From: Candidatus Cloacimonadota bacterium | GTDB taxonomy: Bacteria > Cloacimonadota > Cloacimonadia > JGIOTU-2 | Reading direction: 5' to 3' | Assembly: GCA_049903315.1 (NCBI GenBank) | Contig: JBNGBT010000004.1 | Span: forward strand, 208,031-272,030 | Length of the DNA: 64,000 bases | Shown: piece by piece, positions 1 through 64,000 of the stretch | How positions within the stretch are numbered: the first letter of the stretch is position 1 | Layout of the letters: the number at the start of each line of letters is the position of its first letter | Made by a program: the position numbers and the translations under genes | Notes under the pieces: model-generated | What the model was told of the DNA's origin: nothing | What the model saw: the letters and a program-made list of their open reading frames with translations, nothing else | Database searches by the model: none

Positions 1-2
1 CA

Positions 3-404
3 ATTCCTTCTGCGAATGTCATATTAAATGTATCCGGACCACAGGTTTTTATTGAATCAACCGAGTTAAATTTTGGAAATCCCCTGGAAGTTACCTATAT
101 TGAGCCAAAACTGAAAGAGAAACTCTCCGGTTACGGATATAGTTTTGTGGATATGAAGTCTGATGCCGATTATGTTATTATGATCGATGCACAGTCCAGG
201 AAAGGTTCAACAGTTTATCAAATGTGTTCGGCTTTTGTAGATGTAACTGTCTCCGTGATGGACATGTCTACGTATGAGGAAATTTACAAGAATACCTTTT
301 CTAATGCGAAAGGCATCAATACGGATATGGACAAAGCAGGTCTGGCAGCGTTCGATAATGCAGCAAAACAGATCTCAGAAGAGATCATTGAAATCATGCA
401 ATAA
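3..404 (+). CDS. Hypothetical protein, C-terminal part (truncated by window start)
   Basis: Frame open from base 3 to TAA at 402-404; precedes two co-oriented envelope genes. Confidence 0.6.
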   Translation: MPSANVILNVSGPQVFIESTELNFGNPLEVTYIEPKLKEKLSGYGYSFVDMKSDADYVIMIDAQSRKGSTVYQMCSAFVDVTVSVMDMSTYEEIYKNTFSNAKGINTDMDKAGLAAFDNAAKQISEEIIEIMQ

Positions 405-418
405 TTTTTGGAGCTTTA

Positions 419-1759
419 ATGAAAAAAATAATATTATTTTTACTTATGCTTCTGCTCTGTACGAGCTTTCTACACGGACTTGAAAAATTTTATCAGTACT
501 ATGATAAGGGTTTGGAATATATGGAGAAAGGTGACTGGCTGCGTGCGATCGAGGAGTTCAAGAGTGCGGCATCCCTCGAATTTGAGGATACAAAAAAAAT
601 GCGCACGTATGGCACGAGATTCATTAAATATTTTCCTCACAGAGAGATGGGTATTGCCTATTATCAACTCGGGGAATTTGATATCGCTAAAGAAGAGCTT
701 GAACTTTCAATTGCCTATAAGAAAACGAGTGAAGCAGAAGAATATCTTGAAAGAGTTCTTCTTGGCATTGCTCCGGAGCAGGATATCATAGTTCAGGAAG
801 AGATCATAGAGGAAGTTATCGAAGAAAAGCAGAAAGAGCAAGTGATTGAGAAAGAACCGGAAAAGGTCATCACAGAACCTAAAGAGAAAGAGGATGTCAG
901 GAAGAAACCGGTACAAATTGCCTCTATCGATAAAGATGTGATTAAAAGAGAGAAAGAGAAAGAAAAGGAAAGAGCAATTGTCCCAACTTTGAAGAGAGAT
1001 GAAGAAAGAGTGACATTAGAACCCCCAACTGATAAAGTTCCGGTTGGCGCTCTTACTTATGACCCTTCCAAAGTCACACAGGTGGGCTCACGTCTTTCAA
1101 TCGCAGTGATGCCATTTGAAGCAAAGGGACAGGCACACGAATATGAATTCACTCTTATGGAGAAATTGGTCACGCAGCTTGTTAACTTGAGAAGATTCAG
1201 GGTTATAGAGCGCGGTGCGATGGACCAGGTCATGAATGAGCAGGCATTGGGAATGTCTGGCATGGTCGATGAAGAGACTGCGGTCGAGGTGGGGAAACTT
1301 GCAGGTGCGGATGTGATCGTGGTCGGAACCATAAATATTGCAGAGGGTTTCGGAAAAGTGAGTGCACGCGGTATTGATACTGAAACTGCAGAAATGATCG
1401 TTGCAAAAGAATCCCAAACTGGTGAACCCAGCATGTCTAATCTTGAATCGCTGGTGGAGAATGTCGCGATCTTGATCTATAATGCCCTCCCGCTCGTAGA
1501 AGGATATATAGTTAATATCGATGAAAATGTCCTGTATCTTGACATGGGCAGCAATGTGGGCATCCGAAAGGGAACGAAGTGTGTCGCTTTCCGGGAAGGT
1601 GATGAGATCATTCATCCTATTACAAAAGAAGTTCTGGGCACGAAGGTCACTATGCTCGGTGAATTGATCGTTACACAGGTTCAGGAAAAGATGTCTATCG
1701 CAAAAGTTTTGGCAAAAGAAGGTACTATTAAAATTGGAGATAAAGTAGTCGTAAAATAA
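419..1759 (+). CDS. Secreted TPR + CsgG/HfaB-like + FlgT C-terminal-like protein
   Basis: Signal peptide; TPR-like helices; 'IAVMPF..FRVIERGAMDQVMNEQALGMSG.VD..TAVEVGKLAGAD' CsgG-like motif; 'LDMGSNVGIRKG..IKIGDKV' end. Confidence 0.7.
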   Translation: MKKIILFLLMLLLCTSFLHGLEKFYQYYDKGLEYMEKGDWLRAIEEFKSAASLEFEDTKKMRTYGTRFIKYFPHREMGIAYYQLGEFDIAKEELELSIAYKKTSEAEEYLERVLLGIAPEQDIIVQEEIIEEVIEEKQKEQVIEKEPEKVITEPKEKEDVRKKPVQIASIDKDVIKREKEKEKERAIVPTLKRDEERVTLEPPTDKVPVGALTYDPSKVTQVGSRLSIAVMPFEAKGQAHEYEFTLMEKLVTQLVNLRRFRVIERGAMDQVMNEQALGMSGMVDEETAVEVGKLAGADVIVVGTINIAEGFGKVSARGIDTETAEMIVAKESQTGEPSMSNLESLVENVAILIYNALPLVEGYIVNIDENVLYLDMGSNVGIRKGTKCVAFREGDEIIHPITKEVLGTKVTMLGELIVTQVQEKMSIAKVLAKEGTIKIGDKVVVK

Positions 1760-1772
1760 ATAAGGAGTATTC

Positions 1773-2897
1773 ATGAAAAAATTTATCATTGTTATTATTT
1801 CAATCCTCTTCTGTGTAACTTCCTTAAGCTATGCACAGAATATTAACTGGAATCTGACCGGTGCCGGTGCCCGAGCTGCAGGTTTTGGCGGAGCATTTAT
1901 CGGTGTGGCAGATGATGCAACAGCAATCAGCTGGAATCCTGCAGGTCTTACCCAGCTCATCGATCCGGAATTCTCAGCCGTGATGCGTTATATTAATGAC
2001 AGCTATGATTTTGTGAGAATGGGTTCGGGAAACACTCTTGGCATCGGGCATGTTGTACCGAACTTTATGAGTGCAGTCTATCCTTTCAACTTTGGAAGTC
2101 GAAGCATCGTAGCAGGTATTGCATATCAGCAAATGCTTGATTTCTATTCAGAAGGGGAAGATTATTATGGTGACGATTATAAAACAACCGGTGGGGTGTA
2201 CACAATGAGTTTGGGGCTTGGTGCGCAAATAATACCGGTTTTTTCAGTCGGTGTCACTTCTAATGTGTGGACAGGAAATTATAAATATGAATTGATAAGC
2301 AAAGATGACAACGCTGAACACTTCTCTGGTTTCAATTTTAATCTTGGTGCAATGATCAATCTTGAAAACTTAAATTCTCCGCTTCCGGTAAAATTCGGTT
2401 TTGGTTTTAAATCTCCATTTGATCTTAATAGCGATTTTGATTATACAGTTGAGATGCCCACCATGCTTGGATTTGGAGGTTCGGTACGTCTTGGTGATAA
2501 TTTGACCGTTGCTTGTGATTATGAAACAAGAGCTTACGGTTCAAGCAAGATCGTGTATGATGGCGGTGGAGAAACTCCTTTGTCTGATTATGATCTGAAT
2601 CAGCTAAGATTTGGCGCAGAGTATTTGCTTGTGACAGATTTTGCTGTCATTCCTGTTCGGGCTGGATTCCATACACTTCCAACGACATATTCAAATTTTG
2701 ATGATTATGGTGATCCGGTTGATCAGGTTGTTGGCTCAGGATTTGCATTTGGCACAGGATTGATCTTTGAAAAGATAGCTATAGATGCTACCGTAACAAT
2801 GGATTCCTTTAAACAAAATATTGCCGAAACAGAAGGAAATTACACTAAACTTTCAACTACGACTTTCACTCTTTCAGGAATTCTCTATTTGAACTAA
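1773..2897 (+). CDS. Outer-membrane beta-barrel, FadL/PorV-like family
   Basis: Signal peptide; 'GARAAGFGGAFIGVADDATAISWNPAGL' N-terminal motif; alternating beta-strand pattern. Confidence 0.75.
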   Translation: MKKFIIVIISILFCVTSLSYAQNINWNLTGAGARAAGFGGAFIGVADDATAISWNPAGLTQLIDPEFSAVMRYINDSYDFVRMGSGNTLGIGHVVPNFMSAVYPFNFGSRSIVAGIAYQQMLDFYSEGEDYYGDDYKTTGGVYTMSLGLGAQIIPVFSVGVTSNVWTGNYKYELISKDDNAEHFSGFNFNLGAMINLENLNSPLPVKFGFGFKSPFDLNSDFDYTVEMPTMLGFGGSVRLGDNLTVACDYETRAYGSSKIVYDGGGETPLSDYDLNQLRFGAEYLLVTDFAVIPVRAGFHTLPTTYSNFDDYGDPVDQVVGSGFAFGTGLIFEKIAIDATVTMDSFKQNIAETEGNYTKLSTTTFTLSGILYLN

Positions 2898-2916
2898 ACA
2901 ATATTAAACATGATTC

Positions 2917-2947
2917 AGGGCTTCTGCGTGTCAGGAGCCCTTTTTTA
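2917..2947 (+). terminator. Intrinsic terminator
   Basis: GGGCTTCT...GGAGCCC hairpin followed by a T7 run. Confidence 0.7.
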
Positions 2948-3110
2948 ATTGCCATTGATATTGAAGGCGACAATGGCCATTATCGCCTTCTGTATTTGTA
3001 TATTTTTTTCAATTAAATCTGTACGAACGTGTCCCTCGGCTGGCGGATCGTGAGTTATTTTTTTAACCGTTACGAAGGTTTCCTTCATCAACCGTTCGCA
3101 AGATTTTAGA

Positions 3111-3770
3111 TTATCTGTGTTTTTCTACTCCTCTTTTGGGACAAAAATTCTCGATCGGGCATGTCGAGCAGAGAGGAGAGATCGGTTTGCAGAGATGCTG
3201 ACCAAAGGACACAAGATAGTCATTATAAATTTTCCAATATTCTTTTGGTAATTTCTCCCGAAGTGCAAACTCGGTCTGCTCGGGCGTTTTTGTTTGCACA
3301 TAATCCCATCTATTGGAAATCCGGCGCACATGAGTATCCACACAAATGCCGTATTTATCATATCCAAGTACAATTACAAGATTTGCTGTTTTACGACCGA
3401 CTCCGGGGAGTGCAAGCAGATCATCAAGATTATTCGGCACTTTTCCATCATACTTATCGAGTAATATTTTGCATACCTGAAGAATGTGTTCCGCTTTTCT
3501 GTGATAAAAACCAACAGGAAAAATGAGCTTTTCTATCTGCACATTGCTGAGTTTAAGCATCTCATCCGGAGTTGAAGCCACATTAAATAATCGGTATGAT
3601 GCTTCTGCAGTGACTTCGTCTTTTGTGCGTAGACTAAGAATTGTGCTGATCAAAATGAGAAAGGGATTTCTCTGTTTCTCAGAAATTTTTGTGACAATTG
3701 GTTTGCGGTTTTTATTGTATTCAGTTTCTATCAGCGAGAGGATCTCGCCAATATTGGAATTATCAATCAT
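3111..3770 (-). CDS. nth: Endonuclease III
   Basis: HhH motif LPGVGRKTAN, VDTHV, and C-x6-C-x2-C-x5-C 4Fe-4S motif. Confidence 0.92.
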   Translation of the reverse strand: MIDNSNIGEILSLIETEYNKNRKPIVTKISEKQRNPFLILISTILSLRTKDEVTAEASYRLFNVASTPDEMLKLSNVQIEKLIFPVGFYHRKAEHILQVCKILLDKYDGKVPNNLDDLLALPGVGRKTANLVIVLGYDKYGICVDTHVRRISNRWDYVQTKTPEQTEFALREKLPKEYWKIYNDYLVSFGQHLCKPISPLCSTCPIENFCPKRGVEKHR

Positions 3771-3778
3771 AGAGAGGA

Positions 3779-5401
3779 TTAATCGGGCTTCTGTTCGATA
3801 ATATAGCCGTCGATCGCCTTGATCATGTCTGCGAGTTTCGGGGATTTTTTCTTGATTTCCTCGTATGATGCGCCGTGCATATACTTTTTCCCTGTCTTCG
3901 GCTCTTCAAACTCGAATACAACCTTAACCGGTGTGTGGAAATGCTCGGAAAAAATCGTTGCGATCTTATCAATATCTTCATTCAGCATCTGGTATGTAAT
4001 TCTGGAATTGGTCGAGTAATGAATAAAATTGTTGGAAATATTTTTTATTGTTGTTTTGGAAAAATGATTTGAAATAATTGGCATTTCGTCCTGTAATTTC
4101 TTTCTCAGTGCTTGCCACTCACTTTGTATGATATCCTCTGTAAGATTTATTTCCGGATCAGTTTTTTCAGATTTGATCTCTTCTGTTTTTTCAGGACGTT
4201 TATTTTTTTTAACTGATCTTTTCTCAAACAAAACTTTTTCAGAGGGTTTTTTTTCTTTCTGTGTACGTGGAGTAAAAGAGGGCATTTGTTTGTGCTGACC
4301 CATATCTTCAACCTGAACTAACCGGCTGATATTAGCCAATTTAAGCAAACTTGTTTCGAGAAGAAGCACAGGATGTGAACAGGTGCGCAACTTGTCTTTT
4401 GTGTCCACGAGCAAAGTAATGACGTACAGGAGATCTTCTTCGGAAAAATATTCGCTGATAGGGGAGAGAGCATCGATTTCATCCGAGTGCACTTCCTCTG
4501 GAATGATGCCGATTTTTATCATAAGGATATTTCTGAAATATTCGATCATGCCGAGGGTGAGTTCATTTATGTCATTGCCTTCTGCCACGACATTATGAAA
4601 ATTTTCGATCAGACCCTTTTCGTCATCTCCAATGATCTTCTGCACTAGCGAATGATATACATCGACATTCACAATCCCGAACACCTGGAGTACATCTTCC
4701 TTCGTGATCTTGTCCTTACCAATAGATACGATCTGGTCCATCAAACTCAATGCATCACGCAGGCTTCCATCTGCTTTTTTTGCCACAAGAAAGATCGCAG
4801 CGTCATTAAAAGTAATATGTTCTTTTGGGGTAATAGTATGTATCTGCTCGATGATCTGTTTGATGGGTATTCGATGGAAATCATAACGCTGGCATCGTGA
4901 AGTGATCGTTGCCAGAACTTTATGAGGTTCAGTTGTTGCAAAGATGAATTTCACGTTTTTAGGTGGTTCTTCGAGGGTCTTCAGGAGTGCATTGAATGCA
5001 TTTTTAGAAAGCATGTGCACTTCATCGATGATGTATATCTTATATTTTGAACTTTGCGGAGGGTATAAGAGCTCGTTTTGCAGACCGCGAATATCTTCTA
5101 CGCTTGTGTTTGATGCACCATCGATCTCGATCACATCAACCGAGTTCGAGCGTGTGATCTCCACGCAGTTCTTGCATTCGTTGCAAGGAGTATCTGTGGG
5201 TCCCTTTTCGCAGTTAAGTGCTTTAGCCAGGATGCGTGCCATCGAGGTTTTTCCCACACCACGCGGTCCGGTAAAAAGGAATGCCTGCGCAATATGATCG
5301 GTCTTGATCGCATTTTTCAGCGTGCGGGTAATATGCTCTTGAGCAATGACCTCATCAAAGGTCTGGGGTCGGTATTTTCGTGCGAGTACTATGTATGCCA
5401 T
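3779..5401 (-). CDS. dnaX: DNA polymerase III subunit gamma/tau
   Basis: [10 protein letters not shown], Walker [10 protein letters not shown], Cys zinc motif, DEVHML, SRCQ. Confidence 0.97.
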
Positions 5402-5462
5402 GGTGTAATTGTAGATTTATAATTTTGCTGTCAAATTTTATGAATTTATCTTGGGAACAAAC

Positions 5463-5494
<32 letters not shown>

Positions 5495-5551
5495 AGAACG
5501 TATAGAAATGTAGCACAAGATTCCGATCTTATGTAAGTAAAAGAGATAGTC

Positions 5552-5741
5552 GTTCATTTTCTCCTTGATGAGAAAACGAACCAAATGAATCACACGCTGA
5601 TCAAGAAAACACTAAAATTTCATTCATTCAGCTAAAAGAAAAGAACTTATTCTTCCGACACTTCGGAAGAATTCAAACAGCTTTCCTTTTTTAACACCTC
5701 ATTCACAAAATTTCTTAACGTGTTTTCTTAATAGGCGGGAA
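5552..5741. repeat. 190-bp structured repeat, copy 1
   Basis: Near-identical to 6022-6211; nested inverted repeats. Confidence 0.85.
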
Positions 5742-6021
5742 TGGATAAGAAAAAATCAAATCCTCTCTAAATAAGGGGAGTACGCCAACTGGCGGATACA
5801 TCATCGCAGGTAAAGCCCAAAGAGATAGTTGCATAATTTAATAATGAAAATTCTAAAGAAGTAAAAATACTCATGAATTTTAATCAATCGAAATTGAGAA
5901 ATTATTGAAAAAGTAACGCATGATTCCAATCTTGCGCGATTCATAACTGAACTGAACACATTAATTATAACGATGAGTCGGGTAAATAGTTGGAATTGAA
6001 ATATAACTGAAAGATAATTAT

Positions 6022-6211
6022 GTTCATTTTCTCCTTGATGAGAAAACGAACCAAAAGAATCACCCGCTGATCAAGAAAACACTAAAATTTCATTCATTCA
6101 GCTAAAAGAAAAGAACTTGTTCTTCCGACACTTCGGAAGAACTCAGACAGCTTTTCTTTTTAAACGCTTCATTCACAAAATTTCTTAACGTATTTTCTTA
6201 ATAGGCGGGAA
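6022..6211. repeat. 190-bp structured repeat, copy 2
   Basis: Direct repeat of 5552-5741, offset 470 bp. Confidence 0.85.
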
Positions 6212-6417
6212 AGCAAATACCTGATCCTGACTGTATGATCTAAATTTTATTATGAGTTAAATATGTCGCTTAACGAATTTCTTGTATATTTGTTGAGGTT
6301 GTGGGACAACCCCGCGATTTTATTTCTTATTATTTATACAAATTTTTCATTCGCTGCAGAAGTTCATCATTTTCAAGTAAGGCAACAGAATTTGTAATCT
6401 GATTTACTGATCCGATT

Positions 6418-6888
6418 TCAGATTTTATGTGCAGAATGGCTTTGTTCTTTATCTGTTTTTTTTATATGTCTTGCAAAAATTCCACCATTAATAACGAGAT
6501 ATGGTCTATCATAAAATTCAGTGACTTTAACTTTAAGGGGCTTGGTAATTTTTAAATTATTGTGCATGTGTGCAATACTTTCATATGCTTTCGAGAGATA
6601 TTTTTCTCTTTCTTTCCAATTTTCAGAAGAGATAATTTTGTGGAAAAGAGGAGTGAGTTCTTTTGCTGATCTTAATTGTGCCAAAGCAGTTCCAAACCAT
6701 TTGCTGTAAGGCACATATTCTTTTTCCATTAAAAAGCAAAGTCTCATGAGTGACTGGACTAATCGAGCAGCAATAATGCGAGAACCTAACTCATCCTCCG
6801 CATCTCCGCATCTGCCGACAAAAGGTTCCTCTTCAGCAATGTTAGTCCATTCCGATGCAAGAAGGTAAAGCCAAATATCATGAGGATA
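6418..6888 (-). pseudogene. 5'-truncated DUF4037-like gene (C-terminal half)
   Basis: YPHDIWLYLLASEW..GDAEDELGSR..PYSKWFGTA..FYDRPY resembles the DUF4037 C-terminal region; upstream the frame runs straight into repeat R1 and has no start of its own. Confidence 0.7.
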
Positions 6889-7006
6889 ATGTTTTGCGCA
6901 TACGGCGGAATCAGCAGGATTCCGTCGTAAAACGAACAGCCAAACACCTGAGCCGGAAGGTTCAGGCAAAAAGCACTGACCAAACCAACTGACGACACGG
7001 CTGTTA
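6887..7006 (-). repeat. attC-like repeat R1 (120 bp)
   Basis: On + strand TAATGTTTTGCG...CCTGAGCCGGAAGGTTCAGG...GACACGGCTGTTA; homologous to R2-R6. Confidence 0.88.
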
Positions 7007-7132
7007 CACGAATTTTTAGTTATTAATCTCGAAAGAATTAGAAAAAAGCTAACCCTGGTAGCTGACTGGGACAATGCCCCAGCCAACGACAGCACCTCGC
7101 TCTCCAAATAAATGGAGATCCAGGGAGTTGCT

Positions 7133-7951
7133 TTATTTTCTACGAATTTCATCTATTTGTTTTTTTGCGCAATGTTTTTTTTTCATCGAAAGACCATCAC
7201 ATATTTCAAAATTATCATTTCGCCATTCAATTTGATTGAAATTTGAAGTTCCTGGCACTTCTGAACCAAGGAAATACCTTTTATTATTATGAATAATGCC
7301 AAAATTTATCGAAGCAGAATCCGGTTTTCTATATAAACCAATTAGTTGTGGAGAACCTCCACAGTTTTTATCTCTTATATTAAATAAAGTATCACAAAAA
7401 CAATGAAAGACATTTCTACTGGTGCTTTTATTTACACCCTGTTGATATCTTTTGTAGTTCTCAATAAATTCTTGTCTACCAGAACCGAGAACAAATAGTA
7501 AATCTGATTGCATAGGCAAATTCATTGTTTCTCTTTTAGAAGTAATTGAGTTTGACCAAGTCATTTTATAACATTTGAAATTAGGATAATTATTAACAAT
7601 TGTGTCTCTGGTAATGTGCATTATGTTTACGATGTTACTTACCAATTTCGGATATTTTGAAAAAGAATGTGATATTTTTTCGAATACAAGTTTGTTTTTT
7701 TTATCACAATTTAGGGTTTTTGTAAAAAGAATATTGGAATCTATCATCTCGATTATTTGAGATAATACTATTGATGGAAATAACACATCGCCAGAATAAG
7801 CTAATATTTCAGGATATTCTTTTGAGGAAAAAACTTTTTTACCATAATCAAATTTGGTTGTACTATTCCATGTAAACCGGCTATCGCCAGCAATATATGC
7901 TGACGTTGGTCCGTGTGTGTCAACGCCTAACCAAGAAACGATTAAGGTCAC
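7133..7951 (-). CDS. Cassette gene: putative Ntn-hydrolase/proteasome-beta-like protein
   Basis: GTG start at 7951 after GGAGA; (M)TLIV..AGDSR..KKVF..AYSGD pattern. Confidence 0.55.
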   Translation of the reverse strand: MTLIVSWLGVDTHGPTSAYIAGDSRFTWNSTTKFDYGKKVFSSKEYPEILAYSGDVLFPSIVLSQIIEMIDSNILFTKTLNCDKKNKLVFEKISHSFSKYPKLVSNIVNIMHITRDTIVNNYPNFKCYKMTWSNSITSKRETMNLPMQSDLLFVLGSGRQEFIENYKRYQQGVNKSTSRNVFHCFCDTLFNIRDKNCGGSPQLIGLYRKPDSASINFGIIHNNKRYFLGSEVPGTSNFNQIEWRNDNFEICDGLSMKKKHCAKKQIDEIRRK

Positions 7952-7982
7952 TTTTATCTCCAACTAATTACAAAATTTCGTG

Positions 7983-8100
7983 TAATGTTTTGCGTGTGCG
8001 GCGGAATCAGAATGATTCAGCCGAGACAAACAGCCCAAACCCTGAACCGGAAGGTTCAGGACAGAAGCACTGACCAGCCCTACAGCCGACACGCTTGTTA
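7983..8100 (-). repeat. attC-like repeat R2 (118 bp)
   Basis: TAATGTTTTGCGTGTGCGGC...CCTGAACCGGAAGGTTCAGG...GCCGACACGCTTGTTA. Confidence 0.9.
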
Positions 8101-8106
8101 AGTGCA

Positions 8107-9138
8107 TCAATCCAAAACATCTCTTCCACTTGTATAAGTAACTTCAATTGTTTCATTGAAAACTAATTTTTGGCTATCACTTGTAAATGATCTTGCAGAA
8201 GAAGCCGGAGTTTCAGATAATAATGTTATTTGATCAGTTACCATATCCCAAACCATGAATTTAGAGAACTCATCTATATAGGCAAGTTTATTTCCGTCAG
8301 GAGAGATTTTAGGAAAGGTTCCTGAGAATAAATGTGAAACGGAATAGTTAGATGTATTGAGTAGATAAATTTCATCATCGTCCTCAAAAACAACTTTTGA
8401 TCTATCTTCGCACATTGATAATTGTATTAAAAATCCTTCATAAATGTATTGATTATTAGTACCATCAGTATTAATTACATAGATACCTGGTTCAGAGAAG
8501 TATTTGCCATTTACATAGATAAGAGTGTTTTCATCAATCCAATCAACAGATGAATATGAGTTTTCCGATGAAAATTCAGAATCAACTACTACATCGATGT
8601 AACCGTCTAAATTGCGAAATTTAAGTGACCAAAGAACACTGTCTGGTAGCTCAAAATAATGTTTCTGAATATATGCAAAATATTCATAATTTGGTGATGG
8701 TTTTACATAACCTTCTACGATAGAATCAGTATTTGTTAGAACCTCAACAGTTCCAGATTCAATCGAACCTAAATAAATGTCACAATCAATTGAAGTTGGA
8801 CCCCAGAAGATTATTTTGTTTAAATTTGGGAACAACTCAAAATCACTAATATCGTAATTGGTTGTATCAGTTGGTAGGATAGTATTTATACTTAAAGTGT
8901 TTAAATCGAGTGAAACAATTTGATCATAAGGGTAACTAATCTTAGTTTTATGTAGGATTTTTGAGTTATTATCATAAAAAATAGAATGTCCTGCACTATA
9001 ATCTGTGAGTTGAATTTTGTTTGTACCATCGCAATTAATCATTGTTAGATAGTCATAATAGTAAGTTTCAGTTATTGGTTCACAACCAATTATAAATAGA
9101 ACTAATACAACCGAAATGCTATAAGCTAAATATTTCAT
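8107..9138 (-). CDS. Cassette gene: lipoprotein with TolB-like beta-propeller repeats
   Basis: Lipobox IIGC; SPNYEYFAY, SPDGNKLAY, TSDSQKLVF repeats; stop codon lies inside the cassette inverted repeat. Confidence 0.7.
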   Translation of the reverse strand: MKYLAYSISVVLVLFIIGCEPITETYYYDYLTMINCDGTNKIQLTDYSAGHSIFYDNNSKILHKTKISYPYDQIVSLDLNTLSINTILPTDTTNYDISDFELFPNLNKIIFWGPTSIDCDIYLGSIESGTVEVLTNTDSIVEGYVKPSPNYEYFAYIQKHYFELPDSVLWSLKFRNLDGYIDVVVDSEFSSENSYSSVDWIDENTLIYVNGKYFSEPGIYVINTDGTNNQYIYEGFLIQLSMCEDRSKVVFEDDDEIYLLNTSNYSVSHLFSGTFPKISPDGNKLAYIDEFSKFMVWDMVTDQITLLSETPASSARSFTSDSQKLVFNETIEVTYTSGRDVLD

Positions 9139-9166
9139 TCCTTTTACTCCATACTTTTGATGCACT

Positions 9167-9284
9167 TAATGTCTTGCGTATGCGGCGGGATCAGAATGAT
9201 CACGCCAAAACAACCAAGCAAACACCTGAGCCGGAAGGCTCAGGACAAAAGAACCGAAAAGCCCAACAGCCGATACGCCTGTTA
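9167..9284 (-). repeat. attC-like repeat R3 (118 bp)
   Basis: TAATGTCTTGCGTATGCGGC...CCTGAGCCGGAAGGCTCAGG...GCCGATACGCCTGTTA. Confidence 0.9.
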
Positions 9285-9323
9285 CAGGCAGTTTAAGATG
9301 AAATATTCTACACATAATTTAAA

Positions 9324-9836
9324 TCACCAGATATATTTGCATCTTACAAGGTATTTTACACCTTCATCAGTAACTGTATATGATTTTCGTCTTTTCTTAT
9401 TAATAAATCCATCTAAATATCCATTATCTTTTAAATATCCAAATGCAATTAGTGTTTTAAGATATGCAGTTATTGTTGATTCTTTGAAACCTACCGCTTC
9501 GGCATATTTATCTTTAAAAAAACAAGGTGCTTCGTTCGTTAACAAAACAAATAAAAGTCTTCTTAGGTGTTTTTTATTTGGTAGTTTTAATTTACGATTT
9601 TTATATAAGCAAATAGAGGTGTAGACAAGTGATAGAATTACAAAACACATTAATATTATTGATAATCTCAACATTGGTAGTGATATTTTACTGTGTAACG
9701 ATAACTGCTGTAATAATTTTGAGAAAAATGGGAAAAATTGAAGACCTGAAGGAGATAAAATTGGGATTACTATTTGTAGGATTGATACAATATCTCTCCA
9801 TGTTAATTTGTTGTTATTTTTATCTTTTTCACTCAC
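9324..9836 (-). CDS. Cassette gene: membrane protein with possible C-terminal winged helix
   Basis: GAGAGGA SD; two hydrophobic segments; 'YLKTLIAFGYL..YTVTDEGVKYL' end. Confidence 0.55.
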   Translation of the reverse strand: MSEKDKNNNKLTWRDIVSILQIVIPILSPSGLQFFPFFSKLLQQLSLHSKISLPMLRLSIILMCFVILSLVYTSICLYKNRKLKLPNKKHLRRLLFVLLTNEAPCFFKDKYAEAVGFKESTITAYLKTLIAFGYLKDNGYLDGFINKKRRKSYTVTDEGVKYLVRCKYIW

Positions 9837-9881
9837 TTCATCCTCTCAATTAAAACAATAAAAAAATACAGCAACTGCCTG

Positions 9882-10001
9882 TAATGTTTGGCGTGTGCGG
9901 CGGAATCAGAAGGATTCCGTCGTAAAACAAACAACCCAAACCCTGAACCGAAAGGTTCAGGCAAAACACACCACGAAACCGAACAGCCGACACGCTTGTT
10001 A
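9882..10001 (-). repeat. attC-like repeat R4 (120 bp)
   Basis: TAATGTTTGGCGTGTGCGGC...CCTGAACCGAAAGGTTCAGG...GCCGACACGCTTGTTA. Confidence 0.9.
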
Positions 10002-10031
10002 AACGCATATATCATAAAATTTCACCGAAAC

Positions 10032-10682
10032 TCAATTACGAAAATAATCTGAATCAGCCAAGATTATTTGCTTATTCGTATGAAAAATTCCTGTAACATT
10101 TGTATATATTTTTGAAATTACTGGTGGAGGATAATTTGTTTTAATTAAAAAAACAACCCAACCATTATTCTCACTAATTTGATTTCCTCTCCAGTTAAAC
10201 TTTTTCCCATTATCATATAATCCTTTTCCACCTGTAAAATTAGAACTTGATCTTCGATACTCATAATTTATTGAATCAACAGGTTGTTCAAATATTAGAG
10301 TAAATTCAAAATTATTAATTGGTTTTTTAGTAATGTTTTTGAAACCAAGCTCATAATATTTATTTGTATTTTGGTAGGGTTGAGGATTTTTAATTTTTTG
10401 ATAGAACAATTCATATTTGGGAATAGAAACATTGTCTTCAGAGTTTTCAAAATTGTAGTTAATTATTACATCACTATTATCACCTTCCGTTGAAATTGCA
10501 GGTGAGAAAGAACCATCTGTAGTATTATGTATTTCCTTATACTCATCTTCTTTTGGATTAATAATGAATTTAGTTACCAGAGTTAATGCGAATGATATTA
10601 TTGCTAAATAAGATACAAAGACAGTTATCTTTGTTGGAAAACTCCAAGCTTTCCATTGTTTTCTTGAAGGAATAAATTTCAT
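10032..10682 (-). CDS. Cassette gene: hypothetical protein with an N-terminal TM segment
   Basis: 216-aa ORF filling the R4-R5 interval. Confidence 0.65.
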   Translation of the reverse strand: MKFIPSRKQWKAWSFPTKITVFVSYLAIISFALTLVTKFIINPKEDEYKEIHNTTDGSFSPAISTEGDNSDVIINYNFENSEDNVSIPKYELFYQKIKNPQPYQNTNKYYELGFKNITKKPINNFEFTLIFEQPVDSINYEYRRSSSNFTGGKGLYDNGKKFNWRGNQISENNGWVVFLIKTNYPPPVISKIYTNVTGIFHTNKQIILADSDYFRN

Positions 10683-10719
10683 TTATCAACCCCACAAAAC
10701 TCAATAATTAATATGCGTT

Positions 10720-10838
10720 TAATGTTTTGCGTGTGCGGTGTGATCGGAACGATCACGCCAACCCAAACAAACCAGCCGTTTGAATCGTAAGATTCAAACA
10801 AAGAGCACTGACCAACCCGAACAACGACACGCCTGTTA
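10720..10838 (-). repeat. attC-like repeat R5 (119 bp)
   Basis: TAATGTTTTGCGTGTGCGGT...TTTGAATCGTAAGATTCAAA...ACGACACGCCTGTTA. Confidence 0.9.
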
Positions 10839-10850
10839 GGCACATTTTAC

Positions 10851-11492
10851 TTATGTAGAAAAATCAAGTTCCTGAGATCTTGTATATGATTGTGCTCTGG
10901 GAATTGATATTGGTATATTCTGAATTATGGGATTATTTTTTTGAGGTTCATAAATTATTGATAAATCAGCATTAACAGGTAACAAATTGGAACTAATTTC
11001 ATGTGTTAAACCATAGTCTTTTGCTTCAGTCGGATTAAGTGTAGTTCGATTATTCATGTCCTCGAATATTTTATCGGTTGATTTTCCTGTATTGTCAGCT
11101 ATAACTCTTGCAATATTTAATTGATCAATTTTTAATCCATTTAAGTGTTCTTCTATTTGCTTTTCGTCTAAGCTAACGTTACCATTGAAATTAAATCTTA
11201 CTCCATGAAGAAGGAACCTTGAGTGGGGAACTGAAAAACGTTTTTCTCCAGCGCAATAAATTACAACACCAATTGAATCAACGCTACCAAAATTATACGT
11301 GTCAATTTTTATTGGAGCTCCTTTGAGATAGTTATAAATGGACAGACCATGAAAGACAGAACCTCCTGGAGAAGAAATCATTAAATGTAGTTTTTCAAAT
11401 TTTTGAGCGATTTTTTGATCAATTATCCGTAATAGTTGATCACTTGTTTGCGGAATTACGGGAGCCATAAATCTAATGTAACATTCTTTCAT
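10851..11492 (-). CDS. Cassette gene: ClpP-like (S14) peptidase
   Basis: ISSPGGSV..GLSIYN, VDSIG (Ser), RFLLH (His), EAKDYGL motifs; GGAGG SD. Confidence 0.8.
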   Translation of the reverse strand: MKECYIRFMAPVIPQTSDQLLRIIDQKIAQKFEKLHLMISSPGGSVFHGLSIYNYLKGAPIKIDTYNFGSVDSIGVVIYCAGEKRFSVPHSRFLLHGVRFNFNGNVSLDEKQIEEHLNGLKIDQLNIARVIADNTGKSTDKIFEDMNNRTTLNPTEAKDYGLTHEISSNLLPVNADLSIIYEPQKNNPIIQNIPISIPRAQSYTRSQELDFST

Positions 11493-11526
11493 TTTACTTT
11501 ACCTCCAATTTTTTTTTAAATGTGCC

Positions 11527-11646
11527 TAATGTTTGGCGTGTGCGACGGGATCGGAACGATCACGCCCAAAACAAACCGACCAGCCGTTTGAATCGGAAGA
11601 TTCAAACAAAGAGCACTGACCAACCCTACTGCCGACACGCTTGTTA
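11527..11646 (-). repeat. attC-like repeat R6 (120 bp)
   Basis: TAATGTTTGGCGTGTGCGAC...TTTGAATCGGAAGATTCAAA...GCCGACACGCTTGTTA. Confidence 0.9.
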
Positions 11647-11744
11647 GCTACATCTTTTTCTATTTCAATTACTTACATTTTAAACTTATTTAAGTAAAGA
11701 ATTTTATTGTTGTTCTTGGATAAATGGGTGTCATAATTAATTCT

Positions 11745-12218
11745 TCATTTTTTTATCTGAAACCATTCTGATTCAATTTTACCTTGTGGATAAAAACCTT
11801 TGTAAGGCGACCCAGGCATATTTATAAATGGCGAGTGCATATATATAATGTCTCCAATTAATTTAAAGCTATATTTGCCTTTGATTGGGGCAATTACTTT
11901 ATATTTGTCAGGATAATTGAAAATTGTGAAACCCTGTTTAGTCGGTAATAAACGTTTTTTTTTGAGCTTATTATTTTCATTTTTATAAAGAATAAAAAGA
12001 TTTGACGAATAATAAAAATCAGGATTATCAATTCCTTTAATATCTACAGAAAAAGTTAGAGTATCTAATTTTGTGGAAATGTCAGAAGTTATTAAAGAAA
12101 TACTTCTATGTTTATAAAGATTCGAGATATAATTATAACTTACTTTAGTATTGAAGTTATATGCACATGAAGATAACAAAAATAAGAAACACGCTGATTT
12201 TAATAATTTTATTAGCAT
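11745..12218 (-). CDS. Cassette gene: putative lipoprotein
   Basis: Lipobox-like LLSSC; recombinase-proximal cassette. Confidence 0.6.
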   Translation of the reverse strand: MLIKLLKSACFLFLLSSCAYNFNTKVSYNYISNLYKHRSISLITSDISTKLDTLTFSVDIKGIDNPDFYYSSNLFILYKNENNKLKKKRLLPTKQGFTIFNYPDKYKVIAPIKGKYSFKLIGDIIYMHSPFINMPGSPYKGFYPQGKIESEWFQIKK

Positions 12219-12272
12219 ATTATTAACCTAAAAATATTTTCCAATTCTCCATCCATTTCATTTAGATGTAGC

Positions 12273-12366
12273 TAATGTTTGTATACCCGACCAAAAGGTC
12301 GTGTATATTACGATTAAATTTCCTATAAGGTCGTATACAATACAATATATAAGTTATATACGAACT
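12273..12366 (-). other. Candidate attI-like primary recombination site
   Basis: Begins TAATGTTT like the repeats, then diverges; palindrome TATACCCGACC-AAAA-GGTCGTGTATA and a repeated AAGGTCGT; lies between cassette 1 and the recombinase stop. Confidence 0.65.
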
Positions 12367-12382
12367 TGTTTTAATTATGAAA

Positions 12383-13447
12383 TTATGTTTCATCTAACTT
12401 CAAATTATCCAATGGACTTTTAATTTTGTTTCTTGCTGTATGTGTAACATGGGTATATATCTCTGTTGTTCTTGAGCTTTTGTGCCCTAAAAGTTCTTGA
12501 ATATACCTCAAATCAGTCCCATGCTCCAATAAATGAGTAGCAAAACTATGCCGTAAAGTATGTATTGAAGCATGTTTCTTTACTCCAGATTTGTTTACAG
12601 CTGCTTTAAATAATTTTTGTATTACTCTCCTACTGAATTGTTCTCCGTATTTGCTTTCAAACAGCCATTTCTTTGGTTTATAAACCTTATAATATGTTCT
12701 TAGTAAATCTAATACGGTATCTGAAAGAATGCCGTATCTATCCTTGTTGCCTTTTGCGCTTCGAATAAATATCTGTTTTCGATCAGAATGAATGTCGGAT
12801 ATTCTCAAATGTACAACTTCTGTTAAACGTAATCCTGCAGAATAGATCAAATAGATAATACATTTATATTTCAGGTTCTTGACCTGTTTCAATATTTTTG
12901 TTACTTCTTCCTCGCTTAGAACTTCCGGTAGCTTTTTTTCTTTTCTTGGTCGAGGAACGTAATATTTTTCAACAGGTTTTCCCAGCACTTTTTCATAATA
13001 AAACTTTATACTGTTTATTGCTTGATTCTGTGCAGAAGTGGAATATTTCTTCTTATCTACCAGGTATAACAAATATTTACGGATCTGTTCATGTGTGATA
13101 TCTTTCAATTTAGTGTTTTGATAATATTTTAAAAACCGCTGAAAATGAAGACGATAAGTTTTAATGGTTGCGTCACTATAGTTTTTCAATTTCAAAGTTT
13201 CAATGTATTCAGAAGGGAAATCTAGTTTTGTATCAGTATCTTCTATGAATTCTAATTTACCTTTGAATTTCGTATGTAAAACACTAATGATATTTTTTTG
13301 ATAGGGGATATGCCAGAACTTATTTGAAGCAGACCACTTTCTGCCTTCTATCTGTTTAATCTGTCTAATCGTATTTATGTCATAATCAAACAGTAGAGCA
13401 ATACGTCTCTGCTTATCAATCAAATATTCCTTAGTCTTTATCTGCAT
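12383..13447 (-). CDS. Tyrosine recombinase associated with the cassette array (lacks the IntI-specific insertion)
   Basis: Intact R(GLR)-K(KGNKDR)-HxxR(HTLRHSF)-H(LGH)-Y(TEIYTHV); SAM-like core-binding domain; about 75-aa N-terminal extension. Confidence 0.93.
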   Translation of the reverse strand: MQIKTKEYLIDKQRRIALLFDYDINTIRQIKQIEGRKWSASNKFWHIPYQKNIISVLHTKFKGKLEFIEDTDTKLDFPSEYIETLKLKNYSDATIKTYRLHFQRFLKYYQNTKLKDITHEQIRKYLLYLVDKKKYSTSAQNQAINSIKFYYEKVLGKPVEKYYVPRPRKEKKLPEVLSEEEVTKILKQVKNLKYKCIIYLIYSAGLRLTEVVHLRISDIHSDRKQIFIRSAKGNKDRYGILSDTVLDLLRTYYKVYKPKKWLFESKYGEQFSRRVIQKLFKAAVNKSGVKKHASIHTLRHSFATHLLEHGTDLRYIQELLGHKSSRTTEIYTHVTHTARNKIKSPLDNLKLDET

Positions 13448-13512
13448 ACTATATCCTTCAGGTCATAATTTGGAGAATCATATTCCTCTTGTCAAAGTAA
13501 ATATTTTTTTCA

Positions 13513-14154
13513 TTAAAATCCCATATTCTCCTTAATTAAAAATATCTTTATCCTGTCCGGAATATTCTGGCGCATATTAATGGTCAGGTGTTTGCAGATA
13601 CGCTCCTCAGCATCGCAGTCTGTGCAATAGCCGTTTTCAGCGCATGGAGTATTTCGTTTCAGCCGCTTTGCATTAATGGGAGCAGCCACATCGAGTACCC
13701 GGTCAATCGCCTGCTGCCTGTCCATCACGATCTTGTTCATGCCGGCAAAGAGGAATATTTTTCTTGGTCCAAAAATAATAGCTGAAACCCGGTTGCCATA
13801 CCCGTCGATATTCACGATCTCACCTTCTGTGGTAATTGCATTGCATCCGGCAAGGAAGAAGTCGGACATGAGTGTTTTTCTGCGAAGTTCAAAAATTTCA
13901 TCTCTGCTAAGGTTGGGGAGATAGGGATTAATAATATTGTAGTTATTGTCTTTGAGATGATCGAACAGTCCGATCTCCCGCACGGTCATGGAGCCGCCTA
14001 TGCCGATGGATGATTTCTTATCGAGTTCCTTCAATGCTTTTTCACGGGCATCGTCACTATTTTCACAGAGTTCTACAAGGAAGTTATGTTTTTCCAGCGC
14101 TTCTTTTGCCTTTTTCATCATTGTTTCGTTGTGCCAGTTCACGAATTCAGACAT
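13513..14154 (-). CDS. LUD-domain (lactate utilization-like) protein
   Basis: GIGGSMT, NIDGYGNRVSA, GMNKIV, PCAENGYCTDC..RIC; ATG at 14154 with GGAGG SD. Confidence 0.85.
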   Translation of the reverse strand: MSEFVNWHNETMMKKAKEALEKHNFLVELCENSDDAREKALKELDKKSSIGIGGSMTVREIGLFDHLKDNNYNIINPYLPNLSRDEIFELRRKTLMSDFFLAGCNAITTEGEIVNIDGYGNRVSAIIFGPRKIFLFAGMNKIVMDRQQAIDRVLDVAAPINAKRLKRNTPCAENGYCTDCDAEERICKHLTINMRQNIPDRIKIFLIKENMGF

Positions 14155-14214
14155 GGTACCTCCGTTTTTTGCAAAAATTGTTATATTCTGTTTTATGGGG
14201 TCAAGAGAAAAGAT

Positions 14215-14653
14215 TTCACGCAAAGAACGTCCGTCTTCACCACCTGCCGGTGGCTACGACGTGGCACGCAAAGAAACGCAGAGGTCGCAAAGAAAAAGAT
14301 TGCGCAGAGAACGCAGAGAAAAATATAATCAGTGTGTTTTTAAGATGAAGAGTGGATGATACAGAGCGGAGGATGGAGGAGGGAGTATCGATTGCAGATT
14401 TCAGATTGAAGATTTATGATTTAAGACCTTCGCAACGGTTTTTAACCTTGCGAACGGTCAAAAGGGAGAAAAGAGGACGGAAGAGGGAGGAGGGGAGTGA
14501 TTTGAAACTTGAAATTTGAGATTTGAGGTTTCAGAAACTATCATTTTTTAATTATTAAACATTGTCACTCTGAGCTTGCTTGCTGCGCTATAGCAAAGCG
14601 AAGGCGAGTCGAAGGGTTTTTGACACCCATGCTTCGAGAACCTCAGCATGACA
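14215..14653. repeat. Patchwork of REP-like palindromes and short-period repeats
   Basis: CACGCAAAG/CGCAGAG units, 7-nt GATTTNA periodic runs, ACCTTCGCAACGGTT palindrome, TGTCA..CTGAG..TCGAAG/CTTCGA..CTCAG..TGACA. Confidence 0.6.
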
Positions 14654-14786
14654 TTAATTTGTTGAATCGAAAGCAAAAATGAGGACTTTAGGCTTTATAT
14701 TAAATTCATTCCTAAATTATTTGACAGGATATTTAATCATTCACCTGTACTGTAATACAAATAATCAATGGTAATGAGGATAATTT

Positions 14787-16025
14787 ATGCCAGATATCAG
14801 ACCCTTTAAAGGACTTCGGCCAGACCAAAAATATGCTGATAAAGTAGCAGCTCCACCTTACGATGTATTAAATTCCGAAGAAGCAAGAGAGCTCGCAAAA
14901 GATAATCCATACAGCTTCCTTCATGTGTCTAAACCTGAGATCGATCTGCCTGCTGATATTGATGTTCATGATGAACAGGTGTATGAAAAAGGGGTAGAGA
15001 ATTTCAAAAAAATGATCGCTGAAAACCTCCTTATTCAGGATGATGAGCCGTGTTTCTATATCTACCGCCAAATTATGGGAGATCATGAGCAGAGTGGTAT
15101 TGTAGCAGCGGCTTCAGTCGAAGATTATGACAACGGCATCATAAAAATACATGAATACACACGCGAGGATAAAGAGCAGGACAGAGCAAAACATGTGGAT
15201 ATGCTCAGCGCTAATACAGGTCCGGTTTTTCTCACGTATCATGCAAAAAAGAAAATAGACAAAATCGTGGAAGCGTGCCAAAAAGAGGAACCTCTGTATG
15301 ATTTCACGAGCAGCGACGGCATTCGTCACACAGTGTGGAAAATCAGCGACCAAAATATCATACAAGAGATCATCAAAGAATTTGCTGGGCTCGATTTTCT
15401 GTATGTGTCTGATGGACATCACCGCTCCGCAGCGGCATCTCGGGTACAGAAGATCAGAAAAGATAATAATCCCGCTCATACAGGAGACGAAGAGTACAAT
15501 TATTTCCTCACGGTTATCTTCCCTGACGATCAGATGTATATTATGGATTACAATCGAGTGGTCACAGACCTGAACGGACTTTCGGACGATGAATTTATTG
15601 AAAAAGTAACTGATAAGTTTTATCTTGATAAGCAAGCATCACAAAGTAAACCAGAGAAGAAACACTCGTTTGGAATGTACATCGATGGTAAGTGGTACAA
15701 AATCACGGCAAAGCCCGAAATTTTTGATGAGAATGATCCTGTCGATTCTCTCGACGTGAGTATCTTACATAAAAATATTATGGAACCCATTCTTGGTATA
15801 CTCAATCCAAGAAAGGATAAAAGAATAGATTTCGTGGGCGGCATTCGAGGACTTGGAGAGCTCGAAAAACTTGTGGACAGCGGCAAATTCAAAGTTGCAT
15901 TTGCACTTTTCCCGACCTCGATAGATGACCTTATGAATGTCGCAGACTCGAATAATGTCATGCCTCCGAAATCAACATGGTTTGAACCAAAATTGCGAAG
16001 CGGTTTAATCACGCATTTAATTTGA
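14787..16025 (+). CDS. DUF1015 family protein
   Basis: IRPFKGLRP, APPYDV, DGHHRSAAA, MPPKSTWFEPKLRSGL. Confidence 0.9.
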   Translation: MPDIRPFKGLRPDQKYADKVAAPPYDVLNSEEARELAKDNPYSFLHVSKPEIDLPADIDVHDEQVYEKGVENFKKMIAENLLIQDDEPCFYIYRQIMGDHEQSGIVAAASVEDYDNGIIKIHEYTREDKEQDRAKHVDMLSANTGPVFLTYHAKKKIDKIVEACQKEEPLYDFTSSDGIRHTVWKISDQNIIQEIIKEFAGLDFLYVSDGHHRSAAASRVQKIRKDNNPAHTGDEEYNYFLTVIFPDDQMYIMDYNRVVTDLNGLSDDEFIEKVTDKFYLDKQASQSKPEKKHSFGMYIDGKWYKITAKPEIFDENDPVDSLDVSILHKNIMEPILGILNPRKDKRIDFVGGIRGLGELEKLVDSGKFKVAFALFPTSIDDLMNVADSNNVMPPKSTWFEPKLRSGLITHLI

Positions 16026-16032
16026 AGATAAT

Positions 16033-16154
16033 AAGAAAGCAGCACAGCCCGAAAGATTTTTGTAAAATTCGATTTTACAACGAGGGAGCTGTTTTCTTCT
16101 ACTACAGCTATCAACCAAGTCATCCTGAGCTTGTCAAAGGGTGACTTTTTTTTT
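16033..16154 (+). promoter_or_regulatory. Probable pyr attenuator leader ending in an intrinsic terminator (16117-16154)
   Basis: AAGAAAGCAGC/GCTGTTTTCTT stem; AAGTCATCCT/AGGGTGACTT hairpin plus T9, 22 nt before the pyrB ATG; pyrR is in the operon. Confidence 0.55.
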
Positions 16155-16176
16155 ATCAACAAAAGAGGAGAAGTGT

Positions 16177-17130
16177 ATGAAGCATACGCTCAATCTCACA
16201 GGCAGGAATCTATTTGATCTTGATAATTACTCTGTTGAGGAGATCGAGACCATCTTTGAAACTGCCAAGGTGATGAAGGAAATTAATAGCAGGGAGTATA
16301 AAAAAATACCAACCCTGCGCGGAAAAACCGTTGCCACACTCTTTTTTGAGGACAGCACACGAACCAGAATATCTTTTGAACTGGCTGCAAAACGCCTGAG
16401 CGCGGATGTGGTGAGCTTCACAACTGCTGGTTCCGCCATGAAAAAGGGTGAAAGCATCCAGGATACAGTGTACACACTCAATGCAATGGGCATCGACCTT
16501 TATGTGGTCCGGCATAGTTGCCCTGGCGTACCACAACTCGTGAATAAATACTCAAAAAAACCGGTTCTCAATGCTGGGGACGGAAGACATGCACATCCCA
16601 CCCAAGCGCTTCTGGATATGTTCAGCATCTGGGAGAAGAGAGGTTCTCTCAAAGGTTTGAGGATCGCGATAATCGGTGACATACTGCATTCACGTGTGGT
16701 GCGTTCAAACCTGATCGGCATGAAAAAAATGGGTGCAAATGTCGTGGTATGCGGACCTCGTACTTTGATGCCGCCGAAGATTGAAGAAGTATACGGCATT
16801 CAGTGCGAATATGATCTGAAAACAGCGATCAAAGATGCTGATGTGGTCATGGGATTGCGCATGCAGTTAGAACGTCAGACAGAAGGACTCTTCCCCGGAC
16901 TCGGTGAATACACAGGCAGGTATGGTTTGAGTAACAAGATACTGGAATACGCAAAGGACGATGTGCTGGTCATGCACCCCGGACCTATGAACAGGGGAGT
17001 CGAAATCCTTCCCGAAGTGGCGGATAGTGAGCATAGTATTATTATTGAGCAGGTTACAAACGGAGTGGCTGTACGCATGGCGCTCCTGTTCCTGATACTT
17101 GGCGGGAAACCGGGAAGGGAGGTCGCATGA
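16177..17130 (+). CDS. pyrB: Aspartate carbamoyltransferase
   Basis: FFEDSTRTRISFE, HPTQALLD, MHPGPMNRGVEI; AGAGGAG SD before ATG 16177. Confidence 0.97.
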   Translation: MKHTLNLTGRNLFDLDNYSVEEIETIFETAKVMKEINSREYKKIPTLRGKTVATLFFEDSTRTRISFELAAKRLSADVVSFTTAGSAMKKGESIQDTVYTLNAMGIDLYVVRHSCPGVPQLVNKYSKKPVLNAGDGRHAHPTQALLDMFSIWEKRGSLKGLRIAIIGDILHSRVVRSNLIGMKKMGANVVVCGPRTLMPPKIEEVYGIQCEYDLKTAIKDADVVMGLRMQLERQTEGLFPGLGEYTGRYGLSNKILEYAKDDVLVMHPGPMNRGVEILPEVADSEHSIIIEQVTNGVAVRMALLFLILGGKPGREVA

Positions 17131-18398
17131 TACTCTTAAAGAACGGAATGGTTTATCTCTCAGATGAGAAAAAAATCAAAAAAGCAGATATATTGATCGA
17201 CAAAAAAGTCATAAAAAAGATAGCGCCCTCAATTGAGGAGAAAAATGCTGAAGTGATCGACTGCTCGGGAATGCATATTTTCCCCGGATTTGTCGATATG
17301 CACTGCCACCTGAGAGAACCTGGTTATACGTATAAAGAAGATATCGCAAGCGGAGCAGTGTCCGCAGCAAAAGGCGGATTTACGAGCATCTGCTGCATGC
17401 CGAATACAAAACCGGCAATAGACAATCTTTCTACACTCGACTATATAATGAGAAAAGCCCGTGATGTGGGCAAAACCAAGATATTCGTGATCGGTGCAAT
17501 GTCAAAAGGAATCGAGGGCAAAGAGATCGCAAATATTGCCTCCCTGATAAAAGGAGGAGTCGTTGGTTTAAGTGATGACGGCAACTGCATACAGGTTGCA
17601 AAACTGCAACTTAATGTGATGAGATATGCTTCCATTTATGATATTCCAATGATCTGTCACTCGGAAGATTATTCTCTTTCCGGAGACGGACAGGTGAACT
17701 ACGGACCGATGTCCACAAAACTTGGATTACCCGGTATTCCTACCCTCGCAGAAGAAATCATGGTGAGCAGGGATATAATGCTGGCAGATGTGACCGGTTC
17801 ACGTGTTCATATTGCCCACGCTTCTACAAAGAGGACGGTCGAGCTTATTCGTCAGGCAAAGAAGGACGGCATTAAGGTGACTGCGGAAGTAACTCCTCAT
17901 CATCTTGTGCTCAACGAAGATGCTTGTGACGGATTCGATACGAATACTAAGATGAAGCCACCCCTGCGATCGGAAGAAGATAGAAAAGCACTCATAGAAG
18001 GACTGTTGGATGGTACGATCGATGTGATCGCCACAGATCATGCGCCGCATTCAGACTACGAGAAAGAACTGGAATTCATGAAAGCACCCTTTGGTGTGAT
18101 TGGGTTCGAAAGCGCATTCCCCGTGCTTTATACAACATTTGTGAAGAACAAACAAATGAAACTTGAAGAGCTTGTTGAAAAAATGACGTCCATGCCTGCA
18201 GAAATCATAAAAAAGGAAGTGGGAGTGCTTAAAATAGGGACTCCTGCTGATCTTAATATATTTAATCTTGATGAATCCTTTACCTTTGATGAAAATGAAA
18301 TTCTATCGAAATCAAAGAACAGCCCATTCCTTGGCATGAATATGTCGGGCAAAATATACTATACGATCTGTGACGGAAAATTTACCTGGGAAAAATAA
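17127..18398 (+). CDS. pyrC: Dihydroorotase
   Basis: DMHCHLREPG, EVTPHHL, KMKPPLR, ATDHAPH. Confidence 0.95.
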   Translation: MILLKNGMVYLSDEKKIKKADILIDKKVIKKIAPSIEEKNAEVIDCSGMHIFPGFVDMHCHLREPGYTYKEDIASGAVSAAKGGFTSICCMPNTKPAIDNLSTLDYIMRKARDVGKTKIFVIGAMSKGIEGKEIANIASLIKGGVVGLSDDGNCIQVAKLQLNVMRYASIYDIPMICHSEDYSLSGDGQVNYGPMSTKLGLPGIPTLAEEIMVSRDIMLADVTGSRVHIAHASTKRTVELIRQAKKDGIKVTAEVTPHHLVLNEDACDGFDTNTKMKPPLRSEEDRKALIEGLLDGTIDVIATDHAPHSDYEKELEFMKAPFGVIGFESAFPVLYTTFVKNKQMKLEELVEKMTSMPAEIIKKEVGVLKIGTPADLNIFNLDESFTFDENEILSKSKNSPFLGMNMSGKIYYTICDGKFTWEK

Positions 18399-19153
18399 TG
18401 TATTTTAAGAAACTGCCTGTTTTGAAGATCGAGGAACTCAATAAAGATTATTTTGTGCTTGGAGTCCGAGATAAAGAACTCACACAAAAAATCAAACCGG
18501 GACAGTTTTTTCAGGTGAAAGATCCTGATGCAAAAATACCATTACTACCACGTCCGTTCAGTGTGTACAAAGTCAGAAATGATGAACTGGAATTTCTTAT
18601 AAAAATAGTCGGCGAAGCCACGAGAAAATTATCGGAGTTGAAAGAAGGAAACATCGTTCAGGTTCTCGGTCCTCTTGGAAATGGTTTCCCATCTTTTGAA
18701 AATAAAAGAGTACTTCTTGCAAGCGGAGGAATAGGATTTGCGCCCATGCTGTATCTCGAGCAAAAGCTGAAAGAAGCGGGTAATGAAGTCCATTTCTATC
18801 ATGGCGGCAGAAATAAAAAAGATATTTTCTGTGATGATGTGATAAATTGTACAGATGATGGCTCATGCGGGCATTTCGGTTTGATCACCACGCATATTAA
18901 AAAATATCTCGATTCGACTGAGATCGATGTCGTGTATGGCTGCGGACCAGAACCGATGTTGGAAGCGGTAGTAGAGATGTGCGTAGAGAAAAATATTTCT
19001 ATATATGTTTCTCTGGAAAGAGTCATGGCGTGCGGAGTCGGGGCGTGCTGCGGGTGTGTCGTTAAAATAAGAGAAAATAGCAAGGTCGTGTATAAAAAGG
19101 TGTGCAAAGACGGACCTGTTTTTGATGGCAAAAAGGTGGTATGGGATGAATAG
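18398..19153 (+). CDS. pyrK: Dihydroorotate dehydrogenase electron transfer subunit
   Basis: RPFS, GGIG, CGPEPM, MACGVGACCGC..CKDGPVF. Confidence 0.93.
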   Translation: MYFKKLPVLKIEELNKDYFVLGVRDKELTQKIKPGQFFQVKDPDAKIPLLPRPFSVYKVRNDELEFLIKIVGEATRKLSELKEGNIVQVLGPLGNGFPSFENKRVLLASGGIGFAPMLYLEQKLKEAGNEVHFYHGGRNKKDIFCDDVINCTDDGSCGHFGLITTHIKKYLDSTEIDVVYGCGPEPMLEAVVEMCVEKNISIYVSLERVMACGVGACCGCVVKIRENSKVVYKKVCKDGPVFDGKKVVWDE

Positions 19154-20048
19154 GTGTGAAATCATTTTCGGAAAAATGAAATGGCAAAATCCCGTTACCG
19201 TTGCCTCAGGCACTTTCGGACTGGAATATGCAGAACTCTTCGATCTGTCAAAGCTGGGTGCTTTGACCACGAAAACTATTACCCCTGAACCAAAAACCGG
19301 CAACAAACCTCAAAGAATAGTTGAGACTGAAGCGGGATTATTAAATTCTATCGGTTTGCAGAATCCGGGTGTGGATGAATTCATAACAAATGATCTGCCT
19401 GAATACCGAAAAATCAAAACGAATCTTATCGTGAGTGTGTCCGCATCTTCAATTGAGGAATTTGTAAAATTGGTGAAGAAGCTGGATTTTGAATCAGGCA
19501 TCGATGCATACGAGATAAACGTGTCCTGCCCGAATGTTGAGAACGAAGGCATTACATTCGGTACTGACCCGGAAATTGTTTTTGATCTCACAAAGAAGTT
19601 GAGAGAAGCAACAGAGCGAACACTTATTATCAAACTTTCACCGAATGTAACTTCGATCACGGATATTGCCAAGCAGGTGGTAAATGCAGGTGCAGATGGA
19701 CTTGCGCTTATAAATACCCTATATGGCATGGCAGTCGATGTGAACACTAGAAAGCCGAAACTGCATAATATTATTGGCGGTTATTCGGGACCTGCCATCA
19801 AGCCGGTTGCATTGCAAAATGTATATAAAGTGGCACAAGCTGTAAATGTCCCAATCCTTGCAATGGGCGGAATTTCTTCTGTGAATGATGCACTGGAATT
19901 TATCATTGCCGGTGCTAGAGCAGTAGCAATAGGCACAAATAATTTTGTGAATCCTTTTGGAACAATAGAGATCATTCAAGGAATTCAGGAATATTGCATA
20001 AATAATAATATCCATTACAAAAACTTAATTGGTTCTATACAAACATAA
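19146..20048 (+). CDS. pyrD: Dihydroorotate dehydrogenase 1B catalytic subunit
   Basis: ASGTFG, NSIGLQNPG, NVSCPN, KLSPN, SGPAIKP. Confidence 0.95.
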   Translation: MNRCEIIFGKMKWQNPVTVASGTFGLEYAELFDLSKLGALTTKTITPEPKTGNKPQRIVETEAGLLNSIGLQNPGVDEFITNDLPEYRKIKTNLIVSVSASSIEEFVKLVKKLDFESGIDAYEINVSCPNVENEGITFGTDPEIVFDLTKKLREATERTLIIKLSPNVTSITDIAKQVVNAGADGLALINTLYGMAVDVNTRKPKLHNIIGGYSGPAIKPVALQNVYKVAQAVNVPILAMGGISSVNDALEFIIAGARAVAIGTNNFVNPFGTIEIIQGIQEYCINNNIHYKNLIGSIQT

Positions 20049-20058
20049 GGAAAAAAAT

Positions 20059-20595
20059 ATGAGTAATACAAAGAAAATATTAGATGAAAAAGAGATGGAG
20101 CGGATTCTCAAACGCCTGGCAAACGAAATCATAGAAAAGAATAAGGGCTGTGAGAATCTCTATATTGTCGGCATTCACACGCGCGGAGTTCCTCTTGCCA
20201 AAAGGATAGCGGACTATATTGAAAAATTTGAAAATGAGTCAATCAGAGTCGGCGCTCTGGATATCACACTCTATCGGGATGACCTTGCGTACATAGAGCA
20301 TCAGCCGGTTATTCAGGATTCAATTCTCAATTTTGATATCGAAGGAAAGCATATTCTGCTAGTTGATGATGTGCTCAATACCGGCAGAACAGCCCGGGCA
20401 GCGCTCAATGCAATTCTGGATTACGGTAGACCGGCATCGATACAGTTTTTGGTTATTGTTGATAGGGGAAATAGAGAGTTGCCGATCCAGGCAGATTTTG
20501 TGGGCAAAAACCTGCCGACCGCGAAATCGGAATCAGTGCAGGTTCACTTACAAGAAATAGATGGCGAAGATGAGGTCTTGATCATCAAAGAATAA
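20059..20595 (+). CDS. pyrR: Bifunctional pyr regulator/uracil phosphoribosyltransferase
   Basis: GIHTRGVPLA, LDITLYRDDL, LVDDVLNTGRT, DRGNRELPIQADFVG. Confidence 0.95.
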   Translation: MSNTKKILDEKEMERILKRLANEIIEKNKGCENLYIVGIHTRGVPLAKRIADYIEKFENESIRVGALDITLYRDDLAYIEHQPVIQDSILNFDIEGKHILLVDDVLNTGRTARAALNAILDYGRPASIQFLVIVDRGNRELPIQADFVGKNLPTAKSESVQVHLQEIDGEDEVLIIKE

Positions 20596-20607
20596 AAGGA
20601 ATATCCT

Positions 20608-21414
20608 ATGAAATCCAAAGAAAAATACTATCAGATTGCTGAGAAAAATAACTCACTTGTATGTGTGGGACTGGATTCCGATATAGAGAAAATTCCAATA
20701 CATCTTAGAAAAGAATACGAGTTACCCCAGTTTGAGTTCAACAAACGCATCATAGATTCTACAAAAGATCTTGTTGCAGCATATAAACCGAATTTTGCAT
20801 TTTATGTCTCACAGGGAATAAAAGGCATCGAGTCCTTGCAGAAAACCATATCCTATATTCCTGATGACATTCCGGTGATCCTCGATGTGAAAGTAGGGGA
20901 TATCGGCAATACGATGAAGCATTATGCAAAGGCATATTTCGATGTTTTCAACGTTGATGCACTGACAGTAAATCCTTTGATGGGTTATGATGTCATTGAT
21001 CCGTTTGAGAAATATAAAGATAAATACCTCTTTGTTCTCGCACTCACTTCCAACCCATCCAATACTGATTTTCTAAACTCTGAATACATGCTTTATGAAG
21101 GAATTTGTGAGAAGATCAATGAGTGGGATCAGGACATGCTTGGTGCAGTTGTCGGTGCAACAAATGATGAAGAAATGAGTGCGATCAGGGGCATGCTTCC
21201 TGATTCAATATTTCTTATTCCCGGCATCGGTGCGCAGGGTGGTAATCTTGAAAAAGTGATGAAATATACTACCGGAAAAGAACACCCAAATATACTCATC
21301 AATTCCTCGAGAGGTATTATTTTTTCTTACTCCAAAGAAAATGAAAATGATTTTAATGCGTCAGCCCGTGAAGCCTGCAAAGAGTTACAGGAGAGGATCA
21401 ATAATTTACTATAA
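20608..21414 (+). CDS. pyrF: Orotidine-5'-phosphate decarboxylase
   Basis: CVGLD, YKPNFAF, DVKVGDIGNT, PGIGAQGG, NSSRGII. Confidence 0.95.
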   Translation: MKSKEKYYQIAEKNNSLVCVGLDSDIEKIPIHLRKEYELPQFEFNKRIIDSTKDLVAAYKPNFAFYVSQGIKGIESLQKTISYIPDDIPVILDVKVGDIGNTMKHYAKAYFDVFNVDALTVNPLMGYDVIDPFEKYKDKYLFVLALTSNPSNTDFLNSEYMLYEGICEKINEWDQDMLGAVVGATNDEEMSAIRGMLPDSIFLIPGIGAQGGNLEKVMKYTTGKEHPNILINSSRGIIFSYSKENENDFNASAREACKELQERINNLL

Positions 21415-21426
21415 TGCTCAATAAAC

Positions 21427-22185
21427 TTAATTGATACTTTCTAATAGCATCTCCAGTCTCTTGAATCGTAACATTCGTCGATCCCGAGTAATAATGTCTT
21501 TCCATAATATATAATGCTTTTCTGACAATCCAATTGAATAAACTATACAAGATCCAAAATAACAATAATTATACGTTGCGAAATATATAAGCAAATCTTC
21601 AATTTGATAGTAATCATTATAATATTTTTTTGCTATATTATATTGACTTCTTGGTCCTTTAAAAGTCCAGCTATTCATCTCTTCTGTGTCATTGTGATAC
21701 ATAACATCACAAAGACAAAAGTATAGATCCGGTTCCTCTGGTATAGTCCAGGTAAATGTATAATCTTCATTCATATCGAAAGTGTCAGGCCATGTTGTTT
21801 CTGGTTGATAGGTCAAATTCATCCCACCAGAATATGTTTTTTCATTAACTTTAAGAGTATATGAAATGCTGTCGCCTGGATTAAGTGGGGTAAAGGTGCT
21901 GTCAAAGGTGGGACTATACGTCCACAAAAAAAACCAACCGCTTATCTCGAGTGGAGCTGTACAACCGTTGATCGTTATCTCACCCGAAGTAAGACTATCA
22001 TGAGTTACAACTGTAATTTCTACGTCTTTGCTGTTGGAAACATCGATCTCCATAATCTACGGAATAGAAAGCCACTCAAGAGGATTATCAGGGAAATCTC
22101 CCGGTTCTGTTGTGTTCTTTGAGCAACTGAACACCAGTGCTAAAGCCAGCATGATGCAGATTAAAAATATTATTTTATCTTTCAT
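21427..22185 (-). pseudogene. Lipoprotein gene interrupted by an in-frame TAG (22057-22059)
   Basis: AAGGAGG SD, ATG 22185, lipobox LVFSC; codon 43 is TAG; the same frame continues as the 208-aa ORF. Confidence 0.7.
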
Positions 22186-22427
22186 GCTATCCTCCTTGAA
22201 CGTATTAACCATTTATCGTAAGAGTTTTGTCAAATATTTCTCTATGTATTTAGATTTTTTTTAATATGAATGCTTCTACAGTATCTTGGGGAAAAAGAAA
22301 ATTTAAATATTGCTACTTATGATAATAAAAGATAAAATTCACACAAATTCTTGACACAACCGATTATTACTACAATCAAAACCATTAAATAATGTGATCA
22401 TTGAAAATATTAGAGGAGTATTAACTA

Positions 22428-24704
22428 ATGAGAACAAAAATTTTTATATGTTTATTAATTATTGGAATTTGTTCCTTTGCTTTCGCAGATGAAAGAGGAT
22501 GCACACACAAAGAAATTCATCCAGATGGTTTTATTTCTGTTGGAAATGCAACTCCATATAACCCACCGGAAAAAACGGGGCGTGAGCCAACCGCAATTAC
22601 CAGGGACGGAAATTGGGTTGTGGTTGATTCATTGGAGCTTTCTCATTATGTTAATGCAGGGAGTATGTACAGTGTCTATTTCAATAATGATAATGATTCA
22701 CTCGAGCAGTATCCGATCTATTCCGAATATACCTTATTGAACGAGTCGAAACTGGCGATTGCAAAAGCTCCCAAGTGGTTGAGAAAAGATCTGTACAATG
22801 TGCTGTCCCATGTGAACGAACTGCATCAGCCGGAATGGGCATCTGCGATCAACGATGCGGAGGATCCTTATATAGATGAGATTGCCTTTTGTATTGCTCA
22901 CCTTTCACCAGAATATCTTTCTGCAAATGTCGCAGGGGACCTGTATGGTTCTGCAGAACTTATACAGGAAAATGCAGAGATGATCTATAACAATGCCCAA
23001 TATCTGGATTATGTTGAAGTGGTTGATTATGGAAGCTCGACAACAGATGAGAATTACTATTCTACAACACGTTACACCAAAGTGAATGCTCGTGGAGACA
23101 CTGTACATGTAGAAGTTCCAAAGGAAATCTATTACTGGTATATTGTCGATCCAAAAATCACTGATGAGATTCCTGCGTATATTGATCCAGATATTGTTGA
23201 GGATAATAGCACTCATACTAATAATTTTGCCGATCCGCCAGTTGGAGTTTTCTGGAGGAATTACCTTTTTAATCATGCAGATGTTGACTACCCAATCTTG
23301 AGGGACTCATTGGCAAATTGCGCGGTTGTCTGGGACGGTACACAGAATGTGAATGCTTCGAAAACACATGCACTTGCGGTCATAACCCGTTGGATTAATG
23401 CAACAATGGATTTTACATCGAACTATGAAAGACCCCACCAACCGGTACGCATTTATAAGAAGCATATCGGCAGATGCGGAGAACATGCGGATATATCTGC
23501 AGCAGCAGCGCGTTCCGCACTCATTCCCTGCACAAGCATTTTGGCTATATCGGGCGATCATACATGGAATGAATTCTGGGATGATGGCTGGGTGCAATGG
23601 GAGCCGGTCAACAACTCTCTTGATAATCCTCTCGTGTATGAAAATGGATGGGGTAAGGTCTTTGGTTCTGTATTCGAAATTCGAAGTGACGGTTGGCTTA
23701 ATTCTGTAACAGAGAGATATTCCGAAGGTTCAGCAACCATCACGATCTATGCATTGGACAATCTTGGCAATCCGATTGACGGTGCTGAAGTGTTACTTGG
23801 CGTACAGTCGGGAACAAGTATTTTAGTGGATAATTATGGCATAACAGATAATGACGGGAAGTATACATTCATAGTAGGTGAAGGAAGACATTATCATGCG
23901 CGAATCGATACAGATATCGGTAGCTATCCTGTTGCAAGCGGTACTCTGGAAAGTTTGGTGGAAAATTCCGTGAACGGAGAAGAATATACATTTTCAATGA
24001 CAGTTTCCGGTACGATGCCTGTTTTGAATCATGTCGAGGTTGATGTGCCGGAGGATACAGTAGATGATTATCTCGTTTCTGTCGAATTTACTGTTCCTTC
24101 CCAGATTGTTTCCGGTCTGTCACTTATGGACGATTTGGATAACTCGACCCTGTATAAAAAAGAAGCAACAGGCAGCATCGATTATGTCATGACCGATGAT
24201 CTCAATTTCATCTGGTTCATGATGAACATACCCTTTGAATGCTTTAATATGTTTTTAGGTGTGGATCAGGGTCAGGTTGATTTTAATATTCCTGTTGGCT
24301 CTGATTGGTATTGCAACTATTCCAATATTTTGCACCTCAATAATCTGCAGGATGTTGAGGGATTTGCACGCTTATATTCTTATGTGCCAATTTCCGTTGA
24401 TGAACCTGGTCAAAGTGTAAATTCTGATATTTTGTTGATGAATTCTCCTAACCCCTTCAATGGATCGACCACTATATCCTTTGTTGGAACCACGAATTTA
24501 CACGAATTTACACGAATTGAAATCTATAATATAAAAGGGCAGCAGGTTAGAGAATTGGAGCTTGAATGCTCCAAATCAGGATCAAGTGCAGTATGGGACG
24601 GCAAAGATCATGAGGGGAAAAAAGTGAGTCCGGGCATTTACTTCTTTTCATTATGTCTGAATGGTGTTGATAAACAAATCAGGAAAATGTTGTTGATTCA
24701 GTAA
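22428..24704 (+). CDS. Secreted transglutaminase/PNGase-like protein with T9SS/FlgD-like C-terminal domain
   Basis: GRCGEH, DHTWNE..W..WEP; C-terminal NSPNPFN..IYNIKGQ..WDGKD..GIYF. Confidence 0.75.
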   Translation: MRTKIFICLLIIGICSFAFADERGCTHKEIHPDGFISVGNATPYNPPEKTGREPTAITRDGNWVVVDSLELSHYVNAGSMYSVYFNNDNDSLEQYPIYSEYTLLNESKLAIAKAPKWLRKDLYNVLSHVNELHQPEWASAINDAEDPYIDEIAFCIAHLSPEYLSANVAGDLYGSAELIQENAEMIYNNAQYLDYVEVVDYGSSTTDENYYSTTRYTKVNARGDTVHVEVPKEIYYWYIVDPKITDEIPAYIDPDIVEDNSTHTNNFADPPVGVFWRNYLFNHADVDYPILRDSLANCAVVWDGTQNVNASKTHALAVITRWINATMDFTSNYERPHQPVRIYKKHIGRCGEHADISAAAARSALIPCTSILAISGDHTWNEFWDDGWVQWEPVNNSLDNPLVYENGWGKVFGSVFEIRSDGWLNSVTERYSEGSATITIYALDNLGNPIDGAEVLLGVQSGTSILVDNYGITDNDGKYTFIVGEGRHYHARIDTDIGSYPVASGTLESLVENSVNGEEYTFSMTVSGTMPVLNHVEVDVPEDTVDDYLVSVEFTVPSQIVSGLSLMDDLDNSTLYKKEATGSIDYVMTDDLNFIWFMMNIPFECFNMFLGVDQGQVDFNIPVGSDWYCNYSNILHLNNLQDVEGFARLYSYVPISVDEPGQSVNSDILLMNSPNPFNGSTTISFVGTTNLHEFTRIEIYNIKGQQVRELELECSKSGSSAVWDGKDHEGKKVSPGIYFFSLCLNGVDKQIRKMLLIQ

Positions 24705-24958
24705 TGTTTACGGCAGTTTTTCGGTAAAAAATTGGAAATTTTAGTTTATAATACCCATACTGCAAGTTATACGATTACTGATCATAAACGTGAAGAGGGA
24801 ATACCGGCAGGATTGTTGAGGGATTGAGATAAATTCTTGACAGACTCCATTGAGTATATCGAAACCATAATCAAATAATTATGCTGTTAATAGAGATACA
24901 ATTTGCTATTAATGTACATTCATAAACTGTAATTTATAAATGAAACTGGAGATAGAAA

Positions 24959-26431
24959 ATGAAAAAAAGATTTATTGCTTTTAGTGTTGTATTTTTTACT
25001 ATGTTATTTGTCTTTACAAGCATAAAATTAACACAATGTTATGCACACGACAGCGAAGAAGTAAATCTTCAGATCATCACAGAGGATTTAGCGCCTTATA
25101 ATTTTAGATCTGAAGATGGAGAGATCACTGGTCGATCCACAGATGTGGTGAAGGAGATATTATCTCGGCTTAGTTTGAATATCGAAATTCAACTTATGAA
25201 TTGGAATAAGGCGTATGCAATGGCTCTTTCTAAGCCGGATGTCATCCTTTATTCAACCTTTCGCACCGACGATCGCGAAAATCTATTCCAATGGGTTGGT
25301 CCAATTGCATCTGATGAGATATTGTTCTATGCATTAAAGGGATCGGCTCTTGTCATCCGCAGTCTTGAAGATGCTAAAGCAGTTTCAGCGATCGGGGTAG
25401 TAAAGGATGATGCTCGTCATCAACTGCTTGTGCAGAATAATTTCACGAATTTGAAACTTTATCCAACTGATGTGGAGTGTTACAAAGCTCTTGCAAATGG
25501 AGAAGTTGATCTCGTATTGGGAATCAATGCAAGTATGGCTATGATGGCAGGTCAGGCGGGTTTGGATCCGTCTGAATTGACATCGGTTTATTCCGTAAGA
25601 AAAACTCCGATCTATATTGCTTTTAATAAAAATATTTCGTCCGATATTGTGGAAGAGTGGCAGAACACACTTAATCAAATAAAACGAGACGGGACATTTG
25701 ATAATATAAATGAACGTTGGGGTGGCGGAACTATACAGGGTTACACGAAATCAGATACAGGCATTGGGATAACCTCGATTGCCGCAACACAACTCCTTGC
25801 AGGATATGTTGACCTTCGTCTTGGTGAATTTCTTGCTGTGTTGCAAACTTTATCCTATACAGATCAAGTCCGTTCAGGAAACTGGGAAAAAATGAAACCA
25901 CTTCTCGTTGAGCGCGAAAACGCAGAGCAAGCTGGACGCATTTGGTACCTGTTACCTGATGGTTCATATTGTACTACTGTGGATGATCTCACGAGCAAGA
26001 ATCTAAAAAGCCGTTCATATTTCCCTGGTTTGATCGCAGGAAACTCCGTTCTTGGTTCAGTCGTTGTGAGTAAATCTACAGGCAAACCAGTAGCCGTTGT
26101 AGCTGCTCCGATTATAAAGAATGACAAGGTAGCAGGAGCACTCGGCACTTCGATCTACATGCAGGAAATTAATGATGAAATCCGAGATACATTCCCGTTA
26201 CAGTCTAATCAGATGTTTTTTGCAGTCGCAAATGATGGGGTCATTTCTTTACATTCAGATGATGAATGGATAGGGCAGCAGATAGGTAATATCAACAGTG
26301 ATCTGGAGTCAAATTTAGTTAAGGATTCTGGTGAGTGCAATTTTACATTTGACGGAAAGGACTGGCATGCAGTGTGGACAACTGCACCCAAAACAGGATG
26401 GCGCATTGTCATCGCTAGTATAATGAATTAA
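24959..26431 (+). CDS. Family-3 substrate-binding domain fused to a Cache-like domain
   Basis: TEDLAPYNF..RENLFQWVGP..DGTFDNI; SRSYF..VVSKSTGKPVAVVAAPI..TGWRIV. Confidence 0.75.
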   Translation: MKKRFIAFSVVFFTMLFVFTSIKLTQCYAHDSEEVNLQIITEDLAPYNFRSEDGEITGRSTDVVKEILSRLSLNIEIQLMNWNKAYAMALSKPDVILYSTFRTDDRENLFQWVGPIASDEILFYALKGSALVIRSLEDAKAVSAIGVVKDDARHQLLVQNNFTNLKLYPTDVECYKALANGEVDLVLGINASMAMMAGQAGLDPSELTSVYSVRKTPIYIAFNKNISSDIVEEWQNTLNQIKRDGTFDNINERWGGGTIQGYTKSDTGIGITSIAATQLLAGYVDLRLGEFLAVLQTLSYTDQVRSGNWEKMKPLLVERENAEQAGRIWYLLPDGSYCTTVDDLTSKNLKSRSYFPGLIAGNSVLGSVVVSKSTGKPVAVVAAPIIKNDKVAGALGTSIYMQEINDEIRDTFPLQSNQMFFAVANDGVISLHSDDEWIGQQIGNINSDLESNLVKDSGECNFTFDGKDWHAVWTTAPKTGWRIVIASIMN

Positions 26432-26506
26432 TTTTATGTGATTTCTTGACAGAAATTGCACTCTAGTTTGGAAGGTTAATAGTCAATAATCTTCGAGGAG
26501 AAAAGA

Positions 26507-27301
26507 ATGAAAAACAGGATGATTGTTTTTGGTGTTGTATTTTTTGCCATAATATTTATATTTACAGGTCAGAAAATAACAAAATGTTTTGCGCAGGACA
26601 ATGAAGAAGTAAACTTACAGATCATCACAGAGGATTTCGCTCCCTATAATTTTAGATCTGAAGATGGAGAGATCACGGGACGTTCTACAGATGTGGTTGA
26701 GGAAATATTATCACGACTTAGTTTGAATATCGAAATTCAACTTATGAACTGGAATAAGGCCTATGCAATGGCTCTCTCGAAGCCGGATGTAATTCTTTAT
26801 TCAACCTTTCGCACCGATGATCGTGAAAATCTTTTTCAATGGGTTGGTCCAATTGCAACTGATGAAATGTTGTTCTATGCGCTTCAAGGTTCAGATATTG
26901 TGATCGACAGTCTGGAAGATGTAAAGGAAGTTGCAGCGATTGGAGTAGTGAAGGATGATGCCCGTCATCAACTGCTTGTACGGAACAATATAATGAATCT
27001 GAAACTTTATCCGACCGATATGCAGTGTTACAGGGCTTTGGCAACCGGTGAAGTCGAACTCGTACTTGGAAGCAATGCGACCATGGCTATGATGGCAGGC
27101 CAGGCAGGTGTGGCTGCATCTGAACTGAAACCGGTCTATTCCGTGAAAAAGACTCCACTCTATATTGCTTTTAGTAAAAATATTTCACCAGATATTGTGG
27201 AAGAATGGCAAAGTACACTTAATGAAATGATACAAGATGGAACATTGGATACTATCAATCAAAGTTGGACTGTTACAGCCATACAGGATAGCACGCAATA
27301 A
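26507..27301 (+). CDS. Family-3 substrate-binding protein (paralog of the preceding N-terminal domain)
   Basis: Long stretches identical to 24959-25720. Confidence 0.85.
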   Translation: MKNRMIVFGVVFFAIIFIFTGQKITKCFAQDNEEVNLQIITEDFAPYNFRSEDGEITGRSTDVVEEILSRLSLNIEIQLMNWNKAYAMALSKPDVILYSTFRTDDRENLFQWVGPIATDEMLFYALQGSDIVIDSLEDVKEVAAIGVVKDDARHQLLVRNNIMNLKLYPTDMQCYRALATGEVELVLGSNATMAMMAGQAGVAASELKPVYSVKKTPLYIAFSKNISPDIVEEWQSTLNEMIQDGTLDTINQSWTVTAIQDSTQ

Positions 27302-27446
27302 GACTCAATCCTCATGCTCCAGCACAAAAACTGAATAGAGATTAGTCATAATGCATTTCATAAAGTAGTTCCGTATATTTTCTTGACAGAAATATTAAAT
27401 GAAGGTGTAAATTTTTCTTAATTAAAAAATTCCGCGGAGGAAAAAA

Positions 27447-30400
27447 ATGAAAAAATTAATAATTGTTTGTATTTTTCTTGTATGTGGTTTTTCTTATCTC
27501 AATGCTCTTATTACTCAATGGACAGGAAATACTGATACTGCATGGAATACCCCTACAAATTGGTCCGATGGTCTTCCTGATGCGACTCACTCGGTCATCA
27601 TTCCGTCATCCGTAACAAGTGGAAACTGGCCGACCTATAGTACTGGCTCAAGTACATGCTATGAAGTAGCAAATTATGGAACATTGAATATTACTGGCGG
27701 CCAACTTAACGCAGCCTACGATTTTACAAGTGCAACTGGTTCGAGTACTACTTTAAGCGGACATGGTGGTCTTGCTTATGGGCAGATCGATGGAGATTTT
27801 AATTGTGATGGAACTGTGAATGTAAATGATAATGCCACACTTTCCGGAAAGGATTTCATATCTTCTTCGGGAAGCACGGTAAATCTTAATGGAGGATATT
27901 TCTCGATTGATGGTGATTTTGATGCTGATGGCACTGTAAATATTGACGATGCGGCAGTATATGCTACAAATTTCCTGGTTGGAGGAACGGTGAACCAATA
28001 TGGGGGATCCATCAATGTGATGGAGGATATGAATAATAGCGGTAACTTCAACCAAACTGGCGGCACAACGAATGTAACTGAAACATTAACAAATTCAGGA
28101 GTACTATATAATCATACTGCTCAATGCACTATTGGTATTGCTGTAATAAATGATCCAGATGGCACATGGGAGAATGATGGGGGAGATCAAACTGTAGAGG
28201 ATTTTACGAACCAGGGTACTTTTATTCAAACAAGCGGGACCACTGATGTGAATGGAACATTATTAAATGACACTGGAGGGTCCTTTGGGATTTCAGCAGG
28301 TTATGTCGATATCGGTCATGGTACATTCAATGGTACGTTAAATCAGTCAGGTGGCACATTAAATGTGAATAACAATCTTGTGTTCGGTGGTTCAAGTAGT
28401 AATACTCAATCTGGTGGAAGTTTCACTGCAGAAAGTGGAGGAACATTTGATCCCAACTCAGTACTCAACATTAGCGGTAATGCTAGCTTTCAGTACAAGG
28501 GCGACTTTAATTGTAATGGAGTTGTTACTGTTGATGGCGGTACACTATGGGCTGGCGGCAGCAGTGATCCTAATTTTGTTGGGGGAGCAACCAGCCAGAT
28601 AGACCTCAATTCCGGTTATTTTTCCATAAATTCTTACGCAACCAGCGGTGTGACAAATGTACAAGGTGGAGAAGCTTATTGGAGTTCTGCCACAAATAAC
28701 GGGACATTTAATCTTTCCAGCGGGACCGCAAATACCTACGCTGGATTTACTAATAATGGAACATACAATCAAACAGGCGGAACAGCATCATTTAATGGAG
28801 GTTTTACTCTATCCAGCACGAGTACCAATACACAAAGTGGCGGCACATTGAATATCGGAGGTGATGCCTCTTTCAGCAGCTCATTTATCAATACTGGATC
28901 GAATGGCGAAATTGTATTTAATGGCGGCACCACACAATCTGTAACGAATCCCACCACCTTCCCGAATACAAATATGATTCCTAATCTGAAAGTGAATAAT
29001 AATTCAACTGTTGTTTTTGATGAAAAAACCTCTTTTGCCGCAGGGAATGTTGAAGTTAATAGTGGGACGTTGGATATAGGATCAGGTTTTCTGGAACCAA
29101 CTAGTCCCGGTATGGGAAACTGGGCTGTAGGTGCAAATAGCGAAATTATCATCGGGGGTAATAATACGTTACCAAATTATGGAACAAACAATTTTGATCC
29201 CAGCTCCAAAGTTACCTACAATAGCACAACTCACAGTCAGGCAGTCAAAGGTATAACATATCCAATATTGGAAGTATCAGGCACTACAAAAATGTTGGCT
29301 GGAAATACCAATGTAAGCCAGGCATTGCTTCTAAACACTCTTATTGATGTCGGAAATTATAATCTTACTTTATTAAATGGAGCCACACTTACTCCCGGTT
29401 CGAATTCCTATGTTGCCACAACAGGTTCCGGCTATTTAATTAAAAACAATGTCTCTTCAGGAGATTTCCCGATTGGACCTGATGTATCAAATTATAATGG
29501 TTTCAGCTTTGATAATAACGGTGTTGCGTTGACCTCAATCGGTGCACGTGTTGAAACTGGGATTACACCAACTCATCCGAATGCAATGTACTGCCTGCAA
29601 CGCACATGGGATATCATAAAAGAGGGTATATTATATGCTGATTTTGCCTTTTATTGGCTTCAAACTCAGGAAACACAACCCTTCGAACAAGCAAGAGTTA
29701 ATAGCAGGATCGTTGGACATTTATGTCATACACCTCCAAGCTGGCAGGTTATCAGCACTCCTTCAGGCGCAACCGGTACAGGAATGCTGGGTGACCCCTA
29801 TAAAGTTGATTTCGGCGATATAGCAATTGTTTCAGGTTTCTGTCTTGGTGATGGTGACCATACACTCCCCGTACAACTTTCGTCTTTCAATGCAGTGTAT
29901 TCAAATGAGAGTGGGCTTGAATTCGTGCAGGTCAACTGGGCAACTTCAACTGAAACTGACGTGCTTGGGTATAATGTATATCAATCCACAACTGATGAAT
30001 TTGATGATGCAATGAAAATTAATGCGGGACTTATTCCCGGTCAAGGAACCACAACAGTTGGGCATTCATATTCTTATGATGATCTTGATGCAGACATTGA
30101 TCTCAGGAATTATTATTGGATCGAGCAGATGGACTACAGTGGATTGAGTGAGTTATTTGGACCAGCTGTGTACATACCGGAAAGCGGCGGAGAACCTGGT
30201 CCCGATGATTTTACAGAAACACTAGTCTTACAACACTATCCAAATCCTGTTGAAAATAATATGAAAATCGAGTACCAGATAAAGGGTAGCGCAGACCAGC
30301 AGGATGTAGTGATTTACATTTATAATATGAAAGGTGAATATATCGATACTGTTTTCGGACAAAATGGTTCTGCCGAAATAGACCTTTCACGTTATGCGAC

Positions 30401-30470
30401 AGGTGTGTATTTTTACAGATTGCAAGATACTTCTTTTGGAGAGACCTATAAATTTGTGGTAATCAGATAG
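27447..30470 (+). CDS. Large G/N/T/S-rich beta-helix adhesin-like protein with T9SS-like C-terminal domain
   Basis: WTGNTDTAWNTPTNW start, NQTGGT repeats, LPVQLSSFNA, HYPNP..GVYFY. Confidence 0.75.
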   Translation: MKKLIIVCIFLVCGFSYLNALITQWTGNTDTAWNTPTNWSDGLPDATHSVIIPSSVTSGNWPTYSTGSSTCYEVANYGTLNITGGQLNAAYDFTSATGSSTTLSGHGGLAYGQIDGDFNCDGTVNVNDNATLSGKDFISSSGSTVNLNGGYFSIDGDFDADGTVNIDDAAVYATNFLVGGTVNQYGGSINVMEDMNNSGNFNQTGGTTNVTETLTNSGVLYNHTAQCTIGIAVINDPDGTWENDGGDQTVEDFTNQGTFIQTSGTTDVNGTLLNDTGGSFGISAGYVDIGHGTFNGTLNQSGGTLNVNNNLVFGGSSSNTQSGGSFTAESGGTFDPNSVLNISGNASFQYKGDFNCNGVVTVDGGTLWAGGSSDPNFVGGATSQIDLNSGYFSINSYATSGVTNVQGGEAYWSSATNNGTFNLSSGTANTYAGFTNNGTYNQTGGTASFNGGFTLSSTSTNTQSGGTLNIGGDASFSSSFINTGSNGEIVFNGGTTQSVTNPTTFPNTNMIPNLKVNNNSTVVFDEKTSFAAGNVEVNSGTLDIGSGFLEPTSPGMGNWAVGANSEIIIGGNNTLPNYGTNNFDPSSKVTYNSTTHSQAVKGITYPILEVSGTTKMLAGNTNVSQALLLNTLIDVGNYNLTLLNGATLTPGSNSYVATTGSGYLIKNNVSSGDFPIGPDVSNYNGFSFDNNGVALTSIGARVETGITPTHPNAMYCLQRTWDIIKEGILYADFAFYWLQTQETQPFEQARVNSRIVGHLCHTPPSWQVISTPSGATGTGMLGDPYKVDFGDIAIVSGFCLGDGDHTLPVQLSSFNAVYSNESGLEFVQVNWATSTETDVLGYNVYQSTTDEFDDAMKINAGLIPGQGTTTVGHSYSYDDLDADIDLRNYYWIEQMDYSGLSELFGPAVYIPESGGEPGPDDFTETLVLQHYPNPVENNMKIEYQIKGSADQQDVVIYIYNMKGEYIDTVFGQNGSAEIDLSRYATGVYFYRLQDTSFGETYKFVVIR

Positions 30471-30492
30471 TATTTTCGTAATTCGTATAAAC

Positions 30493-30518
30493 AAAGCCCG
30501 GAGAAATTCGGGCTTTCT
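30493..30518. terminator. Hairpin terminator between convergent genes
   Basis: AAAGCCCG...CGGGCTTT followed by CTT. Confidence 0.6.
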
Positions 30519-30553
30519 TCATTGTTAATGTTATTTCTTAATTGATTATTAAA

Positions 30554-32242
30554 TTATTGTTCAAATTTCAAATCTTCCAAAACACTGCGTAATTTATTTA
30601 AAGAATCAATTACTGATTTAAGAGTTTTATTGGCATCTTGTATTAAAGAACCATCTGGTACTTTCCAGTTACCGTGAGTTTTTCCTTGCCCTCTCTTTTT
30701 TTGTAAGTCTTGAAGCACTCCGTGTATATCAGCAATAAGAGATTTATTATTAGATTTTTCTAATATAAACTTAATTAATCCTAATTGTCTTAAATCCTTA
30801 TCTAGTTCTCCATATTTATTAGCTATTGTTTTTAAGGTTTTTTGTTGCAAACCTTCAATAGTAGTATTGGATAAAGCAATAATAAAATCTTGCCACTGAT
30901 TTGAATTTTCAGTTTTCATATAATGTAATTGCTTAGTTGCAGTTTCCCATGATCCACCTTTTGGCAACCAGATTTTATATATGTTATCTCCAATTTTGCA
31001 TTTACTTAGATTGTCTAATCTTTTTCTTAATGTTTCAAATGGGGATTCTGTGTCAGGAAATTCACCCTTAAAATCTGTTTTAATAGCTCTTTTAGAAATG
31101 GGACCCCTCGGATTTTCATTATACTGTTGCCAATGTAATTGTTCTTCATAGGGTAAACGACTAAGGTATATAGCGTAAGTATGAACTTGATTAAATTCAT
31201 TCATATCATAGGTTTTAAGATACCAACCTCCACGACAGGATATTGTTCTTTCTTTTAATTCATATTTGTCCGGATTGTTTTTATATTTATCTAAGACTTC
31301 AGCTTTAAAAAAAATTGGACTTATTTCATAAGGGAGTTTACTCTCAGTAAAATAGTTAACGAAATTTTTGGGATTCAAAGAATAATCTTCTATAATTTTT
31401 TTATTTTTCAAATCATGTACAATAAATTTCCCATATTTTCTTTTTTTTACATTGTTATCGGAAAATATTGTATTATAATCAGTTTTTGGCGATGATATTT
31501 GTGCCCCTCTATACATGATATATTGTTTTTTATATGAAGCAATTTCGCATTTAAGGTGGTGTTTCTTAGATTCATAATCACTGTATTGTAATTGATTAGG
31601 TGTTGGAAAATCATTTTTTCTTTTATCAATTTCAAAATATCGTATTAGTATCCAATTTCCCAGATAGAGGAGTGTGTCAATAATATCTCTTTTCATTAAT
31701 ATTAATTTAACATCTGTATTATTAATTAGCTTTATTTTTTCAACCTCTTCACCAAGTGAATTTAAAACACAATATGCATTCTTATTTGGGGACCAATGTA
31801 AATCTATAGGATGTGTTACAAGTTGATTAAACTCATAATAATGTTCTTTACCTTTGGGATAACCATAATAATCTCTATGAAAGAAAAGAGGAATTTCAGC
31901 TTTTTGAAAATTATCAAACTCATCCCAGTATGTTTCGAGCCAATTGTTCTTACCGTTTGATACCTGACCATAGGCAACACACGATTGAATAAAATCGAAA
32001 TGTGGTAATTGTTGTTCTATTTTTTCTATTTGATTCTTAGGATAAAAAGTTGGATATATCCAACAACTTCTAAAATCAGAATATAAAGAGCAGTAAGTTA
32101 TAATCCATTGATCAAAATCAGAAAAAAGTTCCAACCAATCTTTGGAGAATATAGCATTCTCATCTGCAATTTCAATGTGAGAATTCATGGTATTAGAAAT
32201 TTTTGTTAAAATGTTTTGATATATTAATTCGAGCTTTTCCAT
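30554..32242 (-). CDS. AT-rich hypothetical protein, possible C-terminal HEPN-like motif
   Basis: 562-aa ORF, AGGAG SD; LQKKRGQGKTHG (R-x5-H). Confidence 0.6.
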   Translation of the reverse strand: MEKLELIYQNILTKISNTMNSHIEIADENAIFSKDWLELFSDFDQWIITYCSLYSDFRSCWIYPTFYPKNQIEKIEQQLPHFDFIQSCVAYGQVSNGKNNWLETYWDEFDNFQKAEIPLFFHRDYYGYPKGKEHYYEFNQLVTHPIDLHWSPNKNAYCVLNSLGEEVEKIKLINNTDVKLILMKRDIIDTLLYLGNWILIRYFEIDKRKNDFPTPNQLQYSDYESKKHHLKCEIASYKKQYIMYRGAQISSPKTDYNTIFSDNNVKKRKYGKFIVHDLKNKKIIEDYSLNPKNFVNYFTESKLPYEISPIFFKAEVLDKYKNNPDKYELKERTISCRGGWYLKTYDMNEFNQVHTYAIYLSRLPYEEQLHWQQYNENPRGPISKRAIKTDFKGEFPDTESPFETLRKRLDNLSKCKIGDNIYKIWLPKGGSWETATKQLHYMKTENSNQWQDFIIALSNTTIEGLQQKTLKTIANKYGELDKDLRQLGLIKFILEKSNNKSLIADIHGVLQDLQKKRGQGKTHGNWKVPDGSLIQDANKTLKSVIDSLNKLRSVLEDLKFEQ

Positions 32243-32674
32243 ACATTAAACTCCTTTTAAATAACTTTGGTTTTTACTATATTTTAATCATGTTTATGTC
32301 AACTTTTCATATTTATTCCTAAGTTTTCCTTCAATCCGAGCCGTCATGGACCATTCCATGACAGCATGTTAATAACAAAAATCGAACAACAATTTATGAT
32401 TTAGGAATTATAATTCTCAATCATTCCCAATCTCCTGTTTATCGGGGCAGAATGGAATGGAAACTGGTTTGGGGATGCAATTGATGACGTTTGAAAACGA
32501 GAGACATTAATCTGAGAAAGCTTAACAATCTCCGGTTATAACCAAAAATTGTTTAAACAATTTTGGATTAGGTTGGAAAAATCAAACGAATTATTCTTCA
32601 TTTGAAGGATCTATTTCTAAATGACATATTCCCAAAAACTTGACATCCAAACTAATTCAAACGGTTTCAAATAT

Positions 32675-33493
32675 ATGAATAATCCTATCGGTATTTTTGA
32701 TTCCGGCGTTGGAGGACTCACTGTTTTCCACGAAATAAAAAAGGCGATGCCGCACAAAGATATTGTGTATTTTGGCGACACTGCGCGTGTGCCGTACGGC
32801 TCGAAATCGCAGAGAACGATTATCCAATATTCCCTGCAGAATATGATCTTCCTTCTTCAGCAAAAGATCGAACTTCTCGTGGTTGCGTGTAATACGTCAT
32901 CTGCCTATGCTTTGGAGGAGTTAAGAAAACGAAGCGATATTCCGATCATTGGTGTGATCGAGCCGGGTGCAAAAAAAGCATTGCAGGTTACCAAAAACAA
33001 ACGAATCGGCGTGATTGGTACAGAAGGTACAATTAAAAGCGGATCTTATGAAAAGGCATTGAGGTCATTGGATGAAACATGCACAGTATTCAGCAAACCA
33101 ACTCCATTGCTCGTACCACTCGTAGAGGAGAACTGGATAACGCACAAAGTTACGAAAGAGATTGTTCAAGAATACCTGCAGGAATTTTTGGAAAAAGACA
33201 TCGATACAATCATTATGGGATGCACGCATTATCCTGTGCTGAAGCATGTGATCCAGGAAGTGGTCGCAGAGAGCATTACTCTTGTTGATTCTGCCGAGTC
33301 GATTGCTCTTGAATTGAAAAAGATGTACTCATCCAATCCCGTACAAAAAAAATCAGGCAATTATTTGTTTTATGTCAGTGATAACCCGGAAAAGTTCAAA
33401 AAGATCGGTTGGCAGATTCTGGGTGAAGAACTTAGACAAGTGAAAAAAGTCTTTTTTTCTGATGCCTGGGTTATGGATAATTACGAGCGTTAA
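32675..33493 (+). CDS. murI: Glutamate racemase
   Basis: IGIFDSGVGGLTV, ACNTSS, MGCTHYP. Confidence 0.96.
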   Translation: MNNPIGIFDSGVGGLTVFHEIKKAMPHKDIVYFGDTARVPYGSKSQRTIIQYSLQNMIFLLQQKIELLVVACNTSSAYALEELRKRSDIPIIGVIEPGAKKALQVTKNKRIGVIGTEGTIKSGSYEKALRSLDETCTVFSKPTPLLVPLVEENWITHKVTKEIVQEYLQEFLEKDIDTIIMGCTHYPVLKHVIQEVVAESITLVDSAESIALELKKMYSSNPVQKKSGNYLFYVSDNPEKFKKIGWQILGEELRQVKKVFFSDAWVMDNYER

Positions 33494-33498
33494 AAATT

Positions 33499-34212
33499 AT
33501 GGATATTATCGAAAACCAGATACAGGAATTTCTTCGCGATCGCAGCTCCGGCTCACACGAACTTGCCCGACATGCACTTGGAATTATCATACGATTGCAT
33601 ACGAAAGGCAACAACACTGCAAGGATCATGAATTTTTTAGAAAAAGCTGTTGAGCGATTTCCACAGATGGTTGCTATTACTAAGCTCAAAGAACAATTTT
33701 ATGATAAAGTATCTGAAAAAACTATCAAGGAATTTGAATTTCTGTTATCGGATAAGTCCTATATTGTAAATGCTCAGTTTCTCTTTGATGCGCCGAAGAA
33801 AGTTGTCTCATTCAGTAGAAGTTCCGCAGTAGAAGATGTGATACTTTATTATACAAAATCTGTCGAGAAGGTAACCTGTTGCTATTCACTTCCGCTTGGT
33901 GAAGGGAAGAAATTTTCTGAGGATCTCAATAAAAATAATATTAATTCTCACTTAATCCAAGACTCAGAACTGTCCAAAGTTATTCCTAATGCCGATTTCA
34001 TACTTCTTGGTGCTGATGCAATTGCTAAAGATTTTTTTGTGAATAAAATAGGTTCTTTGCAGGTGGTTCTTCTTGCACAATATTTCAAAAAACCGGTCTA
34101 TGTCATATCCTCACCATTAAAGAAGATCAAGAAAAGTAGCTATTCTTTAGAAAAACTTGGACAGTATTTCGAGGTAATTGATAATTCATTGATCACTGAT
34201 TTTATATATTAA
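33499..34212 (+). CDS. eIF-2B/IF-2B family protein
   Basis: DRSSGS, LLGADAI..NKIGS, YFEVI..LITD. Confidence 0.75.
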   Translation: MDIIENQIQEFLRDRSSGSHELARHALGIIIRLHTKGNNTARIMNFLEKAVERFPQMVAITKLKEQFYDKVSEKTIKEFEFLLSDKSYIVNAQFLFDAPKKVVSFSRSSAVEDVILYYTKSVEKVTCCYSLPLGEGKKFSEDLNKNNINSHLIQDSELSKVIPNADFILLGADAIAKDFFVNKIGSLQVVLLAQYFKKPVYVISSPLKKIKKSSYSLEKLGQYFEVIDNSLITDFIY

Positions 34213-34225
34213 ATTCGAGGAGTTT

Positions 34226-36247
34226 ATGCAATATAATGTAGATGTTTCCAAAGCCATGACTATCGTACTATCAAAGGAATTTCCACCTGATCCGATTTTC
34301 AAAAAAGGGATAAGGAGAGCGCCGGGCAGGGGATTGAATCTCTCGAAAAATGAGATAAAGACAGCATTGAAAAATGCTTTGCGATATATTCCTTCCGAAC
34401 TGCATAAAAAGCTTGCACCGGAATTTCTTGAAGAGCTTAAAACCAGAGGACGTATTTATGGATATCGCTATCGTCCACAGGATGAGATAAAAGCAAAACC
34501 AATACACGACTATAAAGGGAATACACTGGAAGGAAAAGCGCTGCAAGTCATGATTGATAATAATCTCGATTTTGATGTGGCACTTTATCCTTATGAGCTT
34601 GTTACATATGGCGAAAGTGGGCAGGTTTGCCAGAACTGGATGCAGTATCAGATCATAAAGAAATATCTTGAAGTAATGACAGATAATCTAACACTTGTTG
34701 TTGCGTCGGGGCATCCACTTGGATTGTTTCCTTCACGACCTGAAAGTCCCCGTGTGATAAGCACGAACGGCTTAATGGTCGGCATGTTTGACAATTCCGA
34801 GGATTTCAAAGCAGCTGCTGCAATGGGCGTCACAAATTATGGACAAATGACTGCGGGTGGGTGGATGTATATCGGTCCGCAGGGTATCGTGCATGGAACG
34901 TATATAACACTTTTGAATGCAGGCAGAATGTATCTTGGCATTCCTGAAGATGAAGATCTAAAAGGAAAAATATTCGTAACCTCCGGACTTGGCGGGATGA
35001 GCGGCGCACAGGCAAAAGCAGTCGAGATCGCAGGTGGCGTGGGTGTGATCGCAGAAGTCGATCTTTCACGCATCAAAACCCGTCATGAGCAGGGCTGGCT
35101 TTCTAAATATTCTGATAACCTCGAACAGGTTGTGAGCTGGATGCAGGAAAGCAAGGCAAAAGGAGAAGCAGTCTCGATCGGATATTTTGGAAATGTGGTC
35201 GACCTCTTGCAATATTTTGTTGATAACGATATTGAAATAGAACTCCTGTCTGACCAAACATCATGCCACGCAGTATATGAGGGCGGCTATACTCCGCAGG
35301 GAGTAAGTTTTGAAGAAGGTCGCGAACTCATCAAAAATGACATACAAGCTTTTAAAAAGAAAGTAGATGAATCACTTATTAAGCAGTATGAACTCATAAA
35401 AAAAATGACCGAATACGGCACATATTTTTGGGATTACGGGAACAGTTTCATGAAAGCAGTTTTTGATGCAGGAGCACATGACATTGCAAAAAATGGTGAA
35501 AACACAAAAGATGGTTTTATCTTCCCATCCTATGTAGAAGATATTATGGGACCAATCTGTTTTGATTACGGCTACGGACCGTATCGTTGGGTGTGTCTGA
35601 GCGGCAAGCCCGAGGATCTTCATAAAACAGACCTCGCTGCAATGGCATGTATCGATCCTACAAGAAGAGCACAGGATAGAGATAATTATCACTGGATAGA
35701 AAGTGCTGAAAAAAATAAACTCGTTGTCGGCTCTCAGGCGCGTATTCTCTATGCAGATGCACAGGGAAGAGTGAAGATCGCACTCAAATTCAATGAAATG
35801 GTTCGTGAACGTGAGGTTGGACCGATCATGATCGGGCGCGATCATCATGACACGGGCGGGACTGATTCACCATTCCGCGAAACTGCGAATATAAAAGATG
35901 GAAGCAATGTGTGTGCAGATATGTCAATCCATTGTTTTGCAGGTAATGTAGCACGAGGCATGACACTCGTTGTAGAAAGCAACGGCGGCGGAGTGGGCAT
36001 TGGGAAAGCATTCAACGGCGGTTTCGGACTGGTGCTCGACGGCAGCAAAAAAGTCGATGAAGTGATAAAGTCTGCACTGGATTGGGATGTGATGGGAGGA
36101 GTGGCTCGCAGAGCATGGGCGCGCAATCCACATGCAATAGAAACCTCAATTGAATGGAATGAGAGAAATAAAAATAATGGACATATAACGTTACCCTTCA
36201 TCCCAGATGAAAAGCTGATAGATGAACTGGTAGATAAGGAATTTTAA
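34226..36247 (+). CDS. hutU: Urocanate hydratase (long form)
   Basis: YGQMTAGGWMYIGPQGIVHGT, GLGGMSGAQ, SDQTSCH, GRDHHD. Confidence 0.96.
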   Translation: MQYNVDVSKAMTIVLSKEFPPDPIFKKGIRRAPGRGLNLSKNEIKTALKNALRYIPSELHKKLAPEFLEELKTRGRIYGYRYRPQDEIKAKPIHDYKGNTLEGKALQVMIDNNLDFDVALYPYELVTYGESGQVCQNWMQYQIIKKYLEVMTDNLTLVVASGHPLGLFPSRPESPRVISTNGLMVGMFDNSEDFKAAAAMGVTNYGQMTAGGWMYIGPQGIVHGTYITLLNAGRMYLGIPEDEDLKGKIFVTSGLGGMSGAQAKAVEIAGGVGVIAEVDLSRIKTRHEQGWLSKYSDNLEQVVSWMQESKAKGEAVSIGYFGNVVDLLQYFVDNDIEIELLSDQTSCHAVYEGGYTPQGVSFEEGRELIKNDIQAFKKKVDESLIKQYELIKKMTEYGTYFWDYGNSFMKAVFDAGAHDIAKNGENTKDGFIFPSYVEDIMGPICFDYGYGPYRWVCLSGKPEDLHKTDLAAMACIDPTRRAQDRDNYHWIESAEKNKLVVGSQARILYADAQGRVKIALKFNEMVREREVGPIMIGRDHHDTGGTDSPFRETANIKDGSNVCADMSIHCFAGNVARGMTLVVESNGGGVGIGKAFNGGFGLVLDGSKKVDEVIKSALDWDVMGGVARRAWARNPHAIETSIEWNERNKNNGHITLPFIPDEKLIDELVDKEF

Positions 36248-36259
36248 TAAGGAGCAATA

Positions 36260-36721
36260 ATGGAAAAAACACATTTCGAATCAACTGAAGATATTCTGCA
36301 ATTTGCAATAGATAGAGAGATAGATGCGCAGAATTTTTATAATAAATGGTCGGAAAAGGTAAAAAATCCAGCAATAGGAGAGATGCTGAAAGGGCTTGCG
36401 TTCCAGGAGAAAGGACACGAAGAACATCTAAAACGTGTAAAAAAGAGTGGTGAACTCAAACCTTCGGAAAAGCATATCGTAGATTTGAAGATCGCTGATT
36501 ATCTCGTTGAAGTTAAACCATCAGAGGATATGGATTATCAGCAAGCACTCACCGTTGCCATGGAAAGAGAACAGAGCTCGGTTAATCTGTATAAGACACT
36601 GGCAAAACTCGCTCCAAATGAGAAAATTCAAGACCTATTCCTCAACCTTGTGGAAGAAGAAGTACAGCACAAAGCTCGTCTTGAAGATGAGTATGATGAG
36701 AATATTCTGAGAGATAATTAA
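36260..36721 (+). CDS. Rubrerythrin/ferritin-like protein
   Basis: AIDRE..FY, EKGH, AMERE..Y, EEVQH. Confidence 0.85.
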   Translation: MEKTHFESTEDILQFAIDREIDAQNFYNKWSEKVKNPAIGEMLKGLAFQEKGHEEHLKRVKKSGELKPSEKHIVDLKIADYLVEVKPSEDMDYQQALTVAMEREQSSVNLYKTLAKLAPNEKIQDLFLNLVEEEVQHKARLEDEYDENILRDN

Positions 36722-36763
36722 AAAATTTGGTTTCATTAATGTGATATATATTCAAGGAGAAAT

Positions 36764-37225
36764 ATGCAAGATATAAAAGTTGGTGACCTCGCACCCGATT
36801 TTACTTTAAAAGATCACCATAATAAGGAATTTACGTTATCTGAACTGAGAGGTAAGAAAGTGCTTCTCTCGTTTCATCCACTTGCCTGGACAAAGGTATG
36901 TGCTCAGCAGATGAAATCTCTTGAAGATAATAAAGAAGTTTTTGATGAGCTTAATACAGTTGCAGTAGGCTTCAGCGTGGATACCGTTCCATGCAAACAT
37001 GCATGGGCAAAGGATTTGAAAGTCTGGAAAACTGCTCTCCTTTGTGATTTCTGGCCTCATGGTGAAGTGGCACAGAAATTTGGAATGTTCAAAACAGACA
37101 AGGGTTTTACTGAGAGAGCAAATATTATTGTCGATGAACAAGGCAAAGTGATCTTTATCAAAATTTACGATATTCCTACACTCCCGGATATTCAGGAAAT
37201 TATTGAATTTCTTAAGAGTTCGTAA
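36764..37225 (+). CDS. Peroxiredoxin/redoxin (AhpE-like)
   Basis: GDLAPDFTL, FHPLAWTKVC, DFWPHGEVA, ERAN. Confidence 0.88.
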   Translation: MQDIKVGDLAPDFTLKDHHNKEFTLSELRGKKVLLSFHPLAWTKVCAQQMKSLEDNKEVFDELNTVAVGFSVDTVPCKHAWAKDLKVWKTALLCDFWPHGEVAQKFGMFKTDKGFTERANIIVDEQGKVIFIKIYDIPTLPDIQEIIEFLKSS

Positions 37226-37241
37226 ATTTATTGGAGATGTG

Positions 37242-37841
37242 ATGAAAAATTTCTTAACTCTCTTTTTTATTGCTGTTCTCTTATTCGGTTGTGCCTCTGT
37301 AGAAAATTTTGAGTATAAAGATGTGATGTATAAAGAAGTTCAGAAACAAGTATTTGGTTATGGTTTCTCAAAATCAATGAATGAAAAGCTCTCTGCGAAT
37401 ATGGCAGAAGCCACAGCACGAAAAAATATTGCAGAGCAGACTGCAGGTATGCATTTCACCTATACAAATAAAAATGAGGAAAGGGAAATGAAGCTCAGTA
37501 TACGTAACGCTGAACTCTCGGAAGTAAGATTGGATAAGACAATCCGCTTGGACAAGACAGGTGTTTTCATATCAGTACTTCGTTATCAGGGGAAGATACA
37601 AAAACCTGTTGGGGAAGATGTGTTTTTTGGTGAAATGAAAATACAATTTTCAGACGATCTGCTTAAAATCTCCAAAAGCAGAACAAATGTTCTGCAGGAA
37701 ATGATCTCGTCCAAATTCCCTAAAGCTCATGAAGTAAAAGGATTTATTCTCATCGATACAACAGATGTTGGCTGGACCACCCATACAGGAGTGATCCAAT
37801 ATTATGAAAGTTATTTAATCGTTATTGAATCAGTGATATAA
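37242..37841 (+). CDS. Hypothetical lipoprotein
   Basis: GGAG SD, lipobox LLFGC. Confidence 0.65.
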   Translation: MKNFLTLFFIAVLLFGCASVENFEYKDVMYKEVQKQVFGYGFSKSMNEKLSANMAEATARKNIAEQTAGMHFTYTNKNEEREMKLSIRNAELSEVRLDKTIRLDKTGVFISVLRYQGKIQKPVGEDVFFGEMKIQFSDDLLKISKSRTNVLQEMISSKFPKAHEVKGFILIDTTDVGWTTHTGVIQYYESYLIVIESVI

Positions 37842-37852
37842 CAGGAGGTATC

Positions 37853-38920
37853 ATGAAAAATATTTTAGTGTTTATAAGCATAATTACTCTGGTCTTGTGC
37901 ATGATCTCATGTGAAAAGACTTCAACAGACATTCCCTCGGATAACTCAGGCGTACTTATTGGTGCTGCCGTCTATGAGACGATCCAGGGCGCGATAGATG
38001 CTGCTGTAGATGGAGACACTCTTCGTCTCACACAGGGCATTTATGCCGGTACAAATAACACAAATTTGATGTGGGATGGAGAAGAAAAACACCTGACAAT
38101 TATGACCGATCTGCGCGGACACCAGCAGAATTATGCGATCATTGAAGGCAACGGAAAGGGAGCTGGCTTTTATTTTGATAACTCATTCCAAAGCAATGCA
38201 GATCTTATTTACGGCATTACTATTAGAAATATGGGTTCTGATGCAAATTATTACAATGCGGCATTTTATTGTGAAAATACAGAGCCGACCATTCAATATT
38301 GCTGGGTTCATGATTGCGGATGGTGCGCAGTGTACTGTTCTCATGCAAATCCTAGAATTGAGAATTCATGGTTTTATGATAATATGGCTGGTTTCATACT
38401 TGATTCAAATTCCAATCCTGTTCTCTTACTGAATTACATTGAGAAAAGCGAATTGGACGGCGTGTATGCGATCGATGACTCCAATCCGTCGCTTTTCAAT
38501 AATCTGATCGCTGGCAATAACCGTGGTGTGTATCTTCTTAATGCCAAATCCCTCATGGTCAATAACACTATTGTTTCGAATACAAACTGGGGAGTACGGG
38601 TAAGCAGCGATGTACTCTCAACAATGTACAACTGTATCGTTTGGGATAACGGAACCGATTTGGAAATCCTCTCAAATAATAGTCTTAAAGCTATGAATTC
38701 CTGCTCATCTGTAGAGATACCAGATGTTAATCCTGATAGTCTGGGGAATATCTATGTCAATCCACAGTTCATCACCAGCAATGACTATCATCTTAAATCT
38801 GTAAGTCCATGCCTGGATATCGGAATGACAGGAGTAGTATATTGGACAGGAGACCTGGATGGAGAGCCACGAATCCATAATAACGAAATTGACCTCGGCG
38901 CTTACGAATGGCACCCATAG
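37853..38920 (+). CDS. Lipoprotein with right-handed beta-helix and choice-of-anchor-Q-like end
   Basis: MISC lipobox; TIQGAIDAA; SPCLDIG..DLDGEPR..IDLGAYE. Confidence 0.75.
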   Translation: MKNILVFISIITLVLCMISCEKTSTDIPSDNSGVLIGAAVYETIQGAIDAAVDGDTLRLTQGIYAGTNNTNLMWDGEEKHLTIMTDLRGHQQNYAIIEGNGKGAGFYFDNSFQSNADLIYGITIRNMGSDANYYNAAFYCENTEPTIQYCWVHDCGWCAVYCSHANPRIENSWFYDNMAGFILDSNSNPVLLLNYIEKSELDGVYAIDDSNPSLFNNLIAGNNRGVYLLNAKSLMVNNTIVSNTNWGVRVSSDVLSTMYNCIVWDNGTDLEILSNNSLKAMNSCSSVEIPDVNPDSLGNIYVNPQFITSNDYHLKSVSPCLDIGMTGVVYWTGDLDGEPRIHNNEIDLGAYEWHP

Positions 38921-38959
38921 AATACTGCTTATAGGAAATAAATTCTAGGATCTACGAAT

Positions 38960-41089
38960 ATGAAAAAATTTATCCTTATTGGGATAGCTCTGTCTCTCAT
39001 TGCGTGTGCATATCTTCAACCTGTTAGCGAATCAAAAACAGCAATCAAGCCCGAACCTCCGATAGCAAAGAAAATTCCGTATGAAACTTCTATCCATGAC
39101 ACTTTTCTGGTTGATTACTACTATTGGATGAAAGATAAAACACGAACCGATCCCGACGTGATTGCGCATATAGAAAAAGAAAATACTTATACTGATAGCA
39201 TATTGCTTCACACAACTGAATTGCAGGAGCATCTTTACCAGGAGATTGTTGGCAGGATTCAGAAAACAGATATTTCCGTTCCAGTCCGTATCGACAGTTT
39301 TTATTACTACTGGAAAGATATTGAAGGAAAAGAATATTCAATATATTGCAGAAAGAAATGCGTGCCCGATGCTGAAGAGGAAATAATACTTGATGTGAAT
39401 GAACTGGCCTCCGGGCATGAATTTTACGATGTATCTGATATTGCTTTGAGTCCGGATCATAAGTATATTGCGTATGCTGTTGATACAACCGGAGCAGAGC
39501 GTTACACGCTTACTATAGAGAATATTAATGAACATACCTTTTTACCTGATACTGCCTATCCCGTCAGTGATGTTGTATGGGCAGAAGACAATAAGACGAT
39601 GTTTTATACTATAGAAAATGAGGTGGGAAGAAGCGATAAACTCTATCGGCATGTTCTTGGTACTGAACGGAAAGAAGATGAACTGCTCTTTCAGGAAAAT
39701 GATAGGGCATATTATGTGTGGATATATAAATCGAAAAATAGAGAATATCTAATATTTACTACTGGCAGTGAAACAACGTATGAAGTCCGATTCCTGAAAG
39801 CAGATGATCCATTTGGTGAATTTAAGATCGTCCAACCGCGGGAACAGGATCACAGGTATTATATCTGTCCCCATATGAATGACTTCTATATTGTATCAAA
39901 TGATGATGCGCAAAATTATAAGGTGATGATCACTTCCGTTGACAATCCGGGGAAAGAAAACTGGAAGGAAATCATTCCCCAGAGGGATTCAGTTTCAATT
40001 GATATTGAAATATTCAAAGATTATATGGTTATATATGAACAGCAAAATGCGTTACGAAAAATCAGAATAATAAATATTAACACAAATGAAGAATATTATA
40101 TAGATTTTCCTGAGCCGTTCTATTCTATTTTTGCAATGAGGAATCCTAATTTTGCTACTCATATTTTCAGATTTTCCTATGAGTCTATGGTGACACCGAG
40201 ATCTATTTATGACTATAATATGGAAACAAGGGAACGAGAATTGAGGAAAAGTCAGGAGATTCCAAGCGGGTATGATGCATCTCAATATAACTACGAAAGG
40301 GTTTTTGCAAAAGCTCTGGATGGCACACCAATTCCAATCTCGTTAGTGTATAAAAAAGATCTATTCTCAAAAGATGGTAAGAATCCTTTGGTGCTTTATG
40401 CCTATGGTTCTTATGGGGACTGCATTGATCCTTATTTTTCTACAAGTCGATTATCTCTTCTCAATCGTGGTTTTGTTTATGCGATTGCGCATGTGCGCGG
40501 GGGGGGTGAAAATGGGGAACAGTGGTATGATCAGGGAAGACTCCTCAATAAGAAGAATACATTCACGGATTTCATTGCCTGCGAGGAATATCTTATTCAG
40601 GAACATTATACAAGCACGGAAAAACTCGTGATCGAAGGAGCAAGTGCAGGTGGCTTGCTTATAGGCGCGGTTTTGAATATGCGACCGGAATTATGCGAGA
40701 TTGCAATTGCGGATGTCCCTTTTGTGGACTTGATCTATACATCACTTGATACAACTTTATCTGCAGTTGAATGGCATTATGATGAATTTGGAAATCCTCT
40801 GAATGAAGAAGAATATGATTATATGATATCCTACTGTCCCTATCAAAATGTAAAAGCTCAGCGTTATCCTCATATTCTTGCGTTAGGTGGATTTTATGAT
40901 CCCAGGGTCAACTACTGGGAGCCGGCGAAATGGATTGCAAAGATCCGCGAAAACAAGCTGGATGACAATCTTGCGCTGCTTAAAATTCAACTTTCTGGTC
41001 ACGCTGGGGCAACAGGAAGATTTTCTTATTTACGAGAAGTGGCACTGAAGTATGCCTTTATATTTGATATTCTCGGGATTCAGTTTTAG
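38960..41089 (+). CDS. ptrB: Oligopeptidase B (S9A), lipoprotein
   Basis: LIAC lipobox; HVRGGGE, GASAGG, DPRV, GH catalytic triad. Confidence 0.9.
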   Translation: MKKFILIGIALSLIACAYLQPVSESKTAIKPEPPIAKKIPYETSIHDTFLVDYYYWMKDKTRTDPDVIAHIEKENTYTDSILLHTTELQEHLYQEIVGRIQKTDISVPVRIDSFYYYWKDIEGKEYSIYCRKKCVPDAEEEIILDVNELASGHEFYDVSDIALSPDHKYIAYAVDTTGAERYTLTIENINEHTFLPDTAYPVSDVVWAEDNKTMFYTIENEVGRSDKLYRHVLGTERKEDELLFQENDRAYYVWIYKSKNREYLIFTTGSETTYEVRFLKADDPFGEFKIVQPREQDHRYYICPHMNDFYIVSNDDAQNYKVMITSVDNPGKENWKEIIPQRDSVSIDIEIFKDYMVIYEQQNALRKIRIININTNEEYYIDFPEPFYSIFAMRNPNFATHIFRFSYESMVTPRSIYDYNMETRERELRKSQEIPSGYDASQYNYERVFAKALDGTPIPISLVYKKDLFSKDGKNPLVLYAYGSYGDCIDPYFSTSRLSLLNRGFVYAIAHVRGGGENGEQWYDQGRLLNKKNTFTDFIACEEYLIQEHYTSTEKLVIEGASAGGLLIGAVLNMRPELCEIAIADVPFVDLIYTSLDTTLSAVEWHYDEFGNPLNEEEYDYMISYCPYQNVKAQRYPHILALGGFYDPRVNYWEPAKWIAKIRENKLDDNLALLKIQLSGHAGATGRFSYLREVALKYAFIFDILGIQF

Positions 41090-43216
41090 ATGAAAAAAGT
41101 TACTATTTTTATTTTTATTTTGTTTCTGGGTTCCTGTGCATCTCAAACAATCAAAAAAGAATATACTCTGTATCCGCACTTGGTGCCGCCAGTTGCAAAA
41201 AAAATCCCCACATCAACAACGCTGCATGGCGTCGAACTGAAAGATAATTATGCATGGATGATAGATGACACACGAACCGACTCTGCTGTCATATCATATA
41301 TCGAGGCAGAAAATCTCTATGCAGAGGAAATCCTTTCTGATATGTCTGCACTCAAAGATACGATATTCAATGAGATAATTGGCAGGATAGGCGAAGAAGA
41401 TGTGAATGCTCCCACTCGCTGGGGTGATTATTATTACTATTCACGAAGGGAAGAGGGTAAACCCTATTTGATCTATTGCAGAAAATTGGGATCGCTTGCA
41501 GCCACAGAAGAGATTGTCCTGGATTTGAATAAACTTGCACAAGGGCACGATTTTTTTTCTGTAGGGAGAAGGGAGTACAGTCCTGACCAAACTTTGCTGG
41601 CATATACTGTTGACGTTACTGGTGATGAGCGATACACGCTATACATCAAGGATATTGAAGCTGACACATTGCTTTCCGATGAGATGTATCTCGTAAATGA
41701 TGTGGAATGGGCAAATGATAATAAAACCATTTTTTATGTAACGCCAAATGAAGATAACCTGAAAAGTAAACTCGCATATCGGCATGTTCTGGGAACCGAT
41801 CCGTCAGAAGATGAGCTGCTCTACAGAGAAAATGATAATGCATTCTATGTGTGGTTTGGCAGAACGCGGTCGAATGATTATATCGTTCTTGGAACAAACA
41901 GCAGAACAACATCTGACGCTCGCTATCTCGATGCGGACAATCCCGAAGGAGACTTCACACTCTTTCAACCACGAGTGCAGGATGTGAAGTATTATATGAC
42001 CAATAATGATTCAACTTTATACATCAGAACTAATGAATCAGCTCCGAATTATAAGATCATGACCACTCAATGGAACGATCGCTTTCAATGGAAAACCTTC
42101 ATTCCGCACTGCGATTCTGTCTATATTGATGGATTCGATGTTTTTGAGAAGTATCTCGTTGTGTACGAGCAACATAGCGGTGTAATCAAACCACATATTT
42201 TCCTTCTTGAAGATGGTACGGATTATTATATGACATTTCCCGAAGATGTGTATGCTTTCTCCAGCAGATGGACTCCGGATTTTGATACGGACACATTATA
42301 CTATTCCTATTCCTCGCTCACCACGCCATCGTCTGTATATGCGTATAATATGAAAACAAAAGAAAGAGTCCTTCTCAAACGATACGAGGTGATTGGGAGC
42401 TTCGATCCTGAACAGTATCAGTCCGAGCAGATCTATGCGACATCACACGACGGCACAAAGGTTCCGATTTCTCTTGTCTATAAAAAAGATCTCTTCAAAC
42501 AAGACGGAACCAATCCGCTGTATCTCACTGCGTATGGCGCGTATGGGAGCAGCAGAAGTGCCGGGTTTTCTCGGATACGTATAAGTTTGCTTGATAGGGG
42601 ATTTGTTTATGCAATTGCGCATGTCCGTGGTGGAAAAGAGAAGGGCGAGCAGTGGTATGAGCAAGGGAAATTACTCAATAAGAAAAATACATTTCTCGAT
42701 TATATCGCGTGTGCGGAATATTTAGTTGAGAATCATTACACAAATCCTTCAAAGCAAGCTGCTTTTGGTGCTAGTGCAGGTGGCATGTTGATGGGAGTTG
42801 TGGCAAACTGGCGTCCTGATCTTTTTGAAGTTATTGTTGCGGACGTGCCATCTATGGACAAGCTGACTGTGCTCATGGACTCGACTGCTTCCGGCACACA
42901 ATATCATTATGATGAACTGGGGAATCCGTACAAGAAGGAGTATTTTGATTACCTGCTGTCCTGGGATACCTACCAAAACATCAAAAAACAGGACTACCCG
43001 AATATGATGCTCACTGCCGGCTTTAATGACAGCCGTGTCCGCTACTGGCAGCCCCTCCGCTGGACAGCAAAAGTCCGCGATATGAAAACAGACAATAATG
43101 TGATCATACTCAAAACAAATATGGCTGGACATTATGGAGGTTCTGGCAGATACACGCAATACGAGGATATTGCAGAACGATATGCCTTTATTATTCGCAT
43201 GTTGGGTGTAGAATGA
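41090..43216 (+). CDS. ptrB: Oligopeptidase B (S9A) paralog, lipoprotein
   Basis: LGSC lipobox; HVRGGKE, GASAGG, DSRV, GH. Confidence 0.9.
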   Translation: MKKVTIFIFILFLGSCASQTIKKEYTLYPHLVPPVAKKIPTSTTLHGVELKDNYAWMIDDTRTDSAVISYIEAENLYAEEILSDMSALKDTIFNEIIGRIGEEDVNAPTRWGDYYYYSRREEGKPYLIYCRKLGSLAATEEIVLDLNKLAQGHDFFSVGRREYSPDQTLLAYTVDVTGDERYTLYIKDIEADTLLSDEMYLVNDVEWANDNKTIFYVTPNEDNLKSKLAYRHVLGTDPSEDELLYRENDNAFYVWFGRTRSNDYIVLGTNSRTTSDARYLDADNPEGDFTLFQPRVQDVKYYMTNNDSTLYIRTNESAPNYKIMTTQWNDRFQWKTFIPHCDSVYIDGFDVFEKYLVVYEQHSGVIKPHIFLLEDGTDYYMTFPEDVYAFSSRWTPDFDTDTLYYSYSSLTTPSSVYAYNMKTKERVLLKRYEVIGSFDPEQYQSEQIYATSHDGTKVPISLVYKKDLFKQDGTNPLYLTAYGAYGSSRSAGFSRIRISLLDRGFVYAIAHVRGGKEKGEQWYEQGKLLNKKNTFLDYIACAEYLVENHYTNPSKQAAFGASAGGMLMGVVANWRPDLFEVIVADVPSMDKLTVLMDSTASGTQYHYDELGNPYKKEYFDYLLSWDTYQNIKKQDYPNMMLTAGFNDSRVRYWQPLRWTAKVRDMKTDNNVIILKTNMAGHYGGSGRYTQYEDIAERYAFIIRMLGVE

Positions 43217-44526
43217 ATTATAATAAACAGGTTGATAGGATAGTAGAATATTTCCACAGACAGGAAAAGACACCTGATAATCTGAAGATTGGAGCTGAAT
43301 TCGAGCATTTTATTGTGCGGGAAAATGACCTCTCTGCAGTTCGTTATGACGAGATCAGCAAGGACGGCATCAAAGACCTGCTCGAATATCTTCTCCAAAA
43401 GGGCTGGCGTGGCAATTTTGAGGGTGATAATCTCATCGGGTTGGAAAAACAAGGTTCGACAGTCACCCTGGAACCAGGCGCACAAATTGAACTCAGCACT
43501 CAGCATACATCCCACCTCTCTGAAATTGAGAAAACCTACAGGAACTTTGTGCTTGATCTCATGCCATGGCTGGAGGATAATCAGCAGCTTCTCATTGCAC
43601 TTGGTTATCAACCTCATTCAAAGATAGAGGATATTCCTTTCATCCCGAAGCAGCGTTATGTATTTATGTCTGATTATCTCAGCCAGAAGGGAAAGTATGC
43701 GCTCAATATGATGAAGGGCACCGCATCAACCCAGCTTGCACTGGACTATCTGAACGAAGAAGATTATGCACTGAAATTTCAGGTTGCATGCTACCTCTCA
43801 CCTTTGATGGCAATTTTGACCGATAACAGTCCGATCTTTGAAGGTGAGCGGTATAAAAAATATGCATTGCGTACAAATATCTGGCTGCATTGTGATGATG
43901 AAAGGTGCGGAATAATACCCCATGCATTTGATACAGATTTCTGCTATGCGACGTATGCGAGGTATATACTTGAGAGACCACCGATCATAATTACACGGGC
44001 GGGGCAGTTATGCTCTACCGAAAATCAGCCGTTCAAAGCAATCTTTGATCCTGAAGAAAGCACGGATAAAGAACTGGAACAGGTGCTGACAATGTTTTTT
44101 CCGGATGTACGCACAAAGCAGTTCATAGAGATACGTACTGCGGACTCAATACCATATCCTCTTAATCTTGCTTATATTGCTTTTCTCAAGGGTCTGCTTT
44201 ATGATTGTAAAAATATCAAAACGATACACCAAACCGTGACCGGATGTTTTGAGTTCAAAAAAATTCTCGCGCTCCAACACGAGATAATTAACAGGGGACT
44301 AAAAGCAAAGGCATGTGACAAGCATGTTATGGAGCCGATCCTGAAATTTTTAAATCTTGCAAAAGAAGGACTGGTAAAAGAAGAGCAAAAATATCTCAAT
44401 CCGCTTTACGAATTAGTTGAAATGAGAAAGAATCCCGTTACACTCATCAATCAGAAATTAAACGATCATGTGCCGCTGAAGGAATCTTTAAAAGACTGTA
44501 TTATAAATAATTATTTCGCTGAATGA
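43213..44526 (+). CDS. Glutamate-cysteine ligase, GCS2 family
   Basis: IGAEFEHF, TLEPGAQIELS, MMKGTASTQ, FPDVRTKQFIEIR.AD. Confidence 0.88.
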   Translation: MNYNKQVDRIVEYFHRQEKTPDNLKIGAEFEHFIVRENDLSAVRYDEISKDGIKDLLEYLLQKGWRGNFEGDNLIGLEKQGSTVTLEPGAQIELSTQHTSHLSEIEKTYRNFVLDLMPWLEDNQQLLIALGYQPHSKIEDIPFIPKQRYVFMSDYLSQKGKYALNMMKGTASTQLALDYLNEEDYALKFQVACYLSPLMAILTDNSPIFEGERYKKYALRTNIWLHCDDERCGIIPHAFDTDFCYATYARYILERPPIIITRAGQLCSTENQPFKAIFDPEESTDKELEQVLTMFFPDVRTKQFIEIRTADSIPYPLNLAYIAFLKGLLYDCKNIKTIHQTVTGCFEFKKILALQHEIINRGLKAKACDKHVMEPILKFLNLAKEGLVKEEQKYLNPLYELVEMRKNPVTLINQKLNDHVPLKESLKDCIINNYFAE

Positions 44527-45884
44527 AATCACTCTTGCCAATTTACGAAGAATATTCCAAAGAAGTATTAACTAATCCAGAGAAATATTATAAGGATTTC
44601 ACGCTTGTAGAGAATGCTGTTGCGAATTCCACTGCACTGTATAAAGGCGAACCGATTGATTTTCATTACCAGCCCATGTTTTTTGATCAGGATGATATAA
44701 TCAGATTCGAACATCTCGTCACAACCTTTTCATCCATTCTTACAAAAGTGATTGATGAATACGTAAGAAATCCTGTTTTCCGCTCATATTTTGAATTTCC
44801 GCCTTTAATGGAAAAACTTATACTTATCGATCCTGGCTACGCTATGCCTTTTCCCATGGCGCGGTTTGATATTTTCTATTCCTATGATGACGACTATAAT
44901 TTTTGTGAGCTTAATACAGATGGCACCTCAGGTATGAATGAATCCAATCCTGTGGAAAAAGCGGTGCTGTCCTCACAGATACTGAAAGTGCTTCAGAAGA
45001 AATACCGCATCAGTTATTTTGAGCTTTTCCTGCCATGGATCGAGGAACTGCTTGCATGCTATGCAGAATATTCGAATACATCTAATCACAAACCGAATAT
45101 TGCCATCATGGATTGGGAAGGTGTGGCAACGATCGAGGAGTTCAAGGTTTTCCAGGATATTCTGATGCAACGAGGATTTAGAACCGTTATCTGCGATCCC
45201 CGTGACCTTAAATATAGAGAAAATAAATTATACTTCCTCGATATGCCCATAGATCTGATCTATCGCCGTGCACTGACATTTGAGATGTGCGAAAGAGCGG
45301 ATGAGGTAAATGATGTGCTCGATGCATATGCAAATGGAAATGTGTGTATGGTGGGAGCATTTCGTTCTCACATCATTCATAATAAAAAAATATTTTCTAT
45401 TCTTAGAGATACAGAGAAGACAGGATTCTTAAACGACCAAGAACGTGATTTTATTGAAAAGCATATTCCATTTACAAAAGAGTTATCCGATCCTGATGCA
45501 GAGAAACTCGCACGAACATTAAAAGATGAGTATATTCTTAAGCCCATGGATAGGTATGCAGCAAAAGGCGTGTTCATCGGAGCTGACCATACTTCTGAAG
45601 AATGGAATAACACTCTCGACTCAATTCAAGATAAAAATTCCTATCTCGTGCAGCATTTTATCAAACCGCCTGTTCTGGAATGTGTGGAATTCGAAAAAGA
45701 AAATCCTGTTGTTAAACCATATAAATATATTACAGGATTGTTTGTTTATAATGGACGTTTTCACGGTGTGTACACACGCGCAGGCACCTCGAATGTGATC
45801 GCCAGCGTGACCGGGTGCAGGATCATGCCGAACCTGTATGTGAGAGATGTGATGGGGGATTTCACGCAAAGAACGCAAAGATGA
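44523..45884 (+). CDS. Circularly permuted ATP-grasp / glutathionylspermidine-synthase-like ligase
   Basis: ARFD..FCELNTDG, IDLIYRR, LKPMDRYAAKGV, YLVQ.F. Confidence 0.8.
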   Translation: MKSLLPIYEEYSKEVLTNPEKYYKDFTLVENAVANSTALYKGEPIDFHYQPMFFDQDDIIRFEHLVTTFSSILTKVIDEYVRNPVFRSYFEFPPLMEKLILIDPGYAMPFPMARFDIFYSYDDDYNFCELNTDGTSGMNESNPVEKAVLSSQILKVLQKKYRISYFELFLPWIEELLACYAEYSNTSNHKPNIAIMDWEGVATIEEFKVFQDILMQRGFRTVICDPRDLKYRENKLYFLDMPIDLIYRRALTFEMCERADEVNDVLDAYANGNVCMVGAFRSHIIHNKKIFSILRDTEKTGFLNDQERDFIEKHIPFTKELSDPDAEKLARTLKDEYILKPMDRYAAKGVFIGADHTSEEWNNTLDSIQDKNSYLVQHFIKPPVLECVEFEKENPVVKPYKYITGLFVYNGRFHGVYTRAGTSNVIASVTGCRIMPNLYVRDVMGDFTQRTQR

Positions 45885-46009
45885 AAAGAACGCTGAGGGC
45901 GCAAAGAAAATAATATACTATAACTAAGAAGTCAGGGACCACTCCCTGACTTAGGACGATGTCACGGAATGGTCCATGACACCTCTATATTGAATGAGGA
46001 TAAACGACA

Positions 46010-47080
46010 TCATTTATTTTTATACTTATTCTTCTTATAGTTTTTAACCATTTTTCCAAATTTCTTATTCCTTCTTTTTCTCTCTATAACTGAAGTTTCA
46101 AAGTGCGCTTTTTCTTTTTCCAATTTTAGGTAATTCTCATATGAACTTCTGTCTAATTCACCATTTTGGACGGCTTCAATAACAGCACAGCCGATCTCAC
46201 TCGTATGGGTACAATCGTTGAATTTGCAGTATCGCGCAAGACTGACAATGTCGTCGAACGTTGTCTCAAATCCACCTACATCATCGGTTATACCGATTTC
46301 ACGCATTCCCGGATTGTCGATAAGTATTCCGCCACTATCGAGCACAATTAATTCCCTGTGGCTCGTCACATGTTTGCCCTTGTTTGTACTCTGACTGATC
46401 ACATCCGTGCGCATTACAGATTTCCCGGATAGATTGTTTAACAAAGTGGATTTGCCTACACCTGAAGAACCAAGCATGCAATAGGTCTTTCCTTTTTCAA
46501 TCATCTTTTTCAGGGCTTCATATCCATTTTGGGTTTCGTTGCTGACCGCAAAAACCGGAATATCGTTAATTCGTTGTGTTATGCTATTCGACAGTTCGGC
46601 AGTTCGTTGTTCTGGTACCAAATCAGTTTTTGTTAATATAATTATCGGGTGTATTTCTGAGGAAAAACATATAGTCAGGTAGCGCTCGATTCGGTTAATA
46701 TTGAAATCCCTGTCCACGGATTGAACTACGAAGGCATAATCGATATTTGCTGCAATGACCTGTATCTCGCCGTATCGTCCAACCGCTTGCCTGGTGAGTG
46801 TTGAAAATCGTGGCAGTATTTTATAAATAGTTGCAAAGTTATCATCGTAGATCGTGAGTGCTACCCAATCACCGACTGCAGGAAAATCTTCACGACCTTG
46901 TGCCGAATACCGCAAATTCCCAGTTATTTCAGCATCAAAGTCACCCTTTGTTATCCTGACAGTGTAGCCGCCCTTATGCTGCGTAACAACTCGTCCGATC
47001 TCGAAATTATCGAGTTTGTGTTCAATCCTATACTTTTCGAATGCAGTGTTATATCCTAAATCTTCTAATGTTATTTCCAT
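46010..47080 (-). CDS. rsgA: Ribosome small subunit-dependent GTPase A
   Basis: PAVGDWV, TKTD, GSSGVGKSTL, DNPGMRE, CKFNDCTH..GC. Confidence 0.95.
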   Translation of the reverse strand: MEITLEDLGYNTAFEKYRIEHKLDNFEIGRVVTQHKGGYTVRITKGDFDAEITGNLRYSAQGREDFPAVGDWVALTIYDDNFATIYKILPRFSTLTRQAVGRYGEIQVIAANIDYAFVVQSVDRDFNINRIERYLTICFSSEIHPIIILTKTDLVPEQRTAELSNSITQRINDIPVFAVSNETQNGYEALKKMIEKGKTYCMLGSSGVGKSTLLNNLSGKSVMRTDVISQSTNKGKHVTSHRELIVLDSGGILIDNPGMREIGITDDVGGFETTFDDIVSLARYCKFNDCTHTSEIGCAVIEAVQNGELDRSSYENYLKLEKEKAHFETSVIERKRRNKKFGKMVKNYKKNKYKNK

Positions 47081-47305
47081 GTTTTGATGAGGAGAGATCT
47101 GTCCATTTTTTGTCAAATTATAAGATGTTGTATGCCGAACTTGTATGTGAGAGAGATGTGATGGGGGAGTTCACGCAAAGGACGTTGAAAATTGAAATTC
47201 TTGACCATATAAAGTAGATTGTTCAAAAACTCATTTGAGATTAAATCTATTTAGTAATGTATTTTTTTCGCTCTGTGTTCTCTGTGGTTGAAAGGATTTT
47301 GTAAT

Positions 47306-48055
47306 ATGCTCCTTTACATCATACTTTTTCTTGCCGGTGTTGCAGCCGGTTTCATGAACACCCTCGCAGGCGGCGGGTCAACGCTGACGCTTCCTGTTTT
47401 GGTACTGCTTGGACTTCCTTCTCCCATTGCCAACGCAACGAACCGGGTGGCGATACTTCTGCAAAATGTGGTTGGTACTGCACGTTTTGCAAAGTATAAA
47501 GAACTGAATGTCAAACCTGTCATACATATCACGATCGCTGCGATTGTCGGAGCGATTGTCGGCTCGCTATTCGCTGTAGATATCAGTTCGCAGGTTTTTG
47601 ATAAAGTACTCGGAGTAATGCTGATACTCGTTCTGGTACTTATATTTAAACCAAAGAGAAAAGCAACAGCAGAAAGAAAAAATATCCCCAAATGGCTCGA
47701 AGTGCTCATTTTTTTCTGTGTCGGACTGTATGGCGGATTCATTCAGGCAGGAGTTGGTTTTATTTTTCTTGCCACTTTAAATTTGGTTGAGGATTTTAAT
47801 CTCATACGCGCAAATGCGGTAAAAGTTTTTATCGTTATGTGCTACACTTTCTTTGCAGTCATTGTTTTTGCAGTTTCAGATAAAATAATGTGGACATATG
47901 GTTTACTGCTTGCTGCCGGGAACATGCTCGGGGCATTTATAGGTGTGCGTGCTGCTGTGAAAAAGGGCGCAGGTTTTGTGAAGATCGTGATAACGATTGC
48001 TGTGATCGTTGCATGCCTGAAATTATTTGGCATCTTAAAATTACTTGGAATATAA
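47306..48055 (+). CDS. Sulfite exporter TauE/SafE family
   Basis: NTLAGGGS, ANATNR, GLYGGFIQAGVG; multiple TM segments. Confidence 0.9.
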   Translation: MLLYIILFLAGVAAGFMNTLAGGGSTLTLPVLVLLGLPSPIANATNRVAILLQNVVGTARFAKYKELNVKPVIHITIAAIVGAIVGSLFAVDISSQVFDKVLGVMLILVLVLIFKPKRKATAERKNIPKWLEVLIFFCVGLYGGFIQAGVGFIFLATLNLVEDFNLIRANAVKVFIVMCYTFFAVIVFAVSDKIMWTYGLLLAAGNMLGAFIGVRAAVKKGAGFVKIVITIAVIVACLKLFGILKLLGI

Positions 48056-48071
48056 AACATAAGGAGCTTCA

Positions 48072-48425
48072 ATGAAAATTAAACAACCTATCGGTTTCGC
48101 AATAGGCGTTTTACTTCTAATTATGGGATTAGCCATGCTGATCTTACTCGGTAAATTAGCAGGTGTTTTCCCGCTGATAGTCGGGTTATCTCTTATAGGA
48201 ACAGGTTTCACGCAAGGCAGAAAAGTAACCGTTATTTTAGGACATATGTTCATCGTGATCGGATGTATTCTTGTAGCGTGGGGCGTCTATCTGTTGCCAT
48301 ATACAGGTGCATCGATCATATATGTATTCATCAGACCACTATTCTGGGGACTGATCTCGATCTTCGGTGGTGTGTGCATGATCTATCACGGATTCTGCGC
48401 ATGTGTGAGACGCAAGTCTGAATAG
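48072..48425 (+). CDS. Small integral membrane protein
   Basis: AAGGAG SD; about four hydrophobic segments. Confidence 0.7.
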   Translation: MKIKQPIGFAIGVLLLIMGLAMLILLGKLAGVFPLIVGLSLIGTGFTQGRKVTVILGHMFIVIGCILVAWGVYLLPYTGASIIYVFIRPLFWGLISIFGGVCMIYHGFCACVRRKSE

Positions 48426-48438
48426 AAAAATACACTAT

Positions 48439-49545
48439 ATGGGACTTTTTTTTAGGATAATGAAGGCATGTATAGTCCTTTTATGTGTCATTTTTATGAA
48501 TGCAGGCAGTCTATTGTGTCAGGAGGATCAAAACATGAAACTGAAAGTAAATCACGAAGACGATAGAGTATGGCTCGAGGGGTTTGAGGGATTCAGTTTT
48601 GAAGAATACACAAGTTCTGTACACGGTTCACAGGCAAAGATTTTAGAAGCACTGGGAACTCCTCTCAGTTATGAATACCTTCTCGGTGTGTCCGGTTTGG
48701 CATTTCGTATGCAGGTCTTTAAAGAAGCTCTCTGTCCGAGTTCTCCACATTCATGCTGTGGATATATGTGTGTATCCCGCTCCACAAAAAGCTCTCCATG
48801 GGAACTGAGAATATTCGAAGTTAAATCCGAGAATGCAGAAGAAGTCAAAGAGCTTCGTGATGCAGTAAAAGAAAGTATAGATGATGGGCGTCCGTTACAA
48901 TATGGAACGATTGAGGATGGCATCATTGTTGGATATCAGAAAGATGGTGATGAATGGCTATGCTACGATCCATTACAGCAAAACGGCAAAAAAATCGTCA
49001 TTGAAACAGACATTCCATGGGGGGTCGTCGAATTCGTTTCAAAGAAAGACTCTCTCCCTTCAAAGAAAGAGCTTGCTGTCGAATCTCTGAAACAGGCAGT
49101 TGAAATGGCTCTTCAGGAGGATGCAGACGAATATTGGCTCGGATTCCGTGCTTGGGAAGAGTATATCAAGTATTTGCAGAAGCTTAATGAGAATAATGAG
49201 TTGATCAAAAAGGATGATATGATGGGCAACGCCTGGATATATGAGTGCCTGATTTCATACAGACTGCATGCAGTAAATTATCTTCGTGGACTTTCACAGG
49301 GATTTTATGAAGAAGCAGAGCAACATCTATTAAATGCTGCTGATCTCTATGAGAAAATGGTGACAGAGAAACTGCTTGATAAACAGGGATGTTTTACTGA
49401 TTTTGTCCCTTACCCATGGATGCAGGAAAAGGATAAGAACTGGTCGAATGAGATGAGAACGGAACAGATCAGGAGATTACAGGAAGCTCTTCAATTGGAA
49501 AAACACGCAATAACAGAGATTGAAACAGCTCTCGCAAAAATGTAA
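48439..49545 (+). CDS. Hypothetical protein (start uncertain)
   Basis: 368-aa ORF; SYEYLLGVSGLAFR motif, family not confidently recognised. Confidence 0.6.
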   Translation: MGLFFRIMKACIVLLCVIFMNAGSLLCQEDQNMKLKVNHEDDRVWLEGFEGFSFEEYTSSVHGSQAKILEALGTPLSYEYLLGVSGLAFRMQVFKEALCPSSPHSCCGYMCVSRSTKSSPWELRIFEVKSENAEEVKELRDAVKESIDDGRPLQYGTIEDGIIVGYQKDGDEWLCYDPLQQNGKKIVIETDIPWGVVEFVSKKDSLPSKKELAVESLKQAVEMALQEDADEYWLGFRAWEEYIKYLQKLNENNELIKKDDMMGNAWIYECLISYRLHAVNYLRGLSQGFYEEAEQHLLNAADLYEKMVTEKLLDKQGCFTDFVPYPWMQEKDKNWSNEMRTEQIRRLQEALQLEKHAITEIETALAKM

Positions 49546-49781
49546 CCACTCGGCTTCTTTTCAATACGCCGTAGCAGGCGAAAATACACGAAATTTTAGA
49601 AAAGGGAAAAGAATATCTCATTCCGAAGTTGAACTTTGGAACGTCTCTCAATCTGTGTTCTATTCCCACTAACTCTGTCTGGCTTAGAAGTCGGTACTCT
49701 CATACTATAAAACACTCCAGGCAAATCGATCGATAAACTTCGACTTGCCTGGAATGCCCAACAAATATTTAAGCGATGAAG

Positions 49782-49907
49782 TTATTTTGCTTTTTTGGCT
49801 TTTACAACTTCAGGCTTAGTAGTTTTTGGACTTGTATTTGAAAGGGGTTTGGTGTCCTTTTTCATACCTGTTTTTTTGTTGCTTTTCTTTCCACTGCTTG
49901 CTTTCAT
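49782..49907 (-). CDS. 41-aa lysine-rich small protein (not in the ORF track)
   Basis: AAGGAG SD; MKASSGKKSNKKTGMKKDTKPLSNTSPKTTKPEVVKAKKAK; upstream TTGACA-16-TATATT; downstream hairpin. Confidence 0.6.
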   Translation of the reverse strand: MKASSGKKSNKKTGMKKDTKPLSNTSPKTTKPEVVKAKKAK

Positions 49908-50222
49908 CTTGGTTCTCCTTGATTGAGATTTTAAGTGCTGATTAGTAACTTTTCAGCTTGTTATTTATTCAACTATTGGTCTTCTGAAATCAAAGAAATA
50001 TAATGTAAAATGTGATAATGTCAAAAAGAATTTATACTTTTATCATGAATGTAATATTAACCATGAAAAGCACGAAAAGGAAAAAGAATATCTCGTTCCG
50101 AAGTTGAACTTTGGAACGTCGCTCAACAAGTTGGGAATGAGATTCAATTCTTTATCTGCGTAAATCAGCTTGAACTTGTCCGCCAACCGCCAGATCAGCG
50201 TTTATCTGTGTTCTATTTTTCT

Positions 50223-50777
50223 TCACCACTTTTCCCAATGAACTATCTTCTCTAAATCTTTCCTTTTTTTGCTTCCGGCAAACGTTTTTATTGCTTTGGC
50301 ATACAAACTGTCTTTATCTTTCGGGTAACCAAATGGGCTGAGCGCTACGACTTTTACTTTCTCGGAAATTCCCAGTATTTCCTGAACTTTTTTATCATTA
50401 AATGCACCAAGCCAGCACGAGCCGATCCCTAGTTCCCATGCTGCGAGCATCATTTGCTGAAATGAGATCGCTACATCGACGAGGTAGTAATCTTGCCCGT
50501 TAAGATGTCCGCTGTCTTTGGGATTGGCACAGGCAACGATCACTACAGGCGCATCCTTGATAAAAAAATTTGATTTACTGATCATACCCGATCGGAGTGC
50601 GAGTTTTCCAATCGTATCTTTATCTTTCACGACCACATATTGCCAGCACTGCTTATTCTGCCATGAAGGTGCAAGCCGACCTGCTTCAAGTATTTTACTC
50701 AGTTCTTCATCTTTGAGAGGTCTCGTGTCATAACTTCGTATGCTTTTTCTGCTTATTATTGCGTCATATACATTCAT
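50223..50777 (-). CDS. Nitroreductase family protein
   Basis: RKSIRSY, APSWQNKQ.W, LGIGSCWLG, FGYP; AGGAG SD before ATG 50777. Confidence 0.92.
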   Translation of the reverse strand: MNVYDAIISRKSIRSYDTRPLKDEELSKILEAGRLAPSWQNKQCWQYVVVKDKDTIGKLALRSGMISKSNFFIKDAPVVIVACANPKDSGHLNGQDYYLVDVAISFQQMMLAAWELGIGSCWLGAFNDKKVQEILGISEKVKVVALSPFGYPKDKDSLYAKAIKTFAGSKKRKDLEKIVHWEKW

Positions 50778-50850
50778 GTTTTCTCCTGATTGAAGAGATT
50801 TTTCATGCGCATTCTTTGACAAGTTTTTTCTGTTTATTTGGGTGGATGCA

Positions 50851-51864
50851 ATGGAAAAAATCATGAACAACAAGAATTGGACAGCTATCTGGCAAGAAGA
50901 GCGAACAGTCTTTATCATAGACCAGACCAAGCTTCCCTTCAATTTCGAGATCGTTGAACTTCGCACTTATATTGCTACGGCAAATGCAATCCGCGATATG
51001 CTTTTAAGAGGAGCAGGGACGATTGGTGTGGCTGCCGGATATGCGATGGCACAGGCATTTGCAGAATATTCAACCAAAAAGGACCTGGAAAAAGCAAAGA
51101 TATATATCGAATCATCACGACCCACTGCGCAGAATCTTTTCTATGCCACAAGGAGAGTGTATCAAGAAGCCCTGAATGCTGAAGATCCTGTAGAAAGAGC
51201 TTTTCAAACAGCGGATGATATTCTCCATGAAGACGAGATACATTCACGGGAGATGGGAGAACTCGGAGCAGAACTTATCAAAGACGGATTCAGCATTCTT
51301 ACTCATTGTAACGCAGGTAAGCTTGCAATACAGGGATGGGGCAGCGCGCTTGCACCCATCTATGTCGCTCATGAGCAAGAGAAGAATATCTTTGTGTATG
51401 CGGATGAAACACGTCCACGTCTTCAGGGAGCACAATTGACAGCTTGGGAACTGGCTCAAGCCGGTATTCCTCATGCGATCATCGCAGACAACGCAGCAGG
51501 ATACTTTATGCAACAGAAAAAGATCGACATCGTGTTTGTCGGTGCGGACAGGATCGCATGCAACGGAGATGTGGCAAACAAGATCGGTACCTATGAAAAA
51601 GCAGTGCTTGCACACGAAAATAATATACCATTTTATGTGGTTGCACCGTGTTCTACAATTGATTTTGCATGCCCTTGCGGGAAAAATATCCCAATTGAGG
51701 AACGTTCTTCAATCGAGGTGAAGCGTACGGGAGAAAGACTTATTGCAAATGCAGATAGCGATGCGCTCAATCCTGCATTTGATGTAACGCCAGCAAAGTA
51801 TATCACAGGTATCATTAATGAGTATGGCATTCATAATCCGAAGAATATAGGCATTTTACGCTAA
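50851..51864 (+). CDS. mtnA: S-methyl-5-thioribose-1-phosphate isomerase
   Basis: IDQTKLP, LRGAG, SRPTA, LTHCNAG, ETRPRLQG, GADRI..NKIGTY, NPAFDVTP. Confidence 0.93.
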   Translation: MEKIMNNKNWTAIWQEERTVFIIDQTKLPFNFEIVELRTYIATANAIRDMLLRGAGTIGVAAGYAMAQAFAEYSTKKDLEKAKIYIESSRPTAQNLFYATRRVYQEALNAEDPVERAFQTADDILHEDEIHSREMGELGAELIKDGFSILTHCNAGKLAIQGWGSALAPIYVAHEQEKNIFVYADETRPRLQGAQLTAWELAQAGIPHAIIADNAAGYFMQQKKIDIVFVGADRIACNGDVANKIGTYEKAVLAHENNIPFYVVAPCSTIDFACPCGKNIPIEERSSIEVKRTGERLIANADSDALNPAFDVTPAKYITGIINEYGIHNPKNIGILR

Positions 51865-52469
51865 TGGAAAATTACCAGGGGATTAAGTTTGCTGTTCGAT
51901 TCTCCGAGAAGAAAATTCTCGATTTTCCAATCCAAAATGAGCTCATTGCGTGGGGGAAAAAGTTGTCGGAATTGGGGTGTATTCCAACATATCCGCATCC
52001 TGAAAATCCTCGCATCATAAGTTCAGCAGGAAACCTGAGTGCCCGTGTCGGCGATCGGTTTATTATCACTTCTGCAGGTTCGAATCTTGGAGCACTCGCA
52101 CAAAAAAATTTTGTAGAGATTCATGATGTAGATACTCATCAGAAACATATACATGTAGTTGGAACAAAATTACCCTCTTCTGAAACAATGCTTCATAACA
52201 GTATCTATCAAAGCAGGCACGATGTGCAGGTTATTTTTCACGGTCATAATCAACAATTACTCGCGCGGTGCTCTCAAATTGGATTAATATCAACAAAGAA
52301 ATGGTATCCCTACGGCACATTAGAATTGATGGAATCCGTAAGCGAAGTACTCGGCAAACATAATATTATCATAATGAAAGATCACGGATTTTTAAGTTTT
52401 GGAAAAACTTGCCAGCAAGCAGGTGAAAACATTATTCAGGTCTTATCTGAAATCAAAAAAGAAAAATAA
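51864..52469 (+). CDS. Class II aldolase/adducin family protein
   Basis: AGNLSAR, PSSET.LH, FHGH, DHG. Confidence 0.85.
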   Translation: MENYQGIKFAVRFSEKKILDFPIQNELIAWGKKLSELGCIPTYPHPENPRIISSAGNLSARVGDRFIITSAGSNLGALAQKNFVEIHDVDTHQKHIHVVGTKLPSSETMLHNSIYQSRHDVQVIFHGHNQQLLARCSQIGLISTKKWYPYGTLELMESVSEVLGKHNIIIMKDHGFLSFGKTCQQAGENIIQVLSEIKKEK

Positions 52470-52568
52470 TAGTGAACCACGAAAAACATCCGGCTTCATC
52501 CCGATTTAATCGGGAATACGCCGCGACAGGCAAAAGTCACAAAAAATTATTTTTATGTAGGAGCAATA

Positions 52569-53822
52569 ATGGGTAAAACCTTTATTCAGAAAGTTTTTGA
52601 AAGCAAGGTTGGAAGACCGGTTAAAGAAGGTGAGATAATCTTCACCGAGCCGGATTATATATTAACACACGATAACTCAGCAGCGATCATAAAGAAACTC
52701 GCACAGGTCAAAGAAGGCATCAAAGTAAAATATCCAGATCGTATTGTAATCGTACTCGACCATGTAATACCTGCTGCAAATGCAAAAACTGCGAATAATC
52801 ATAAGGAAATTCGGGAATTTGTAAAAGAGCAGCACATCACTCATTTTTATGATATTGGAAGAGGTATTTGTCATCAGGTACTCCCTGAGGTGGGGCTTGC
52901 AAAACCGGGAAGTGTCATTGTCGGGAGCGACAGCCATACATGTACGTATGGCGCTTTTAATGTGTTCTCGACTGGCATTGACAGAACGGAAGCTGCAGGA
53001 ATTTGGATTACTGGTGAAACATGGTTCAAGATTCCCAGATCCTACAAGATCGTAGTGGAAGGAAAATTTCAACAACGAGTTTCAGCAAAAGATCTCATCC
53101 TGAAAATAATAGGTGATCTTGGTGCTGATGGTGCAAATTATAAATCAGTTGAATATCACGGCACAGGCATCAAAAACCTGGATATTTCTGATAGGATGAC
53201 CATCGCAAATATGGCTGTGGAAATGGGCGCGAAGAACGGTGTGTTTCCTGTCGATGAACAGACTGAGAAGTGGCTGCATGAGCACAAGGTGGATACATTC
53301 GATGCAATCTGGGCGGATGATGATGCAGTATATGAAAAGGAATTTTCATATGATTTGAGTAAGATTGCTCCGCAGGTTGCATTCCCACATACAGTCGATA
53401 ATGTGAAGGATATATCCAAAGCAGAGGGCATAAAAGTAAATCAGTGCTTTATTGGTACATGTACCAACGGAAGGTTAGAGGACCTTCATGCGGCAGCAGC
53501 AATACTGAATGGAAGAACCGTACTTCCTTCCACGCGATTACTAATTCTCCCGGCTTCGAGGGAAGTGTATCAACAGGCAACGGATGATGGTACTATGAGC
53601 ATTCTTAATAGAGCAGGTGCTGTGATCCTACCTTCCGGATGCGGTCCATGTCTTGGTGCTCATCAGGGTGTCATGGCAGATAATGAAGTGACGATCTCCA
53701 CAGCAAACCGAAACTTCAAAGGACGTATGGGAAACAAGACTGCTGAGATCTATCTTGCATCACCGGAAACTGTCGCAGCATCAGCGCTTAAGGGTGTGAT
53801 AACTGATCCGAGAAAAATTTAG
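52569..53822 (+). CDS. 3-isopropylmalate dehydratase/homoaconitase large subunit
   Basis: GICHQ, DSHTCT, GTCTNGR, CGPCLG, NRNFKGRMG, LASP; substrate not determinable. Confidence 0.88.
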   Translation: MGKTFIQKVFESKVGRPVKEGEIIFTEPDYILTHDNSAAIIKKLAQVKEGIKVKYPDRIVIVLDHVIPAANAKTANNHKEIREFVKEQHITHFYDIGRGICHQVLPEVGLAKPGSVIVGSDSHTCTYGAFNVFSTGIDRTEAAGIWITGETWFKIPRSYKIVVEGKFQQRVSAKDLILKIIGDLGADGANYKSVEYHGTGIKNLDISDRMTIANMAVEMGAKNGVFPVDEQTEKWLHEHKVDTFDAIWADDDAVYEKEFSYDLSKIAPQVAFPHTVDNVKDISKAEGIKVNQCFIGTCTNGRLEDLHAAAAILNGRTVLPSTRLLILPASREVYQQATDDGTMSILNRAGAVILPSGCGPCLGAHQGVMADNEVTISTANRNFKGRMGNKTAEIYLASPETVAASALKGVITDPRKI

Positions 53823-53887
53823 TGGACAATATTAGTGGACAATTGGTAAAAACGTGTAGATTATAAAGTAAAATTATAGAGGTTACA

Positions 53888-54115
53888 ATGGATTTAAAAG
53901 AGAAAGTATCAGAAGAATTGGAAAAAATACGTCCTGCATTGAAAGGTGATGGCGGGGATGTGCAACTTATAGATGTCTCTGAGGACGGAGATGTGAAGGT
54001 CGAGCTTCAGGGCTCCTGCAGGGGATGTCCTTTTTCCCAGATGACGTTGAAGTACAGCATTGAGAAGCAGCTCAAAGAGAAGATACCTGAAGTGAAAACA
54101 GTTACAGCTGTGTAG
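53888..54115 (+). CDS. NifU C-terminal/NfuA-like protein
   Basis: IRPALKGDGGDV..GSCRGCP. Confidence 0.9.
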   Translation: MDLKEKVSEELEKIRPALKGDGGDVQLIDVSEDGDVKVELQGSCRGCPFSQMTLKYSIEKQLKEKIPEVKTVTAV

Positions 54116-54116
54116 T

Positions 54117-54353
54117 GTGAAAGAAAAAATAAAATTTAAAAAAGTCGCAGGTTATACACTCCTGGGTCTTGGTATTATTGGATTATTTACACCTTTTTTA
54201 CAGGGAATCCTCTTGATCGCTGCAGGTCTGGGCCTGATAGATAATAAAAAACTCAATGCCTTTTTTGATAAGATGAAAAAGAAGTATGGTTTGAATCTTA
54301 AAAAGAAGAAAAAAAAGATTTCTGAAGATTATTCGGGAGAGGAAGAAAGTTAG
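54117..54353 (+). CDS. Small membrane protein
   Basis: GIIGLFTPFLQGILLI hydrophobic hairpin, basic tail. Confidence 0.6.
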   Translation: MKEKIKFKKVAGYTLLGLGIIGLFTPFLQGILLIAAGLGLIDNKKLNAFFDKMKKKYGLNLKKKKKKISEDYSGEEES

Positions 54354-55591
54354 TCGGATTCTTCCTGTTTAGGAAGAATTTTTATCATTACTTTCTCAAT
54401 CTTTTTCGGGGTAACTTGTTTAATCGTAAACTCATAATTTTTTATAAGTAGTTTTTCATTATAACGGGGAATCCGTTCAAATTTTTCAATAAGCATCCCC
54501 GCAAGAGTTTCATAATCACCCTCATCAAGCTCGATATGATAATCTTCAATCAAACGCTCGATCTCAACCTCACCGTTCACAAGGAAAGTCTTGTCATCCA
54601 CTTTGCTGATGTCATTCTCTTGGGCATCATATTCGTCCTCAATCTCACCGACAAGTTCTTCAAGGAGATCTTCCACAGAAATAATACCGGCAGTACCGCC
54701 GTATTCATCCACTACAACAACAATAGGGGTTTTATTCTTCTGCATTTTTTTAAGCAGAGTGGTCGCCTTCATGATCTCGGGCACAAAATATGCATCTCTC
54801 ATGAATTTCTCTGCAGGCAATGAAAGATCTTCAACTTCAAGAAGATCGTGTATAACGAGCATGCCATCTATATGATCGATATCCACTGAATACACTGGGA
54901 AACGAGTATATCCTACTTCCTTCATCAAGCTGATCACATCCGTAATTGGAGTGTCTGCTTTTACGCCTACAATATTCGTGCGGGGGATCATTATATTTTT
55001 CACAGTCAGATCACGAAAATCCAGCACTTCTTCAATAAGATCGTGCTCATCCTTTTTTACATGCCCATCCTTTTGGGCTTCTTCAAGAAGATAAGAAAGA
55101 TCGTCTTTTGTAAAGAGGTGAGTGCTGCTTTGTTTATCGATCTTAAACAGTTTGAAGAAAGCATTATTGATCTTGCTGAGAATCCAGATAAGGGGATGAA
55201 ACAGGAATGAAAAGAATCGTATCAAAAAGAAAAATTTTGGGATTGAAGTATTGCAGGAATTTCTTATAATTATTTTTGGAATGATCTCAGCGAAAATAAG
55301 AAGTATGCCAGCAAGAAGCAGTGTCGCCCATGTTTCGGACATGATTTCCCTTTTTATCATAAAAGCAGTAAAGACCGAGGAAACGATTATGAGGGAAATG
55401 TTTGTCCCAATAAGTGTTGTTCCGAGGACTTTATCAGGATTTCTAACAAAATCATAGAGCTGTTTTTTACTCTTATTCTTGGAGGCTTCGTGTTTCAATC
55501 GGTGTTTATCAATGGATATAAGACCGATCTCAATGCCGGAAAAAAAGGCAGATCCGATAAAAAATACTGCAACAATAATTATGCTTATCAT
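54350..55591 (-). CDS. Hemolysin/CNNM family (DUF21-CBS-CorC)
   Basis: AFFSGIE, AEIIPK, MIPRT, VVDEYGGTAG, EDLLEELVGEIEDE. Confidence 0.92.
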   Translation of the reverse strand: MISIIIVAVFFIGSAFFSGIEIGLISIDKHRLKHEASKNKSKKQLYDFVRNPDKVLGTTLIGTNISLIIVSSVFTAFMIKREIMSETWATLLLAGILLIFAEIIPKIIIRNSCNTSIPKFFFLIRFFSFLFHPLIWILSKINNAFFKLFKIDKQSSTHLFTKDDLSYLLEEAQKDGHVKKDEHDLIEEVLDFRDLTVKNIMIPRTNIVGVKADTPITDVISLMKEVGYTRFPVYSVDIDHIDGMLVIHDLLEVEDLSLPAEKFMRDAYFVPEIMKATTLLKKMQKNKTPIVVVVDEYGGTAGIISVEDLLEELVGEIEDEYDAQENDISKVDDKTFLVNGEVEIERLIEDYHIELDEGDYETLAGMLIEKFERIPRYNEKLLIKNYEFTIKQVTPKKIEKVMIKILPKQEESD

Positions 55592-55614
55592 TTATATTTT
55601 ATTCAAGAATGATG

Positions 55615-56688
55615 TTATTCATTGCTTAACATCTCTTCCTGCATGGCAATATGCAGAGCGTCGATGAGTTCGTCAATATTTCCATCCATAAATGATTCTA
55701 AATTATGTGAAGTATAGTTTATCCTGTGATCAGTAATGCGTGATTGCGGGTAATTATAGGTGCGGATTTTTGCGCTTCTGTCCCCGGAACCAACCATTAT
55801 TTTCCGCTGTATAGCTATTGACAACTGCTGTTTCTGGATCTCGAGATCGAGTAGCCGTGACCGGAGCACTTTCATTGCTTTATGCTTATTTTTCAGTTGT
55901 GATTTCTCATCCTGACATGTGACAACAGTGCCTGTGGGAATATGGGTTATGCGTACTGCAGAATCAGTAGTATTCACACTTTGACCGCCTGGACCTGATG
56001 AGCGGTACACATCGATCTTCAGATCGTTCTCATCAATCTCAAAATCGATCTCATCCGCTTCCGGCAACACAACGACAGACGCGGCAGACGTGTGTATTCT
56101 TCCCGAAGATTCTGTTTCCGGTACACGTTGAACACGATGAACGCCGCTCTCGAATTTGAGCGTGCCATACGCATTATTTCCAATAACTTCGAAAGAAATT
56201 TCTTTCAAGCCGCCCATGCCTGTGGGATTAGAATTTAAGATATCTACCTTCCATCCTTTATTCTCGATAAAATGCGAATACATCCTGTAAAGATCTGATG
56301 CAAAGAGCGCTGCTTCATCACCACCCGTACCTGCCCGGATTTCCATAATAGCTTTTTTGCTATCATTTTCATCTTTTGGTATGAGCATTGTTTTCAGTCT
56401 ATGTGAATACTTCTCAACCTTGCTTTCGAGATTGGCATTTTCTTCATTTATCAGAAAGACAAGCTCTTCCTCCTCTTCATGCTTCAATGACTCTTTGTTT
56501 TCATCCAGCGCTTCGATATTTTTTTGAAGCTCCTCCGCACACTGCAGAATTTCAGAAATTTCCTTGTAACGGGAAGATATGTCCCTGTATCGGTCAAGTT
56601 GATTGATGATAGTAGGATCAGCAAGCTGCTTTTCCAACTCAGAATATTCCTGCCGGAGCTCTGCTACTTTACTCAGAAGGTTCGTCAT
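55615..56688 (-). CDS. prfA: Peptide chain release factor 1
   Basis: GTGGDEA, VPET (PxT), GGQ, RTYNYPQ. Confidence 0.97.
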
Positions 56689-57640
56689 CGTTCAAAATTT
56701 CTACGTTTGGATAGGTGAGGGGAAGATCGAGTGCAGCGTGGAGTGCACATATTGCCACTTCAAGCTGCTGTTCGTCGGGTTCCTGCGTGGTAATTCTCTG
56801 CAAAGCCAGACCGGGAGCAGAAAAACCTCTTACCAGCCAATGATTGATATTCTTTCCGGAAAATCTCAAAATCTCATACGAAATTCCTGAAATAAATGGA
56901 AGCAGTAATAAATGAAGCCCTATGCGGATTCCAAGGGGTATTGCATGTCCAAGAATGAGTGCAAGTATTGTATCAACTATAGAATAAACAAAAATCGCAA
57001 TAACCAAAACAATAAGCATAAAGCTTGTTCCACAGCGGGGATGAAAAGTCCTGTACTTTTTCGTGTCCTCAAGAGTAAAATCTGGATTTCCCTCATACGC
57101 AAATACGGATTTATGTTCAGCGCCATGGTATTGAAATAGGCGGCGAACATCCTTGAGAAAGCTGATGAGATAAATATACACTACAAAGAAAATTATTCGG
57201 ATTCCTCCAGCAAAAAGATTGAAGAGGATGCTTGTTTTTTCTATGTCGATCCAATACGCAATACGATAGGGTAGGAACACAAAAAGAAGGAATGCAAGAC
57301 CAAAGGCAAAAATATAGGAGAAAGCAGTATAGAGTTTTTCAAAGAATACGTTTTTCTTTTTTGCAGGTTTATTCTCTTCTTCGTCCTTTATTGCTTCTTC
57401 AGCAGAAAAATTCAATGTTTTGATGCCGATCGAGAGCATCTCGATCAGCGAGACGAATCCCCTGATAAGAGGTAAGCCAAAGAATTTATTGGTCTTTGTC
57501 TTAGAAATGAATTCCTCTTTTTTCAGGATGATGTGGCCGTCCTTTTTTCGTAGAGCAGTAGCAATGTGCTGAGGTCCGCGCATCATGACGCCCTCAATAA
57601 CTGCCTGTCCGCCCACAGCTATTTCCGGTTTATTTTTCAT
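56669..57640 (-). CDS. DUF1385 membrane protein
   Basis: [31 protein letters not shown]. Confidence 0.92.
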
Positions 57641-57726
57641 AAGCTTTAAATTTTTGGTAAAAGTATCCTATTTGATCTTTAAATTTGATGGGTTCAAGGT
57701 GTGTAAAACTTCCCTGATGAGAAGTG

Positions 57727-57954
57727 CTATTGCTCTTTTTCTTCTTTTTTAGTCTCGAATTTGCTGTATTTTTTTCTGAATTTTTCAATGCGTCCTGCGC
57801 TATCCATTAATTTCTTTTTACCAGTATAGAAAGGATGGCACTCCGAGCAGATCTCCACATGGATTTCGGGTAGTGTATCTCTGGTCTCAAAGGTGTTTCC
57901 GCACGCGCATTTCACTATGCATTTTTGATACTTTGGATGAATATCTTTTTTCAT
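57727..57954 (-). CDS. rpmE: 50S ribosomal protein L31 (zinc-binding type)
   Basis: [29 protein letters not shown]. Confidence 0.97.
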
Positions 57955-58399
57955 ATATATGTACTCCGTTAATACATTTTGATTTGACACACAATTTATG
58001 ACCGCACTTTGCAGTGTCAAATTTTATGACGCTTTGCGGCTTCCTTTAGATATTAAAACCACGAAAGGCACGAAAAGGAGAAAACAAAAAAAACATGGAT
58101 TAACACAAAAGGACACAAATTATAAATACTTCGAAATATATTTTCACGCAGAGACCGCAGAGTACATAAATCATGCAGAGAACGCTGAGTAAAAAATGTG
58201 TTCTTTAACGATTCACACCTCGCTGCGAACCAATTCAAAATAATTTTGTCATTCTGATGAGTGAAACGAAGAAGAATCTTCCAAAACAAAATGTAAATAG
58301 AACTTTGCGAAAGATTCGGAACTTTCGCAAAGATTACTTCTCTCTTCACGCATATCAACCCTCTCTCTTCATTTCCCTCTCATTTGCGAAAGGAGAGGG

Positions 58400-60622
58400 T
58401 TAGGGTGAGGTTATCTTCACCATCTTCCTGACCACTGCATGTCCGTTGTATTCTAATTTATATAAATATGTTCCGGGTGCTACGTGTTTGCCCCGTTCAT
58501 CCGTTCCGTCCCAGACAATCTTTGTCTTTACCCAAAAATTATTAGTTCTACCATCGAACCTGCGGACAAGCTGTCCTTTGGTATTGTATATGGAAAGTGT
58601 GTAATCTTCTACTCTTTCGTAATCCGCAGTGATGAATAATATTTCCGTTTCATTGGTGAAAGGATTCGGTGTATTCTGGAAAAGATACAAATTATCAATA
58701 AAACTTGTATCAGGTTCATCCACACTTACCGTGTCCTGACATTCGTATGCACCGATATCTATTCTCCCGTTGAATATTCTCGGATTACCTGCTAAGTCCG
58801 TTGCCGGTAAATGCAGTCCTGTTGTGTCCGGTGTGCCTGCATCGATACATGGTGAGTATTTGGTTAACTCGTAGCTAAACGGATCGCCTCCTACAAACAA
58901 TGGGTCTTCGTCTATGTTGCCGTCTCCCCAATATAATGTTCCATTATTATTTGTGTTTATAGCATCTATACCACCCTCGATATTACAGTACTCGATATAA
59001 GCAGAACTAGGAGCACCCGTTGGGTGAAACCATATTTCAGTATCTGATTCATTTCTCAGAATTGTATTAATCAATGTTATGTGGCTATCATCAACTAAAC
59101 GAATTGTTCCTTCAGAGCAGTCTTTGTTATCAACAACTGTGCAATTTATCAGAAACATACTATCAAAACTCCATAACATTGCAATTCCAGATGAAATTGA
59201 TCCGCAATAATTTGATAAAGTCGTATTTATGAATACTGGTGTGGTATTATTAACGAATTCACATGCTCCAAAAGTGGTTCTGTTTCGACTTGTATTATTA
59301 CCCTTAAATTCACAATTATACGCCATTAACGAAACATTAACGTTTGCACCTATATCATGACCTTTTCTATCATCATCAGCTATTATATCAACATTATTAA
59401 AAATTACATCACACTCTGAGTGTATGAATATCTGGGCTACACCACTCACGCAATTATTGTGTTTAATTACAACGTTCTCAATTTTGAAAGAAGAATTATA
59501 ACATACACCCATACCCCCAACCCAATTACCTTTTCCATTAAATATAGTGCAATCCTTAATTATATAGTTACTTTTTTTAAAAAATTGAATTGTAGTAGCG
59601 CTGCTTTCAGCATCGAATATCGTACATTCTTTTCCTGCACCAAGGAGTGATATATAGTCTTTACCCCCAATAGCAAAAAAATCACCAGTCGTAGAAGGTG
59701 AATATGTTCCTTCATCCACATAAATCTTCTTTGGACGTAAACTATCTGATTTAATCATGATTAGAGCATAATAGATATTTTTATATGCATCATTCCAATG
59801 TAAACCGCTATTAGAATTATTTCCATTAGGAGATACATATACATCATTGTTGATTTGTTCTATTTTGTAGTTATTGGCAATTATTATGACATTATCCTCA
59901 CGTGAATAAGCATAGAATTCATCCGGTTCATTAACAGTAAATGTATCAACATATACAATCATGTTTCCAGCATGATTATAAATATCACTCCCAAGCGAAG
60001 AATAATTCATATATATATCACATAGATCCTGTGAAGAAAAATTAACATCAACATTATCGTTACCCTTATCAAATCCTCCGCCTGCACTATGTGCAAAATT
60101 ATGTATGATTTTTGTCCCGGATATGTTAATTTCAAGACAATCATTCACAAATATTCCCCCTCCAGTATCCGCATGGTTTGAAGTTATAATACAAGATGTT
60201 ATATTGAATGTGTTTATAGTCTCTTCACATATATAAATTCCACCCCCATATGTATAATAAGCATCATATCCACTGCCATTTTGAATTGTTAATCCATATA
60301 TAGTCGCTTCATCCCCACCATCTTTTACAACGACACAACTCCCATTGTTATTTCCATCGATAATTGTATTTTTAATATACGACTCATCTCCTGTGGTATA
60401 GTACTTGCTTGCAACGGTAATATTCTTTCCAATGTAATCTATATTCTCAAAATAGGTTCCTGGATAAATTAAAACAATATCACCATCCTGAGAATTATTA
60501 ATCCCTTCTTGAATTGTCGTATAATTCCCTGTTCCGTTTATGTCAACCACTATCGTTGATGAGTAAATATAATAAATTGGAAATAGTAGTAAAAGTATTA
60601 TAATTGAATAAAAGTATTTCAT
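58400..60622 (-). CDS. Secreted beta-helix protein with T9SS/FlgD-like C-terminal domain
   Basis: TIQEGIN, YVSPNGNNSNSG, SPCIDAG..IDIGAYE, QNTPNPF..WDGTD..GTYLY. Confidence 0.8.
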   Translation of the reverse strand: MKYFYSIIILLLLFPIYYIYSSTIVVDINGTGNYTTIQEGINNSQDGDIVLIYPGTYFENIDYIGKNITVASKYYTTGDESYIKNTIIDGNNNGSCVVVKDGGDEATIYGLTIQNGSGYDAYYTYGGGIYICEETINTFNITSCIITSNHADTGGGIFVNDCLEINISGTKIIHNFAHSAGGGFDKGNDNVDVNFSSQDLCDIYMNYSSLGSDIYNHAGNMIVYVDTFTVNEPDEFYAYSREDNVIIIANNYKIEQINNDVYVSPNGNNSNSGLHWNDAYKNIYYALIMIKSDSLRPKKIYVDEGTYSPSTTGDFFAIGGKDYISLLGAGKECTIFDAESSATTIQFFKKSNYIIKDCTIFNGKGNWVGGMGVCYNSSFKIENVVIKHNNCVSGVAQIFIHSECDVIFNNVDIIADDDRKGHDIGANVNVSLMAYNCEFKGNNTSRNRTTFGACEFVNNTTPVFINTTLSNYCGSISSGIAMLWSFDSMFLINCTVVDNKDCSEGTIRLVDDSHITLINTILRNESDTEIWFHPTGAPSSAYIEYCNIEGGIDAINTNNNGTLYWGDGNIDEDPLFVGGDPFSYELTKYSPCIDAGTPDTTGLHLPATDLAGNPRIFNGRIDIGAYECQDTVSVDEPDTSFIDNLYLFQNTPNPFTNETEILFITADYERVEDYTLSIYNTKGQLVRRFDGRTNNFWVKTKIVWDGTDERGKHVAPGTYLYKLEYNGHAVVRKMVKITSP

Positions 60623-60689
60623 GTTTACCTCACCCCCGTTCCCCCTCTCCGAAAAATCAGAGAGGGGGATTAGAGGATTAATTTAAGTA

Positions 60690-63035
60690 TTATTTCATGA
60701 GTAACATTTTGTGAAGATCACTCTTCTCACCCGACGTGAGTTTATAGAAATAGATGCCGTTCTTCACATCTTCACCATGCCTGTCTTTGCAGTCCCACGA
60801 AACCGAGTAATGCGCATTCTTAGTTCCTGCGGAAATAATGCCGTCACAGTCGATGGTTTGTACTAATTGTCCTCGTATGTTATAAATATTCAATTCCGTA
60901 TGCTCAGCATTCTGTTCGGGCATGAAATGTATAGTTGTGATATTTGATCTCACTGGATTTGGGTAATTCTGCAACAATGTAAGGTTTTGAATTAGTGTTG
61001 ATTCCTCTGTATTCAACTGTACTTTTGCATAACCTTTATGTTTATAGTAAAGTGATTGCTGGTAGTATGCTTGTGAATTTGAAATGTATGTTATATAAGG
61101 AATTGATTTTGAGAAACCTTTACCTTCCTCGTAATAAAACCTGAACTCTAGTTCGCCACCTCCACCGTTCATTCCTTCTGGTGTATAAGCAAGAATTTGC
61201 ACTGGATATTCATCGCCATAAACTTTTGTTGCTCCAAGGCATTCTACATCGCAGTAAACAGCAATCTCAGCAACAGGTATATTGGAATATACTGTATCTA
61301 TATCGATCGCCATATAATCGATGGTCTCATTGTATGTGAAGTACTCTGTTTTCTCTTTTATGAAAGGAGTAACACCTTTGCTTCCTAAGCTATCACCCCA
61401 TACAAGCTGGCATAATGTATCTACGGTGATAATATAGAGTTCACCCGGATTAGCAGTATAATTTGTTACCCTTGATCCACGTTGAGCATACCAATGTTCA
61501 GAACTGATCGTGAGCCACTCATCTTCGATAGACTCGAAAGCATCATCAAAGTATTCAGGTTCAATGAGGAAGCATCCAACCCAGTTTTCCTGTTCAGGAT
61601 AAAGCTGTACCGGCGTACTCGGATCAAGCCATGTGCCGGATATGCCCTGCACCGCAACAGAATCGTATTGCTCCTTGAGCTGAAATTTATAACCCTGCTT
61701 GCTGTTAAATTCACCATTTGTTAAATTCGTTTGCCAACTAACATAAAACCAAACTGCTGCATTATCTTCGTATATTACTGAATCGAGTATATCATCCAAA
61801 TAAAATTGATCATCATCAATAAGATACTGTCCTTCCAGCACATCGAGTGCATCCATCCATTCATCGGTGGTTCTATTCATTACTGGGAACGAAATCCAGT
61901 CTATGTTGTCATAAGAGTATCCATCATAATCATCGCGGAAATAGTCATGCGTAAAAGTTGGCAAAGCACCTATATCAGGAGGTGTGTCGTCATCATCCCA
62001 ATCCATTGCAGGATCACCGGTGTCAATACAGGGGGAGAAATCATATTCATCCCATGTTAGAGAATAGTCATTATTACTTGAATCTTCAAATATTGGATCA
62101 TCTGTGATATTATCTCCATTGTTAGTACACCATCCTGGTATGCCGTTTTCAATACAGCTGTATGCAATTTCAATGTCAGTAGTAATCTCTGGATTTTGTT
62201 GTTCAAAATCATCAGTATTATCATATATTATTATGTTATTTATTTCAGCACTCGTATTATTACATACCCTAATGCCAACTACATTATCTACTATTGTATT
62301 ATTATTAACAACCAAATCACTATATGGTCCGATAACTAATCCTATATTATTATCAGATAAAATGTTTGATATAATATCTGCATCACTATCCAAATCACAT
62401 ACTACTCCTGCGTACTCATTTGTATGTATCAAATTATTGTATATTGGAATAGTACTATTTCCATATACAATACCTTTTTCATTATTATATATTTCATTAT
62501 CGCTAATAGCAAGTGCGCGATAGCTAGTCGAGCCTAAAAGCTGGATTCCATCAGAATTATCATATATTTTATTTCTGTAAATATATGGACAATTACCTAT
62601 AACCTTAATACCAAGTTCAAAATTGCAAATTACATTATTATGAATTGATGGTTGTGCATTATAACTAAATATACCTGTATTTGGTGGTGTTGTTCTAAGA
62701 ATAGTAAATCCAACCAAAGAAGATTGATCATTTGTGAAATTAACTACACCATATTGACCTATACTATCGCTAACTATCATTGTTTGTGATATATAACTTG
62801 TATCACTTGTTGTATAATAACGACTACCAATCTCAATATTCTTATCATTTACTGTAACTGTTTCATAATATGAACCCGGATATACTAAAACTGTATCACC
62901 CGAACTCGATGCATTTATTCCTGCCTGTATAGTTGTATAGTCACCACCACCATTCCAGTCAACAATTATTATGCTAGCAAGTCCCATTGTTGATATCAAC
63001 AGCAGAAATGCTGTTATCATAATTATTTTTTTCAT
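60690..63035 (-). CDS. Secreted beta-helix protein with T9SS/FlgD-like C-terminal domain
   Basis: AAGGAG SD; TIQAGIN, N-rich repeats, SPCIDTGDP, QNYPNP..GIYFY. Confidence 0.8.
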   Translation of the reverse strand: MKKIIMITAFLLLISTMGLASIIIVDWNGGGDYTTIQAGINASSSGDTVLVYPGSYYETVTVNDKNIEIGSRYYTTSDTSYISQTMIVSDSIGQYGVVNFTNDQSSLVGFTILRTTPPNTGIFSYNAQPSIHNNVICNFELGIKVIGNCPYIYRNKIYDNSDGIQLLGSTSYRALAISDNEIYNNEKGIVYGNSTIPIYNNLIHTNEYAGVVCDLDSDADIISNILSDNNIGLVIGPYSDLVVNNNTIVDNVVGIRVCNNTSAEINNIIIYDNTDDFEQQNPEITTDIEIAYSCIENGIPGWCTNNGDNITDDPIFEDSSNNDYSLTWDEYDFSPCIDTGDPAMDWDDDDTPPDIGALPTFTHDYFRDDYDGYSYDNIDWISFPVMNRTTDEWMDALDVLEGQYLIDDDQFYLDDILDSVIYEDNAAVWFYVSWQTNLTNGEFNSKQGYKFQLKEQYDSVAVQGISGTWLDPSTPVQLYPEQENWVGCFLIEPEYFDDAFESIEDEWLTISSEHWYAQRGSRVTNYTANPGELYIITVDTLCQLVWGDSLGSKGVTPFIKEKTEYFTYNETIDYMAIDIDTVYSNIPVAEIAVYCDVECLGATKVYGDEYPVQILAYTPEGMNGGGGELEFRFYYEEGKGFSKSIPYITYISNSQAYYQQSLYYKHKGYAKVQLNTEESTLIQNLTLLQNYPNPVRSNITTIHFMPEQNAEHTELNIYNIRGQLVQTIDCDGIISAGTKNAHYSVSWDCKDRHGEDVKNGIYFYKLTSGEKSDLHKMLLMK

Positions 63036-63449
63036 TTTTCTCCTTATTTTCTGTGAACACACTATCTCTTAAAAGAGCAACCCATAATACATATCCCACA
63101 ACATCATTTTCATTCCAATCTTTTCCAGTTGAATACTCATATTCCTTACACCCCACTATTCCCGGGATCGAGAATAGCAAGGTGGGAGAATATAAATTTA
63201 TTTTTTCCAAAGCAGTTAAATATATTACATGCGCACTTATGTGCAGCGCTAAAATAACAAAAAATTTCGTAACATACATAATATGCGCTAATTATGCAAT
63301 GCTGAGGGGGGGGGGGTAAGTCCTCCGTAATTAATGTTCCAGAAACTTATCGTTACCTTCATATTTTTTCCTTTGAACTGGATTAATGAAATTTGTATTT
63401 TCGTTGTCAAATTTTATATTGATTTTATACAGGTATTCTTTACTATATT

Positions 63450-64000
63450 ATAGTGCACCCCATTGTCCAGACAAAAATATTGATTATATAAGTTAACATT
63501 TAGCAAGCCCTCAGAAGTTTTTGCTTTTCAAAGAATACCTCATCTGGAGTTTTGTAATCTAGTGATTGATGTATTCTTTCTTGATTGAAAAATCTGAAAT
63601 AACTCTCAACAGCCCTTTGACATTGATTAACATTTTCATAATCATTTAAATATACTTCTTCATACTTCAACGATCGGAAAGTGCGTTCTATGAATATATT
63701 ATCTAAAGCACGTCCTTTCCCATTCATGCTGATTGTGACATTATTATCCAATAAGACCCTTGTAAATTCAATACTGGTAAACTGACTTCCCTGATCAGTG
63801 TTGAAGATTTCAGGTCTCCCGTATTTACTGATAGATTCATTTAATGCTTCTATACAAAAGCTGCGATCCAAAGTATTGCTGATTTTCCAACTCAACACTT
63901 TACGACTAAAGATATCTATTATAGCTGCGAGATAAACAACTCCACGGTTCAGACGAAGATAAGTAATGTCACTAGCCCACACCTGATTCGCATGACCAAT
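63450..64000 (-). mobile_element. IS3-family element, OrfB DDE 3' part (ORF ends 63500) and probable right end; truncated by window end
   Basis: WASDITY, FNTDQGSQF, RALDNIFIER, HQSLDYKTP; probable end sequence TAGTGCACCCCATTGTCCAG near 63451-63470. Confidence 0.9.

Follow-up and report, generated by a model that had tools for sequence, protein, structure and literature searches.

The window, the whole 64,000-nt stretch of DNA analysed here, carries on its minus strand a tyrosine recombinase gene followed by an array of six repeated sites and six cassette ORFs, flanked by a LUD-domain gene and dnaX (Table 1). The sites have GC contents of 48–53% and, read on the plus strand, start with TAAT and end with GTTA. 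They alternate with single, mutually unrelated, co-oriented ORFs that occupy 76–97% of their intervals at 26–32% GC, compared with 38.5% for the genome; the recombinase gene is similarly AT-rich (31.5%). Coordinates, GC and ORF fill thus bear out the alternation of 118–120-bp repeats with six AT-rich ORFs described in an earlier sequence-only reading, and the integron-like architecture claimed there is supported by the sites, the single-ORF cassettes and the adjoining recombinase. That reading also ended the array about 100 bp from the recombinase stop codon (12383–12385), which holds for the start of the first cassette (12273–12276, 106 nt away) and not for the nearest full repeat, at 737 nt. 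Features beyond it are complementary cassette ends, a distinct recombinase-proximal site and, at the end away from the recombinase, a truncated DUF4037 gene.

Table 1 Features of the array and its chromosomal flanks (positions in the window)
Feature	Position	Strand	Description
dnaX	3779..5401	-	downstream chromosomal flank
DUF4037 gene	6418..6890	-	internal fragment, residues 175–326 of 361-aa homologue (82%)
Site R1	6887..7006	-	120 nt, last of array
Cassette 6 ORF	7133..7963	-	276 aa, widespread family without name
Site R2	7983..8100	-	118 nt
Cassette 5 ORF	8107..9138	-	343 aa, weak TolB/PD40 propeller matches
Site R3	9167..9284	-	118 nt
Cassette 4 ORF	9324..9836	-	170 aa, weak winged-helix matches
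Site R4	9882..10001	-	120 nt
Cassette 3 ORF	10032..10682	-	216 aa, without family
Site R5	10720..10838	-	119 nt
Cassette 2 ORF	10851..11492	-	213 aa, ClpP-like
Site R6	11527..11646	-	120 nt, attC-like
Cassette 1 ORF	11745..12218	-	157 aa, without family
attI-like primary site	12273..12382	-	hairpins, ATTA at end, no AAC arm
Tyrosine recombinase	12383..13447	-	354 aa, Phage_int_SAM_4 + Phage_integrase, no IntI insertion
N-terminal domain	13223..13447	-	aa 1–75, HARP-like, weakly supported
Promoter-like element	13467..13495	-	TTGACA, 17 nt, CAAATT; upstream of recombinase; candidate for gene and array
LUD-domain gene	13513..14154	-	upstream chromosomal flank

Searched with a profile of the six sites, the 2.96-Mb genome yields 7 copies (E < 1e-24; next match E = 8), six in this array and one on contig C69, a concentration that speaks for an array and against genome-wide scatter. 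The ORF of cassette 2 has one homologue (56%) among 231 other genomes, with no site adjoining it by eye; cassette 5 has a homologous cassette in G221 (67% at the DNA level) with different neighbours; and cassette 6 is matched by a 763-nt contig in run X14 with 10 differences. Family searches detected no immunity families among the six ORFs, and tblastn found none of the window's cassettes in the set of loci searched. At the far end, the DUF4037 gene is cut at the ATTA of R1; no homologue of it was found in 22 genomes of the order.

The content of the lud–dnaX locus varies among relatives. It is empty in G008, where dnaX lies 56 nt from the LUD gene, and holds other cassettes in G001, G002, G004 and G009, the last three of which have lost the recombinase by deletion and keep their arrays. 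Comparison across relatives, as the sequence-only reading had proposed, thus reveals no identical gene order, and none of 12 homologous cassette pairs shares its next cassette. Co-orientation holds for 37 of 39 cassettes, the remaining two having no ORF. Our site model matches 35 of 46 recombinase-positive genomes and 13 of 34 others, all 13 being incomplete assemblies. A strict chain detector run on 80 homologous loci reported chains of at least two only in the window, L027, L064 and L077; it is too strict and underpowered, a contig end lying within 600 nt downstream of 55 of 126 intact ORFs and upstream of 19. Four runs, searched as contigs, yielded neither excisions nor circles nor shuffled junctions. 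Two joints (8018–10778 and 10797–11622), which have 20-nt sides and extra letters, were rejected as excisions and are other site copies. A loose end at 11526 may belong to another organism.

The recombinase and its primary site

The recombinase contains R207, K232, H296, R299, H322 and Y331, presumably the catalytic R-K-H-R-H-Y set, and all six are invariant across 49 aligned homologues, so that the enzyme appears to be catalytically intact, as claimed before. K232 and H296 are 64 residues apart, compared with 106 in IntI2 and 71–72 in XerD, and 21 residues separate aligned structural blocks that enclose 64 in VchIntIA. Because the insertion specific to IntI is missing, this is not an IntI integron. 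The array could nevertheless represent an ordinary integron lineage in which IntI lost its insertion and the sites are divergent attC: by E-value the best NCBIfam match is TIGR02249 (integron integrase; 227.9 bits), the top structural matches include VchIntIA, an 'integron-like' subgroup is said in the accessible text of one study not to keep the insertion fully (PMC8138268), and the sites are as long as attC sites can be expected to be. True Treponema integrons are co-oriented too, so the co-orientation that the sequence-only reading had taken as a departure from the integron model is confirmed and is no departure. However, the TIGR02249 match is under its cut-off of 265 and split into two stretches, and core identity to IntI2 (34%) is not above that to IS91-linked recombinases (31–44%). 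We consider an ordinary integron unlikely, also in view of the site fold described below; the proposed divergence of the recombinase from IntI stands.

With XerC, XerD, XerA and NF040815 the enzyme shares a compact catalytic domain. XerA is its top PDB match, identity to XerD is 32%, and the NF040815 cut-off is narrowly passed (221.1 vs 220); the Xer cut-offs are failed (XerD, 195.8 < 329.6; XerC, 187.5 < 335). XerC, XerD and XerA are near-universal chromosomal genes, whereas this recombinase is patchy (50 of 232 genomes) and sits in a cassette context, with a single copy in this genome, at the array, and separate Xer-type genes elsewhere. The nearest recombinases carry the Cloacimonadota label, and the clade of the family has a support of only 89/88. 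A Clostridium plasmid match (H12) was rejected as an array, being an IS91-linked recombinase.

The N-terminal domain may be related to HARP. Pfam HARP is matched at E ≤ 0.1 by 21 of 43 homologous N-termini, the window's own not among them, and the matches are weak (best E 1.2e-4 among the 43; SMARCAL1 HARP chain, E 0.044). The best fold match is the N-terminus of T4 UvsW (Z 6.0, rmsd 3.6, 63 aligned), and SMARCAL1 HARP is absent among the 50 fold matches listed.

Upstream of the gene, the TTGACA of the promoter-like element recurs at the equivalent position in G001, G002, G004 and G009; a consensus promoter scan, which gave no excess over shuffles, did not list the element. Behind the stop codon, an attI-like element is found in all 10 close homologues inspected, ending in ATT in nine and GTT in one. 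A strict first-cassette test was passed at 13 of 53 homologous recombinase loci (control, 40 of 530), four of the closest homologues failing it. Platforms comprising a promoter and attI-like site with no recombinase were also observed.

Paired cassette ends, site fold and crossover

The two ends of each cassette are complementary beyond TTA over 6, 10, 9, 9, 9 and 9 nt, compared with 0–2 nt in 36 other pairings. In relatives, the ends of adjacent intervals match at 6 or more of 8 positions in 39 of 50 cases, whereas the flanks on either side of a single site do so in 4 of 145. Because the end sequence differs from cassette to cassette, it is the pairing that is conserved, and not the sequence. 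On the strand opposite the genes, the sites fit a consensus cloverleaf comprised of a cassette-end stem, an AAT/GTT pairing with a T·G wobble, a 5/2-nt bubble, a 10-bp arm with an extra G, and two hairpins. Counted on the same sequences from which the cloverleaf was derived, 95.9% of 1,116 cells are paired, compared with 26–39% in slid controls, and both sides have changed in 12 of 26 pairs (shuffles, 5.4 ± 1.3). A model that pairs the 5′ arm locally was weaker than the long-range arm and was discarded (79.9% paired, two pairs changed on both sides). In 42 of 43 cases it is the L′ arm that carries the extra G, and the spacers measure 5 and 2 nt. In attC, extrahelical bases lie on the L″ arm and each arm has a 5–6-nt unpaired spacer, neither of which is found here; relative to attC, the extra base and long spacer are on the opposite arm, as expected of a divergent site fold and contrary to an ordinary integron.

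The strand opposite the genes has 88 G·T pairs and the gene strand 13 (46 vs 13 without the triplet pair). Neither this bias nor the complementary ends would be predicted from double-stranded recognition. That the sites are real and recombine as double strands, or are moved by host XerCD or an HUH transposase with the recombinase as a passenger, could be argued from arrays that persist without the recombinase in G002, G004 and G009 and on recombinase-less platforms, from IS91-family transposases adjoining related recombinases, and from free folding, which gives the basal stem a pairing probability of 0.00–0.08 in the array form. Against this stand cassette ends that vary yet stay complementary, the one-sided G·T pairs, the attI-like site behind the close homologues and the single recombinase copy at the array, and we regard this explanation as quite improbable. 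In the circle form the 10-bp arm is partly formed (0.00–0.67), and folding energies prefer neither strand.

The two local hairpins are stable on both strands, as they would be if the repeats were RNA elements (terminators, processing sites or REP-like) in an array grown by homologous recombination, and recombination inside site bodies would also fit the chimeric bodies seen in two of the six cassette families that genomes share. Such elements leave cassette-end complementarity, single-base junctions and the cut DUF4037 gene unexplained, and the genome has only the 7 copies, an Rfam search of the sites gave no match, and the wobble bias falls on the non-transcribed strand. This interpretation is strongly disfavoured, and we give it a minimal probability.

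Among 199 sites matched by a profile built from ATT sites, the triplets are AAC in 192, ATT in 188 and GTT in 2; shorter GTT sites are present in the same arrays. The expected departure from the GTT of attC was thus seen. In three families of cassettes shared between genomes, identity begins at TT, the preceding base being A in one of the genomes and G in the other. These junctions lie at N↓TT; the enzyme would cut the opposite strand, at AA↓T, and the T·G wobble would tolerate either ATT or GTT.

Site bodies are 57–79% identical behind cassettes that are 94–98% alike (background, 73 ± 7). Near-identical cassettes with such unrelated bodies hint at a possible second crossover at the AAC end and suggest, on sequence grounds, that genes may trade their recombination sites. 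The C69 copy was dropped as a lone ectopic insertion and as proof that a body moves together with the ORF upstream of it, since it has its own attI-like head and bodies are swapped in shared cassettes.

Relation to integrons, rAID arrays and tet(X) recombinases

The array has in common with integrons a recombinase, a primary site, promoterless one-gene cassettes, sites whose folded strand is the one opposite the genes, a crossover that follows the triplet's first base, a lineage-typical site family and a site length within 57–141 bp. It differs in the missing IntI-specific insertion, in ATT with a T·G wobble in place of C–G, in the extra G of the L′ arm with its 5/2-nt spacer, in the two-hairpin cap and structured attI, and in site bodies that are not bound to their genes, unlike a fixed ORF-plus-attC unit.

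The suggestion of an undescribed class is not supported in that form, because the architecture has been published as rAID-1 in Bacteroidales: co-directional low-GC genes that are separated by integron-like repeats and preceded on the 5′ side by an XerD-like recombinase, with arrays in 226 of 423 genomes and biogenesis called open; the accessible text of these accounts gives no crossover, fold or mechanism (bioRxiv 10.1101/471110; 10.1101/2025.05.03.651265). rAID-1 is defined by a recombinase >44% identical to BF9343_RS08045 and at least two co-directional downstream genes at GC ≤ 41%. Recombinases heading T6SS-immunity arrays of P. distasonis and B. ovatus, our proxies for BF9343_RS08045, are 47.4 and 47.7% identical to ours over 266 core columns, and the six downstream genes are within the GC limit, as is the genome itself. 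These rAID-like arrays likewise have recombinases without the insertion, AAC...ATT sites and complementary cassette ends, and ATT as a speciality of Cloacimonadota was therefore dropped. The array is thus not categorically new. Differences lie in the site bodies (hairpins of 44–48 nt in rAID, a 119-nt cloverleaf here), in host and cargo (Bacteroidales with orphan T6SS immunity; here another phylum and no immunity family detected) and in the N-terminus (95 aa without Pfam match in rAID, HARP-like here). New here are the N↓TT crossover with its wobble, the recombinase-less platforms, and like cassettes with unrelated bodies.

A further relative, TnpF/'xerD', lies upstream of and co-oriented with tet(X) on Acinetobacter plasmids; it is 56% identical over the catalytic part and has the 64-residue K–H spacing, with a truncated N-terminus unlike that of our recombinase. 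An attI-like GTTA lies 14 nt before the start codon of tet(X5), and no matching cassette end was found downstream, leaving tet(X5) a candidate cassette.

We infer that the recombinase acts on these sites and drives the array. The array is most likely a sedentary platform for capturing genes, belonging to the rAID recombinase family and working in an integron-like manner on the chromosome of a marine, probably Cloacimonadota bacterium. Each cassette would consist of a single ORF without a promoter, bounded by two short complementary ends, and of the 119-nt site body that follows. The site would fold as a single strand, the strand opposite the genes, which the recombinase would cut at AA↓T; circular cassettes would be inserted at the attI-like site that follows the stop codon of the recombinase gene and, occasionally, at ATTA sequences present by chance, such as that in the DUF4037 gene. 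The promoter upstream of the recombinase gene may read through into the array, and the HARP-like domain may serve in place of the IntI insertion. More tentatively, and with less than even confidence, rAID arrays, Cloacimonadota arrays and the tet(X) recombinase might together form a second class of integron, independent of IntI. Its enzyme would act at both ends of the folded site, cutting the ATT end on one strand for insertion and the AAC end on the opposite strand for excision with the site of the neighbour. If so, genes would trade site bodies, explaining host-typical sites on foreign genes, and the wobble would let ATT and GTT cassettes mix.

Recombination of folded single strands is taken to require the IntI insertion, on which detection tools also rely; an insertion-less family that keeps the cassette logic would widen the definition of the integron and leave many arrays undetected. 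The mapped crossover, fold and wobble make rAID biogenesis directly assayable, body swapping bears on how cassettes acquire host-typical sites, and a close relative of the enzyme adjoins tet(X5).

The array and its recombinase

Six repeats of 118–120 nt (R1–R6), first picked out by a sequence-only reading, alternate with six minus-strand ORFs. These are indeed single, co-oriented and AT-rich, encoding 157–343 amino acids, filling 76–97% of the intervals and having a GC content of 26–32% compared with 38.5% for the genome. One is ClpP-like; the remaining five have weak or no family matches. The repeats are not scattered genome-wide: a site profile finds 7 copies in 2.96 Mb, the next match having E = 8. 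Between dnaX and the array, a separate 211-nt repeat occurs twice (91% identity), with 7 more partial matches on contigs C11, C22 and C4 and others in related genomes; it may be MITE-like or a non-coding RNA, and has no match in Rfam.

Coordinates of the features discussed
Feature	Location	Position (strand)	Remark
Sites R1–R6	Window	6887–11646	Starts 6887, 7983, 9167, 9882, 10720, 11527
attI-like site	Window	12273–12382 (−)	Directly behind recombinase stop codon
Recombinase gene	Window	12383–13447 (−)	
211-nt repeat	Window	5531–5741, 6001–6211	
Tandem paralogous gene pairs	Window, outside the array	24958–27301, 39580–43216	DNA identity 85% and 71–78%
Second platform (L220)	Source genome, contig C69	~11960–13400	
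Three-gene cassette	L187, orthologous to window locus	~6610–12430	5.8 kb, complementary ends
Truncated TnpF-type recombinase (56%)	L447	3486–5507	Upstream of tet(X5)

The 354-residue recombinase is encoded upstream of the array in the same orientation as the ORFs, and the six residues that we take to be catalytic are invariant across 49 aligned homologues. As the earlier reading held, it is not an IntI: it scores below the integron-integrase cut-off, with 21 residues in the IntI insertion region versus 64 in VchIntIA and a K232–H296 spacing of 64 residues versus 106 in IntI2. In our tree it falls in a clade (support 100/100) with proteins labelled Cloacimonadota, in a wider family (89/88) that includes TnpF, a tet(X)-linked recombinase of Acinetobacter plasmids, and two rAID-like proteins; the placement of IntI2 is unsure. 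The N-terminal 75 residues form a separate domain in the fold, with weak likeness to HARP. Nine homologues of 277–281 residues lack this domain; several have an attI-like GTT end, judged by eye, and none of the five testable ones passes a strict first-cassette test. Bacteroidota homologues of 477–604 residues carry several repeats of an N-terminal-domain motif (loci L019, L025, L033, L044, L061 and L148). At L447, an attI-like GTTA lies 14 nt before the tet(X5) start codon, and no partner cassette end for it was found downstream. The genes of related recombinases without the insertion have an IS91-family or other transposase gene immediately after them in L451, L453, L454, L456 and L457.

Cassette ends and predicted crossover points

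Beyond TTA, each site's right flank and the left flank of the following site are reverse complements over 6, 10, 9, 9, 9 and 9 nt, compared with 0–2 nt for the other flank pairings in the array (n = 36). Among relatives, at least 6 of 8 positions match in 39 of 50 adjacent-site intervals and in 4 of 145 comparisons between the two flanks of one site; a co-oriented ORF occupies 37 of the 39 and no ORF the other 2. End sequences differ from cassette to cassette, and therefore pairing, not sequence, is conserved. One family of short cassettes, 85–92% alike and lacking a clear ORF, occurs in three genomes (L272, L280, L286 and L399).

The attI-like site lacks an AAC arm and terminates in ATTA; in 10 close homologues it ends in ATT (9) or GTT (1). 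The last array site abuts a DUF4037 gene at residues 175–176 of a 361-residue homologue, a point at which ATTA could be provided by Tyr-Tyr codons. In three families of shared cassettes, identity begins at TT, and the base before it is A or G depending on the genome. Together, these junctions place the predicted crossover at N|TT, the position used by integrons. With IntI1, a mismatch between partners at the first triplet base is reported to lower recombination 10^3–10^4-fold (a passage of PMC2811028). Here the base opposite the scissile position is kept as G; its ability to pair with either C or T would explain how ATT sites and shorter GTT sites coexist in arrays. Such a second class, ~55 nt long with a GTT end, occurs within arrays of 119-nt ATT sites (L280, L283, L289, L292, L295 and L422).

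In a small sample from one genus, of another family than the source genome, site bodies are unlinked to the cassettes they follow: 12 pairs with homologous cassette 3′ ends have following bodies 57–84% identical, and 7 pairs with cassettes 94–98% alike have bodies 57–79% identical (background 73 ± 7). Upstream bodies behave likewise (64–77%, 5 pairs). Among six shared cassette families, identity ends within 5–7 nt of AAC in three, is ambiguous in one and extends 16–33 nt into the body in two. The first three would fit a second crossover, on the gene strand at AA|C, and the last two would fit recombination or conversion inside bodies.

Proposed site fold

Across 43 distinct sites of 110–125 nt (from 48 full sites, 5 of other lengths being excluded), the strand opposite the genes fits a cloverleaf with 95.9% pairing, and 12 of its 26 pairs vary on both sides; shuffles give 5.4 ± 1.3 such pairs and slid controls 26–39% pairing, controls that flatter the fold because it was derived from the same sequences. 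G·T pairs number 88 on this strand versus 13 on the gene strand. Relative to attC as described in part of PMC5027507, the triplet pair is T·G (42 of 43) rather than C–G, an extra G lies in the 5′ arm (42 of 43) rather than extra bases at L″, and the spacers are 5 and 2 nt rather than both 5–6 nt. In free folding, the outer stem has a pairing probability of 0.73–0.96 in the circle form versus 0.00–0.08 in the array form; the inner arm is poorly formed and neither strand is preferred. An outer stem limited to the circle would favour capture over excision, which may relate to the trade-off described for sedentary integrons (PMC5371416). Natural variants of 45–85 nt lack one or both cap hairpins and keep both ends (L183, L185, L187, L209 and L219).

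Distribution, mobility and relation to rAID arrays

Of 232 genomes examined in the phylum, 50 match the recombinase profile (E ≤ 1e-60). Among 80 of the 232, picked with enrichment for recombinase positives, the site model matches 48, with as many as 45 sites per genome (families f1, 14/20; f8, 31/37; f6, 0/11); sites occur in 35 of 46 recombinase-positive versus 13 of 34 other genomes, kin being non-independent and assemblies incomplete. The strict first-cassette test is passed by 13 of 53 distant homologues versus 40 of 530 controls. A tandem pair of homologous recombinase genes, one often with stops, occurs in genomes of family f8 (for example, G164:C46, G178:C337 and G182:C77).

Cassette order, which the sequence-only reading proposed to compare, differs among relatives. 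The lud–dnaX locus that holds the array is empty in genome G008, keeps a recombinase remnant with different genes in G004 and G001, and in G009 and G002 retains the promoter-like motif and first codons, fused to the attI-like site, with different cassettes; G003 and G005 are uninformative. None of 12 shared cassette pairs has the same next cassette. The second platform in the source genome carries one DUF4238 cassette (PADLOC DUF4238-Pers, 1e-53) with 10-nt complementary ends, headed by a recombinase-less TTGACA-plus-attI element, and its site ends beside a LysM/M23-like gene; in G004 and G008, different cassettes terminate at the same chromosomal base. Twelve such elements occur in 7 genomes (ends 5 ATT, 6 GTT and 1 GCT), and the 10 loci tested gave no recombinase match. 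The elements were probably left behind by deletions and would be served in trans. Sequencing run X14 contains, at depth 4, a version of cassette 6 that shows 10 differences over 763 nt and comes without the other cassettes, a weak hint of mobility; no circles or excisions were seen in 4 contig sets.

Plasmid matches led to T6SS-immunity arrays of P. distasonis and B. ovatus. These fit the available description of rAID-1, interbacterial defence arrays in which co-directional low-GC genes follow a XerD-like recombinase and have between them repeats 'reminiscent of integrons'; of 423 Bacteroidales genomes, 226 carry such arrays (10.1101/471110). Their sites span 44–48 nt from AAC to ATT, in a pattern search that required the ATT end; each of the 12 L450 spacers displayed ends in ATT, and in 17 of 19 cases the two cassette ends agree at 5–8 of 8 positions. 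In part of a 2025 preprint, rAID biogenesis is termed open (10.1101/2025.05.03.651265). Titles, abstracts and passages outside subscription journals held no mapping of this crossover or fold (further sources: PMC9024848, PMC8138268, PMC8618304, PMC9668308 and PMC3607928).

The array is not an IntI integron. The separate class proposed for it is not wholly new, since rAID arrays share its architecture and AAC/ATT site ends. We consider it likely that the array works like an integron; its architecture and site ends would group it with the rAID recombinases, and its cargo and host would not.
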